Origin: Phyllobates terribilis
Lineage: Eukaryota
NCBI RefSeq assembly: GCF_046119375.1
Contig: NW_027362767.1
Location: 44,826,001-44,890,000, forward strand
Reading direction: 5' to 3'
DNA length: 64,000 nucleotides
A program made the translations under genes and the position numbers. Under the pieces are notes generated by a model. The model was not told the DNA's origin, ran no database searches, and saw only the letters and a program-made list of their open reading frames with translations. Positions 1 to 64,000 of this stretch are shown one piece after another (within the stretch, counting starts at the first letter, position 1; each line of letters starts with the position of its first letter).

Positions 1-342
1 GTTCCTAGTGAACAGACCCGCCTTCGTCCTCGGCTAGTCTGAACGAAGACCTATAGAATTAAGGGAGGGGTCCCTAAAAGAACTAAGGACTGGGACAAAA
101 AATGGGACACCTCCTAAACAGAAGTTGTTGTAGAACACAAAAGACAAACTGACAAAAAGTACTAGAGGTCCCAGAGGACCAAGCGAACTGACCGAGAAAG
201 GCACCGAAGCACCAGGCTAGCAAGACAGTCAAAACAACACTGAAGTCCAGCAAAGCCAGAAGGGCGGAGCAGGAATATATAGGCAGATGGTCACGTGACC
301 GCAAAACACAAGATAGAGAAAACTAACAGGAGGGTTCTAACA
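1..342 (-). repeat. 3' LTR (partial, truncated by window edge)
   Basis: Matches 4516-4857; on minus strand begins TGTTAGAACC immediately after the PPT. Confidence 0.95.
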
Positions 343-356
343 GTACCCCCTCTTTT
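343..356 (-). other. Polypurine tract (plus-strand primer) of the LTR element
   Basis: Minus strand AAAAGAGGGGGTAC directly 5' of the LTR-initial TG. Confidence 0.85.
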
Positions 357-3300
357 ATGAAGATCCTCCAGGCCCAGGCCTATCTGGAAACCTCCTGTGG
401 AAAGCTTTAACAAGCCTAGGAGCAGAGACATCATCCGTCCTTACCCAGGAGTTGTCTTTGGGACCGAAACCCTTCCAGGAGACAAGATACTGCAATCTCC
501 CTCTATGCCATCTTGAATTCAAAATACGAGAAATCTCAAATTCGCCGTCTTAGATACGTCAGCCTTTTTCAACAAGGAAACATGAAACACAGGATTAATC
601 TTCCAGGAAGTAGAGACATCCAACCTAACAGCAGACGGGTTAACAACCTGAAGCACTTTAAATGGACCCCCAAACTTAGGACCCAGCTTTTTAGAGGGAA
701 TCCTCAACCGCAGGTTCTTCGAGGACAACCAAACCATGTCACCCACAGTAAACAAAACCTCTTTACGTTTCCTGTCAAAATACTTCTTGGATTTCTTGTT
801 AGCCTCTTGAAGGTTGCAACGTACATTAGTCCAAACTCTCTCCAAATCACAGGAAAAATTCTCCTCCGGCACCGCCGACCCTAATTTGGAGAACGAACCA
901 AAAGACGGATGTATCCCAGTACAACAAAAAAGAGTAGAACACCCAGCAGAGGAGGATGTATGATTGTTAAGAGCAAATTCTGCGAGAGGCAGAAACTCCG
1001 ACCACACCTCTTGATTGTCCGCCACACAACGCAAAAACTGTTCTACATCCTGATTTTTTTCTTTGTCTGTCCATTAGACTCAGGATGATATCCAGACGAA
1101 AATGACAAATGGACTCCCAACCTGTCACAAAAAGCACGCCAAAAGCGAGCCACAAACTGAGGTCCTCTATCAGAAACTATATCTGTGGGAATGCCATGGA
1201 GCTTGACAATCTCCTTAACAAACGCCTTAGCGAGTGTCTTGGCGCAGGGCAACTTAATGAATGGAACCAAATGACACATCTTACTAAAACGGTTCACGAC
1301 CACCCAGATGACAGTAAAACCCTCGGACACAGGAAGATCAGTAATAAAATCCATTGTGAGATGCGTCCAAGGTGCACTAGGAACCTCCAGAGGGCAAACC
1401 AACCCCGCAGCAGGAGTATGTGAAGCCTTTGACCTAGCACACACAGTACACTGACGCACCCACTTGATGACTTCCTTCTGCCATCCAGGCCACCAAAAAC
1501 TGCGACTGATAAGTCTCTTAGTCTCCGAAACTCCTGGATGACCTGCCAACCGAGACTCATGATACTCCACAAACAAATCTCTCCTAAAGGCTCCAGGCAC
1601 GAACAACCTCCCATGGGGAGTGTTAGATGGAGCATCATCTTGAGCTTTCAGAATCCCATTCTCCAAAACGGAGTCCAAAGCCGCCACCACAACTCCTTTC
1701 TGTAAAATGCTCTCCTCCTCCTCGGCACCGACCGTAGGAGAGAAGCTGCGAGATAAAGCATCGGCTTTAACATTCTTAGTACCAGGGATATAGGTAACAG
1801 AAAAATGAAACCGAGAAAAAAAAAGTGCCCACCTAGCTTGACGGGCATTCAAGCGCTTGGCAGCATCCAGATAGATTAAATTCTTATGATCTGTGAAAAC
1901 CTGAATAGGAAATCTAGCGCCTTCCAAAAAATGACGCCAATGTTGAAACGCGAGTTTAATAGCCAGCAACTCCTGATTTCCAACATCATAATTCAGCTCG
2001 GTTTCTGAAAATTTCCTCACAGAAGGCACAAGGATGTACTCCATCCCTGTTCTCCTGAGACAAAACTGCTCCGACCCCCACCGATGAAGCATCGACCTCG
2101 ACCAAAAAAGGCTTGGTCTCATCAGGCTGCATAAGGATAGGGGCAGAACTGAACCTCTCTTTGAGATACTCAAACGCTTCAATGGCCTCAGTAGTCTACT
2201 GGACCATATTCGCACCTTTCCTGGTGAGATCAGTTAGATGCTTAACAATTACAGAAAAATTCTTAATGAATTTCCTGTAATAATTGGCAAAACCCGAAAA
2301 TCTCTGTATAGATTTCAAACCAATAGGCCTAGGCCATTCTGCACAGCCTGAACCTTCACCGGGTCCATCTCAAAGCCCTCGCTGGAGACAATGTAGCCCA
2401 AAAAACTAATTTTCTGCACAGCGAACTCACATTTCTCCAGCTTAGCAAAGAGTGAATTATCACCCAATAACTGCAAAACTTCACGTACACTCTGCCAATG
2501 GGACTCTAGATCTGGTGAATAAATCAAAATGTCATCCAAATACACAACCACATTCTTACCAATCAAAGGTCTCAGGATGTCATTAATAAGGTTCTGAAAA
2601 AATGCAGGTGCATTGGTAAGACCAAAAGGCATCACCAGATTCTCAAAATGGCCTACTGGAGTGTTAAAAGCAGTTTTCCATTCATCACCCTCCTTCACAC
2701 GTAACAAATTGTATGCCCCCCGGAGATCAATTTTGGAGAACCACTTGGCTCCCACTAACTGGTTAAACAAGTCAGGAATTAACGGCAATGGGTAGGAATT
2801 GCGTACGGTAATCTTATTAATCTCATGAAAATCCAGACATGGACGTAAACCGCCGTCCTTTTTTTTTTAACAAAGAAGAATCCGACTGCCACAGGCGACT
2901 TAGAAGGTCTAATGTGACCAGCAGCCAGGCTAGTCTGTATGTATTCCTCCAAGGCCTTTCTTTCAGGGATAGTCAAATTAAACAAGCAACTTTTGGGAAG
3001 AGTAGCACCTGGAAAAAAACTCAAGGGCGCAATCATAGTCCCTATGAGGAGGTAAAACTTGAGACTCCTCCTCCGAAAAAAACCTCCAAAAATCTTGACT
3101 AGGTACTGGTAATTCCCCTTTTTCCACAGCCGCAATGCGACCCTTACACCATTTATCATAGCACTTCGGACTCCAAGACTTAATCACATTAGTAGACCAG
3201 TCCAATAAAGGATTGTGCAGTTTTAACCAAGGCAATCCTAGAACAACCGGAGAGGGTAAATTATCTAATACAACCAAGTCCAAAATTTCTTGGTGAACGC

Positions 3301-3570
3301 CATTGATGGTGAGAGGAAATGCAGCAGTCTTGTGGGTAATACATTTCAAAGGAGTGTTATCAATTGCAACCACAGAAATATGTGATGACAAAGGTTTGGA
3401 TTTCAATTTAAGGTTTTCCAAAAACCCTTTATCAATCACATTAAGTGTTGAACCACAATCCACAAATACCTGAAATGCAATCAAATCTCCCTGCAGAGTA
3501 GTACTCCCAGAAAGAAATACTCCTGCAGAGCGTAAACAAGCTATATGGGCGTAACTGATCCTTTTTTTTT
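355..3570 (-). pseudogene. pol (protease-RT-RNase H-integrase-chromodomain), broken by several frameshifts and one TAG
   Basis: Protease FVDCGS; [10 protein letters not shown]...YLDDILIYS; RNase [14 protein letters not shown] and ELLAIK...FTDHKNL; integrase HHCC (H..AGHPG..CTVC), MDFITDLP, SDRGPQF; chromodomain FEISRILNSRWHRGRLQYLVSWKGFGPKDNSWV at ~430-540; TAG at 2196-2198. Confidence 0.95.
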
Positions 3571-4373
3571 TTTTTCTTTACTTAAACGACGCTCACAATA
3601 CTTAATCAAATGGTCAGCTTTACCACAATAAATACACAAACCTTCGGCAAATCTCCGGTCTCTTTCCTGAGAGCGGAGTGACATTGCCCCCACCTCCATT
3701 GGTTCTCCGCTGTCAGAGCAGATTTTCTGGGAACTAGGACCTGACGTTACAGGAGTTTTTACATCATTCAGCCTGGACCTCAGTCTCCTGTCCACACGAA
3801 CAGCTAACTGCATAGCCTCCTGCAGTGTCTCAGGTCCACGGAATGCAAATAGCAAATCCTTAACCCTTTCACTCAGACCAGCAAGAAATAAACATCTCAG
3901 CGCAGAATCATTCCATTTAACTTCTGAAGCCCATCTCCTGAAGTGTGTGCAATAATTTTCAACATCATCTGACCTCTGATTCAAACGTCTAAGTTCTGAT
4001 TCAGCAGATGAGATTCGATCAGGATCATCATATAATAGCCCCATAGCAGAAAAAAATTCTCAACAGACCCCAAACACGGATCATTAGGTTGAAGAGAAAA
4101 GGCCCACCCCTGTGGTTCCTTGCGCAAAAGTGACATAATAAAACCAATGCGCTGTGATTCATTCCCAGAGGATCTTGGTCTCAAACGAAAATATAACAAA
4201 CAAGCATTTTTAAAGGAAAAAAAATCTTGCTGTTTACTACAAAAAACATCAGGCAGGCCTACCTTGGGTTCAACAAAATGCGCTCCAGAACAGCTACTCA
4301 CGTGTTGCTGGAGCTCGGCCACCTCCAGAGACAATCCCTGCAAGCGTTGAGCCAACTCCTGGACGGAAACCAT
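3541..4373 (-). pseudogene. gag (capsid plus CCHC zinc knuckle), one frameshift at ~4050
   Basis: ATG at 4373 (MVSVQELAQRLQ); LRKEPQGWA; LNQRSDDVENYCTHF; GEPMEVG; CIYCGKADHLIKYC knuckle; 7-T run where 8 would restore the frame. Confidence 0.9.
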
Positions 4374-4422
4374 ACTGATCCCCAAATTTCTTTCATTTAA
4401 GTTTTTTTTGGGCTGGACTTGC

Positions 4423-4857
4423 TGTTATGATCTGCAACAAGAACTAAGGAAAGATAGGGGAAAGCTGTCCCTACAGTAAGACTAAGCTGAATTCCTATGA
4501 TGTAGCGGGCTGCCTGTTCCTAGTGAACAGACCCGCCTTCGTCCTCGGCTAGTCTGAACGAAGACCTATAGAATTAAGGGAGGGGTCCCTAAAAGAACTA
4601 AGGACTGGGACAAAAAATGGGACACCTCCTAAACAGAAGTTGTTGTAGAACACAAAAGACAAACTGACAAAAAGTACTAGAGGTCCCAGAGGACCAAGCG
4701 AACTGACAGAGAAAGGCACCGAAGCACCAGGTTAGCAAGACAGTCAAAACAACACTGAAGTCCAGCAAAGCCAGAAGGGCGGAGCTGGAATATATAGGCA
4801 GATGGTCACGTGACCGCAAAACACAAGATAGAGAAAACTAACAGGAGGGTTCTAACA
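4423..4857 (-). repeat. 5' LTR (435 bp, TG...CA termini), TATA box at 4796-4791
   Basis: Plus strand begins TGTTATGA at 4423 and ends CTAACA at 4857; overlap with 1-342 is ~99% identical. Confidence 0.93.
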
Positions 4858-6029
4858 ATGGCTATGTATGTGATCTGGTGTTCACTGGGAACTGGTAATG
4901 TGAGATTAATGAGGACGTGGTGCAGGAGTGGAGTTTTTCCAAGAGTGGGCAGTGGGACTGTGGAAGGTTCGAGGGGTGGAGGCGGAGCTGGGGTGGAGCC
5001 TGGGCGGAGTCTCAAGGGGGCCTGAAAATTTTGCCAGTATGGGGCCCTGAAATTCCTGGTGGCAGCCCTGATCTTGTTGGTTGCAAAGCATCTCCATTCA
5101 CTTGTACTATTCTGCAATGTAGCAAGCGGCGTACAGCGATCTCTGATTGCACGACTTGTGTTACAGCCAAAGTCGCTGTGTAGCCCCAGCCTCGGTAAAG
5201 AAAAGTCCTTGTTCTCATTATGCTAAATGCACATTGCGTTTGCATCTAGTATCGGCTGTATATAAGGCATGTGCCAGAAAGCCACAGTCTTGATAGATGT
5301 CATGGCATCTGTCCAACATAAGGCCCAATTAAATAAGACCTATATGGCATGGTATATGTCCACTGTGCAGATACATTCTGGCTAGACAAAGGTTATAGGT
5401 ACACTCTTTTGGCCTACATCCTGTAAATGGGGATCTATAGATCTATAAAAATGCTAGTATATATGCCAGGAGGTTTTTCCTGGCTTACTCATTGAATGTA
5501 GTGCAGGAACGCAAAGCTATTGCTTCTTAAAATAATTTTTAATCATATTCGTGCCCACAGAGGCAAAAGAAGTGGTGTGACCCACTTGAGAGCCGTCTTC
5601 ATTACTCAAAGCCGAGAGCTGCTACAAAGAGCAGGTTACAATGGGTGTCGTATCATTTTTAATTGGTATTATTGCCAAATTTTAGTCCAGGTTTTTTTTT
5701 ACAGAAAAAACTGATGGCACTTCCAATACAAGATATAGGTGTGAACAGGAGCGTACTAGGAGAAGCTACCTCCATATACAATTAACAAATAAAGTAGTTT
5801 TTTTTATGCAGAATAACACAAAAACGCAAGTGTGTTTTTTGGTTCCGTGTAGAAGCCTACATGGAAAAAAATGCACAGTTCAACAATGTCTTCATACGCA
5901 CAGTGGGCAGGACTTTTTATAAGCTCACATCTACTTTGCTTGAACTATTAAACGCAGAAGATTTCCTGCCACAAAAAAAGCAGCAGAAAAAATGCAATAT
6001 TTATGTAATTTGGAACTATGGCTTTACAT

Positions 6030-6135
6030 GGTTTTTATATATCTCCAACTTATTCTACAGCGCTTTACAGTCATTATCATTGCTGTCCTCATTGGGGCTC
6101 ACAATCTAAATTCCCCTGTCTTTGGACATATTCAG
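6030..6135 (-). mobile_element. 3' tail fragment of tRNA-derived SINE
   Basis: Similar to the tail of the SINE copies at 11250-11480 and 50231-50478 (GATTGTGAGCCCCAATG...GCGCTGTAGAATAAGTTGG...TATATAAA). Confidence 0.55.
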
Positions 6136-8929
6136 GATAAAGCCAGCTGTCTTTTTTCTGTAGCTCCTTCGCTGACTGTTTTGCCGCCGTCTTTTGCGTT
6201 GGACCCTTCTTTTCCCTTTTACCTTTAATACAAAGACCCGAAGAAGACTGAACATTTTACTTTTAAATGTATCTCCGTTTCCGAAGCTTTAAGTGGTTAT
6301 AAGAAGCAACAAAAGACTGAATATGTGCACAGCAATGTCCTTTTTACATTCTTTGTGGTGCTTTTTCATGCGGAACCGGCCCAAAAAGACATCGTGTTCA
6401 CATAACCCTTCTCAGAGGAATTTAACAGTGGTGTGCAACTGCAGCATTGAAAAATTTTACCCATAAACTTTCCATAATGGCTGTTTTCTGTGAGTATTTT
6501 GCGGTGCCCGAGATATTTGCCAACTCTTTCAGGAGTCAGGGACGTCTCTGCTTTTCCTAGGAGCCTCACGGACATTCCCAGAGCGGTGGCAAGTATGTTC
6601 CAACCTCAAAGTGACATGGGCCCTGTTTTGTCAACTTCTGATGGGGTTGTCTTCTGCTGGTCCTCTGTTGCATCTGGGCACAAAGAGTCAGTCCAACCCT
6701 GGAAACAACAAAGGGAAGACTCTGTGGAAAGCATGGAACGTGTTGGCTAGAAAGGACGTCATGCTCACTCTCCCTGCAGCATTCAGCTCATTGCTAAGTG
6801 CCTGTAAATAATTGATAGTGGGTCACCTGTATCCACCTCTTCTCCTTTTACTTCCACTGTATCTCGGGGCGATGTTCACATGATCAACCACAAGTGTAGA
6901 ATGAGCGTCACTTATAATGGCGTATCCTGGATATGTGCACTGAAGTGTGCTGCCTAATGACCTGTGCATCCTTCTTCTGAAGGGATTGTAGGGGTGACAA
7001 CATGAACATTTGTTTAGTCCTAAATGAGCCATTGTATCTAAACTTATGAGTGATACTGTCTAATGAGCCATTGTATCTAAACTTATGAGTGAGTGTATCT
7101 AGGGCAAGTTGAAAAAATTCCAATTGGTTCCAACTTTTTGCAACTTGCTTGTTGCAGTGCGACCCCCTTCACCTGCATTACGCTGCGGTGTAAAAGCTGC
7201 ACACAGGGATCTGCGTCTGTCAGACATTTTGTAGTAGGCGCATTTTCAGATGTTTTGGTGGTCCTACGGTAACCATACTTCAAGACAACTCTGGTGAGTT
7301 GGCCATAGACTGGACTGACGAGATGAAGGGCTGATAACTGGAACAGTCACCTTTTGTTTGCTGCTGCCTGTATACGGGAATCCTGCACGTATGCAAAACC
7401 CATGAGTCAGCTGCATGCAACATCAGGAAACACACGGATGAGTCATCCTCAACGCTTTTCAGTACCAGCTACAGGAAATGTGCAAAGTATTAATACAATC
7501 ATATAGGGGCCATATTTCACAGTGTTACAGCAGCCATTCCCAGCCTGACCATGGATTTCCTTTCCCAAAATCAACAGCCTCATATATGCAGTTGAGACTG
7601 TTAGTTTGGGGTCATGAAAGCCACGGTCGGGTTGAGAATTGTGGCCGTAATAATACAGCAACTATAGAATGAAAAGAACACCAAAATAACATAAATAAAT
7701 GTCACATTCTTTACAAAACAAGGTGATCATCAATCATCATCATCAATCATTCAGGGGTCTGGTTAAGTTCTGAAACCATTATGGCCCCAACTTGATCCCT
7801 TCTCCTTTCTGGAATGGGACCCAGCACAGGGAGGAAGTGAAACGTTCCTGCACAGTCTGGGGTCAGTATTTATATATGGGTCTGTATACATTAGGAGTTC
7901 TGCATTCTTTTTATTTAGGGGGTCATGTTTGGGGTCTATACTATTTTCAGGTCAGTGTTAATGCATTGAATTAGCAATAGCAGATTTGGTCTGGGGTCTG
8001 TATTAATTAGAGGGTTTGTAAAAAAAAAAAAAAAAAAAATTGGGGGTGTGGAGGGGGAACTGGTGTGGTTCTGTATTTATTTAGTGAGTCTGATCTGGAG
8101 CGTTATTTAGGTCATCTATAACTCTTGTGACTGTATTCACACTCCTCAACATTGAAATTGTGACACCTGTACGGAAAAGTTCTGGATGGAGACGTTAGTG
8201 TTCTGCAAATGATGAAAACATTGGAAAAAAAATTCTCAAACATCTGGATTCCTTCAGTTTGGAGTGTGAGCCACCTGCAGAAATCCCGGCACTTCCAGCC
8301 TCGGCTGCTATCACTGAGGTTATTAATGGTCGTCTGAGGAAGGTTCTGCCGCTGAATGCACTTGGGCAAATCATCAAGATCTGCTGCTGGCAGCTCCTGA
8401 GTAATGACGTCCCTGGTGTTCTCGAGACAAGTCTGAAGACGCTGCAGACCACGGTAGCACGTTTACATCACGCAGGCTGCTCACAGTAGCATCAGCAATG
8501 TGCGGTCTGGGGGTGTCATCTTGTAAAGCAGCTTCTGGGACACTTTGGGGAAATGGCCGAACAACCGGGTCCATGATTGATCCGTTCTGTGCTGCACGTA
8601 AAATTAGACATCATTTACTGAGCCTAAGGAATCACACATTATCTCCAAAAAGCAGCAGAAGGAATTTTAGTGTATTTAGGGGGGTCTGTATTGTTTTTGG
8701 GGGTCTGGTTTTGAGTTTGTATTACTTTGTTAGTTTTAGGGGTCTGTATTACTTTTGGGGATCTGGGGTCCATATTGCTTTTGGGGGTCTAGGATTCTTA
8801 TTACTTTTGCTGATTTGTGGTCCATATTTCTTTTGGGGGTATAATCTTGGGTCTATATTACTTTTGGTGGTCTTGGGTCCATATTACTTTCAGGTGTCTG
8901 GTCTGGGGCTTTTATTACTTTTGGTGGTT

Positions 8930-9340
8930 TGGGGTCAGTATTACTTTCTGTAGTCCAGTCTGAGGCTTTTTTACTTTTGGGGGTCTGGTCTGGGGCTTTT
9001 ATTACTTTTGGGGGTCTGGTCTGGGGCTTTTATTACTTTTGGGGGTCTGGTCTGAGGCTTTTTTACTTTTGGGGGTCTGTTCTGGGGCTTTTATTACTTT
9101 TGGGGGTCTGGTCTGGGGCTTTTATTACTTTTGGGGGCAGGGTCTGGGGCTTTTATTACTTTTGGGGGTCTGGTCTGGGGCTTTTATTACTTTTGGGGGT
9201 CTGGTCTGAGGCTTTTTTACTTTTGGGGGTCTGTTCTGGGGCTTTTATTACTTTTGGGGGTCTGGTCTGGGGCTTTTATTACTTTTGGGGGCAGGGTCTG
9301 GGGCTTTTATTACTTTTGGGTGTCTGGTCTTTTATTACTT
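8930..9340. repeat. 31-bp G/T-rich minisatellite (GGGGCTTTTATTACTTTTGGGGGTCTGGTCT)n with degenerate flanks from ~8680 to ~9560
   Basis: Period 31 measured directly (ATTACTTTT at 9001 and 9032); explains the spurious ORFs at 8498-9577. Confidence 0.92.
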
Positions 9341-9679
9341 TTAAGTCTGGTGTGGGGTCCGTATTACTTGTTTGGGTCTGGTCTGGTGTCCGTATTAGTT
9401 TTGGGGGTCTGGGTTATTTATTACTTGTGGTGGTATGGAGTCCATATTACTTTTGGGGTGGTCTGTATTAATTTTGGAGATCTGTATTTGTTTGGAGAGT
9501 CTGTATTGCTTCGGGGCGTTGTATTTATTTCGGGGGTCCGGTCTAGGGCGTTATTTCTGGGGCTGGTCTGGCGGTGACAATCATTCTATTCGGGAGTGAT
9601 TGCAGTGGCAGCCAGTGCGTTGTCCTGTATAAATCAGTAATTTTGCCGCACAACCCCCTCACTTTTCAGCATCTCCAAG

Positions 9680-9988
9680 GTTGCTATGGGTGACCAGGCA
9701 CCGTGCCCCTGCTCTGCACATTCTATCAGTGGAGACCCCTTTTATTCAGTGTTTATGGCTGTCTCGCTGCACATGATGCACGTACTGCTGCCAGACGTCT
9801 CTCCCTCCTCCTCCCCCCGCCTACACCCAGCAGTGGGCGGGGCTCCTATGTGTTTACAGACACGTACCGCGCTCTGCACGCATGTACGTCAGCTGTGACG
9901 TCACGGTGAGCCCGCCCCCTGCCCAGGGCCTCTTCCGGGTGCAGCTGGAGCCTGGTGAGAGCCGCTGCTGCTGGGACCCGGGCTGGTC
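9680..9988 (+). promoter_or_regulatory. ERO1A CpG-rich promoter / 5' UTR with HRE cores, GC boxes and a palindromic CRE
   Basis: CACGTA (TACGTG on minus) at 9779-9784 and 9861-9866; GGGCGG at 9835-9840; GTGACGTCAC at 9895-9904; high CpG density. Confidence 0.75.
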
Positions 9989-10090
9989 ATGAAGGCTGTC
10001 GTCCTCTTCTTCCTCGTCCTGTGCTCCGTGCTGCCATGGGAGGCCCAGCCTCACACTCCGGGCTCCGCGGCGCACAGCTGCTTTTGCCAG
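9989..10090 (+). CDS. ERO1A: ERO1A exon 1 (signal peptide, MKAVVLFFLVLCSVLPWEAQ...CFCQ)
   Basis: ATG 9989; hydrophobic signal; CFCQ then GTGAGC donor. Confidence 0.93.
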
Positions 10091-11249
10091 GTGAGCGCCC
10101 TGTGCCTCCATGGTTACTCCTCTCTATCACTGTTACTGACTGGGCAGCGGGGCTTCTCTGGTCCTTCAGTCTCCTGCTGCTGTATCAGATGCAGTGGAAA
10201 GGTAAAGCATGGTGGATAACAAGATGTTGTGGGAGCATTGGCTGGAGATGGGAGAAACCATAAAACCTGCAGTAGATGCATCTAAAGTTGTCACTGTTGA
10301 CTTGTCCCTCGCTGTCAAATGTCCTAAAAAAAAATGTCCCACGCGATTCGTGAATTTTGCACAAAACAAAAAGAAATGCTCTTTAGGTCTTGAACTTTTT
10401 TTTTTTCTGACTTTTTTTTTGCACAAATTCCCTCATCAGATGTGACGTTTATAAACAATTTCAGACTTCCATAAAATTACTCCAGTGCTGGAGATCATCG
10501 GCGCTTAAGCTCTGTGAGAATTTAAGAAAGGTCACAATCAGCTGAAAACTTCAGGAAACAAAACCTCGCTGACAATGAGCAACATAAAAAAATAAAAGGA
10601 CGCGTAAAATAGACGTAAAAAGAGTCGCAAACGGAAGAATAAACAAAGACAACAAAAAGCTGCAAATGCAGCAATGCATCGCGGCTGCACGGTCAGATTT
10701 ACTTAAACGTTTTGACAGTTTTTGAGAAGTTTTGACTTTGGTCCAGTTGTCCCCTCATCTGCCTTTACTGATACTTTGTTGCATTGTCAGGTGGATTTAT
10801 TATTGTGTAGGGAGTTGAGAGAGACTAAAGGGAATAGATCTGTCTGTTTAAAGGGGTATTCCAGCCACATCAGTTATGGCCTCTCCATAGGATATAGAGC
10901 TGGTTCATGAGAGGGGTAAAATGGTCGTCTTCCCTGTATGATCTACATCTACCCCCGTCATCTACAGTCCCCACAGCTGTAACTTGCATCAGATCTGGGC
11001 ACAGTGAGGCGGTATTATTTACATTACCAGTGGGCTCATGTGTTTTTGCCTTGTCCAGGACTGGAAAAACTTGTCTGCTTTCTTGCAAAAAGGAAAAAAA
11101 CCAAACCCATCTACAGGTTCACTACATTAAAGCTGCAGTACTAGACACAACCTATAGACACAAGTGGCGCTGTTTGTGGACGAAAACTGCCATGTATTAT
11201 TTTTTTTAAATCTATTTGCCAGGGATCATCGGCATCCTGCAGCTGTTTT

Positions 11250-11480
11250 ATTTTATTTACTTATCTAACACCATTGTTTGCACATACATCATTATCATCA
11301 ATGTCCCCAATGGAGCTCACAATCTACATTCCCTATCAGGATGTCTTTGGAGTGTGGGATGAAACCCGTGCAAACACGGTGAGAACATAGAAACTCTTTG
11401 CAGATATCGTCCTTGGTGGGATTTGAACCCAAGACCCCAGCGCTGCCAAGCACCAGTGCTGACCACTGAGCCACCGTGCC
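11250..11480 (-). mobile_element. tRNA-derived SINE (V-SINE-like), ERO1A intron 1
   Basis: Minus-strand head GGCACGGTGGCTCAGTGG (A box), GGGTTCAAATCC (B box); body similar to the copy at 50231-50478. Confidence 0.82.
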
Positions 11481-11824
11481 GTTAAAAAGAACTACAACAA
11501 CCAACATCTTGACATTCTGTGTCTGGGACTTGTAGTTATACAAGTAGTGAATGTTTGATTAGTGGGACCCAGCAGATGGACATTTCCCAGCATCCAGAAT
11601 AGGGGTCTTGTGCATCTCCCCTTGTACGGGCTGCATAAAGGCTTATTGATCGCCATTCCCCCTCTCTGGTGCATTGTGGAGCGATTGGACAGCTAGCTGG
11701 ATGGTACTTGCAATGAAGGGGAGTGATTTTGAGAGTCCCACTATTTCAGGAATATGCTGTTTAAATTTTTATACACACTCACTCACACACACACTTTTTC
11801 CCCCCTCTAATTGTTGTTTTCTAG

Positions 11825-11944
11825 GTTGCCGGATACCTTGATGATTGCACGTGTGATGTGGAGACCATAGACCAATTTAATAACAAGAAACTATTTCCTA
11901 AACTGCAAAAACTTTTGGAAACCGACTATTTCAGATACTACAAG
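11825..11944 (+). CDS. ERO1A: ERO1A exon 2 ([16 protein letters not shown]...FRYYK)
   Basis: TAG acceptor, GTAATT donor, 120 nt. Confidence 0.97.
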
Positions 11945-12803
11945 GTAATTCCTATGTGACCTCCCCATTGATGGCTGCAGTGCTGGTTAGACTTTGGTTA
12001 TGTTTGATTGCGGCACTGCCTGGCATGGGGCACCGTATTATACAGCTCTGAGACTCTCCCGCATAGGAGACTGCAGTCCATAGAAGAGAAATCGCCATGT
12101 TGCACCCTATTAAGTTTTTGAGTGTTTCATTATAACTTGGTGTTGCCCAGTGAGGCTGGTATACTTACTTTAAAAATCTATATCAGATTGGCTGTATAAA
12201 ACTTTGTGAAACTTTCTCTGCTTAATCATAAAATGATTAAAAGACCGGACCCGTACAATGCTTAATTTTCAGTTTAAAATTTTGCAGCCATTCGGTGATG
12301 GATTTTCCCTGTAAATAGATCAGCCTCACCCGGTCTAAGAGATCTATTTAGCAATGTATGTAATTTGTGTTGTGAAATTTGGTGAAAGAGCCACCCTTTA
12401 AGCACCTGACTAGTGTTTTTTTTCCCCTTCTCCCAAAATCCATAATGTGTGTGTGTGTGTGTGTATATCTATATCTTTTATTTTTTTTCCATTTTTGTGG
12501 TTAAAAAAAATCAGATTTTTATGGAAGAAAGAAACAAATTTGCTTGTCACCTTCGACACTTTTTTTGCAATATATATTGTAATTAGTACAGAGATGACAG
12601 CTGTGGGGGTCCTTCATCGGATCCCTATGATTGCTGTTTTTAAATGCTGCTGTCAGCGGCATGTACTGCATCTGGAGCTCCCTCCCCACATGACGACCCT
12701 GGTGCAGACAGGGGTTAAATGAGTCTTCTCTTGTCCTGTTCTTGTACTGATGTTAATGTTATATTTGGGGTCTTAAGTCTCACTCAAATGATTATATTTG
12801 CAG

Positions 12804-12887
12804 GCAAATCTGAAGAAGCCGTGTCCATTCTGGAAAGATATCAGCCACTGTGGAATCCGAGACTGTGCTGTGCAACCGTGTCCCACG
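12804..12887 (+). CDS. ERO1A: ERO1A exon 3 ([28 protein letters not shown]; shuttle and regulatory cysteines)
   Basis: CAG acceptor, GTAAGT donor, 84 nt. Confidence 0.97.
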
Positions 12888-14032
12888 GTAAGTACCACCG
12901 CCCGCCTGTGCGCGCTGTCCTGCTACCTGATTGTGAATGATCTAGTGATATCGAATGACCACGTTTATTGGAGGGTTTGGATTTATAAGTCGCAGCAGCT
13001 GGAAAGCCGCAGGTATTATGATTTAATTCCCCACTTGCCTGATTCACTCCTGGGTAGGAAACCTTTCACTTACCAGCTGCTCCCGAGCTAAAGCCTCCCA
13101 CAGGGAACTGTAGTTTAGCAACAGCTGGAGAGAAGTGTCCGACCTGCAGGTGATCCTGTTGTCTGAAGGCGTGTAATGGAAACTGTGCAATGGGCGCTTA
13201 GAATTATGCACTCGGGTCAAGAGACATAATAGACATGAGTGACTTATGGGGGGATAAAAGAAAGGTGAAGAATGAAATATTTTACCTTGTGTCTGTGGAA
13301 GGATGGGGGGAAACTGCAAGTGAGAGCAAGAAGATCAAAACTGGTGACCCTGAAAGGGAGGGATGCAGGCGCTTTTCTGTATATTGCCCCCATTACCAAT
13401 CACAATCCGGTAGTACAGGAGTGGTTAATTGAATTTTATGAAGGGGCCTCATGAGAGATTAATCCTGTTTTCCTGCTGCACCACTCTGCGCACTGAGGCA
13501 CAGCTGGCGCAATGTAGTGATGTCACCGCGTCTGCTGTGCTCTCAGACTCACATGCTCCATAATGGAAGAGGGAGCTGACGGCTCCCCGTTCCATCATTG
13601 TGTTCATCAGTATCTGCCTCCTGATGCACATGAGACGCCGGGCAGGGGGCGGCCCCCGTGGTATGGGACACCACTAGATCCAACCCCAATCCAGCTGCAC
13701 CGGATCAGCCAAAGAGCCGCACTCTGCCCAAGTTTGTGTTAGTGTCTTCCACCCTGCAGTCACCAGGGACCCCCAAATAGAGAGAAGATTCTTTGCCCCT
13801 CCATCACCTTCTCCCTAACCAATCACCGCATATTCATGTCATCTTTGCTCCTATTTTTTCTGCCAACTCTCTGGTTTTTGCAACAGAAAAAAAATCTGCT
13901 GCTGCTTGATACTCAGTGTGTGCACATCGCCTAAGAAGAACTGAAATGTACAGACCATAATTTTTATTTATATATTGTTGATGTGATTATTTCTCAATTG
14001 CTATGTACTAAACTATTGTGTTTTGTTACTAG

Positions 14033-14071
14033 GATGCAGTTCCACCTGGTATAAAGTCTCCAGGATTTAAG
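14033..14071 (+). CDS. ERO1A: ERO1A exon 4 (DAVPPGIKSPGFK)
   Basis: TAG acceptor, GTTAGT donor, 39 nt. Confidence 0.92.
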
Positions 14072-16550
14072 GTTAGTTTTGAGTGCTGCTTTTTTTATTT
14101 TTTTTTTCCCAGTACCTTCCTAAGTGGCTGTGTTGTAATCTAAAAAAAATCTCATAGCCTTCAGGTCTTTACATTATAGAATTGCAATAAAATGTGGATT
14201 TTTATAAGATCTGTAGCACGACAGAGTCCCTCACATTAACTGGTTGCGGAAAGCACAACCACATAAAACGTCGGGCAGGTCGGCCTATTACTATGCAGGG
14301 AGCCGGCTATAAGAGCTGACAGATTTCTCTATAGATTAGGAACATATGGGTTTATTACCGGATTACTGTATACAGTCCTGGAAGCTGCAAACATCACTGC
14401 TTCCTCTAGACCCAGCGGTCATTGGATTGCCGGATGTCCAGAGGGAACAGAAGCTGCCGGGTGTGAACTCAGCAGCTCTAGCCTTAGCGTGAGTTATTAA
14501 GCAAATTTAGATACAGGAAAAAGCTGAGGAAAAATATATATTTGTCTCCCAGAAGTACTTTATGAAATTATAAGGGGGCACAATATATAAAATATGTTTA
14601 TAAAAAAAAAAAAAAAGAAAAGTCGCTGCCATTCTGAAACCCACATGTCCGATTTAATTATTAAATAATTGTTACAAACGTGGAACACAATTTAAAGTGC
14701 ATAAAAAAGAAAAAAAAACTTAAAATGCAAAAGAATAAACCTCCCACATATTTGTTTTTCTTTACATCCACTCATTACCACTGATATCAGTAAAAAAAAA
14801 AAGCCTCTTTTTGTAATGTTTTATTTTTCTTTTCTTTGGAAGGCTCGTCATCTTAATGTGTTTTCTAATTAAAGGCCAGAATCTGTAATAACCTATTGAG
14901 TTAAATTTTACAATGGTATTGTGAAGAAATATTCCATCATATTATTAAGATCTAATCATGATAATTTTATTCGAATGTTACCAATTTTCTATAAAGTTTG
15001 AGATCGCCCAGAATATTTGGTAATTGGTGCTCACTCCTCTTATGTGAGGCTTAGAAGAAGTTGATTTAAGATTTTGATAAAGAAACCTTTTTTTCTGTGT
15101 ATATTAGGCGGCCACTGTGTCAGCCATGTTGTTTCCTTTCTTTGCAGTGATGATGATGGTATCAGCAGCGCTCGGATTACCCACATACATAACATAGAAA
15201 CTGCTGACAGTGCACCTGTGGGGGGCGATAAACAGAAAGCGTTTTGGGGACTGAAATAATATTGATGACTGGTGAATGATTGTTTTGTGTAGATGTCTGA
15301 AAACTAAAGCCAGGGTGTCAGGAAATGGTAGAAAAATTGCTGAAAGTGGTGTATTTAAAAGCATATTATTTTCTATTAGGCCTGGCATGATGGGAGTGGT
15401 AGTTCTAGTTGCACAGCTTTGAGCCCTCTGTGTATGTGGTGTGGTAATGGATGTTTGCAAGGGACTTGACCCGGCTGGTGTGTTTGCTGTCATTGTGACA
15501 TCTGTGTGTGTTTTGTCATTTTCTTGCTTGGTTTGCGTACATCGTGGAGGGCCGTCTGTGACCCCGCAGATCCATATCCTGCAGTAATGGCTTCTTTCAT
15601 AGTCATGATGGGATTTTTTTATGTTGTAAGAGGAACTGTTATCTCTTTGCAAAACTTCCTTCCTCCTGATTATCTGCAGCAGTAGAGACCTGTCCTGCTC
15701 TTGTAAACTGAGATTTTCAGACGGCTTTTTTTTTCTCTCTATATACCGTATTTATTTCAGGAGAGTAAATACCATATGTACCTTTCACAATTTCAGGCTT
15801 TTGATACTAGAACAAGGAGATATATTTATTCTCCTCCTTAGGACTGTCATTACAGCTCTTATCAGTTGTCACCCATCTTTCCCCCAAACTGTGCATTTTG
15901 CATTATTTTTTGGGGGTCTATGGAAGAGTTTAAATTATTTGGGGATTTTTCCAGGCTCCCATGAGATCTGTGAGTCGCCCATCAACTTTTCACGTATTTA
16001 TACCTTGGGTCCCGATTAATCTTGAGAACCAAAGGAGCGAGGTCTCAGCTTCTTATTCTCGGCATAGCGCTGCTCCCACTGCACAGGGATTTGCTACAGA
16101 AGTTTTTTGGAGTGAAGGGGGAAGTTGCTGTATGGCACAGGCATAGGAACAAGATATGGGGTCACTGTGGAAGCGCTCAGTAACCTGATATAATTGTGTT
16201 GGTGAATTATGAATGATGCTTTGTATGGTTGATGTCAGCTGATAGCACATGACACAGCTCTGGCCTGACACCTGGTAGAATGTAGAATATATATATATTA
16301 TACACATACACACCATGGTGTTAATGGGTTTTTCTTTCTACACACTAAATGGGTTATAACTGTTTGATCGGTTTGGTCTTGCTCGTTGCACTCCCCACTG
16401 ATTGTCAAAATGGGGTCTTTGTGTCCTCTGGATGGAGCTCAAGTTGAGTTTATGGTATGATGCACTATTCAAACTTATGGCATGGACTAACTCGGATGAG
16501 CACCGCGCTGAGGTTACTTTGTAAGTGATAAAGCTCGAATGAAGCATTAA

Positions 16551-17630
16551 AGTGCGTGCGTGACCTCCGCTCCGCACGTCTCCTCCTGGTCAGTCTGTAG
16601 ATCTCTCTTGTGTGACCTCCGCTCCGTGCATCTCCTCCTGGTCACAGTCTGTAGAGCTCTCTTCTCTGTCCTCCGCTCCGTGCATCTCCTCCTGGTCACA
16701 GTCTGTAGGTCTCTCTTGTGACCTCCGCTCCGTGCATCTCCTCCTGGTCACAGTCTGTAGGTCTCTCTTCTCTGTCCTCTGCTCTGTGCATCTCCTCCTG
16801 GTCACAGTCTGTAGGTCTCTCTTCTCTGTCCTCCGCTCCGTGCATCTCCTCCTGGTCACAGTCTGTAGGTCTCTCTTCTCTGTCCTCCGCTCTGTGCATC
16901 TCCTCCTGGTCACAGTCTGTAGGTCTCTCTTCTCTGTCCTCCGCTCCGTGCATCTCCTCCTGGTCAGTCTGTAGGTCTCTCTTCTCTGTCCTCTGCTCCG
17001 TGCATCTCCTCCTGGTCACAGTCTGTAGGTCTCTCTTGTGTGACCTTCGCTCCGTGCATCTCCTCCTGGTCACAGTCTGTAGGTCTCTCTTGTGTGACCT
17101 CCGCTCCGTGCATCTCCTCCTGGTCACAGTCTGTAGGTCTCTCTTCTCTGTCCTCTGCTCCGTGCATCATCTCCTGGTCACAGTCTGTAGGTCTCTCTTC
17201 TGTCCTCCGCTCCGTGTATCTCCTCCTGGTCACAGTCTGTAGGTCTCTCTTCTCTGTCCTCCGCTCTGTGCATCTCCTCCTGGTCACAGTCTGTAGATCT
17301 CTCTTCTCTGTCCTCTGCTCTGTGCATCTCCTCCTGGTCACAGTCTGTAGGTCTCTCTTCTGTCCTCTGCTCCGTGCATCTCCTCCTGGTCACAGTCTGT
17401 AGGTCTCTCTTCTCTGTCCTCCGCTCCGTGCATCTCCTCCTGGTCACAGTCTGTAGATCTCTCTTCTCTGTCCTCTGCTCTGTGCATCTCCTCCTGGTCA
17501 CAGTCTGTAGGTCTCTCTTCTCTGTCCTCCGCTCTGTGCATCTCCTCCTGGTCACAGTCTGTAGGTCTCTCTTCTCTGTCCTCCGCTCCGTGCATCTCCT
17601 CCTGGTCACAGTCTGTAGGTCTCTCTCGTG
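16551..17630. repeat. ~54-bp pyrimidine-rich minisatellite (~20 copies), ERO1A intron 4
   Basis: Unit GTCACAGTCTGTAGGTCTCTCTTCTCTGTCCTCCGCTCCGTGCATCTCCTCCTG; GTCACA at 16801 and 16855. Confidence 0.95.
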
Positions 17631-18300
17631 CATGTGTGACCTCTGTTGGGTGATCGCCCTGGTGTGAGCCTTAATGGAGGACATATTGGTTACTAAGTGA
17701 CAAATTATCTACCGTGTGCAGAGATTGCATGTTGGTTACATGTAATAATTAGGCAGAATTGCCAATTGAGACTGTAGAAAAGCTGAATAGCAAAAGCTCC
17801 TATGACCGGATTGAACGTGATGAAGAATGACATCGCGTGGGGAGCGTTATGTTTGGCGAGTTAGTTAGATGAGCTGCTCTGTGGTCTGTCGCGGGGGAGG
17901 GGAGCCTCCATAGGCAGAAAGCCATTGCCCCGGGCTACTTGTCTTGTTGGTATTTGCTCACGTGTTTTATTTGCAGATTACATTGTTAATAATTACCGCT
18001 ACAAAGTGCACAGGGAAAATATGGTAATTGTGTTTGGCTGGCTTGTTGCCTCCATTAATATTTACATTGATTAGTTACCATGGTGATGACACTAAATCTA
18101 TTACACGTCACCGGATATTAGTGTTAGGATTGTGCATTTCCTGCACACGAGGGAAACTACAGATACATTACTGAGATGCCACTCATACTGCATTATATAA
18201 CAACTGCAGTCAGAAGTCTGCTGATCACAGGGGATGTTTGTATTTTGCAAATTGTCCTCTATGAACCAGATAATCTGATGTAGGGAAGCAAATATTCTCC

Positions 18301-19915
18301 TGACTGCACCAGCAGAATAGCGAGTGCAGCTCTGGAGTATAATACAGGATGTAACTCAGGATCAGTACAGGATCAGTAATGTAATGTATGTACACAGTGA
18401 CTGCACCAGCAGAATAGTGAGTGCAGCTCTGGAGGATAATACAGGAGGTAACTCGATCAGTAATGTAATGTATGTACACTGTGACTGCACCAGCAGACTA
18501 GTGAGTGCAGCTCTGGGGTATAATACAGGATGTAACTCAGGATCAGTACAGGATTAGTAATGTAATGTATGTACACAGTGACTGCACCAGCAGAATAGTG
18601 AGTGCAGCTCTGGAGGATAATACAGGAGGTAACTCAGGATCAGTAATGTATGTACACAGTGACTGCACCAGCAGAATAGTGAGTGCAGCTCTGGAGTATA
18701 ATACAGGATGTAACTCAGGATCAGTAATGTAATGTATGTACACAGTGACTGCACCAGCAGAATAGTGAGTGCAGCTCTGGAGGATAATACAGGAGGTAAC
18801 TCGATCAGTAATGTAATGTATGTACACTGTGACTGCACCAGCAGACTAGTGAGTGCAGCTCTGGGGTATAATACAGGATGTAACTCAGGATCAGTACAGG
18901 ATTAGTAATGTAATGTATGTACACAGTGACTGCACCAGCAGAATAGTGAGTGCAGCTCTGGAGGATAATACAGGAGGTAACTCAGGATCAGTAATGTATG
19001 TACACAGTGACTGCACCAGCAGAATAGTGAGTGCAGCTCTGGAGTATAATACAGGATGTAACTCAGGATCAGTAATGTAATGTATGTACACAGTGACTGC
19101 ACCAGCAGAATAGTGAGTGCAGCTCTGGAGGATAATACAGGAGGTAACTCGATCAGTAATGTAATGTATGTACACTGTGACTGCACCAGCAGACTAGTGA
19201 GTGCAGCTCTGGGGTATAATACAGGATGTAACTCAGGATCAGTACAGGATTAGTAATGTAATGTATGTACACAGTGACTGCACCAGCAGAATAGTGAGTG
19301 CAGCTCTGGAGGATAATACAGGAGGTAACTCAGGATCAGTAATGTATGTACACAGTGACTGCACCAGCAGAATAGTGAGTGCAGCTCTGGAGTATAATAC
19401 AGGATGTAACTCAGGATCAGTAATGTAATGTATGTACACAGTGACTGCACCAGCAGAATAGTGAGTGCAGCTCTGGAGTATAATACAGGATGTAACTCGG
19501 GATCAGTAATGTATGTACACAGTGACTGCACCAGCAGAATAGTGAGTGCAGCTCTGGAGGATAATACAGGAGGTAACGCGATCAGTAATGTAATGTATGT
19601 ACACAGTGACTGCACCAGCAGAATAGTGAGTGCAGCTCTGGAGTATAATACAGGATGTAACTCAGGATCCGTACAGGATCAGTAATGTAATGTATGTACA
19701 CAGTGACTGCACCAGCAGAATAGTGAGTGCAGCTCTGGAGTATAATACAGGATGTAACTCAGGATCAGTAATGTAATGCATGTACACAGTGACTGCACCA
19801 GCAGAATAGTGAGTGCAGCTCTGGAGGATAATACAGGAGGTAACTCAGGATCAGTAATGTAATGTATGTACACTGTGACTGCACCAGCAGAATAGTGAGT
19901 GCAGCTCTGGAGTAT
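18301..19915. repeat. 81-97 bp satellite array with a 348-bp higher-order repeat, ERO1A intron 4
   Basis: Unit TGACTGCACCAGCAGAATAGTGAGTGCAGCTCTGGAGTATAATACAGGATGTAACTCAGGATCAGT...; identical ORFs at 18505, 18853, 19201. Confidence 0.97.
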
Positions 19916-20886
19916 AGTAGGATACGTAATGTAAAAGTATGGATATTGCAAAGTGTTTCTACAAAAGCACTAGAATTTTACTTAAATGTGTGGTGGTCTT
20001 TATTCTTCAGCCCTCTCTGATCTCTTGTTATCTCTGCCATCTGGGGTCTGTCCTCGGTACATGTTGCTGATGCAGATGGGCACTAGGCGGTTAGTCGGGC
20101 TTTTCCCCGTACTTTCAGAATGACTTGTATTCCGTTACTTTATCAGCAGATCAGTTGTATTTGGCGTTTTACATAACTGCATTTTGTTCCACCCTCAAAA
20201 AATTCAAACAAATTGACAAAAATAATACAAGAAACCCTTTCAACTTAAAGATACGGTAATTGTATATCTGAAACTTGGCAAACTTTTTCTAAACCCATGA
20301 GACTTGTGCAGCACCGTGAGGGTGTATTCTCAGTCATATTGCCTTTTTTCTTGCCTGTGACCTGGCCCACAACCTCCATGCATGATCCTTAACATTACAT
20401 ATATTTGAAGAAAGTTTTATCACCTTTTGTGAAGGTCATGGAAAGTGTAGCTTGCCTTTATGTCCAGCTGTTCTAGAAAGATAATGGAGGCGGCGGGGCG
20501 GCTGCCAGGAAGATATCATGGCTATTTTGTAAAGTATAAGCCATGTTTGTATGTGATCCATTGCACCCAACCCCTATGGGGTAAGTCAGGAGGGCTGGCA
20601 GCAGTTCCGGGGCTGTCAATTATTATTGTGGTGTTTTTCCTGCACTGATACATTGTAGCAAACGGACAAACCAGGAGAGGGATTTGTGGTGGGATATCGG
20701 ACTCCTATGTAATTGTCTAGATGAGACGCCACCCATGTCCTCAGATTGCGGTACTGTAGCTCCATAGGGCAGAGCTGCAGCACCAGGCACGTCCTGTGGG
20801 TAGGTGTGATGCGTGGCTTTTTTTTTTTTTTAATTTTGCTTTAGCATCACTTTTTTTTTTTTTTTTTTATGCGGTTTGATTTACAG

Positions 20887-20969
20887 TACACAGAAACTGC
20901 AAATGTGGGCAGCGGAGAATTGGAGTGTGAGAAGGAGAAGAGGCTGGGGGCAGTGGATGAATCCTTGAG
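20887..20969 (+). CDS. ERO1A: ERO1A exon 5 (YTETANVGSGELECEKEKRLGAVDESL)
   Basis: CAG acceptor, GTGAGT donor, 83 nt. Confidence 0.94.
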
Positions 20970-21511
20970 GTGAGTGACGCTCGAAGGACCCATTTCAGAT
21001 AATTGAGGCCGTACCTTTTGCCGGGTATTAAACCTGTACTAGCACGCTATCGAAGACCTTGTGCTATTGGAGTTTTGCTGCAGCGGGATCTTTGGGTAAT
21101 TTATACATTTCACCAACTTAGTGTTTAACCCTCTAAGAGATGAAATAATCACCGACTATGCAACAAATATAATCATGCAAGTGGTGTAAATGCAAAATGT
21201 AAACCTTTATATGCAGCTCATGACTACTTGCAAAATCTTATTTTTGCTCTTTTTTTTTCTTTTTTCTCATTGGCCATTGTCCAGCTAATGTTTAATATTT
21301 TTTATGTTCGATTTGTTTGTAAGTTCGTTGTTTTTTTTTTTTCCAGTAATGTATTTAATGTGTGGAGCGTTAAGGGACCTTTTTTATATAATGAAATTTA
21401 TGCTAACTGATTATCCTCTTGCGTTTGTTGGTCTCCCTTTCCTATTGTGTTGTAGATATAATCTGTATGTCGGTAGTGTGACGCATGTTATTTTTTTCTT
21501 TTTACTTGCAG

Positions 21512-21588
21512 TGAAGCGGCTCAGGAAGCTTTCTTTCAGTGGAATCAACATGACGATTCCACCGATGATAACTTTTGTGAGCTCGATG
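21512..21588 (+). CDS. ERO1A: ERO1A exon 6 (SEAAQEAFFQWNQHDDSTDDNFCELD)
   Basis: CAG acceptor, GTATGT donor, 77 nt. Confidence 0.95.
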
Positions 21589-21823
21589 GTATGTGACCAT
21601 TGTGTTTTTTTTTTTTTTTTCTCTTTTCTATATTCCATAGAGGAAAGTATTGGTGAGAATATTAAATCTTATGACATGTACAGTATATTTTTGCTGAAAT
21701 GAAATAAAAACTAGATTAAAATAGGAATGGGAAAGCAAAAAAATGTTAAAAATAAGTTTGCAATTAAGTTGCAACTTAATGAAAGCGATTGTTGATGACT
21801 GTACATCTCTTCCCCATTTTCAG

Positions 21824-21944
21824 ATGAGGAGTCACCGGATGCAGAATACGTCGATTTACTCATTAACCCTGAACGTTTCACGGGTTACAAGGGATCTGAC
21901 GCCTGGAAGATCTGGAACAGTATCTACGAGGAAAACTGTTTCAA
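21824..21944 (+). CDS. ERO1A: ERO1A exon 7 ([41 protein letters not shown])
   Basis: CAG acceptor, GTAAGT donor, 121 nt. Confidence 0.97.
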
Positions 21945-23936
21945 GTAAGTGACTATTCAGAAAAAATAAAATTCAGCTTGACCTGCTCCTGAGTGAGGTT
22001 TTTTTTTCCCCTCTTCTGTGCAAGCTATTACAAAGACTGTCCTGTATTCCAATACAGTCAATGCAAGTAGACAAAGATAAGGGAACTGTTCAGTGTGCTC
22101 TCCACTGAGCAAATCTCCTTGTTTGCCTATTCAGATAACCATAAAACATTGTGTGTAATCCAGGACTTCCAAATCAAACATGTGAAGTAGACCAAGTAGG
22201 AGGTGCAAAGTTAACCCCCTGGGTTAGAAATGTTTGGATAGAGTTGTTACCTGAAATTCAATTTACTCCTGTGAACTGCATAAAAACTCCAAAATCTGTG
22301 ATTTTGATTTAAGACTAGATAGTAGCAGTGACTAAAAGAAACTTTGCAATTCATCATATCCGAGAAATCTGCTTCTTTCCCCACTTATGAGCCACTTCTC
22401 CCCCTCTCCTTGCTTCATAAACTTATCATTCAGTTTGAAAATCTGTTCTTCTCCAAACAAGACAGTCTACTGTTCAGTACTGCTTTATAATGTCTGAAAT
22501 TGACGCCATATTTTTTTGGGGGGTTTTATCTTTCCTTAGAGATCAAAAATGACCCAGCTGACGTCAGTTTTCTTGGCACTGTTGATTTACGGCTCATCGG
22601 CAGGGCTCGCACATATAGAAAAATATGCATATTGTTCCTCAATTAGCCCTGCCGCTTATAATATATGTCTCATCACAATCTAATTCGTAGAAATTCCCCT
22701 ATTCTATATTTTCTTTCTGTGCCTCTGCGTCCAGCGGATGCCTGGGGATGAAAGGAATGTGCAAATATGAAGGACAATGCTATTCTAATGAGTGTGATCT
22801 ATTTCCTTTGATCCTTAACAAGCTGTTTCCAATCTATTCAATTTTTGTACTCTTTATACGCAATACACATCTTCCTTCAGTCACTTGGCCCATATGTAAA
22901 CCTGTGTCTATGCGTCAACACATGTCTCAATTACCTGTCAATTGTGCAGCTCTTGAATGTTAATTAACCTGGTTGACTAAGATTGTCACTTCTCTTTGTA
23001 CATCGCCATTTTACATAAAGGCAGCCTTAGATTGCTAGCTCCTGTGTCCTTACTGCAAATGGGATAGGGCAGGAGGGAGAGGGATTTGGTATCAGGTCAT
23101 CTGTTGCTGGGACTGTCGGCTAGCTTTGCCTCTGCAATTTCATGTGGCATAGAGATGTTAATATCTTCTACAATACATATTTCTATGACCTCTTCCATAC
23201 TGCTGCTGCTTCTGAACATGTGCTTCATAGTGACGTTAGAGCAGTAGTCTCGTGTGTGTTGCGTGCAGTAGACGTCCTAACAGCTAGTCTCCACTCACTA
23301 GCTCAGAGACAAGTGAAATTGGTCATTGAGCCTCCAGAGGGGGGAGAATTAGTAAGATACAAGTGATATAACGTCCTGAAATTGTTATTAATCACCTACA
23401 AAGCTTATTCTGAAGTTCCCTGTAACGACAGGTGCACTTTAAACATTTAATTTCCCTTGTAATCCTTATGAAATTCTACAGACAAGTTGCCTAACTTGGT
23501 AAATTCTTATCTTGCACTGACTTTTGACCTCTGCCTTTTTTTTTTTTTTTTGACCAGTTACACAAATACTGAAAGTCAAAATTCTTCTGGCCCCCGTTGT
23601 ATTTGTGTGTGGCTAACGTCAGGATCTACTGATGACCTTCTGTGGCTAGACAGTGTAGAAGTTTGGGGATATTGGATTCCTGTATACCTGATACTTTGTT
23701 TCTTAGTTTTTTTCTTTTTAGCAAGCCATTATCTGAAAAGTTATACATTAGCAGTAAAATTCTTGTGTTGGCCAGCTGGCTGCTTTGATTGTTCAAGTCT
23801 GTTTATAAGAGACCGGTCAGTGGCCTTGAAACTAAAAAGTGGTGACTGACTTTTTTTTTTTTCCTTCCATGCAGTAGCAGTTGAGCTCCTGGAAAGTTTG
23901 CATGTAGACAAGATTACGGTATCCTAGTGAAACTAA

Positions 23937-24536
23937 AGCCCCCGTCTCACATAGCGAGATCGCTGCTGTGTAACGGTTTTGGTGACGCAACAACGACCTC
24001 ACCAGCGATGTCGCTATGTGTGACACTTTGCAGCGATCAGGCCCCTGCTGTGAGGTCTCTGCAGAATGTCCTGGACCATTTTTTGGTCGTTGCTCTCCCG
24101 CTGGTCAGCACACATCGCTGTGTGTGACCAGCGGGAGCAGCGATCAGGCTGGTAACTATGGTAAGCATCGGGTTACTAGGGGCGCACTTAGTAACCCGCT
24201 GTTTATCATGGTTACGAGCCTGCTAAAGTGAGCGGTAACCTCCCGCTCACTGTAGCAGAGTGGTAACCATGATAAACAATGGGTTACTAGGAGCGCGTGT
24301 GCCCCTAGTAACCTGATGTTTACCATAGTTGCCAGCCTGCTCCTGCTTCAGCAGGCTCGTAACCAGGAGCAGGACATCGTGGAAAGATTCTTTCCACGAA
24401 GTCGCTGCTCCCCTGATCGTTGGTGAGCCTGCCTGTTTGACATCTCACCAGCGACCACATAGCGATGAAGCAACGATCCCTGACAGGTCGTATCGTTGTC
24501 GGGATCGTTGCAGCGTCGCTAAGTGTGACGGGGCCT
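23937..24536. mobile_element. Palindromic MITE, PIF/Harbinger-like, ERO1A intron 7
   Basis: Terminal inverted repeats AGCCCCCGTCTCACATAGCGA / TCGCTAAGTGTGACGGGGCCT; TAA and TTA flanks; internal inverted symmetry. Confidence 0.7.
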
Positions 24537-27438
24537 TTACAGTAGAAACTTTTAAGTATTGTCTTTCAGCAGGCTTCCTGCGGCGGTCCAGGCACTGTTG
24601 CTTAAGCTGACAGCTTGCTGCCCACTGATTGGCTTGGGTGGGACTACGGCAGCCAGTAGTACTCAACCATTTGGCAGCTTTTCTACATACTTCTGTATAC
24701 ACGGTCACGGGAAGTCTATGCCAGGAAGGTCAAGCTCTGCAGCATCTGGCAGAACAGCACAAAGTTCCATCGGCTTTATATAGCTGCTAATGGGAGATGG
24801 CAAAATAGCAGCAGAAAGACATACAGATAGTTGTTTTACTGTTAGTATATTCCTTCATTTCTGTTTCATTAATGTACCCTACGTGTGTTGTGTTTTTTTT
24901 TTTTTTTTTTTCCCTACCGATCTCCCCTCATAGGAAAATGATTTTTGCAGTAATCATCTGATTTTCTAGTGACTTGCAACATTGCACAGCTGAATATACC
25001 TGTCTATAATACTGATCTAGAGTTTGCCAGGTGACGGGAGAAGCAGGAGGTTGTTCCACGGCAAGTGGTTGTAAAATTGCAGAAATGGCATCATTCAGTG
25101 TTTCTTTATAGAGGAAAAGAGATGCAAGTTACCATTTTAACATCTCACTTCTGAGAAAATCCTCAAATCTCCAATGAGCAAGTATAATGGTGAACGTAAT
25201 GGAATACAAATGCAATCGCTTATTCTGATGAAGTACTAATCTTGTGGCTTATAATTGACTTGATAATGGTAATTTTGTGGATAAAAACAAAAAACCATTC
25301 TCTTTTGAGGTGAATTTCTCAATGGTTAGTTTTTTTTTTTTTTTAATGTATTGCAGCATTTTCAGCACATTACATAAGTTACTGTCGCCTTTTGCCATCT
25401 GTTAGATTGTGGAAGGATGTTGTCATTACGACAGTCACTTCTCCACCAGCCATGTCCCTGTATCAATGCAGAGTAGATGATGATTACCTTATTACAATTT
25501 ATTCCCCCAATCTTACAAAGTGTGATTGCTGCTATGTCGTTGGTGTGAACTATCCTCTTTACTGCTACCATGTTAGCACGTATTCCCATTACAAGGGGGA
25601 GTTGTAACTGCACTTGTCATTGTGCTGCATCCCTTAAATATGGTAGCAGAATAGTGCCGTTTAGAGGGGTGTTGATATAGCCTATGGATAAAATAAAATT
25701 TTAATACAGCTGATTAATACAAAGCCGTCCGAAGCTCGACAACAATCTCTGTAGTCAATTTTGACCAGCTTAATTATATCCGATCACTATAAGACTGTGT
25801 GCACACCATTTTTTTGAGGTGTCTTAAACCTGGTCCGTTCCAATTGCTTGGTAGGAAAAAATGTCACTATTTTCAAGCTTCTACTGATGTAAAATGCTGC
25901 AATCTATCCACTGTCCATCAGAAGGCTACAAAAGAAACACTTTTGGTGGCAAAAACTGTTTAGAGTATGTGCACACTTAATTTTCAGGTGGATTCTGTCT
26001 GGAACCTGCTGAAAAATAAGAGGAAAAAAACAAAATGAACACATGCCCAGCAATGTCAAAATGACTTGCTGTGCATTTGTTACGTATTTTGTCACTTCTT
26101 TTAACGGCTTAGAAAGCCATGGAGTGGATAAGTGACCTGTCTGTTTTTTTTTAAATTTTTTTTTGTGACTTCTGCTTGGAAGCAGCCACTTTTTTTACCT
26201 TCTATATAAAATGTGTGCCAAAAAACATCTAGAAAGATGCTTCAGGCATAAAACCACCACCATTTTCCTATAGCAAACGTGATGTGGGTACGACAGGGTC
26301 TAAAAGAGTTTTTGGAGCTGAAGTTGAGTGGAAACACTCAAATGTCTTCTAACAGCAACCAAAATAACAGACAAACCTCCTCAAACTTGGGGTTTCTGCT
26401 GCGAAAAATGAGCAAAAGACTGTGCACAAACCCTTTTATGCTTTAAAAACTCTTCAAAACTGCGTCAGGAATCTAAGAAATCCTCCAAAAACTCTCCAAA
26501 GGGAAGTTTTCTAGCAGAATCCAGTCATTTTTTTGACTTCTAAAAAACTTTGTATCCACATACCCTAAGAGCCCTCAGTAGATGTGCATGGACGATACCC
26601 TCGTGATCATGGCCTTCATTTAAAATGACACAGGGGAAGATTTGCAAAATGCACCACAATTCTGGTTTAGAAACATATGCATTTTAGACACTGGTTATAG
26701 GCAGTCTTAAAAAGAGTGCAGCAAAACAGTCTCCTAAAATGAGTCCGGTTTATTAATGGTGTGCACCGTTAATTTCACGTGTAAAGAAAGTCGGCCAGAA
26801 GTTGGCGCAAGGAAAATGTTGAAGTTTCCCACAGCGTGCACCAGTGTGATAAAATTATAGGAGTATTCCCACATCCAAGAACCTATCCCAATATGTAGTA
26901 GATGTAATATAAGCAAATACCTTCAATTAGTAATGTAGTGTAGTTCTCCTGATTCACTATGTTGCTTACCCCATGTGTAGGGCATTGCAGTAGCTTAGGT
27001 ATCACCATGGTTTGGACCACTAAAAACTAACTGACTGTCACTATATATGTGGTTGTAACCATGGATATCTAAGCAATTGCAATGTCCTGCACTTGGGGAA
27101 AGCGACAGTGTATCAGAAGAACTATACTACACTTCTTATTGGATGTATTTGCTAATATTAATGATATTATTCCATCTACTATATATTGCGATAGGATCTT
27201 GGAGATGGGAATACCCCTTTCTGTCTTTTGTGTTTAGTTTTATGTTGTTTAAATGTAGGACAGGATTAATATAAATTGCTCCAGTTTGTAGGATTATGTG
27301 GTAAAAAGGACCACACAGGGCCAGGTGTGTATTAATTTGCCCCATGAGGGGACTTCCAGAGGAGGGTTGGGAGGTATGATGTTTATTGCGACCATAAGTG
27401 GTATTATTGAGCATGTCTAATGTTCTATTTATTTATAG

Positions 27439-27485
27439 ACCCAAAGCGGTAAAGAGGCCGTTGAATCCTCTGGCGTCTGGACGAG
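27439..27485 (+). CDS. ERO1A: ERO1A exon 8 (PKAVKRPLNPLASGR)
   Basis: TAG acceptor, GTAAAT donor, 47 nt. Confidence 0.95.
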
Positions 27486-28415
27486 GTAAATAAGGGATCT
27501 GTTTTGCTAGGCCTCAGGCCTAAACATTGTTCTAAGAAACCATGTCAGTGTTGCCCATAGCAACCAATCAGATTCAAGCTTTCAGTTTTCCAGGGAAGGG
27601 TTTGAAAATATAAGCAGGGATCTGATTGGTCGCTGTGGGCAACACTAACCTTTTCTTCTTTTTGAGGCCTAATGTGATTTCTGGTATTATGACAGGAAAT
27701 AGTTTTGTCCAAGCAGCAGAGATAATGGCAGCTGGTGACACGAGATGTAATCTTATGTAGTCACATAGCATTCCTATTTATTTATAGTCCCCACAGTAAA
27801 TATAATAAAATTTATAAGATTGGCGTCCACTTAAGGTTTCATTCAAGTGTCCATTGTTTTTAACATTTTTATTTTTTTTTCCCTACGGCTAGAAGGCGTA
27901 CGCATTATAGTACATGGGGCTGTTCATGTTGGTGTCTTTGCATGAAACATTTGTCCACCAAAATAAATGGATTAAACTGAGACAGCTGTGTTTTTTTCTT
28001 TTTTTTTTTTTTCATCCGAGTCACAGATCAAAATTGCCCTTACAAGTCTATGGGTCCATAAAAATCTGGGGAAAGATGGGGTAGCAATCAATATGACTGC
28101 GATCACTGCCTCTACTGGGATAGTCACCCATAGTCTCACGTGGAAATGTGCCATCGAGTAGCCATGGGCAAGTTGCTTAGATCTAGAGTGGTAGGACCTG
28201 ATGAACCTACCGCTATTGTCCTAGGTTTATACAGAGGTGGCAAGTTGTGTTTTCTGGAAAGAAGCCGAGCTTGCCGCCCGAGGCGAGGTTCTCGCAGGTG
28301 TTGCCCATTGTTTTTATGGGATGTTTGTTACACAATAAATAGAAGAATACGCTGTGTCATACAACCACTATTATATGGCTGTGGTCTGATATATTTTTCT
28401 TTCTTTTTCTTTCAG

Positions 28416-28427
28416 GTGAAAACGACG
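28416..28427 (+). CDS. ERO1A: ERO1A exon 9, 12-nt microexon (G-E-N-D-E junction)
   Basis: Long pyrimidine tract, TTCAG|GTGAAAACGACG|GTAAGG; phase 1-1 fits exons 8 and 10. Confidence 0.85.
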
Positions 28428-29394
28428 GTAAGGAGAATATAATCTAATATTGAGCCTATTTCCAAGAATCTTTCAATATGAGTCGGTTTCTGCTGAAAAG
28501 CTCAGGTTTTCTTGAATTTGCCTCCAGCTACTGAGAACCTGTTCACACACTCAGGATTTGACAATTAGATCAATTCAGAAAATTCATATTAAAACTGCAA
28601 TTAAACATGTTTATGGTTTTGAACCCCCCCCCCCCCCGTCCTCCGGCTGCAGTTTTTTTATTTTTTAAAATACTGTCCTTTACTCCTCCTCCTCAGTTCC
28701 AGTTCAGGGCTGCTCCTGGTATCTGTTGTATCTTAGCGCAGACATCGCATCTGCAGTCAATCACTGAATTTAGCGGCACAAGACACTGAGCTCACTGACT
28801 GGCTGCAGTGCAGGCAAGAACCTACATCTGGAGCAGTGGCAGAGACTGTGCTGGACCCGGGGAGGGTGAGTAAAGAACTTTTAATTTTTCCAAACCGGAA
28901 AACCCTTGTAATCTGCATCTAATGCAAATTTTTGTCTGTTAAAAAAAAAAAAAATGAATGTGGAAGTAGCATTGCTCATCTCACAGATGCTGCATGCAGA
29001 ACCGGGCTGACTAGCAGCATTAGTTTGCACCTCTGTGCCAAAGTTCTAGTGTCGCCTTGGATTTCTGCCTGAAATCCTCTAGTTAGTAAATAGCTTTTGG
29101 ATTTCCTGACTTCTTTTCCGTGACAATACCTTTATATATGACCTGGTTTTGCTAAGTATGTAAGGTATCCTGTATCAATAGAATAGGAAACAAATTGGTT
29201 GTTGGTGGAGGAGGCACCTCTTCTGCTCCATTCATCATCTTAAGGGCTTGTTCACACATTGCACTTCTGCAGTATTTTTCAACAGCACGGTCATCTGAAC
29301 AGTCCAATGGAGCAACAGTGGTCAATGTGCTGTCCATGTGAAATGTGCGTATGTGTAATATACACATATACATACAGCATATATATATTATATA

Positions 29395-30992
29395 CAGTGG
29401 GGAAAAAAAGTATTTATTCAGCCACCAATTGTGCAATTCTCCCACTTAAAAAGATGAGAGAGGCCTGTAATTGACATCATAGGTCGACCTCAACTATGAG
29501 ACAAAATGAGAAAACAAATCCTGAAAATCACATTATCTGATTTGGAAAGAATTTTTTTTCAAATTTAGGTGGAAAATAAGTATTTGGTCAATTACAAAAG
29601 TTCATCTCAATACTTTGTATCCTTTGTTGGCAATGACGGAGGTCAAACGTTTTCTGTAAGTCTTCACAAGGTTGGCACACACTGTTGCTGGTATGTTGGC
29701 CCATTCCTCCATGCAGATCTCCTCTAGAGCAGTGATGTTTTGGGGCTGTCGGTGGGCAACACGGACTTTCAACTCCTTCCAAAGGTTTTCTATAGGGTTT
29801 AGATCTGGAGACTGGCTAGGCCACTCCAGGACCTTGAATGCTTCTTATGAAGCCACTCCTTCGTTGTCCTGGCGGTGTGCTTGTAATCATTGTCATGCTT
29901 AAAGACCCAGCCATGTTTCATCTTCAGTTCCCTTGCTGATTGAAGGAGGTTTGCACTCAAAATCTCACGATACATGGCCCCATTCATTCTTTCATGTACA
30001 CGGATCAGTTGTCCTGGTCCCTTGGCAGGGAAACAGCCCCAAAGCATGATGTTGCCACCCCCATGCTTCACAGTAGGTATGGTGTTCATTTGGATGCAAC
30101 TCGGCATTCTTTCTCCTCCAAACACGACGAGTTGTGTTTCTACCAAACAATTCTACTTTGGTTTCATCTGATCATATGACATTCTCCCAATACTCTTCTG
30201 GATCATCCAAATGCTCTCTAGCAAACTTCAGATGGGCCCTGACATGTAATGGCTTAAGCAGGGGGACACGTCTGGCACTGCAGGATCTGAGTCCCTGGCG
30301 GTGTAGTGTGTTACTGATGGTAGCCTGTGTAACGTTGGTCCCAGCTCTCTGCAGGTCATTCACTAGGTCCCCCTTGTGGTTCTGGGATTTTTGCTCACTG
30401 TTCTTGAGATCATTTTGACCCCACGGGGTGAGATCTTGTGTGGAGCCCCAGATCGAGGGAGATTATCAGTGGTCTTGTATGTCCCATTTTCTAATTATTG
30501 CTCCCACAGTTGATTTCTTCACACCAAGCTGTTTGCCTATTGCAGATTCAGTCTTCCCAGCCTGGTGCAGGGCTACAATTTTGTTTCTGGTGTCCTTCGA
30601 TAGCTCTTTGGTCTTCACCATAGTGGAGTTTGGAGTGTGACTGTATGAGGTTGCGGACAGGTGTCTTTTATGCTGATAACAAGTTCAAACAGCTGCCAGT
30701 ACTACAGGTAATGAGTGGAGGACAGAGGAGCCTCTTAAAGAAGTTGTTACAGGTCTGGGAGAGCCAGAAATCTTGCTTGTTTGTAATTGTACTTATTTTC
30801 CACCAGAATTAAAAAAAAAAAAAAAAAAAAAAATTCTTTCCAAATCCGACAATGTGATTTTCAGGGTTTGTTTTCTCACTTTGTCTCTCATAGTTGAGGT
30901 CTACCTAGGATGTCAATTACAGGCCGACCTCATCTTTGTAAGTGGGAGAACTTGCACAATTGGTGGCTGACTAAATACTTTTTACACACGTG
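29395..30992 (-). mobile_element. Tc1/mariner DNA transposon, degenerate transposase (ATG 30621 to ~29606), ERO1A intron 9
   Basis: ~200-bp TIRs (CAGTGGGGAAAAAAAGTATTTATTCAGCCACCAATTG and its inverse); TA flanks; [38 protein letters not shown] motifs; many frameshifts. Confidence 0.95.
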
Positions 30993-31351
30993 TATACATG
31001 CACACGCGCACACACATACATGCGTGCATATATACATAAATTATATAATATATATATATATTATTTCTTAGGACAGCACTTGGTCTAAAAATACGGTTGT
31101 GTGCACGTAGCCTTTTATATAGCTTAAAAGTATATCGCCATCTGCTGGCTGACTGGTGTATTGCATACTTTTAAACCTAGTAGATTGATTCTGATTGCTA
31201 ATCTCACACAAGTGTTTTTACTGAAATGTTTTAATGTCCATGTGATTTGCAAGCTCCAGATTGACTAATAAGAATTGTATTTGGACTGGATAATGATTTC
31301 ATCCCAGTGCTCATTATGTTCATCTGACCATTTTTACTGCTCTTTTTGCAG

Positions 31352-31378
31352 AGGTCATGTTTTACAGCTGGTTGGAAG
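31352..31378 (+). CDS. ERO1A: ERO1A exon 10 (EVMFYSWLE)
   Basis: CAG acceptor, GTAGGT donor, 27 nt. Confidence 0.93.
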
Positions 31379-31697
31379 GTAGGTCCACTAGATTTGTAAA
31401 TTAAACTTTTATATATTTATAGTGCACCCTACTCCTTTGTTATCGATGGAGCCCAACTCTCGATATTTAATGTCCTACAAGTAAAGAAATTGTCTGGTCC
31501 TCTTTCAGTGAGCCGATCTCACTATGGAGGATCGTGGCTACTCATCCAGCGTAGACCACGTGTATACAGTAGGGACAGACAAACTCCATTTGATTATTGT
31601 ATCCTGGATTTGGTGCAGGTTTGACTTAGTTTTGCATTCTACATGGATGGGTTTATTTATTTTTTTTGGATATGTAAACTTTTTTGTGTCCGTTCAG

Positions 31698-31790
31698 GTC
31701 TGTGTGTTGAGAAGAGGGCTTTCTACCGGCTCATTTCAGGATTACATGCCAGCATCAATATTCACCTCAGTGCACGATATCTGCTGCAAG
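31698..31790 (+). CDS. ERO1A: ERO1A exon 11 ([31 protein letters not shown])
   Basis: CAG acceptor, GTAAAG donor, 93 nt. Confidence 0.97.
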
Positions 31791-31811
31791 GTAAAGACTG
31801 TGCCAGCCTAA

Positions 31812-32014
31812 GGCCACCGCTCCACTATCAGTATTTGGTCAGTATTTTTTCTCAGGAGTGGGAGCCTAAACCAAGTGAGGAACAATCAGAGACAAGGTAT
31901 AATAGAAACAAGTCACCAATTCTGCATTTATCACCCACTCCTGGTTTTGTCTCCCACTCCTGAGAAAAAATACTGACCGAATACTGAACAAATACTGATA
32001 GTGGGGCCGTGGCC
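31812..32014. mobile_element. Tourist/Harbinger-type MITE with TAA target-site duplication, ERO1A intron 11
   Basis: TAA|GGCCACCGCTCCACTATCAGTATTTG ... CAAATACTGATAGTGGGGCCGTGGCC|TAA; inner arms CTCAGGAGTGGGAG / CTCCCACTCCTGAG. Confidence 0.8.
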
Positions 32015-32148
32015 TAAGGGCTAAAAGATGACTGTTGTATATAACCACATTGTATCCTATCTCTTCATGGTGGTGACGATGGCTTTACCTCCACATTGGA
32101 GTGTAACACTCCCGATTTAATTGCCCTGTGATTTATGTTCTTGTTCAG

Positions 32149-32395
32149 ACACGTGGATGAATAAAATCTGGGGCCACAATATCACAGAATTTCAGATCCG
32201 CTTTGATGCTGCACAGACTCAGAATGAAGGCCCGAGAAGACTGAAAAACTTGTATTTCATCTATTTAATTGAGCTCCGAGCAATTTCCAAGGTGCTGCCC
32301 TTCTTTGAGCGTCAGTCTTATTTGCTGTATACAGGAAACAAAACACAAGACCTGAAAACAAAGAACCTTCTGCTCGATATTCTCCGGGAAGCCAA
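32149..32395 (+). CDS. ERO1A: ERO1A exon 12 ([15 protein letters not shown]...LLDILREAK)
   Basis: CAG acceptor, GTAAGT donor, 247 nt. Confidence 0.97.
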
Positions 32396-32684
32396 GTAAG
32401 TCCTGCCGTGCTCACGGGGGCTTTGTGACCCTCACGGGGGGCTTTGCCTTCTGCATCAGAGCTTTGTATGCCCTGCAGGAAGATTATACTCCATAGCTCT
32501 GGGTAGTTGGATAGGTATTATATCCAGTGAGTTCAGGATGGTCCAGGACACACCAGTGTGGTGGACTGTAGCCCATTCACAGTATGTTGTGTGTGGTGTT
32601 TTTTTGTATATAGCACTAACCTATTCAATAGCGATGTATTCTCTTCTGAAATAAATCACTGCCTCTTCTTCCCATTTATTGTAG

Positions 32685-32754
32685 AGATTTTCCTCTGCAC
32701 TTTGATGAAAACTCCCTTTTTGCTGGGGATAAGAAGCAAGCCGACAGATTAAAG
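32685..32754 (+). CDS. ERO1A: ERO1A exon 13 ([23 protein letters not shown])
   Basis: TAG acceptor, GTAAAT donor, 70 nt. Confidence 0.96.
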
Positions 32755-33491
32755 GTAAATGAATAGCGAGCTCTTCAGTCACCGACCTGCACAAAGGACA
32801 AGGCTGATGCAGTTTTGTGTTTTGATCACATGAATGCTGAAGTCCCTACTATCCTACTACTATTTGGATAGACTGCACCTGCAGAACCGGTCATTTGATT
32901 TATGTTGCCCAAACCACAGGTTGCATTAATCGGAGCCTTTCTGCACTATTGCAGCCAAGTGTGTCTTATTCTAAAACGCTTTGACGTTTCAGAGGAACAA
33001 CGGTTTGAATAGCCGACCGGGGACCGCAGGGACAGACGAGATGAGTCCGATGTGGTTCCTGGCCAGATTCTCCGTGCCCCGTCCAAATGATTGACAGGTC
33101 TCTCTCTGTGCACAAATGAATGATCTGTCAGTCACCTTGAGCAGTGTGGAAAGAATCCAGCTAGGGACAGTATCGGACTAGTCACATCTCTCCCTATGAT
33201 CCCCGGCCGGCTCTTCACACTGTTTTTTCTGAAACGCCAAAGTATGTCAGAGTTGAACATATCTGGCTGCACTTGTGGTTTGAGCAGCGTGAATTAAGTG
33301 ACAGGTTCCTTATAAGACTGCATTTACATGTTGTGCTACAGCATGCCGGAGCGCCGCAACACCCACTTGCAGAGGCAAATATGCTCCTGAGTTTGCAGGT
33401 AACAACTCGGTCATGCCACCAGTTCATGCACTCATGTGTGGTCGTGGCTGTTGGGTGCATACAGCAGTTGCATCATGTGATGTCCGCACAA

Positions 33492-33777
33492 GGCCTCATT
33501 CAGACATCCATGATTTTTCTCACACATAATACCACGGACCATCGTTAATCAGTGTTTTGCTTTCAGAAGCTTCAGCCGTTATTTTTTATTTTTTTTAATG
33601 CGTGGAAAAAAATAAAAATAAAATCTATAATTTTCAGTTTTTCCTGTACATTGCAATGTTGCTCAGACGGCACACGGACTGTACACTGATGCCATCCATG
33701 TGCGGTCTGTGATTTTTCATGGACCCATAGACTTGTTTGGGTAATTTTCTTTTCTTGACCTGGATCAAAAATCTCCT

Positions 33778-33809
<32 letters not shown>

Positions 33810-33923
33810 GGGTTTTCTTTCTGACACATGAACTGCTCCATACAATTATAAGGGATACGTACTCTGTCTGTCTATTAAAAAAACACGGCTAGAGCTGTGA
33901 AGAACGGACGTATGAATGAGCAC
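33492..33923. mobile_element. Degraded Harbinger-type MITE, ERO1A intron 13
   Basis: Imperfect TIRs GGCCTCATTCAGACATCC / GGACGTATGAATGAGCAC followed by TAA. Confidence 0.5.
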
Positions 33924-34087
33924 TAAAGGAGTTGTCCTGGTCCAATTGGGTCCAAGCCTGGTCGTACTTTAAAATGGGTAGATGAGCATTACCTGCCTGT
34001 GGACACCCCTTCTGCTCCAGTGCTGCCTCCCCACTACTAACCCAACTGGTTTTCCTGTCCATATGATGACTCTTTTATCTCCTATAG

Positions 34088-34174
34088 GACGACTTCCGAC
34101 AGCACTTCCGAAATATCTCTAGGATAATGGACTGTGTTGGCTGCATTAAATGTCGGCTTTGGGGGAAGCTGCAG
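34088..34174 (+). CDS. ERO1A: ERO1A exon 14 ([29 protein letters not shown]; CxxCxxC active site)
   Basis: TAG acceptor, GTGGGT donor, 87 nt; Ero1 signature [16 protein letters not shown]. Confidence 0.98.
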
Positions 34175-34479
34175 GTGGGTGGTCTGACATAGGATGCTAC
34201 ATTTTGGTTTGGGCCTTACATCTGAAGTCAGTGTGGTGTAGTGTGTGTAGTTTTTTTTGGGGGGGGGGGATTTTACTGCATCTGCTGGGATGTTTCTCTG
34301 CTGCACTTCGTGGATGGATCTGCTGTTGGCTGCAGTTCTCCATCTTTGTTACTGGGCCCCTCCGGGCTACTTTCTGTTCCCTGTAGATCACATTATCCTA
34401 TAGTCATCCACTATCCTCCGTCCAGCAGCAGCGTGGCAGTAAAGTTATGGTTCACTAATTTCCGTTCTCCTTCCCGCAG

Positions 34480-34613
34480 ACTCAGGGGTTGGGTACAGCA
34501 CTAAAAATCCTTTTCTCAGAAAAACAACTTCAGCGCATGCCGGAGACCGGACCTTCATATGGATTCCACCTAAAGCGTCAGGAGATCGTGGCTCTTCTCA
34601 ATGCTTTCGGCAG
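34480..34613 (+). CDS. ERO1A: ERO1A exon 15 ([15 protein letters not shown]...ALLNAFGR)
   Basis: CAG acceptor, GTGGGT donor, 134 nt. Confidence 0.97.
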
Positions 34614-35052
34614 GTGGGTGCTTCCTCGTCTAAGGGGCAAAGTTAGTTAACGGTGTATTAGAGCCCTCCTGGGAGATTGTAAGCTGATGGATGTCAATAA
34701 GATGGTTCCCAGTCCCTGATGGCAAGCTTAGATCCTAAAAGTAACGAGGCATGACGCATACTAGAAAGTTCCAAAACTTTTCATTTCCTGTAAATCAGTT
34801 TTTATAGATACTGGAGTCTTAGACCCTTCAAAAACCACACCATTATTTATCCTGTAGGGTGAAAAAAATATAATTGCTGTTCTTTTTTGTTTTTTTTGCT
34901 CATCCAGCCTGTTTTTAAGAGCGGAGTTTTTGTTTGTCCCCCCCTACTCCCCAAACATGATCAGAAACCTATTTTAGATCAGTATGCTGCTATATCAGTG
35001 TATTTATACTTGTTATATTATTTGCACATTGAGCCTTTTTTTTTTCTCGCAG

Positions 35053-35110
35053 GATTTCTACAAGTATAAAGGAGTTAGAAAACTTTAAAAGACTTCTACA
35101 AGACGTGTGA
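35053..35110 (+). CDS. ERO1A: ERO1A exon 16, coding part (ISTSIKELENFKRLLQDV*)
   Basis: CAG acceptor; TGA at 35108-35110. Confidence 0.96.
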
Positions 35111-35264
35111 CCAGAACTGGAAGAGGATCCAGGAGGACAGAACTTTTTTTGCACTATCGAGGCCCCTCTACATGTTTGACAATAACTCTTGGTCAAAGTC
35201 TGAGAATTTTTACATTCTCTCTGTGAAAACTGATCCTTGAAGGACCTGCCTGTGTATATTGTAA

Positions 35265-35270
35265 AATAAA
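35265..35270 (+). other. Candidate proximal polyadenylation signal of ERO1A
   Basis: First AATAAA 155 nt after the stop codon; usage cannot be shown from sequence. Confidence 0.4.
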
Positions 35271-38038
35271 TGCTTCAGATTTTTCTATTCTGCGTGACTT
35301 TTAGCTGCACTTCTACCCCATCTCCGGATGAGGCGCGAATAGCTGCTTTTTTAAAGATGGGATAGAAAAACCTATCCTAAGACGTTATGCCCTGTATACT
35401 TTGCCCATTTCTGTCAATTATCCAGCCCTTATATTTTTTTTTCTGCATCCGATATTTTATATATATTGGTTATAATTTTAGGGCAGAAAACCAAACAAAA
35501 AAACTACTCTTGGTTGTTGATGGCTGTAACGCAAGCCTTCTCTATAGCAAAGAGCTATCCGATCAGGTGCAACCAAGCGGTAAAATGCAGAGCTGCCCTA
35601 TTAAATGCAATTTTAGATGTAAGTAATTTTTTTTTTTCTGTGAATCTGTTCTCCGAGTGGGAGGGATTGAAGGAGTTGTACATACTACTGGTACTCAGGG
35701 ACCACTAACAGTTCAGATTCTTATTGTTATCCAGTTTCCGTGCAGTCCGAAAAAAAAAAAATGTATATATCCGCATGATTTCGCAATGTCTTGTTTACCA
35801 GGCATAGGATTGTACTAAGGCTGCCCTCTAGTGGTTTAGTAATGCAGATCCAAAAATTTATGTCCAGTTTCAACCCCTACCACTAGATGGCAGGAGAACT
35901 TGAAATCAAACTTTTCAAAAGTTACTTATTAATGTCTGCATGTGACTTCTTCTCATTTTGTTCTTGTTTTCCTCTAATTTTTATCCTTTTTTTTTTTTTT
36001 TTTTTTTTTTTTATCCATTCCATTGTTCTTATGCTTTGTACTAGGATTTCAGCACACGCTATCTGTATATTTATGGCATATTTTACTGTTTGACTTGTCA
36101 TTATGACTTGAATTTCTTGCAGCTAATACTTTTAACACCTCATCTGAAGAACAAGCTTTGAGAAACAGGGTAATGATAGTGTAAATCCTCACAGGACTAA
36201 GATGCTGCGGATTACTGAACTAGTACTGGTGTATAAATATCATGTACTGTACATTGCTGCGAGAGATGTTGGTGTTGCAGAAATAAAAATAATTACACTG
36301 CACAATAAAAAAAAAAAAAAAAAAAAAAGATCTGCAGGTTAAGGGCTTGTTCAGACAAACGTATTAAACAATCCGTATGCAAAACTGAGAGCAGTCGGAC
36401 GGCACCGCAAGCGATGCAAGTCCATGTGGTAGTTCACATGACTGTTTTTACACACAAGTCGATGGTCTGCATGGAACGAATCGCAGCGTTTGCTACAGTG
36501 ATCCGTATTCTGGATCAGATCTGTCCAATGATTGCGTAAAAAAAAACCTGATCACCTACGGGTTACCATGTGTAAACCATGCGTTCCTCATGGATCCATT
36601 ACTGTTGTTAAGCTGGGGAAACTGGTTTAGACCTTATATTAAATTGTTCAAGTAGAAAACTGATGAAGAATGGATGCTTTTTGCATATTCTCATGTGAAC
36701 TCGGCCTTAGCGGCAGCAGTCTCTAAACGCTTACTGGCCGTCCAGTTACAATGTAATCCCAATGATATATTCAGCTCTGCTACATCTGTAGGTATGAGGC
36801 TGGGGCAGATGAGTTTTTATCAAAAAAATAATTTTCTAATTTAAAAAAAAAAAAAAAATTTCTCTGGTTTATACATCAACAATATAAAATTATTGTTCTA
36901 ATACAGTTGACAGTTTCCAATATTGATTGCAATGGATCGGTAGAAAATGGATGCAATACAGATGGTGTCTGTAGTATTCACCCCCACTTCCTACGAGGAC
37001 TTTATTTCCCCCATAGTTTATAATAGCCCTGTACAATTTTAATGTGATCCGCGCAGTTATGTTCCATATGCTTGTCTGAACCAGGCCTTAGATGCACAAT
37101 CATGCTTGGATCCAATGAGCGAGTACCATGTAGTATCTATGCAGAGGCAAGGGTATTGTCAATCCCCCTATTGGCTTTAATCAGGGATCCTATAGAAAGT
37201 TTCTGAACCTTTCTCCCCTGTTCAGCCAGTTGTCAATCCCTTGTATGTGCATCTTTGGGCTTTGATCTTATTTGGCCCCCATACTTTATACTGCAGCGCT
37301 AGGCGTCAGATGCCTGGGTCACTGGATTAGTTTGTTCACCAAAATAATTTAAGTGGCTATATAGAGTAAGGATTGTTCCAGATTGTAAAAAAAACAAACA
37401 AACAAACTACAACTCCCAGCATGCTTCATACACATCTGCGTGAGATGAACACCTGGCCAAACCAATGACGTTCCGGATTTCACTCTCTAAATGCTTGCAG
37501 GCTTTGAGGAATGACAGGCTTGCAGATAACAGGACTTGTATAAGGTCCAGGACCTTTGGGTGGGTGTGGGGTCTTCTAATGAAACAGCCATATATTAGCG
37601 CCTGGCCGCCATCGCTGCTCTGCAGCTCGCTGTGGTATGGAGCGTCTGCAATACCAGGCGACACAATCACGTTCTGCGTACGAGAGCTTGCAATCTACGG
37701 CCAGAACAGTCTGCACCATTTTATACCTGTATGTGACGTTTGTGTATTTATTAACCCCTTCCCCTCCAACTGTACAGAACTGTTACAACTTTAGCACATT
37801 GAAATAAACTTCATGTTGATAACCATGAGATACGAGGCTTATTACTTTCTTTGTACTGGATGGTTCGAAGGGAGGAAGCAACAACCTTGGCTCTGAGACG
37901 GCTTTGTCGCCTACTTCCTGCACTGGCTCGGAGGAGTAGTAGAAGACTTTGGAAATCCAAGTGCTTCTCACTAAATTAGAATATTATCAAAAAGTTAATT
38001 TATTTCAGTTCTTCAATACACAAAGTGAAACTCATATA

Positions 38039-39678
38039 CAGTGGGTACAGAAAGTATTCAGACCCCTTTACATTTTTCACTCTTTGTTTCATTGCAGCCA
38101 TTTGGTAAATTCTAAAAAGTTCATTTTTTTCTCATTAAAGTACACTCTGCGCCCCATCTTACTGAAAAAAAACAAAACAAATGCAGACATTTTTGCAAAT
38201 TTATTAAAGAAAAACTGAGATATCACATGGTCACAAGTATTCAGACCCTTTGCTCAGCCACTCATATTTAAGTCACATGCTGTCCATTTCCTTGTGATCC
38301 TCCTTGAGATGGTTCTACTCCTTCATTGGAGTCCAGCTGTGTTTAATTAAACTGACAGGACTTGATTTGGAAAGGCACACACCTGTCTATATAAGACCTC
38401 ACAGCTCACAGTGCATGTCAGACCAAATGAGAATCATGAGCTCAAAGGAACTGCCCAAGGAGCTCAGAGACAGAATTGTGGCAAGGCACAGATCTGGCCA
38501 AGGTTACAAAAGAATTTCGGCATTACTCAAGGTTCCGAAGAGCACAGTGACTCCCATAATCCTTAAATGGAAGAAGTTTGGGACCACCAGAAGTCTTCCT
38601 AGACCTGGCCGTCCAGCCAAACTGAGCAATCGTGGGAGAAGAGCCTTGGGGTTCTTCTTTACCTCTCTCACCAAGATCACTGTAGGTGAGCTCCAGCGAT
38701 GCAGTAGGGAGATGGGAGAAAGTTCCACAAAGTCAACTATCACTGCAGCCCTCCACCAGTCGGGCCTTTATGGCAGAGTGTACGACGGAAGCCTCTCCTC
38801 AGTGCAAGACATATGAAAGCCCGCATAGAGTTTGCTCAAAAACACATGAAGGACTCCCAGACTATGAGAAATAAGATTCTCTGGTCTGATGAGACGAATA
38901 TAGAACTTTTTGGTGATAATTCTAAGCGGTCTGTGTGGAGAAAACCAGGCACTGCTCATCCCCTGCCCAATACAATCCCAACAGTGAAACATGGTGGTGG
39001 CAGCATCCTGCTATGGGGGTGTTTTTCAGCAGCAGGGACAGGACGACTGGTTGCAATTGAAGGAAACATGAATGCGGCCAAGTACAGAGATATCCTGGAT
39101 GAAAACCTCTTCCAGAGTGCTCTGGACCTCAGACTTGGCCAAAGGTTCACCTTCCAACAAGACAATGACCCTAAGCACACAGCTAAAATAGCAAAGGAGT
39201 GGCTTCAGAACAACTCTGTGACCATTCTTGACTGGCCCAGCCAGAGCCCTGACCTAAACCCAATTGAGTATCTTTGGAGAGACCTGAAAATGGCTGTCCA
39301 CCAACGTTCACCATCCAACCTGATGGAACTGGAGAGGATCTGCAAGGAAGAATGGCAGAGGATCCCCAAATCCAGGTGTGAAAAACTTGTTGCATCATTC
39401 CCAAGAAGACTCATGGCTGTACTAGCTCAAAAGGGGGCTTCTACTCAATACTGAGCAAAGGGTCTGAATACTTATGACCATGTGATATTTCAGTTTTTCT
39501 TTTTTTAATTAATTTGCAAAAATTTCTACATTTGTTTTTTTTTTTTTCAGTCAAGATGGGGTGCAGAGTGTACTTTAATGAGGGAAAAAAAAAATGAACT
39601 TTTTAGAATTTACCAAATGGCTGCAATGAAACAGAGTGAAAAAATTTAAAGGGGTCTGAATACTTTCCGTACCCACTG
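38039..39678 (+). mobile_element. Tc1/mariner IR/DR-type transposon, full length (1640 bp)
   Basis: TA|CAGTGGGTACAGAAAGTATTCAGACCCC ... GGGGTCTGAATACTTTCCGTACCCACTG|TA; inner direct repeats (AAGTATTCAGACCC) at ~38235 and ~39460. Confidence 0.97.
38427..39454 (+). pseudogene. Tc1 transposase with intact DD34E triad, one frameshift (~38790) and a 21-bp inversion
   Basis: MSSKELPKELRDRIV; GRPAKL; [21 protein letters not shown]; ends AQKGASTQY*. Confidence 0.95.
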
Positions 39679-39710
39679 TAATATATAGAGTCATTACAAA
39701 CAGTGATCTA

Positions 39711-39948
39711 CAACCGCTGGCAAAAATTATGGAATCACCGGGCTCAGAGGATGTTCATTCAGTTGTTTAATGTTGAAAAAAAAGCAGATCACAGACATGG
39801 CACAAAACTAAAGTCATTTCAAATGGCAACTTTAGGGCTTTAAGAAACACTAAAAGAAATCAAGATTAAAAATGTGGTACTCAGTAAGGGTAATTTTTTT
39901 CAGACCAAGCAGAGGGAAAAAATTATGGAATCACTCAATTCAGAGGAA
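39711..39948 (+). mobile_element. Solitary left IR/DR arm of another Tc1-type element, truncated
   Basis: TA|CAACCGCTGGCAAAAATTATGGAATCAC with the direct repeat AAAAATTATGGAATCAC recurring ~200 bp inside. Confidence 0.6.
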
Positions 39949-39949
39949 G

Positions 39950-40708
39950 ACTAGATAAGCTTGAACAATAAGCAGCGACTAATAGAATAGTATTTAATGG
40001 AGAAATGCAAGATTCTACATCTGGGCAATAAAAATAAATGACATGTACAGAATTGGAGGAATAGAACTAAGCAACAGCATGTGTGAAAAAGACTTGGGTA
40101 TACTAATAGATCACAGACTGCACATGAGTCAACAGTGTGATGCAGCAGCAAAAAGGCAAACAGTTCTGGAATGTATTAAACAGAAGCAGAGAGTCTAGAT
40201 CACATGAAGTAATTATCCCCCTCCAGTCTTCCTTGGTCAGACCTCATCTGGAATATTGTCTCCAGTTCTGGGCACCACATTTCAAAAAAACATAAAAAAA
40301 AAACTGGAGCAAGTTCAGAGAAAAGAGACCAGGATGGTGACCAGTCTGCAAATAATGTCCTATGAGGAACAGTTAAAGATCTGGGAATGTTTAGCTTGCA
40401 AAAGAGGAGACTTAATAGCGGTCTACAAATATCTGTAGGGATGTCATAGTGAGGAGGGATCATCCTTATTCTCATTTCCACTTGGAAACATGAGCAGCAA
40501 TGGGATGAAACTGAAAGGGAGAAGATAGATATTAGAAAACACTGACAGTGAGGGCGATCAGTGATGGGAACAGGCGGCGAGTTCTCCTTCAATGTTAGTC
40601 TTCTAACAGAGGCTGGACAGACATCTGTGTGAGGTGGTCTAGTGAATCCTGCATTGAGCAGGGGTTGGACCAGATGACTCTAGGTCCCCTCCAACTAACA
40701 TTCTATGA
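39950..40708 (+). mobile_element. CR1 LINE 3' fragment
   Basis: Degenerate CR1 ORF2 end ([20 protein letters not shown]; [16 protein letters not shown]; LEQVQR) and the CR1 terminus GGGGTTGGACCAGATG...CCAAC...ATTCTATGA. Confidence 0.9.
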
Positions 40709-41913
40709 GGTTTTAGCCTTTGTACTTCCGAAAAATAACTGCAATGTCATTAGAAACAGATTAAGTTATTAAAAATGTTTAACCATCAATCAGCTCTTAG
40801 TCTATCTGTGGTGGTACTTGACACTGGATACAGGTGGTCATTGAGGGTGCGGCTGGGGAATGAGAGGGCCAGTTAACAGCATCAATGCTTTCATCACCCC
40901 AGATCTGCTACATTAACTTGGCTTCTTACAGTAACAGGAGCACTGTACCCAGCTTCATGCCAATAGCACCCTTACCAGTTTGTAACCCTCCAATATCAGA
41001 CCAGCCATGCTGGATGATAAAGCAGGCAGAGTTTCACCAAGACGTCTGCAGCATCTGTCACATTCAGTGTGACCTCGATCTTATCTGAGAATATGAAGCT
41101 AATGGCCAATCTGCCATTGGTGCACAAAGTCTGGGGCTCAGATATTTACATTTATCATTAGCCCTTGTGTCTCCAAGTCTGGGATAGGTGATGCCAGAAG
41201 AACATAACAGTGGGCACGATGCAGTCAGGGTACAAATGGAGGATAATGCTATGTGCTTGTTATTAGGGGTCAGCATTGGGCCCTTAGTTCCATTGAACAT
41301 ACTGTACACAAGACATTATGGACAATTGTAGCCTCCAGCTTTGTGGGAACAGTTTGGGGTACGCCCTTTGTTTCCCTGACTGTACCAGGTGCACAAGGTC
41401 CATACAGACATGGAGGGGAGAACATGAGCGGCCGCACAGAGCCTGGGCCTCAGCCATATCCTATAAATGGAGATTTTGAGCCCAGCCTCTCCCCAATATC
41501 AAGAGTCTGTCCTCACAAATTCTTTTCTGGTTGAGGGGGCACAAAGCCGCTTAAGATATTGTAGAAATCCTTCCCAGATGGATGAAATTACATATAGAGG
41601 AGCTGACTCCATATTATTGGTTACAGGGGTAGGTGCAAATATATCTGAAGATCTGTCCCCAGGGAGTTTGTTCACCTATTTTAGTTTTACTACAGTCTAT
41701 AGTGTTTTTTTTTTTTTTTTTTTTTTCCAGACTTTAATGATAAAGATACAAACTCATACCAACACAGGGGCAAGAAAAAAAATGAACAAAAGAAACCGCT
41801 GGACTTAACACTAAGGGTGCACCCCAATTTTTTATTTTTTTTGGGCAGGAGGACTGCATCCGAGAGTCATGGGATACTAAAGATAAAGCAGAATATAAAA
41901 TATCACATTTCTT

Positions 41914-42250
41914 GGGCTATGTGTCCATGATCAGCCTATAGCAGTGCTTTGGATGTAGCGTATTTTTGCTGCGTCCGATCCCGCATGTAAATCTGCACGT
42001 GTTCACTGAACTCGTGTAGAGTTACTGCGCACTATCCATTCCATTGTGGAGACCAGCATCTCCACAACAGAAGTTGACATGCTGCGGCTCGTAAAGCCGC
42101 GCAGCCGGTGAGTTTGTGCGGCATCAAACAGAAGCACAGTGGGCACGGGATTTCCATAAATCCCATCCACTGTACAACGCAGAGTTTTGGACGCAGCACA
42201 GGTAAGCTGTGTCCAAACCACTGCCACTACGGATCATGAGCACACAGCCT
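41914..42250. mobile_element. Degraded Harbinger-type MITE
   Basis: Imperfect TIRs GGGCTATGTGTCCATGATC / GATCATGAGCACACAGCCT. Confidence 0.5.
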
Positions 42251-45200
42251 TGAAGAGCAGACCACTCCTTGCCTTAAGCCTGCCACTGTAGAAGTGGCTG
42301 CTAGTTTAGGTAACAAGCTGGACCTAGAAGTTAACCCCTCTCCATTCTAGAGAGCAGAGGTATTAATTAGCAGGTTGTCATTGGTTTTACCAAGCGCTTT
42401 AAGTGTGTCCATTATGAGACGACCTCTTTCAGCAGTTTACACAATTGTTGATTTTCTTTACCAGGACGATGGGACGCGGCCTGTGATTGATGGCGCTGCC
42501 GGCTGCACCCTGCAGTCAGACCCGGGAGCCACGTTGTAGTTGTCAGCCGCCATGGAGCAGTGATGGCGGACGCTCGACAAAGACACGGGAGGCGGCTTTA
42601 GTGCAGATAGTTTATTTCAGTACGGTAGTGCTTCATTACAGGTTTAGTAAAATTACTCAGTACATTCATCGGCCACTGCGGCCTAAAACCAGCAAGTAGA
42701 AAAAATACTGGTGTAAAAAAAACCAAAAACATCCTCTGCTAGCAGAAGGGGGGGGTCAATAACATTGCAGTTTGTTACTGGCAGACATAGGGTTAAACAA
42801 GTAAGATGAGGGGTAGCAAGAGGCAGTCACCACAGCAGCCAATCATATGACTGCTCTAACACCATGTGATTGGGAGGCTCCTCTTCTCCCTTGTGCCAAT
42901 TAGACGCCTTTTTTTTTTTTTTGGGGGGGGGGTTTACCAAACAAAGTGGCCACCACAAGTCTACAGCAAACAGTCCAAGAATACTGCTGTAATACCAGGA
43001 CGTTAAAATCTAGCGTTTATTATACAATTAATTATTAAACAAGGAGGATGGGCCAACATAGAAATAAAGAAAAAAAAAATTATAAAATTACATTACACAC
43101 CCTCGAACTAATCCGGCTCTTAAAGTGCATCAGAACACATAGGGTTAGGAGCCAACCTGGAGTCTTTGGCGATAACAGATTTATATAAACGCGTGCGTGT
43201 TCCAGTCCGGACAGGACGCGACTGAAAACAAATAAGTTCAGGTTTACGCTGCCGTATGTCCCATCCACACAGCGATAATCACATCCTAGTGCAACAATTA
43301 GACTGTGCAGAAAGGGGTTATTTGTACCTGGACCCCCCCCCCCCCAACCCAACCCCCTTTCCAATTATGGTTTATTACTAGTGCACATATAGGGAACATA
43401 ATCAAAAGCTGAGCTTCTCATTGGTTGTTTCCATCCAAACAGTCAGCAAGCTGCTGACTAGTCTGCCTTCTATGGTGAAACCAACAAACTACATTAGATT
43501 GCAGTCCCTCGCCCAGCCCTTTAACCTGATAATTTAATGCATTAGAATACTTCAGCTTGTTAACACAACATCCAACTAATCAGTAAAGCCAGATTAGGAG
43601 CCATTAACAGCAGCTTGTTGATGGTTTCCATTAAACAATACATTCATTATGCAATGAACAGAAATAAGGGATCTGAAATTTAGTGAAACAAGCAAGAAAA
43701 AAGCTAAAGAAAAAGGTTATGGATAAGATACTTGATTTTAGAAGTCAAAGCATGGAATTTAAGAAAAAAAAAAGTGCAAGTTGTTTGTTTACCAGGGACA
43801 GAAACTAGCAAAAACCTCAATACTCTGCAGAATTATAGCGTTAGTGCAGCTTTGTTCCATTCACTTAAAGAGACCCAAGCTGCAATACCAGAGCCAGCCT
43901 ATGGACATGAGTGGCGCCATTTTGACCGTTTTCCTTTCTATTGTAAACTAGAAAAACGAATGTAATCTGGGCATTGGAAGTGGTGACTCATGAGGAAACA
44001 AGTATCTGCTGCAATAAGGAAAAGTGAAGAATGTTAAATATCCCCCACCCTCCCCATATAAGCAGATGACATGAAGGCAGCCATTGTACAGATCACACAA
44101 TGCAGGATTTGTTCGTTTGTTTGCAACACAGAATTTTTAAGAAATTATTTAAAGCAGCAAGAAAGCTTTACAATCACTTAATTGAAATTACCAGGAAAGG
44201 TTTCTCCTCTTTTAAACTTTCTAGCACTTTTGTTAGTGCTATACCCAACACAACCAGCAGAGGGAGCGTTTTGGAACAAGTTTGCATGTTCAGGCGGATG
44301 GAGGCAAAATAGCAACGCCTTGAATTTGTCAGATTTTACTAAAAGGGGGAAAATTTATGAAGACACTAGACCAAAAAAAAAACAAAAAACAAAAACATCA
44401 GCACCACTTGTTCTCGGGTTACCTGGTGTATTGCAGCCGGTTCTTAGTTTTAATAGTGCTGCAATGCCAGACATAACCCAAGTACAAGAGGTAATTTTCA
44501 GGCCGGGGCAGGTGTTAGATGACACAATCCCTTTAAGAATGACCCTATACATAGGGAAGTAGTGGTATGGCTGTATAGGCACTAGTCCAAAAAAACACGA
44601 CTTTTGTACAGATCAGATGTGCCAATCTGCATTAGTGTATAAACTATATGCAAGTTAGACTGGAAGTGCACACTTGGAAGCAGTTTAAATACATTGACAC
44701 GCCCTCAATGCACTTCCAGCCTGATTTGCATACAACTTTTACACCAAGTTTAATAATGGGCATGTCAGATCTTAAAAAAAAAAAAAAAAATGCATCTATA
44801 CAGCCATTAAAGTAGGTCCAGATGTAAAAAAACCCAAAGAGGTTCCCTTTAGTACCCAAACAAAACACCACAGCTGTGAATCATCCCAGCAAATCTCACC
44901 CTGTGCAACTTGAAGTGTTAAACTGCACAATACAAAATTCTCAGGTTTTGCCCTCATAGAAAAGTCGAGTGCCCGTACCCTTAAAAGGGATGTTCTGGGT
45001 ATAAGCAAAAACATGCCTACCTCCATTCTAAAAAGGTGAAGCCCCCGTCTACAGGTTGTGTCTGATAATTGCATTGAAGCGAATGGTGCGAAGCTGCAAT
45101 ATGCAGACAAGGGGAGGCAATCATTAATACAAAGCTGCATGGATACAGATGGTAAGAGGTAATATAGAGGTTGCAAGAAACCACCACTAGGGGGAGCTTA

Positions 45201-45807
45201 TTGTATCTTACTATGGAGTGTAGAAGAATGATACTCTGAGCTCCCCCTAGTGGAGACAACAGGCAGTGCCATTTATAGAATGCGACATGTAGGAGGTATT
45301 AGGAAGTAAAACAAACCACCACTAGTATTCGTTTTCCTTCATGAACACAGTTGCCTGCAGAGTACAAGCCGATACCCCAGAGATCAGACTGGAATTACAT
45401 CCATATTAAATTGCTCCTCCATTTTATTTTAGCGTAAAAAAGGTGGGTGGGGAAGATGGGGGGGGGGTGCAGCAAGAAGATACTCTGAACCCCCTTGAAG
45501 AATCCATCTGCAGTAATTTGATGCATGTTTTTAATCCTCTTTTTTGGCTTTCCGTGTCTAGGTGGCAGGAATTGAGTCTTTCTGCTTGAAAAGCGGGAGG
45601 TGCCGGCTGTTCTTTCACCGCTGAAGACCCTGCGGGAACCTCAGCGTTCAGGACATTCACATCCAAGACTGGGATTCATTGGGGGTAAGAAAAACAAACC
45701 CGAAAAACGGAATGTGTATTTGCAGTTAACGTAAACATAAGTTATTGGCCGCGCCGTACCGTCACAGCGACAGCGCAAGGTGCACACAGACGGCCCGGGC
45801 AGCGGGG

Positions 45808-45946
45808 TCATGCCAGTGTATTAGCGCCACATGTAAACAGGATGGGAGTCCCGGCGGCCGGCGTGCTCAGGGGTGGCGACAGGGCACAGCTGCTGGTCGG
45901 ACATATTGCTCCATACCATCCAGAAGATTTGGGGGTGGATGAAAAA
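45808..45946 (-). CDS. GPR137C: GPR137C exon 7, coding part (FSSTPKSSGWYGAIC...PILFTCGANTLA*)
   Basis: TTCCAG acceptor; TGA at 45810-45808; preceded by a 77-nt intron. Confidence 0.9.
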
Positions 45947-46023
45947 CTGGAAAGGGAAAAAAATAAAGTCAAGATATGCGATACCGTGCTGGAAAATCCA
46001 GAGACAGTCGCTTTATCACCCAC

Positions 46024-46148
46024 CTTGCTCTCTCGGGTCTGGCACCTGCCAGTCTGGGCAAGTCATCATCACTGTCGTATCTTCTAGGATTGTCAAAAAA
46101 GTAGGCTCTGGACCCGAAGCTGTGACTATTCACCATACCAGCTGGCTC
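46024..46148 (-). CDS. GPR137C: GPR137C exon 6 ([33 protein letters not shown]...)
   Basis: CAG acceptor, GTGGGT donor, 125 nt. Confidence 0.96.
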
Positions 46149-46533
46149 CTGGGATAGGAGGAAGGCTTAAAGTTACAGGGGTCAGAGGAAAATAAGAATT
46201 TTCTTGCAAAGTCTTAAAGGGCAGGATGACAGTGCCACCAGTTTCCATATAGTGATTGGTATCTAATCTGTGCCAATCATGCATGCTGTGGACCTGAAAC
46301 CCTTTAATGGAGACGCCTTCTCATTAAGTGATTGCATCTAGTAATTGGGACATGGGGGTCCGACCTTCTTTGGAGCACTATGAATCCAAGTATGAAGGGT
46401 CCGCAGCTCTGTAGCAGTGCCTCCAACCACCCGGCCATGTCCCACAGGTCAGACCCCAGCATTTACATGATCACTTACAGATGATCAATCCGACTCTTAG
46501 AGCCGTTCCCATGAGTATGGGGCGAGAACTCAC

Positions 46534-46659
46534 CAAGTTTTGGCTCAGCTTCTTAGCCCGAAAGAAATAAGTTATCAGGGTCATTGGCAGGAACTCACAG
46601 AACAGGAGGATAAGCCCAAATATGAGAAATTCCAGACTATTCGGGTCTTCTGTAACAGC
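46534..46659 (-). CDS. GPR137C: GPR137C exon 5 (AVTEDPNSLEFLIFGLILLFCEFLP...FFRAKKLSQNL)
   Basis: CAG acceptor, GTGAGT donor, 126 nt. Confidence 0.93.
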
Positions 46660-47003
46660 CTGGGGGAGACATAATAGGGGGTCTTCTTATTAATCGCTCA
46701 CCACTAAACACAGCCCCCTCCATCCTTACTATAGATGCGATCAACATGGAGCACAATATTCAAGGGGCAGTCCATGACTAGAAAGACATGGTTGCCTTCT
46801 TCCAAGAACAGCACCAGTCTGCTCTGAGTTGTGTGGTTTTGCAACCAAGTTCTATTCACATGTGTGGAGCTTAATATACATTCTGGGCAGGAACGGCAAT
46901 GTTATTTGGAAGAAAGCACAATATTTTGTCTAATCTGGGAAAACCACTTTAATTCTATAAAGATCTCCTGCATTGCTACACAACTGCACTATTGTGTAAT
47001 AAG

Positions 47004-47125
47004 TCTGCAGCCACCACTAGGGGGAGCTCCCTGTATACTGAGATACAGGATAAGATTCTGTCTGCAGCCACCACTAGGGGGAGCTCCCTGTATACAGAGA
47101 CACATAAGATCCTGTCTGCAGCCAC
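47004..47125. repeat. 57-bp tandem duplication carrying CCACTAGGGGGAG (CTCF-like), GPR137C intron 4
   Basis: TCTGCAGCCACCACTAGGGGGAGCTCCCTGTATAC at 47004 and 47061, third partial copy. Confidence 0.85.
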
Positions 47126-47151
47126 TGGTCATTATAATCCCATAGACATAC

Positions 47152-47310
47152 CATTGCCGATGACTTGGAGACCCCGCTCCACCCATAGCTGAACGGACTT
47201 GGCTTGCTTTCTGGCTGGATGGAGACCACAACCAAGTTGTATAAGGCTCTCAGGATATAGAGTGCGCTGATAATGGAGCCGGTTACAACAGCCTGGCTTC
47301 CAGAGGTGCC
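47152..47310 (-). CDS. GPR137C: GPR137C exon 4 (GTSGSQAVVTGSIISALYILRALYNLVVV...SPFSYGW...SAM)
   Basis: TAG acceptor, GTATGT donor, 159 nt, phase 0-0. Confidence 0.88.
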
Positions 47311-47945
47311 CTAGATAAAACACAGATCAGACTTCATAATTAGCCATGGGTATTTAAGGGGGTCTCAGTCAGAGTTCTCATTATCACTTTAAGACAACTT
47401 TCTTTTAAAAAGCTTTATATTGGGGGAGAGTTTTCTGCTCATTAACATAGCTTTGCATTTAAAATTCACCTTACTGCTCTTAAACACAGCAGCCTCTTCC
47501 TCAATTCTAGCCATGCTTTATACTGCAGTTTTGCTTATTCACGTGTCTGCTGTGTACAAACACAAGCTCAGAATAACGTCAGTACACAGATTATTCCCTT
47601 CACAGTAGGACTAGATGGATTCTGAGATGTGAGAAACAAAACCACCATTAAGTGCGCCGGCACCCGCCCTAGAGGAGCGCCGGCACCCGCCCTAGAGGAG
47701 AACCTCGCCATTCAGATACAATAGCCTTCGACATTGTAAAACAGACTCCAAGGAATTTGGCAATTTCTTAGTGCAACAAATGGCATTTGCAGACCAGTCA
47801 TGCACATATCCTTAAAGGAGAAGTCCAGTATTGAAGCACTTTTAAATACTGATATTCTTGGCAGATAGTGTATTTAGTTTCCCAATATGAGGAAGATTGG
47901 GGTCCCTATGACCACCCTGATTGTGTTCTATCGCAAGAGCCTCAC

Positions 47946-48168
47946 CTTTGATTCTAGGTAGACATACGCAGGAGACATGTTGGCAATCCTATAGGTGTTA
48001 TTGGCCAGGGAAATTGAGCAGATGGCAAAGAGACAGTCACTAAATATCATCCTGATCATGGTGATCCACCCGCGCTGATCATCAACCCCATCACCCAGCA
48101 AAATACAAGATAAGTTCACTGTTAGGAAGGCGAGACTAGTGAGGAAAAATCCTAGATGTAGAGGGATC
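47946..48168 (-). CDS. GPR137C: GPR137C exon 3 (IPLHLGFFLTSLAFLTVNLSC...AYVYLESK)
   Basis: CAG acceptor, GTGAGG donor, 223 nt. Confidence 0.94.
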
Positions 48169-48803
48169 CTGGATGGGAAAAAGAATGAAAAGTCAATTAG
48201 TCCAGAAGGTTAGAGAAAAGCTAGTCATTTGCAGTATCACCCCCCGATCCAAGGGGTCTGTCCTGTGCTGCAGGCACCGTCTATTCCCCATCACAGAATA
48301 TGCCATAAAGGTCTGATATGAGGGTCTCCCACCACTAAGACCCTCCACTAGCTCCAGCTTCCAGTCAGTAGAGTATGCGGCCAGCCCTCTCCAACTAAGA
48401 TCCCAAGAATGGCGGCCTCCCTATTCCCAGCATTGTCCGACAGGGGTCCAGTAGGTGGTCCCTCAGACACTTGTGGCATATTCTCCATTCAGTAGAGGAA
48501 AATGCCCCTCGAAGACTTAGGCGATTATGAGTCCCGTTATACCAAGGAGGCGGCCAGCTGGGATCTGGCTTGAATTTAGGCAGAACTTAAAAATGCACAA
48601 AACGCAGCACATTGCAGTGGAGGAGAGATTAAAAATTCAATCCTAATTTTGTAAATCTTTGTGTAGCATCGTGGAGAATTAAAGGAATGTCCAATGGTGA
48701 TGACCCCAACTCCTGCAAACAATGCTACAGCCATGCACAAACATGGCAGGACCCCCATCAATGCACAAACATGGCAGGACCCCCATCAGATCCTGGTACC
48801 TAC

Positions 48804-48847
48804 TTGTATCTGTTGAATTCTGGTGAACAGCGAGCTTTAAAGATCAC
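48804..48847 (-). CDS. GPR137C: GPR137C exon 2 (VIFKARCSPEFNRYK)
   Basis: TAG acceptor, GTAGGT donor, 44 nt. Confidence 0.92.
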
Positions 48848-50230
48848 CTAAAAAGAAAGAAGAAACAGCGTTAGACGGCGCACTGCTCCGAAGGCAGAGA
48901 CAAAAGATCCGAGACATCGCCAGAACTGGCTACATGCACTTCTGTACGATATGGATAACGAGCCAACATGGCTTCATTTCACACAGGATGAGGTACGTGG
49001 GTTTCGTAAATGGCGGCTGGAGACCGCCCGCTATCCGATTTACTTGTTCCTATACATTACTCCCCGCTTCCAGTCACTCGAGTTGTTGGCATTGTATGCG
49101 CCATCATCTGCGGGCACAAAGGATGGGACTTAAGGCTATTGGGGGAAGACTTGCTGTTTAAGGTCCATAAGTTGGTTTTAATGAAGCATAACATCTAATT
49201 TACACTGTTATCGGAGTGGATTGTGCCCCCTTCTCACCATCACCTTGTGTCTGCACTCCTCATATATTCTGCTCATGATCAAGACAAGGCCGTCGTACGG
49301 GTTCAGATTAGCAGCCGCTTTCCCCCAGCGCGTGCGTCTATAGAGCGCCAACTGGGAATAGATATTATTCCAGAGTTTTATCAATATAAATAAGGTCTTG
49401 CTTATGTTCCCACAGCCCCCTGCTGCAATAAGCCCAGTCATCGCCCCCAGTGCATAATTTGCCCCCCCCCTTGTTGTACAATACTCACTAAAAACCCCAC
49501 AATTTTAGGCCATGCACCATTAACCTCACACAAAGATAGCAACGTCTTTCAATGCATTGCAAAAAGGCTGTAATGTTACTGTTGTCTTAGAAAGTTCAAG
49601 ACGCCACAAGGGAACAGCGTGTTGCACTTTCTGAAGGAAACCTGCAGCCTCATCTTTTTGTCAATGTCCAGGGTGTAGTTTCCAGAGAAAATGTTATAAT
49701 GTCACCAAACCTGCTCAGTGCAGTCATCTGGGCGGGGCATAGCGCTAAGCAGTCAGTGTTCTCCGTCCCACCCACTGGTCATTCCATTGACATCTTGCTT
49801 AGTCTGTGATGCTGGGAGAACAGCGCCGACTGCTCAGTGATCTGCCCCAAGAACAGGGCAGGTGTGGCGCCATGACATTATTTTCTATGTTCAGCGCTGC
49901 CTGCACTATACACCCTGGACATCAGAGGGTAAAAAGCCCTAAACGAACAATTGTCCAGTGGAGAAAATAAATGAACAACTTGCTGATTGGGGAAGGGGAA
50001 GGTGTCTGACTGCAGAGACCCACACTGAATGGCAAAATGGGGAACCTTCTCCCCTGTGATATTACAGGGGCACATGCCCGATTGAGAGGCAGCTGCAAAA
50101 AGCCGAGCGCCGCCCTATAGGGAATGAATGGAGCGGCGATGGGGCTTCATTTTGTAACAAGGATGAAAGTTCCTCAATTTTGCAGATTTGGTGTAGCTCC
50201 CCCTCCCCCATTACAAATTAAGAAACTGGT

Positions 50231-50478
50231 CAGTGGTTAGCACTGCAGCGCTGAGGTCCTGGGTTCAAATCTCACCAAGAACAACATCTGCAAGGAGTTT
50301 GTATGTTCTCCCTTTGTTTGCGCGGGTTTCCTCCGGGTTCTCCGGTTTCCTCCCACACTCCAAAGGACATACAGATAGGGAATGTAGATTGTGAGCCCCA
50401 ATGGGGAAAGTGATGATAATGTGTCTGAATTATAACGCGCTGCAGAATATGTTGGCGCTATATAAATAAAAAGATTAT
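50231..50478 (+). mobile_element. tRNA-derived SINE (V-SINE-like), GPR137C intron 1
   Basis: B box GGGTTCAAATC; V-type core GTTTGTATGTTCTCCC...GGGTTTCCTCCGGG..CTCCGGTTTCCTCCCAC; AT-rich tail. Confidence 0.85.
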
Positions 50479-51526
50479 TGACGTGAACCATCTATAGAGT
50501 CTCTAATAGATCTGTGCAGCCAGTAACTACAGCCATGGACCCGACAGCAGTCAGGTGAGAAGAGCTCAGTAACAGCTCAGCATCCACAGGAAGCCATCAC
50601 ACCCCCAGACAAAGCAGTAGGGTGAGGAGAGGGTTAACCAATGATGTCACCCAACAATCACTGGCAAACAGCGCCCTCAGCAGGCAGAAGAGTAAACACA
50701 CTGCAAAGCACTTCAGGGGGGTGCAAGGGATTAAACAGCAACATTATTATTGCTGTACACAAGATCCATTATGACATTAGCACACCCCCTACAGGTCAGA
50801 CAAGGAACTGCACTGAAGCTTTACAAGCATGCAAGAAAATAAATGCAATCTATACTGGAGGAGAGCAAAACACACCCCTCCCCCTATTAGGAGCACAGGA
50901 GGAAACAACACTGGTACCTAAGTCACTGCAACAGCTCACACCCCCTGTAGGACATAAGAGCAGACATCCATGCAAAATACTGTGAAGGGTTAAGGAGTGA
51001 TGTCATCTGCTGCAAAAGAATCCTACAAGAAACCACCACCACCTAGAGGACAGATAATGAACTACAGTAATATGCTAGAGCCAAGCAACACGCCCCCTCC
51101 AGGCTCAGGGTGAACAGGAACCCAAAATAAAGGCATCAGTCACCAAGACAGGTTTACCTGCCCCTATAGTCAGTAAAGAACACAACCGCCCCCTGCAGGC
51201 CAAAAGCAGTCACAACACTACACAGCTGCAGGGGATGAAGGGGTAAGCAGGGACATCATAATAAAAATGCATTAACTTAAATGGCAGTACACGTAGAGGC
51301 GAACAGCACGCCCCCTTCAGACCACAGGGAGAAACAGACCCATCCGTACCGGGAACACGAGCGCCCCCTGCCGCCAGCCTCGCATAGCTGCAGGGGATGA
51401 AGGGTTAAACAGTGACGTCACCCCCCCTGCACTGGAAAAAACAAGCTGCCAGCAGCGCGCCACCTGCCGGTCACACGGGGCACTGCAGCCGCTGACAATA
51501 GTAGCAGAGCCGCCCCCTGCACTCAC

Positions 51527-51844
51527 CTGCGAGAAGTAGAGGGTGAGCAGACACAGGGAGAAGAACTGCAGGCAGATGGGGGCGCAGTAGAGCAGCCAGT
51601 GCGGGAAGGGCTGCAGCACACTGGCCTGGGCACAGCTGTTCAGGTAGAAGGAGAACAGCACGGTCCGGAAGCCGGCCCACAGCAGGCAGAGGAACAGCAG
51701 CAGGCTCTGGTAACTCAGCCGCTTCTGCTTGTAGTGCAGCAGCAGCCAGAGCTGGACGTACACCGCCAGGAAGAGCAGCGAGCACAGCGCCGTGCACAGC
51801 ACCGCCAGCCCCAGCTCCACTGCCCACGGGATGGCCGCGCTCAT
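51527..51844 (-). CDS. GPR137C: GPR137C exon 1, coding part (MSAAIPWAVELGLAVL...LLTLYFSQ)
   Basis: ATG at 51844 in ACACCATGA context (the ORF-track start at 51862 is a GTG); GTGAGT donor. Confidence 0.93.
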
Positions 51845-52500
51845 GGTGTCAGAGCATGTCACTGCACCCCGCGCTCCACAACAACTCCACTGGAAGACAT
51901 CAGCTGAGCCCGACCATTTCAGCTACTCTGCGCCCAGCGGATTGGCCACACGGAGCTCCGCCCACTTCGGCTTCTGCTCTCTTATAGGTCGCGGTGGCTG
52001 TCAACTATCCCACAACGGACCTGCCTCTCAAGAGCATGGACGCTGCCCGCAGACGATTGGACAGAGGCGACTCCGCCCAGCAGGAGGAACGAGGATCTGA
52101 TTGGTTGATTAGGACGTCTGTTACTTCTTTTGTCTAAGCTGTAGATCCCGCCTACTGGTTGATGGTGATTGGTTGGGGGGGGGGATCGCTATGGCGACGG
52201 GAGGGCGGGACTTTGAGGGTGTCAGGTGATGAGTGGTACCCTGCAGCCGTTCACAGACGGACTACAACTCCCAGCATGCCCCGGCGGACTGCAGGACAGT
52301 TATGACTAAATCCCAATGGGCTAAAGGACCTGGTCCCTGTGAGGGAATGACGTCACCTGAAGGGGCGTGGCTTCTTCAATCCAGCGCAGACCTGAAACCA
52401 GGAAGAGGTGAAGCAGCTGCGGCTGTCGGTGCTGAGATGGTTAACGAGAGTCTGTTCTGCTGCCAGGCCCTGACTGCGGCCCGTACTGGGTGAGTGTCGC
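51845..52500. promoter_or_regulatory. CpG-rich bidirectional promoter (GPR137C and a divergent + strand gene)
   Basis: Several GATTGG (CCAAT) boxes; GGGCGG at ~52203; ACTACAACTCCCAGCATGCC (ZNF143/THAP11-type) at 52261-52280; TGACGTCA at ~52348. Confidence 0.8.
52390..52489 (+). other. Putative first (probably non-coding) exon of the divergent gene; TXNDC16 expected from mammalian synteny
   Basis: Strong donor CTGG|GTGAGT at the edge of the CpG island; no TXNDC16 coding sequence in the window, so identity is inferred only; 5' boundary is approximate. Confidence 0.45.
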
Positions 52501-54579
52501 CATGGGGGGCTGCCTGTGGGGGCGCTATACCTGTGCTGTGGGGATATCTTACTGCAGTGGCTTGCAAAAGTATTCACCCCCTTGACTTTTTACCTATTTT
52601 GTTACATTACAACCTGTGTGTAAATATTTGTATGATCTGATTTGTGTGTGATGCATCAGCACTAAATAGTGTAAGGTGGTGAAGTGAGAAAAATATAGGA
52701 ATAAATAAATGTATGGGATCAAATAACTAAAGATTGGCATGTGCATAAGTATTCACTAGTGTTGAGCGAGCACTAAAATGCTCGGGCCGAGCTCACTGTG
52801 ATACTCGGGTGCTCGACCCGAGCAACAAGCCCAATGTTAGTCTATAGGAGACCCGAGCATTTTTGCGGCGGCACCCCCGGCAGTCTGTAGAAAGCCTAAA
52901 AAGTGCCCAAAACGATAGTGACAGTGCTCAAAAGACATGGGGACAGCATGGGGATCGCCCCTGGAAGCATTTCTGAACCCCAGGTCACTGCTGTCAACAA
53001 CGTGGTCAGAGGTATTAAGCCACTTTTAAGGGCTCACAATAAAACGTTCAAAAACAAAACTGAAACGGTTTTCCTGTGAAATATGTTAAGGAACTTCCTT
53101 TCCAGGGTAAAGACTTGTGTATAAGGTAAAATAAATAGCCAAAAACAAAAATACTCCTCCACACCTTGGGCTATGTTCACAAGTAGCATTTTTTATGCGT
53201 TTTTGCACTTTTGTATTGCTTTCAACCGTGACAAATGCATTCACCGGGAAATGTCATTTTAACATTTTACAACCTTATCTGGCCATGTGCTGTGTGACAC
53301 ATGCATACAGTGCTGAAAAGACATGGGGACAGCATGGGGAAGACCCCTGGAAGCATCTCTGACACCCAGGTCACTGCCTAAAAGTGTGCCCATCAGAAGT
53401 GATCCTTGCCGCATCAGAAGATGCAGACTTGCAACTATCCCCATGCAAGTCCTTGTCCCAGGGCAGTGTTCAATTGTACCTCCCCCATTCCTTGCAATGC
53501 AAGCGCAAATATGCAGCCTGCCACCCACCCGCAGGCTGCAATACTATACTGCTAGCTTGCACTTGAAATAGGGCCTTTTAGTTTGGAGGAGGCCGAAGCT
53601 GGCCACTACCTCATGGCTGCTTTGGCAGCGAGGTATCCATACTCAGTCCCCAGCCGCCAGGGGGCGGTCGGGTGTCCACGCTCGGTCCCCAGCCGCCAGG
53701 GGGCGGCCGCGTGTCCATAAACGGTCCCCAGCCGACCCTATTTCTCCTGTCACCTTCCCACACACTTTTCTTAGCCTGGCCTGCTTTAGGGCAGCATTGG
53801 ACGAGCCCACCAGAGAACCAGACTCCTCCGGTGGGCCCTGGCTTCTCCATCAGGGGAGTTGAGAGTGCCAAGGTGAGGAGCATGATGATGATGATGATGA
53901 TGATGATAGAAGTTAGCATCTGCTTTGTTTTGTTGTAATGCAAGCGCATGTATGTAGTAGCGGCTAGGCCTGAGGTGGTCAGCGTTTTGGCGCATATCCT
54001 ACCTCCTCCGAGGATTGCTGGATGTTTTCCTGCTACTATCCCAGTTCTATGACTCCCGTTAAAACAAAGCTTCAGGTGATAAATGATGGATGAGGTGGTG
54101 GTAAAGGAGAAAGAGCAGGAGGAACAGGTACCATTCACATCAATATCAGGCCGGTCAACCACATATGTCTTGTAGGATATGTTTCTGTAACAAAAGGAGC
54201 GGTTCGGCTACACAGTTATAGGGCATACAGTGAGTGCAATGCCTACCAAAAATTGAGGCACTCCAATGCCCCTTGGAAATGACATGGGGGTCAGAGGGCC
54301 TTAACTAAACCATTTTTTCCATTTATAGCAACTGGGTCTCCTGTGCACTGTTGGCCTAAGCAGTGAATGGAAGGCTTTCCAAAAATTATGAGGAACTGCA
54401 ATGCCCCTTGAGACAGACGTGGATTACAGCATACTAAAAACCTTCTACCCATTATTGGGGAGTGAGTCTCCCTTAGTTTTCACCTTTGCATTGAAAAGTA
54501 AAAGCTGACTAAAATTAGGAGGAAATGCAATGCCCGTTGGAAGAGTCATGGAGGTTAGAGGTAATTAAAAACAATATTT

Positions 54580-55060
54580 CAATGCCCCTTGGAAGAGCTG
54601 TGGAGTTCAGAGTGGCGTAAGAAGACTCTTTTAATGCCCCTTTGAAGAGACGTGGAGGTCACAGTAGCTTAACAAGACGGTTTTAATGCCCCTCGGAAGA
54701 GACGTGGAGGTCACAGTAGCTTAACAAGACGGTTTTAATGCCCCTTGGAAGAGACGTGGAGGTCACAGTAGCTTAACAAGACGGTTTTAATGCCCCTTGG
54801 AAAAGTGGTGGAGGTCGCAGTAGCTTAACAAGACGGTTTTAATGCCCCTTGGAAAAGTGGTGGAGGTCACAGTAGCTTAACAAGACAGTTTGAATGCACC
54901 TCGGAAGAGACGTGGAGGTCCCAGTAGCTTAACAAGACGGTTTTAATGCCCCTCGAAAGAGACGTGGAGGTCACAGTAGCTTAACAAGACGGTTTTAATG
55001 CCCCTCGGAAAAGTGGTGGAGGTCGCAGTAGCTTAACAAGACGGTTTTAATGCCCCTTAC
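54580..55060. repeat. 52-bp tandem array inside the hAT 3' region, followed by an ~130-bp duplication (55050-55290)
   Basis: Unit AATGCCCCTCGGAAGAGACGTGGAGGTCACAGTAGCTTAACAAGACGGTTTT; ACAGTAGC at 54661 and 54713. Confidence 0.93.
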
Positions 55061-55337
55061 AAGAGCCATACAGTACAGCATCTTAAAAACATTATTCCCA
55101 TTATTGGGGAGTGGGTCTCCCATAGTCTTTGCTTATGCCTTCCAAGCAAAATCTGCCAAAAATTAGGACGGAGGAACTTGCAATGCCCCTTACAAGAGCC
55201 ATGCAGTACCGCATATTACAAACATTATTCCCATTATTGGGGAGTGGGTCTCCCATAGTCTTTGCTTATGCCTTCCAAGCAAAAGCTGACAAAAATAAGG
55301 ACGGAGGAACTTTCAATAATGGCAACACGGACCACGG

Positions 55338-58300
55338 TCACCCTGGTGGTATAGTGGTGGTGGTGGCTGAGGTTAAGGAGAAGAGCAAAATACAGCCGAA
55401 ATGAGGAAGCGTATACCCATGTGTGGGTGTGAAGCGGTGCATGGGAATACTCCTCCCGAAATAACACAGTGGATTTGACTTTGTTACTCTACTGTCATTT
55501 GGTGGTGATGAGAAGTCTGGCCCAATCCAGCCCTTGTTCATTTTGATAAGGGTCAGCTTGTCAGCATTGTCAGTTGAAAGGCGAGTGCGCTTATCAGTTA
55601 TAATTCCCCCAGCGGCACTAAAAACACGCTCCGATAACACGCTAGTGGCAGGGCAGGCCAGTACCTCCAAGCCGTACAGAGCGAGTTCATTCCTAGTGTC
55701 CAGCTTGGATACCCAATAATTAAAAGGCACAGAGGAATCACGGAGGACTCTGGTACGGTCGGCAAGGTACTCCCTCACCATCTTTTGAAACTTTCCACTC
55801 CTTGTGAGAGTACCCCGCGCCTCGGGGTCTGTCCGAAGGGAGGGTCTGAGAAAACTGTCCCAGAACGTTGACAGTGTTCCCCTGCCTCTGCTGGATTGGA
55901 GTTGCGTCTCTCTCGCATGTACGCCTTGGTTGGGCAACGAACTGTGACCTCTGCCGCTAGCGTGTTCAGATGGGAATTTTTTTTAACATTTCTGCAGCAA
56001 GGGCCTTCTGGTACTGCCCCATTTTCGTAGACCTCTCCACCTCAGGAATAAGAGAGTGAAAGTTCTCCTTGTAGCGGGGGTCTAAAAGTGTCACCAACCA
56101 GTAATGACTATCACCCAACATTTTGACAACGCGAGGGTCACGGTTAAGGCAGCGTAACTCAGTCATGCGTGCCAGACTGGTAACGGACAAGACTTCCGTG
56201 TCCTCACCAAGATGACGACTGACCATGCTCTCCTCCTCCTCCTCCCCCCTGTCCTCAGGCCCCCCACGCTGAACCGACGGTATGACATTTGTACAGGTAC
56301 TACCGTCTACAGTGCATGGTACAAGCTTCTGTTCTTCCTCCTCCTCCTCCTCTCCCTCATTGTCCCCCAATGCACGTTGGGATGAGATGAGGCTGGGCTG
56401 TGTGTAATCACCCGCTACGGCTTCTTGATCCATCTCATCATACTCTGGCTTCAATGCCTCCTCTTTAATTCTCTGCAGAGAGCGTTGCAAAAGACAGACA
56501 AGTGGAATGCTGAATCTAATGATGGCGTCATCGCCACTCACCATCTTGGTGGACTCCTCAAAGTTTGTCAAGATGGCACGTATGTCAGACATCCAGGTCC
56601 ACTCCTGAGGTCTTATGTGTGGAGTCTGACCTGAATATCGACGGTCTTGTTGGAGCTGGTAGTCCACAACTGCTCTCTTCTGCTCACAAATCCTTAGCAA
56701 CATGTGGAGGGTAGAGTTCCAACGTGTGGGGACATCACACAACAGTCGGTGTGCCGGAAGCTGCAAACGCTGCTGCAACACAGCAACGGCGGCGGAAGCT
56801 GTAGCCGACTTGCGAAAATGAGCTGACAGGCGGCGTACTTTGACGAGCAGATCTGGCAACTCGGGGTACGATTTAAGAAACTGCTGAACCACAAGGTTAA
56901 GCACATGAGCCAGGTATGGTAAGTGTGTGATCTCGCCTCAGAGCCGCCACCAGGTTACGGCCATTGTCACACGCGACCATGCCTGGATGTAGGTTCAGCG
57001 GTCTCAGCCACAGATCTGCCTGCTCTTTCACAGCTGTCCACAACTCACAAGCAGTGTGAGGTTTATCACCTAAGCTTATGAGTTTCAGTACAGCCTGTTG
57101 CCGCTTGGCGGAGGCAGTACTGCAATGCTTCCAGCTTGTAACTGATGTGGTGATATCTGAGATGGAGGCTGAACATGAGGAGAAGGAGGAGGAGGATGAT
57201 GCGCAGGAGCTGTATACTGTGGGGGCAACTCTGACTGACATAGGGCCCGCAATCCTCGGTGTGGGGAGGATGTGTTCCATCCCAAGGTCCGACTGTGTCC
57301 CGGCTTCCACTATGTTTACCCAGTGTGCCGTTAGGGTTATGTACCGTCCCTGGCCACAAGCACTTGTCCACGTGTCCGTTGTCAGGTGGACTCTCCCAGT
57401 AACTGCGTTGTTGAGGGCACGGCAGATGTTTTGGGACACGTGCTTGTGTCGTGCGGGGATGGCACACCGGGCAAAATAGTGTCGGCTGGGGACCGAGCAC
57501 CGAGGGACGGCCACCGCCATAAGGTTGAGGAAGGATTCCGTCTCCACCAGCCTAAAAGGCATCATTTCCAACGCAAGCAGTCGTGAAATGTGCGAATTAA
57601 GGACTGTGGCCTGTGGGGCGTTGGCTGCGAATTTGCGCTTTCGTTCAAAGATCTGGTATATGGACAATTGAACGCTGCGATGGAACGTGGACGTTGATGC
57701 TGTTTCTTGAGAAACTGCCATAACAAGTGAAGACTGAGAGGAGGGGGCATCTTTGCATGCAGTATGGACAGGGGATTGCCTTGCACACGCAACAGGGGGT
57801 TCTATTACACGCACAACAGCGGAAGAAGCAGTAGTGACACCCGCTGACACTGGTCGTGGACCCTGGGGTTCGCCCCACAAAGTCGGGTGCTTTGCTGCCA
57901 TGTGCCTGATCATGCTGGTGGTGGTCAGGCTGGTAGTTTTGTCACCGCTGCTGATGCTGGCATGGCAGGTGGTACAAATGGCCTTTTTGGGGTTATCAGC
58001 AGAGTCTTTAAAAAAATTCCAGACTCTGGAAGACCTACAGGTTGTACTGGCAACGTCCCTCGTGTTGGTGTTACGGGGAATGGTTGCCTGCCTTCTGTCT
58101 GCGGCCACCACACTGCTTCTTCCTGCCTGTTGGGGTACTCTTCCTCCCTCCCCCTGTGTGCTGCTGGCCTCGCTCTGCGTGTCCTCCTGCCACGTAGGGT
58201 CAGTTACTAGATCATCCTCCTCCTCTTCCGCACCACGGTCCTCCTCCTCACTTCCTGGCAATTGTGTCTCGTCATCGTCCACCTCTTGTGACAAATTGCC

Positions 58301-58801
58301 AGCGTCGACTTCCTGTGGCCGTGGCTGTTCAAATATTTGGGCATCGCTACATGGGATCTCCTCTTCCACCACTTCAAGCGGAGCAGGCGAGGGGCCCAAA
58401 TATGGAAATGGACCAGTGAACAGCTCTTCAGAGAGTCCAACTGTGGGATCAGTTGCTGTCTGACGACACTCGGCATGGTGGGAGGAAGGAGCATCAGGGT
58501 GAGGAGGAGTATGCGGTCGAGACTCATGGCTACTAACACTTGACCATGTGGAAGACAGACCAGAGGCGGTGGTGCCCAGGTGACTGGAAGTATTATCTGC
58601 TATCCAATTAATAACCTGTTCACACTGATCAGTTCGCAATACTGGTGTTCTGTGCTTCCTTAGTAATTCGGTCAAGAAGTGGGAGCGAGAAGATGTGGCT
58701 GTTGGTTGTGGCACATTTTCACCTTGGCCACGGCCCCGTCCTCTACACGCACCATCACCAGAACGTCCAGTTCCACGTCCCTTGCCACGCGCCTTGCCCA
58801 T
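55338..58801 (-). pseudogene. hAT (ZBED-like) transposase, ~1,150 codons, two frameshifts (~56930, ~55978)
   Basis: BED finger (SRVWNFF..AICTTC..SMIRHMAAKH); HLTTDTWTS; ACDNGRNL; AHVLNL; DVPTRWNST; LDPRYK; dimerisation domain PATSVLSERVFSAAG...RTRLS. Confidence 0.93.
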
Positions 58802-59730
58802 TGTAAATGAAGTAAAATAGCTTACACTCGCACTATCAATGGCAAAAGGGTAATAGAAAGGAGATTAGAACCGTGGAAGAGGAAAACCACAGTTCTATTT
58901 CTATGGCCTACACCCGACTCTTTTAAACAATCTGAAAAATCAGGGAGAAACTATTAGTTTTTTTTTTACGGCAAAAAATGCCAAAAGCAGGATAATAGAG
59001 ATTTTTTACCGTGAAATAGAAAAACCACAGTTATAATTTACTGGTGTATACCAGACTATTTAAAATATATATATTTGCGGCTGAACAGTGAGCGACACAC
59101 TCAAACTGTTTTTTTTTAGATACAAATGGCCCAAAAGTGGATAATACAGAAGTTTGAACCGTGGAACTGCAAAACCACACTTCTGTCTCTCTGGCCTACA
59201 CAAGACTATTTTCAACAGATATATTTGTGTCTGAAAAATCAGGGAGACACTATTAGTTTTTTTTTTTACGGCAAAAAATGCCAAAAGCAGGATAATGGGG
59301 ATTATGGGTGAAATATCACAAATACACATGCCCAGGAACATATTGATGAGATATATCACCCAGGCTTGTGTAACCCCGATATTCTACACATAATCCCAAA
59401 TAGTTACAATCTTTTTTCCCTGGTTCTATTATTAAACTTTAATCCAGCCCTGTGGATGTTCTGATTCATTTAAGTATTTCCATTGAATTCCCTCTGATTT
59501 CTTTCTATATTACAGGTCAAGAGTTAAAAACTGCAGCTTCTTCTAATCCAGTATCAAGGCCAGAAGTCATTTCCTGGTCTGCATTTGAAAAATGTGCTGC
59601 CATCTAGTGGTCGACATTGCAGCCCATCATCCCATCATCCCAATATGCAGTTTAGTACGTCCCTTTACCTTTACTGAAAGGCCACAGGGGCTGCAACACC
59701 ATTAACAAGGGGCACCACTAATCAAACACC

Positions 59731-61059
59731 ATGAAGACCAAGGAGGTCTCCAAACAGGACCAAGGAGGTCTCCAAACGAGATCACGAAAGACCAAGGAGG
59801 TCTCCAAACGAGACCACGAAAGACCAAGGAGGTCTCCAAACGAGACCACGAAAGACCAAGGAGGTCTCCAAACGAGACCACGAAAGACCAAGGAGGCCTC
59901 CAAACGAGACCACGAAAGACCAAGGAGGCCTCCAAACGAGACCACGAAAGACCAAGGAGGTCTCCAAACGAGACCACGAAAGACCAAGGAGGTCTCCAAA
60001 CGAGACCACAAAAGACCAAGGAGGTCTCCAAACGAGACCACGAAAGACCAAGGAGGTCTCCAAACGAGACAGGGACAAAGTTGTTGAGAAGCACAAGTCA
60101 GGGTTGGGTTCTAAAAAAATATCCCAATCCCTGATGATCCCCAGAGCCCCATGAAATCCATTATCATCAAATTGAAAGAACATGGCACCACAACAAACCT
60201 GCTAAGAGAGCCGCTCACCAAAACTCTTAGCCCGGGCAAGGAGGGCATTAATCAGAGAGGCAGCACAGAGACCAAAGGTGACCCTGAAGGAGCTGCAGAG
60301 TTGCAAAGCAGAGACTGGAGTATCTGTCCATACGACAACAATAAGCCGTACACTCCATACATGTTGCCTTTATGGAAGAGTGTGCAGAAAAAAACCTTTA
60401 CTTAAACACAAAAATTGTGAGGCTCATTTTGAGTTTGCCAAAAAACATGTAGGAGACTCCCCAAATGTATGTAGTAAGGTGCTGTGGTGAGAGGAGACCA
60501 AAACTGAACTTTTTGGCCACCAAAATAAACACTATGTCTGACACCAAACCTACCCAGCTCATCACCCCAAGAACACCATCCCAACAGTGAAACATGGTGG
60601 TGGCAGCATCATGTTGGGGGATGTTTTTCGGCAGCAGGTACAGGGAAAATGGTCCTAGCAGAGGGGAAGATGGATGATGTGAAATACAGGGATATTCTTA
60701 AGCAAAAACCTGTTTCAGTCTGAGAGTGATTTGAGACTGGGACGGAGGTTCACCTTCCAACAAGACAATGACCCAAAGCATACTGCTAAAGCAACACTCG
60801 AGTGGATTAAGGGGAAACGTGTAAATGTTCTGGAGTGGCTAAGTCACAGCCCAGACTTTAATCCAATGGAGAATCTGTGGTCAGACTTGAAGATTGCTGT
60901 TCACCAGAGGAAAAACCATCTAACTTGAAGGAGCTGGAGCAGTTTTGCCTTGAGGAATGGACAAAAATCCCAGTGGCAAGATGTGGAAAACTCAGAGAAG
61001 CTTCTCCAAAGCGACTTTCAGCTGTAATAGCCGCAAAAGGAGGCTCTACAAAGTACTGA
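59731..61059 (+). pseudogene. Passport-like Tc1 transposase, degenerate
   Basis: MKTKEVSK...RDKVVEK; TTISRTLH; [14 protein letters not shown]; QQDNDPKH; SPDFNPME; AAKGGSTKY*. Confidence 0.92.
59734..60070. repeat. 32-bp minisatellite (11 copies) inside the 5' end of the transposase ORF
   Basis: Unit AGACCAAGGAGGTCTCCAAACGAGACCACGAA; GACCAAGGAGG at 59736, then 59758 and every 32 nt to 60046. Confidence 0.96.
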
Positions 61060-61714
61060 CTTTAGGGGGGTGAACAGTTATGCACACTGAAGTTTTCAGT
61101 TATTTGGTACTCTTTTGTTTGCTTCACAATTAAAAAAAAAAACAAATGTTCACAGTTGTCGGCATGTTCTAAACATGAACTGATGCAAACCCTCAAAAAA
61201 CAGTGAAGTTCCAGATTGTGAGGTAGCAAAACATGAAAAAATACCAAGGGGGTGAATACTTTTGCAAACCACTGTATATATGATATGTGAAGGGCATCAT
61301 ACTGTATAGGGGATTGTGGGGGACATTATACTGAAGGCTGTGGAGACATCATACTGTATATTGGGGGCTGTGGTAGTAGACCTTATACTGCATAGGGAGC
61401 TGTGGTGGACATCTTAGTATATTTTATGGGGATATTGTGAATATCACAGTTTGGGCTGTGGTGGTGAGCACCATACTGTGTAGGGGGACAGTGTGTGTGG
61501 GGGGTATACAGTTTGGAGAGGACAACATAGGGGGCAGTATGAGGGCATCCTCAGTGTGAAAAGGGGGCAAAAAATGGATATGGCGAGGGGGCAGCGTGAA
61601 ATGGGGGCACAGGATGGAGACAGGTCAACATGGTGGGGGCAGTGTGGAGATATAGAGAGAGTAAAGGAGACAGTGGAGAGGGGATGGCCATAGTATAGGC
61701 CGAGGTTCTTAATG

Positions 61715-64000
61715 GTGACTGCACCAGCAGAATAGTGAGTGCAGCTCTGGAGTATAATACAGGATGTAACTCAGGATCAGTACAGGATCAGTAATGTAAT
61801 GTATGTACACAGTGACTGCACCAGCAGAATAGTGAGTGCAGCTCTGGAGTATAATACAGGATGTAACTCAGGATCAGTAATGTAATGTATGTACACAGTG
61901 ACTGCAGCAGCAGAATAGTGAGTGCAGCTCTGGAGTATAATACAGGATGTAACTCAGGATCAGTGCAGGATCAGTAATGTAATGTATGTACACAGTGACT
62001 GCACCAGCAGAATAGTGAGTGCAGCTCTGGAGTATAATACAGGATGTAACTCAGGATCAGTACAGGATCAGTAATGTAATGTATGTACACAGTGACTGCA
62101 CCAGCAGAATAGTGAGTGCAGCTCTGGAGTATAATACAGGATGTAACTCAGGATCAGTAATGTAATGTATGTACACAGTGACTGCAGCAGCAGAATAGTG
62201 AGTGCAGCTCTGGAGTATAATACAGGATGTAACTCAGGATCAGTGCAGGATCAGTAATGTAATGTATGTACACAGTGAGTGCACCAGCAGCATAGTGAGT
62301 GCAGCTCTGGAGTATAATACAGGATGTAACTCAGGATCAGTGCAGGATCAGTAATGTAATGTATGTACACAGTGACTGCACCAGCAGCATAGTGAGTGCA
62401 GCTCTGGAGTATAATACAGGATGTAACTCAGGATCCGTACAGGATCAGTAATGTAATGTATGTACACATTGATTGCACCAGCAGAATAGTGAGTGCAGCT
62501 CTGGCGTATAATACAGGATGTAACTCCGGATCAGTAATGTATGTACACAGTGACTGCACCAGCAGAATAGTGAGTGCAGCTCTGGAGTATAATACAGGAT
62601 GTAACTCAGGATCAGTAATGTAATGTATATACACAGTGACTGTACCAGCCGAATAGTGAGTGCAGCTCTGGAGTATAATACAGGATGTAACTCAGGATCA
62701 GTACAGGATCAGTAATGTAATGTATGTACACAATGACTGCACCAGCAGAATAGTGAGTGCAGCTCTGGGGTATAATACATGAAGTAACTGAGGATCAGTA
62801 ATGTAATGTATGTACACAGTGACTGCACCAGCAGAATAGTGAGTGCAGCTCTGGGGTATAATACAGGACGTAACTCAGGATCAGTAATGTAATGTATGTA
62901 AACAGTGACTGCACCAGCAGAATAGTGAGTGCAGCTCTGGAGAATAATACAGGGTGTAACTCAGGATCAGTACAGGATCAGTAATGTAATGTATGTACAC
63001 AGTGACTGCACCAGCAGAATAGTGAGTGCAGCTCTGGAGTATAATACATGAAGTAACTCAGGATCAGTACAGGATCAGTAATGTAATGTATGTACACAGT
63101 GACTGCACCAGCAGAATAGTGAGTGCAGCTCTGGAGTATAATACAGGATGTAACTCAGGATCAGTAATGTAATGTATGTACACAGTGACTGCAGCAGCAG
63201 AATAGTGAGTGCAGCTCTGGAGTATAATACAGGATGTAACTCAGGATCAGTGCAGGATCAGTAATGTAATGTATGTACACAGTGAGTGCACCAGCAGCAT
63301 AGTGAGTGCAGCTCTGGAGTATAATACAGGATGTAACTCAGGATCCGTACAGGATCAGTAATGTAATGTATGTACACATTGATTGCACCAGCAGAATAGT
63401 GAGTGCAGCTCTGGCGTATAATACAGGATGTAACTCCGGATCAGTAATGTATGTACACAGTGACTGCACCAGCAGAATAGTGAGTGCAGCTCTGGAGTAT
63501 AATACAGGATGTAACTCAGGATCAGTAATGTAATGTATATACACAGTGACTGTACCAGCCGAATAGTGAGTGCAGCTCTGGAGTATAATACAGGATGTAA
63601 CTCAGGATCAGTACAGGATCAGTAATGTAATGTATGTACACAATGACTGCACCAGCAGAATAGTGAGTGCAGCTCTGGGGTATAATACATGAAGTAACTG
63701 AGGATCAGTAATGTAATGTATGTACACAGTGACTGCACCAGCAGAATAGTGAGTGCAGCTCTGGGGTATAATACAGGACGTAACTCAGGATCAGTAATGT
63801 AATGTATGTAAACAGTGACTGCACCAGCAGAATAGTGAGTGCAGCTCTGGAGAATAATACAGGGTGTAACTCAGGATCAGTACAGGATCAGTAATGTAAT
63901 GTATGTACACAGTGACTGCACCAGCAGAATAGTGAGTGCAGCTCTGGAGTATAATACATGAAGTAACTCAGGATCAGTACAGGATCAGTAATGTAATGTA
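61715..64000. repeat. 81-97 bp satellite array (same family as 18301-19915) with 280-bp and 910-bp higher-order periods; runs off the window
   Basis: Same unit and orientation; variant ACTGCAGCAG at 61901 and 62181; identical ORFs at 62396 and 63306. Confidence 0.97.

Follow-up and report, generated by a model that had tools for sequence, protein, structure and literature searches.

Structure of the element at the locus

The window, i.e., the whole 64,000-nucleotide stretch of Phyllobates terribilis DNA that was analysed, begins with a single LTR element. It occupies the first 4.9 kb on the minus strand, from 4857 to just beyond the window start (Table 1). The TG...CA LTR pair, the target-site duplication (TSD), the polypurine tract (PPT) and the order protease, reverse transcriptase (RT), RNase H and integrase (PR-RT-RH-IN) identify it as a Ty3/gypsy LTR retrotransposon, and the chromodomain at the integrase's C-terminus makes it a chromovirus. 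The 5' and 3' LTRs differ at 6 of 435 sites and are thus 98.6% alike.

Table 1 Features of the element (family A copy) in the window
Feature	Position	Strand	Remarks
Target-site duplication, 5 bp, GCCAT	4858..4862	-	Second GCCAT adjoins the 3' LTR, just outside the window
5' LTR, 435 nt, TG...CA	4423..4857	-	6 differences from the 3' LTR
Putative TATA box, TATATAT	4790..4796	-	30 nt upstream of the predicted start
Predicted first 9 nt of the RNA (putative self-primer)	4758..4766	-	Pairs exactly with the PBS; position shared by five other families
R arm of predicted helix 2 (partner: U5 end)	4749..4754	-	Variable among subfamilies
U5 arm of predicted helix 3 (U5-leader stem)	4446..4454	-	In 28/30 LTR-selected copies, also in A2 and A3
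U5 end: arm of predicted helix 2 and integrase end motif	4423..4428	-	
Spacer between LTR and PBS, 2 nt	4421..4422	-	
Primer-binding site (PBS), 9 nt, no TGG	4412..4420	-	
Leader arm of predicted helix 3	4389..4397	-	1 mismatch in the window copy; perfect 9-nt complement in 28/30 copies
gag, two frames, CX2CX4HX4C knuckle	3541..4373	-	PF03732 and PF19259 on the second piece; first piece without domain hit
Protease piece	2978..3577	-	-1 frame relative to the gag end
Reverse transcriptase piece	2315..2866	-	PF00078, E 1.3e-35
RNase H and integrase pieces, two frames	519..2233	-	PF17917, PF17921, PF00665, PF24626
Chromodomain piece, integrase end	358..549	-	PF00385, E 6.2e-13
Polypurine tract, then 3 nt and the 3' LTR	346..356	-	
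3' LTR	1..342	-	Further 93 nt past the window start

Pfam domains were found on five of six coding pieces and comprise retrotransposon Gag, aspartic protease, RT, RNase H and the zinc finger, core and SH3 domains of integrase. Since the reading frames contain several stops and frame changes, the window copy is not intact. Its chromodomain and integrase core are in different frames. Gag has a CCHC motif and the protease follows in the -1 frame, but gag and pol meet at an A-run in what is a broken copy, and a motif search found this junction in no other copy. A search of the element strand for the poly(A) signal AATAAA gave no match.

Several other repeats share the window. The same 86/97-nt tandem repeat forms two arrays 42 kb apart (18174-20060 and 61589-64000), and other minisatellites lie at 8875-9397, 16537-17640, 54477-55100 and 59694-60134. 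Long terminal inverted repeats flank elements of about 1.5-1.6 kb at 38037-39680 and 29437-30950. The former ends in TACAGTG...CACTGTA, termini which we take to resemble those of Tc1-type DNA transposons.

Classification and abundance

The family of the window element, here called family A, is abundant in the genome. An 18-nt word from the LTR end and PBS has 26,552 exact matches (control 0). Family A represents a very large recent expansion, and sampled LTR pairs are 97-99.5% alike.

Among the best 120 of 6571 RT homologues, the best-scoring named proteins come from frogs, followed by fish, plants, algae and fungi. A quick IQ-TREE analysis of RT was run on 177 columns and 43 rows, namely the window element, 14 other elements of the genome and 28 of the 120 homologues picked by organism. 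The element falls within a 32-row clade of frog and fish sequences (SH-aLRT 99, no bootstrap), and the plant, algal and fungal rows fall outside it. As the tree holds no named Tf1, Sushi-ichi or Amn-san reference, it places the element in a clade without fixing its nearest named relative. The chromodomain and the all-vertebrate RT clade together fit the vertebrate V-clade of the Tf1/sushi group.

The primer-binding site and its complement

An earlier note on this DNA had described a 9-nt PBS lying 2 nt past the 5' LTR, an exact reverse complement of it inside the LTR, and a distance of 30 nt between that complement and the first T of a TATATA box. All three observations are correct. The PBS, AAGTCCAGC, lies at 4420-4412, and its exact complement, GCTGGACTT, is found at 4766-4758 and once more in the 3' LTR (251-243). 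The first T of TATATA is at 4796, 30 nt before the start of the complement at 4766. The LTR end at 4423 is set by the 3' LTR and the GCCAT/GCCAT TSD and is therefore independent of the primer site. The spacer reads GC in the window copy, as opposed to GT in 28 of 30 LTR-selected copies.

Chance seldom produces such a match. A complement of at least 9 nt anywhere in the LTR (offsets 0-5) arose in 44 of 5000 dinucleotide shuffles, and one within a 12-nt slot near TATA+30 in 1 of 5000. The pairing can be extended beyond the primer, as previously proposed for UGUUG and UAACA. The extension amounts to 6 bp, including one G-U pair, between UGUUGU (4754-4749) and AUAACA (4428-4423); it is reached across a 3x2 internal loop, not across the bulge that had been described.

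The PBS had not been recognised as the complement of a tRNA 3' end, and rightly so. Every mature tRNA ends in CCA, and TGG is absent from the 33 nt after the 5' LTR. The usual priming by a tRNA 3' end is therefore excluded, and no list of tRNAs is needed for this conclusion.

Conservation of the pairing within family A

Conservation across family members, which had been anticipated, was assessed in two samples. The first consists of the 30 best LTR matches, window included, and is biased because it was chosen by similarity; primer and PBS form 9/9 pairs in 25 of these copies, and one-sided changes are seen in the other 5. The second sample comprises 20 copies picked by RT alone, 15 of which show both helix strands. 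Here, 9/9 pairs are formed in 11 of 15 copies (9 by script, 2 by eye where the alignment was gapped), and 4 have one mismatch. Moreover, subfamilies A2 and A3, with RTs 94-95% identical to that of the window element and LTRs only 75-76% identical, keep the same 9-mer pair.

Compensatory changes between PBS and R had been suggested as a check. Across the genome, 95 LTR/PBS junctions differ at PBS position 7, and none of the 30 copies examined among them carries the mirror change in the primer. Within family A, the pairing is thus conserved without covariation, and the lack of compensation at position 7 is read as decay after insertion.

The variants at this position (4414 in the window) are 66 T, 16 C and 13 G. 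Of all singleton changes at A:T sites, 43% are A-to-T, as are 19/40 of those in the same CAG context (Fisher p 0.02), and the excess at position 7 may reflect context-dependent mutation. The spectrum of the family is itself unusual, with 154 singleton A-to-T transversions vs 128 transitions at A:T sites (L002-L030 and L272-L301 compared with the window copy). Rearranged or chimeric copies also occur. L289 has an inverted LTR start directly after the PBS, L218 has a family-A PBS behind a different U5, and L252 contains two subfamily LTRs within one stretch.

Primer sites of other families

Other families were gathered from the genome via three PPT-like patterns, a procedure blind to the primer site. 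It yielded 57 stretches of 10 kb, of which 30 had no LTR pair and 27 had one; 3 of the latter lacked a usable end, and 24 had an assignable end. The LTR end is evidently misplaced in three stretches (L072, L127 and L264). In 16 of the 24, a site 1-2 nt past the LTR has a perfect 9-10 nt complement, which begins 30-31 nt downstream of a TATA-like 7-mer. Three of these 16 (L077, L126 and L252) have inflated LTR lengths, probably owing to nested or duplicated copies. TSDs fix the LTR ends in 16 of the 24 elements, the window element not included. Thirteen of them have a perfect 9-10 nt complement, again 30-31 nt after a TATA-like 7-mer, and the remaining three have a single substitution each; the 3' LTR of one of these (L129) retains the full 10-nt match.

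Six primer-site types (A, B, F, G, H and J) are present in the genome. Each pairs over 9-10 bp with its own LTR and over at most 4 bp with those of the other types. Each of the five non-A families has a primer site of its own and a 10-nt complement to go with it, and each family's match is reached by 2-16 of 1500 shuffles. The RTs of the non-A families are 56-76% identical to that of the window element (L077 and L263 gave no RT hit). Family B is represented by one clean copy without RT hit (L077) and two decayed copies, and the TATA-like word of family F is weak (5/7). All predicted primers start with a G preceded by a pyrimidine, which fits the Pol II initiator consensus.

The compensatory changes that are missing within family A appear between families. 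The LTR 5' parts of sister families G and H are 72% alike, and the two differences between their PBSs are both mirrored in the primer. Hence, the primer site appears to follow the LTR and not a host RNA, and this cross-family pattern is the strongest evidence for self-priming. Since five related families retain such a match although its letters differ, the element likely primes its own copying.

Some of these families have further peculiarities. In family J (L261 and L263), the last 300 nt ahead of the 3' LTR show no chromodomain motif. Measuring only 4.3 kb and without RT hit, L263 is possibly deleted or non-autonomous, yet it keeps a 10-bp self-primer. The LTRs of family G (L122-L125; 1.0-1.2 kb) contain an internal tandem repeat of about 35-40 nt, the copy number of which differs between paired LTRs.

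Predicted fold of the RNA

Folding of the first part of the transcript, another check that had been suggested, gave the expected helix. The predicted fold of 4770-4400 closes the primer/PBS helix and extends it by the R stretch (z -1.96; 7/100 shuffles as stable). In transcripts that run from the predicted start and stop 5 nt beyond the PBS, the central helix has a mean probability of 0.91-0.99 in 11/11 cases, in a layout that places both strands at the ends and so favours pairing. When a 60-nt leader was included, with nested-only folding, the helix kept at least 0.76 in 8/11 and was lost in 3/11; the program used cannot form crossing helices.

Two flanking helices would complete the structure. 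Candidate helix 3 joins U5 to the leader (4454-4446 with 4397-4389), with each arm found in 28/30 LTR-selected copies. Compared with shuffles of eight representatives (uncorrected p), helix 3 gave p 0.020 in A2, 0.001 in A3 and 0.085 in the window copy, and helix 2 was above shuffles in A1 only (p 0.014). In families B, F, G, H and J, no flanking helix was stronger than in shuffles. For family A, these results lend some support to a candidate three-helix "pretzel" layout. The earlier note had missed the U5-leader helix as well as an internal match to the anticodon arms of tRNA-Ser and tRNA-Arg.

Alternative primers

This internal match raises the question of tRNA halves. Either always or at times, a host tRNA-Ser(UGA) or tRNA-Arg(UCU) cleaved within its anticodon loop might supply its 5' half as the primer of family A, in the manner of copia-type elements, although we consider this improbable. 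An anticodon-arm pattern search for the PBS complement gave 301 matches (control 11). ARAGORN found tRNAs in 24/33 stretches, and a tRNA-Ser(TGA) variant and tRNA-Arg(TCT) contain all of the 9-mer, with its last base at the first position of the anticodon; tRNA-Gln(TTG) pairs over 8 bp with the PBS. These comparisons are targeted pattern matches, and an Rfam tRNA search of the genome gave tRNA-Lys(TTT) arrays only. The window copy pairs over 10 bp with one tRNA-Ser variant, which is due to its private spacer base, whereas pairing ends at 9 bp in the usual family A copy. Nor is a tRNA-templated extension of the PBS enriched: among the first 100 listed of 230 variants, the extending base is the least frequent, with 8. 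Modified bases at 26, 32 and 34 of tRNA-Ser and tRNA-Arg would, we assume, weaken the pairing with the PBS. Priming by tRNA halves leaves the complement at TATA+30 in six types unexplained. The PBS of the other families changes along with the LTR, and a 9-10 bp tRNA match exists in family A only. Pyrimidine-U before the anticodon is invariant in tRNAs, and by eye no anticodon arm with this feature can be made out in four of the five remaining primer sequences. Half-tRNA primers are documented for Ty1/copia lineages, and a plant survey confines such sites to copia lineages (PMC6317226).

Two observations on tRNA matches may be added. A pairing of 11-12 bp from copy L002 was rejected, as L002 has a rare variant after the PBS. 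Stretch L269 (genome contig C11 near 605.01 Mb) is a tandem array of tRNA-Ser(TGA) with a period of about 2.3 kb, and includes a tRNA-Ser(TGA) variant whose anticodon stem has a C-A mismatch and which carries the full primer 9-mer.

A dual use of the site deserves equally little credence. Family A would then have drifted to a PBS read both by its own RNA 5' end and by the 5' halves of tRNA-Ser(UGA) and tRNA-Arg(UCU), and the halves could also be used by it or block it. If true, this dual-read PBS would be a live intermediate between two priming modes. The primer might also be the element's own sequence acting in trans, from the second RNA of the packaged dimer or as a 9-mer from the 3' repeat. 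The 9-mer is indeed present in the 3' LTR, and DNA sequence is blind to the difference between cis and trans. However, the fixed position at TATA+30 points to the RNA 5' end and not to the 3' repeat, helix 2 continues the fold-back stem in cis, and a primer from the 3' repeat would presumably need two cuts, so that priming in trans also seems unlikely. Least probable of all, and hardly to be expected, is a pairing that arose by chance or serves RNA folding or packaging alone, with priming by something else. The primer role is deduced from the pairing, and about 1% of shuffled LTRs contain one such 9-mer match, but six different types share one position and one spacing. Furthermore, the paired site occupies the very spot at which minus-strand synthesis has to begin, and the element has no alternative primer site.

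Proposed mechanism

Self-priming by the RNA 5' end is therefore the preferred reading. The tRNA-independent self-primer predicted in the earlier note is supported by the absence of TGG, by the pairing kept within the family and by the five other families. The window element is a broken copy of an abundant vertebrate chromovirus, which very probably primes reverse transcription with the first 9 bases of its RNA, starting at 4766.

By analogy, the mechanism is likely that of Tf1. Pol II would start at the G at 4766, and RNA bases 1-9 would fold back onto the PBS, 2 nt past the 5' LTR, in a pairing held in place by the R-U5 and U5-leader helices. Cleavage after base 9 by the RNase H of the element would free the primer, which RT would extend across the spacer into U5. 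Synthesis would thus begin 2 nt outside the LTR, and the resulting 2-nt extension would be trimmed by integrase. The start site, the fold, the cut after base 9, the priming and the extension with its trimming are all predictions from sequence. The spacer mirrors the bases before the 3' LTR in most families (GT/AC in A, G and H; TT/AA in J; no mirror in B and F), which suggests such a trimmed 2-nt extension of the cDNA. According to PMC11042837, Tf1 cDNA often carries a copy of the PBS. This could offer a route by which primer and PBS are kept matched over time.

The genome provides a clean comparative case in a vertebrate, with six primer sequences, one fixed spacing and a start predicted to the base. 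The very large size of family A suits direct testing of the proposal of vertebrate self-priming.

Comparison with known systems

Self-priming has already been proposed for the vertebrate Tf1/sushi group, and the window element is an ordinary member. The proposal reportedly goes back to Butler et al. in 2001, who are said to have considered fish and amphibian elements. To our knowledge, self-priming has been shown by experiment for yeast Tf1 only, and a literature search, with few subscription papers within reach, found no experimental test in a vertebrate element. In line with the background given in the earlier note, PMC6317226 attributes self-priming to Tf1/sushi elements "from yeast and vertebrates", and PMC4600332 does so for those "from fungi to vertebrates". 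A further paper likewise reports self-priming for the group and describes their RNAs as a three-helix "pretzel" (bioRxiv 2022.12.06.519325). Among the LTR elements of X. tropicalis, PMC4131045 reports a chromodomain in Amn-san only.

The window element resembles the vertebrate V-clade in many respects. It shares the Gypsy order PR-RT-RH-IN, a C-terminal chromodomain, a CCHC Gag and an apparent -1 frame of pol, along with the high copy number in a frog, the lack of a tRNA primer site, the predicted self-primer and the candidate pretzel. It differs in forming a family of its own, with a distinct LTR and a distinct primer sequence. With the half-tRNA-primed Ty1/copia elements Osser, Bryco and Bianca (PMC6317226), it shares a PBS without TGG able to match a tRNA anticodon arm. 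Unlike them, it belongs to another superfamily, the match is only 9 nt long and found in one of six primer types, and a complement exists in its own RNA.

The closest mechanistic parallel is found in Tf1 and Tf2 of Schizosaccharomyces pombe (and Tj1, Tosmo1-3 and Tcry1). The likeness lies in an RNA 5' end, here predicted, that is complementary to the PBS, and in the three-helix pretzel, a candidate layout here, combined with a chromodomain integrase. In Tf1, the first 11 bases pair with the PBS and the cut falls between bases 11 and 12 (PMC7175516), whereas the primers of the frog families are 9-10 nt long. The PBS of Tf1 appears to abut the LTR (PMC11042837), whereas 1-2 nt lie between them in the frog families. 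Tf1 has one ORF and no CCHC motif (bioRxiv 2022.12.06.519325), whereas the window element has an apparent frame change and a CCHC motif. A primer of 9-10 nt and a 2-nt spacer are small differences from Tf1.
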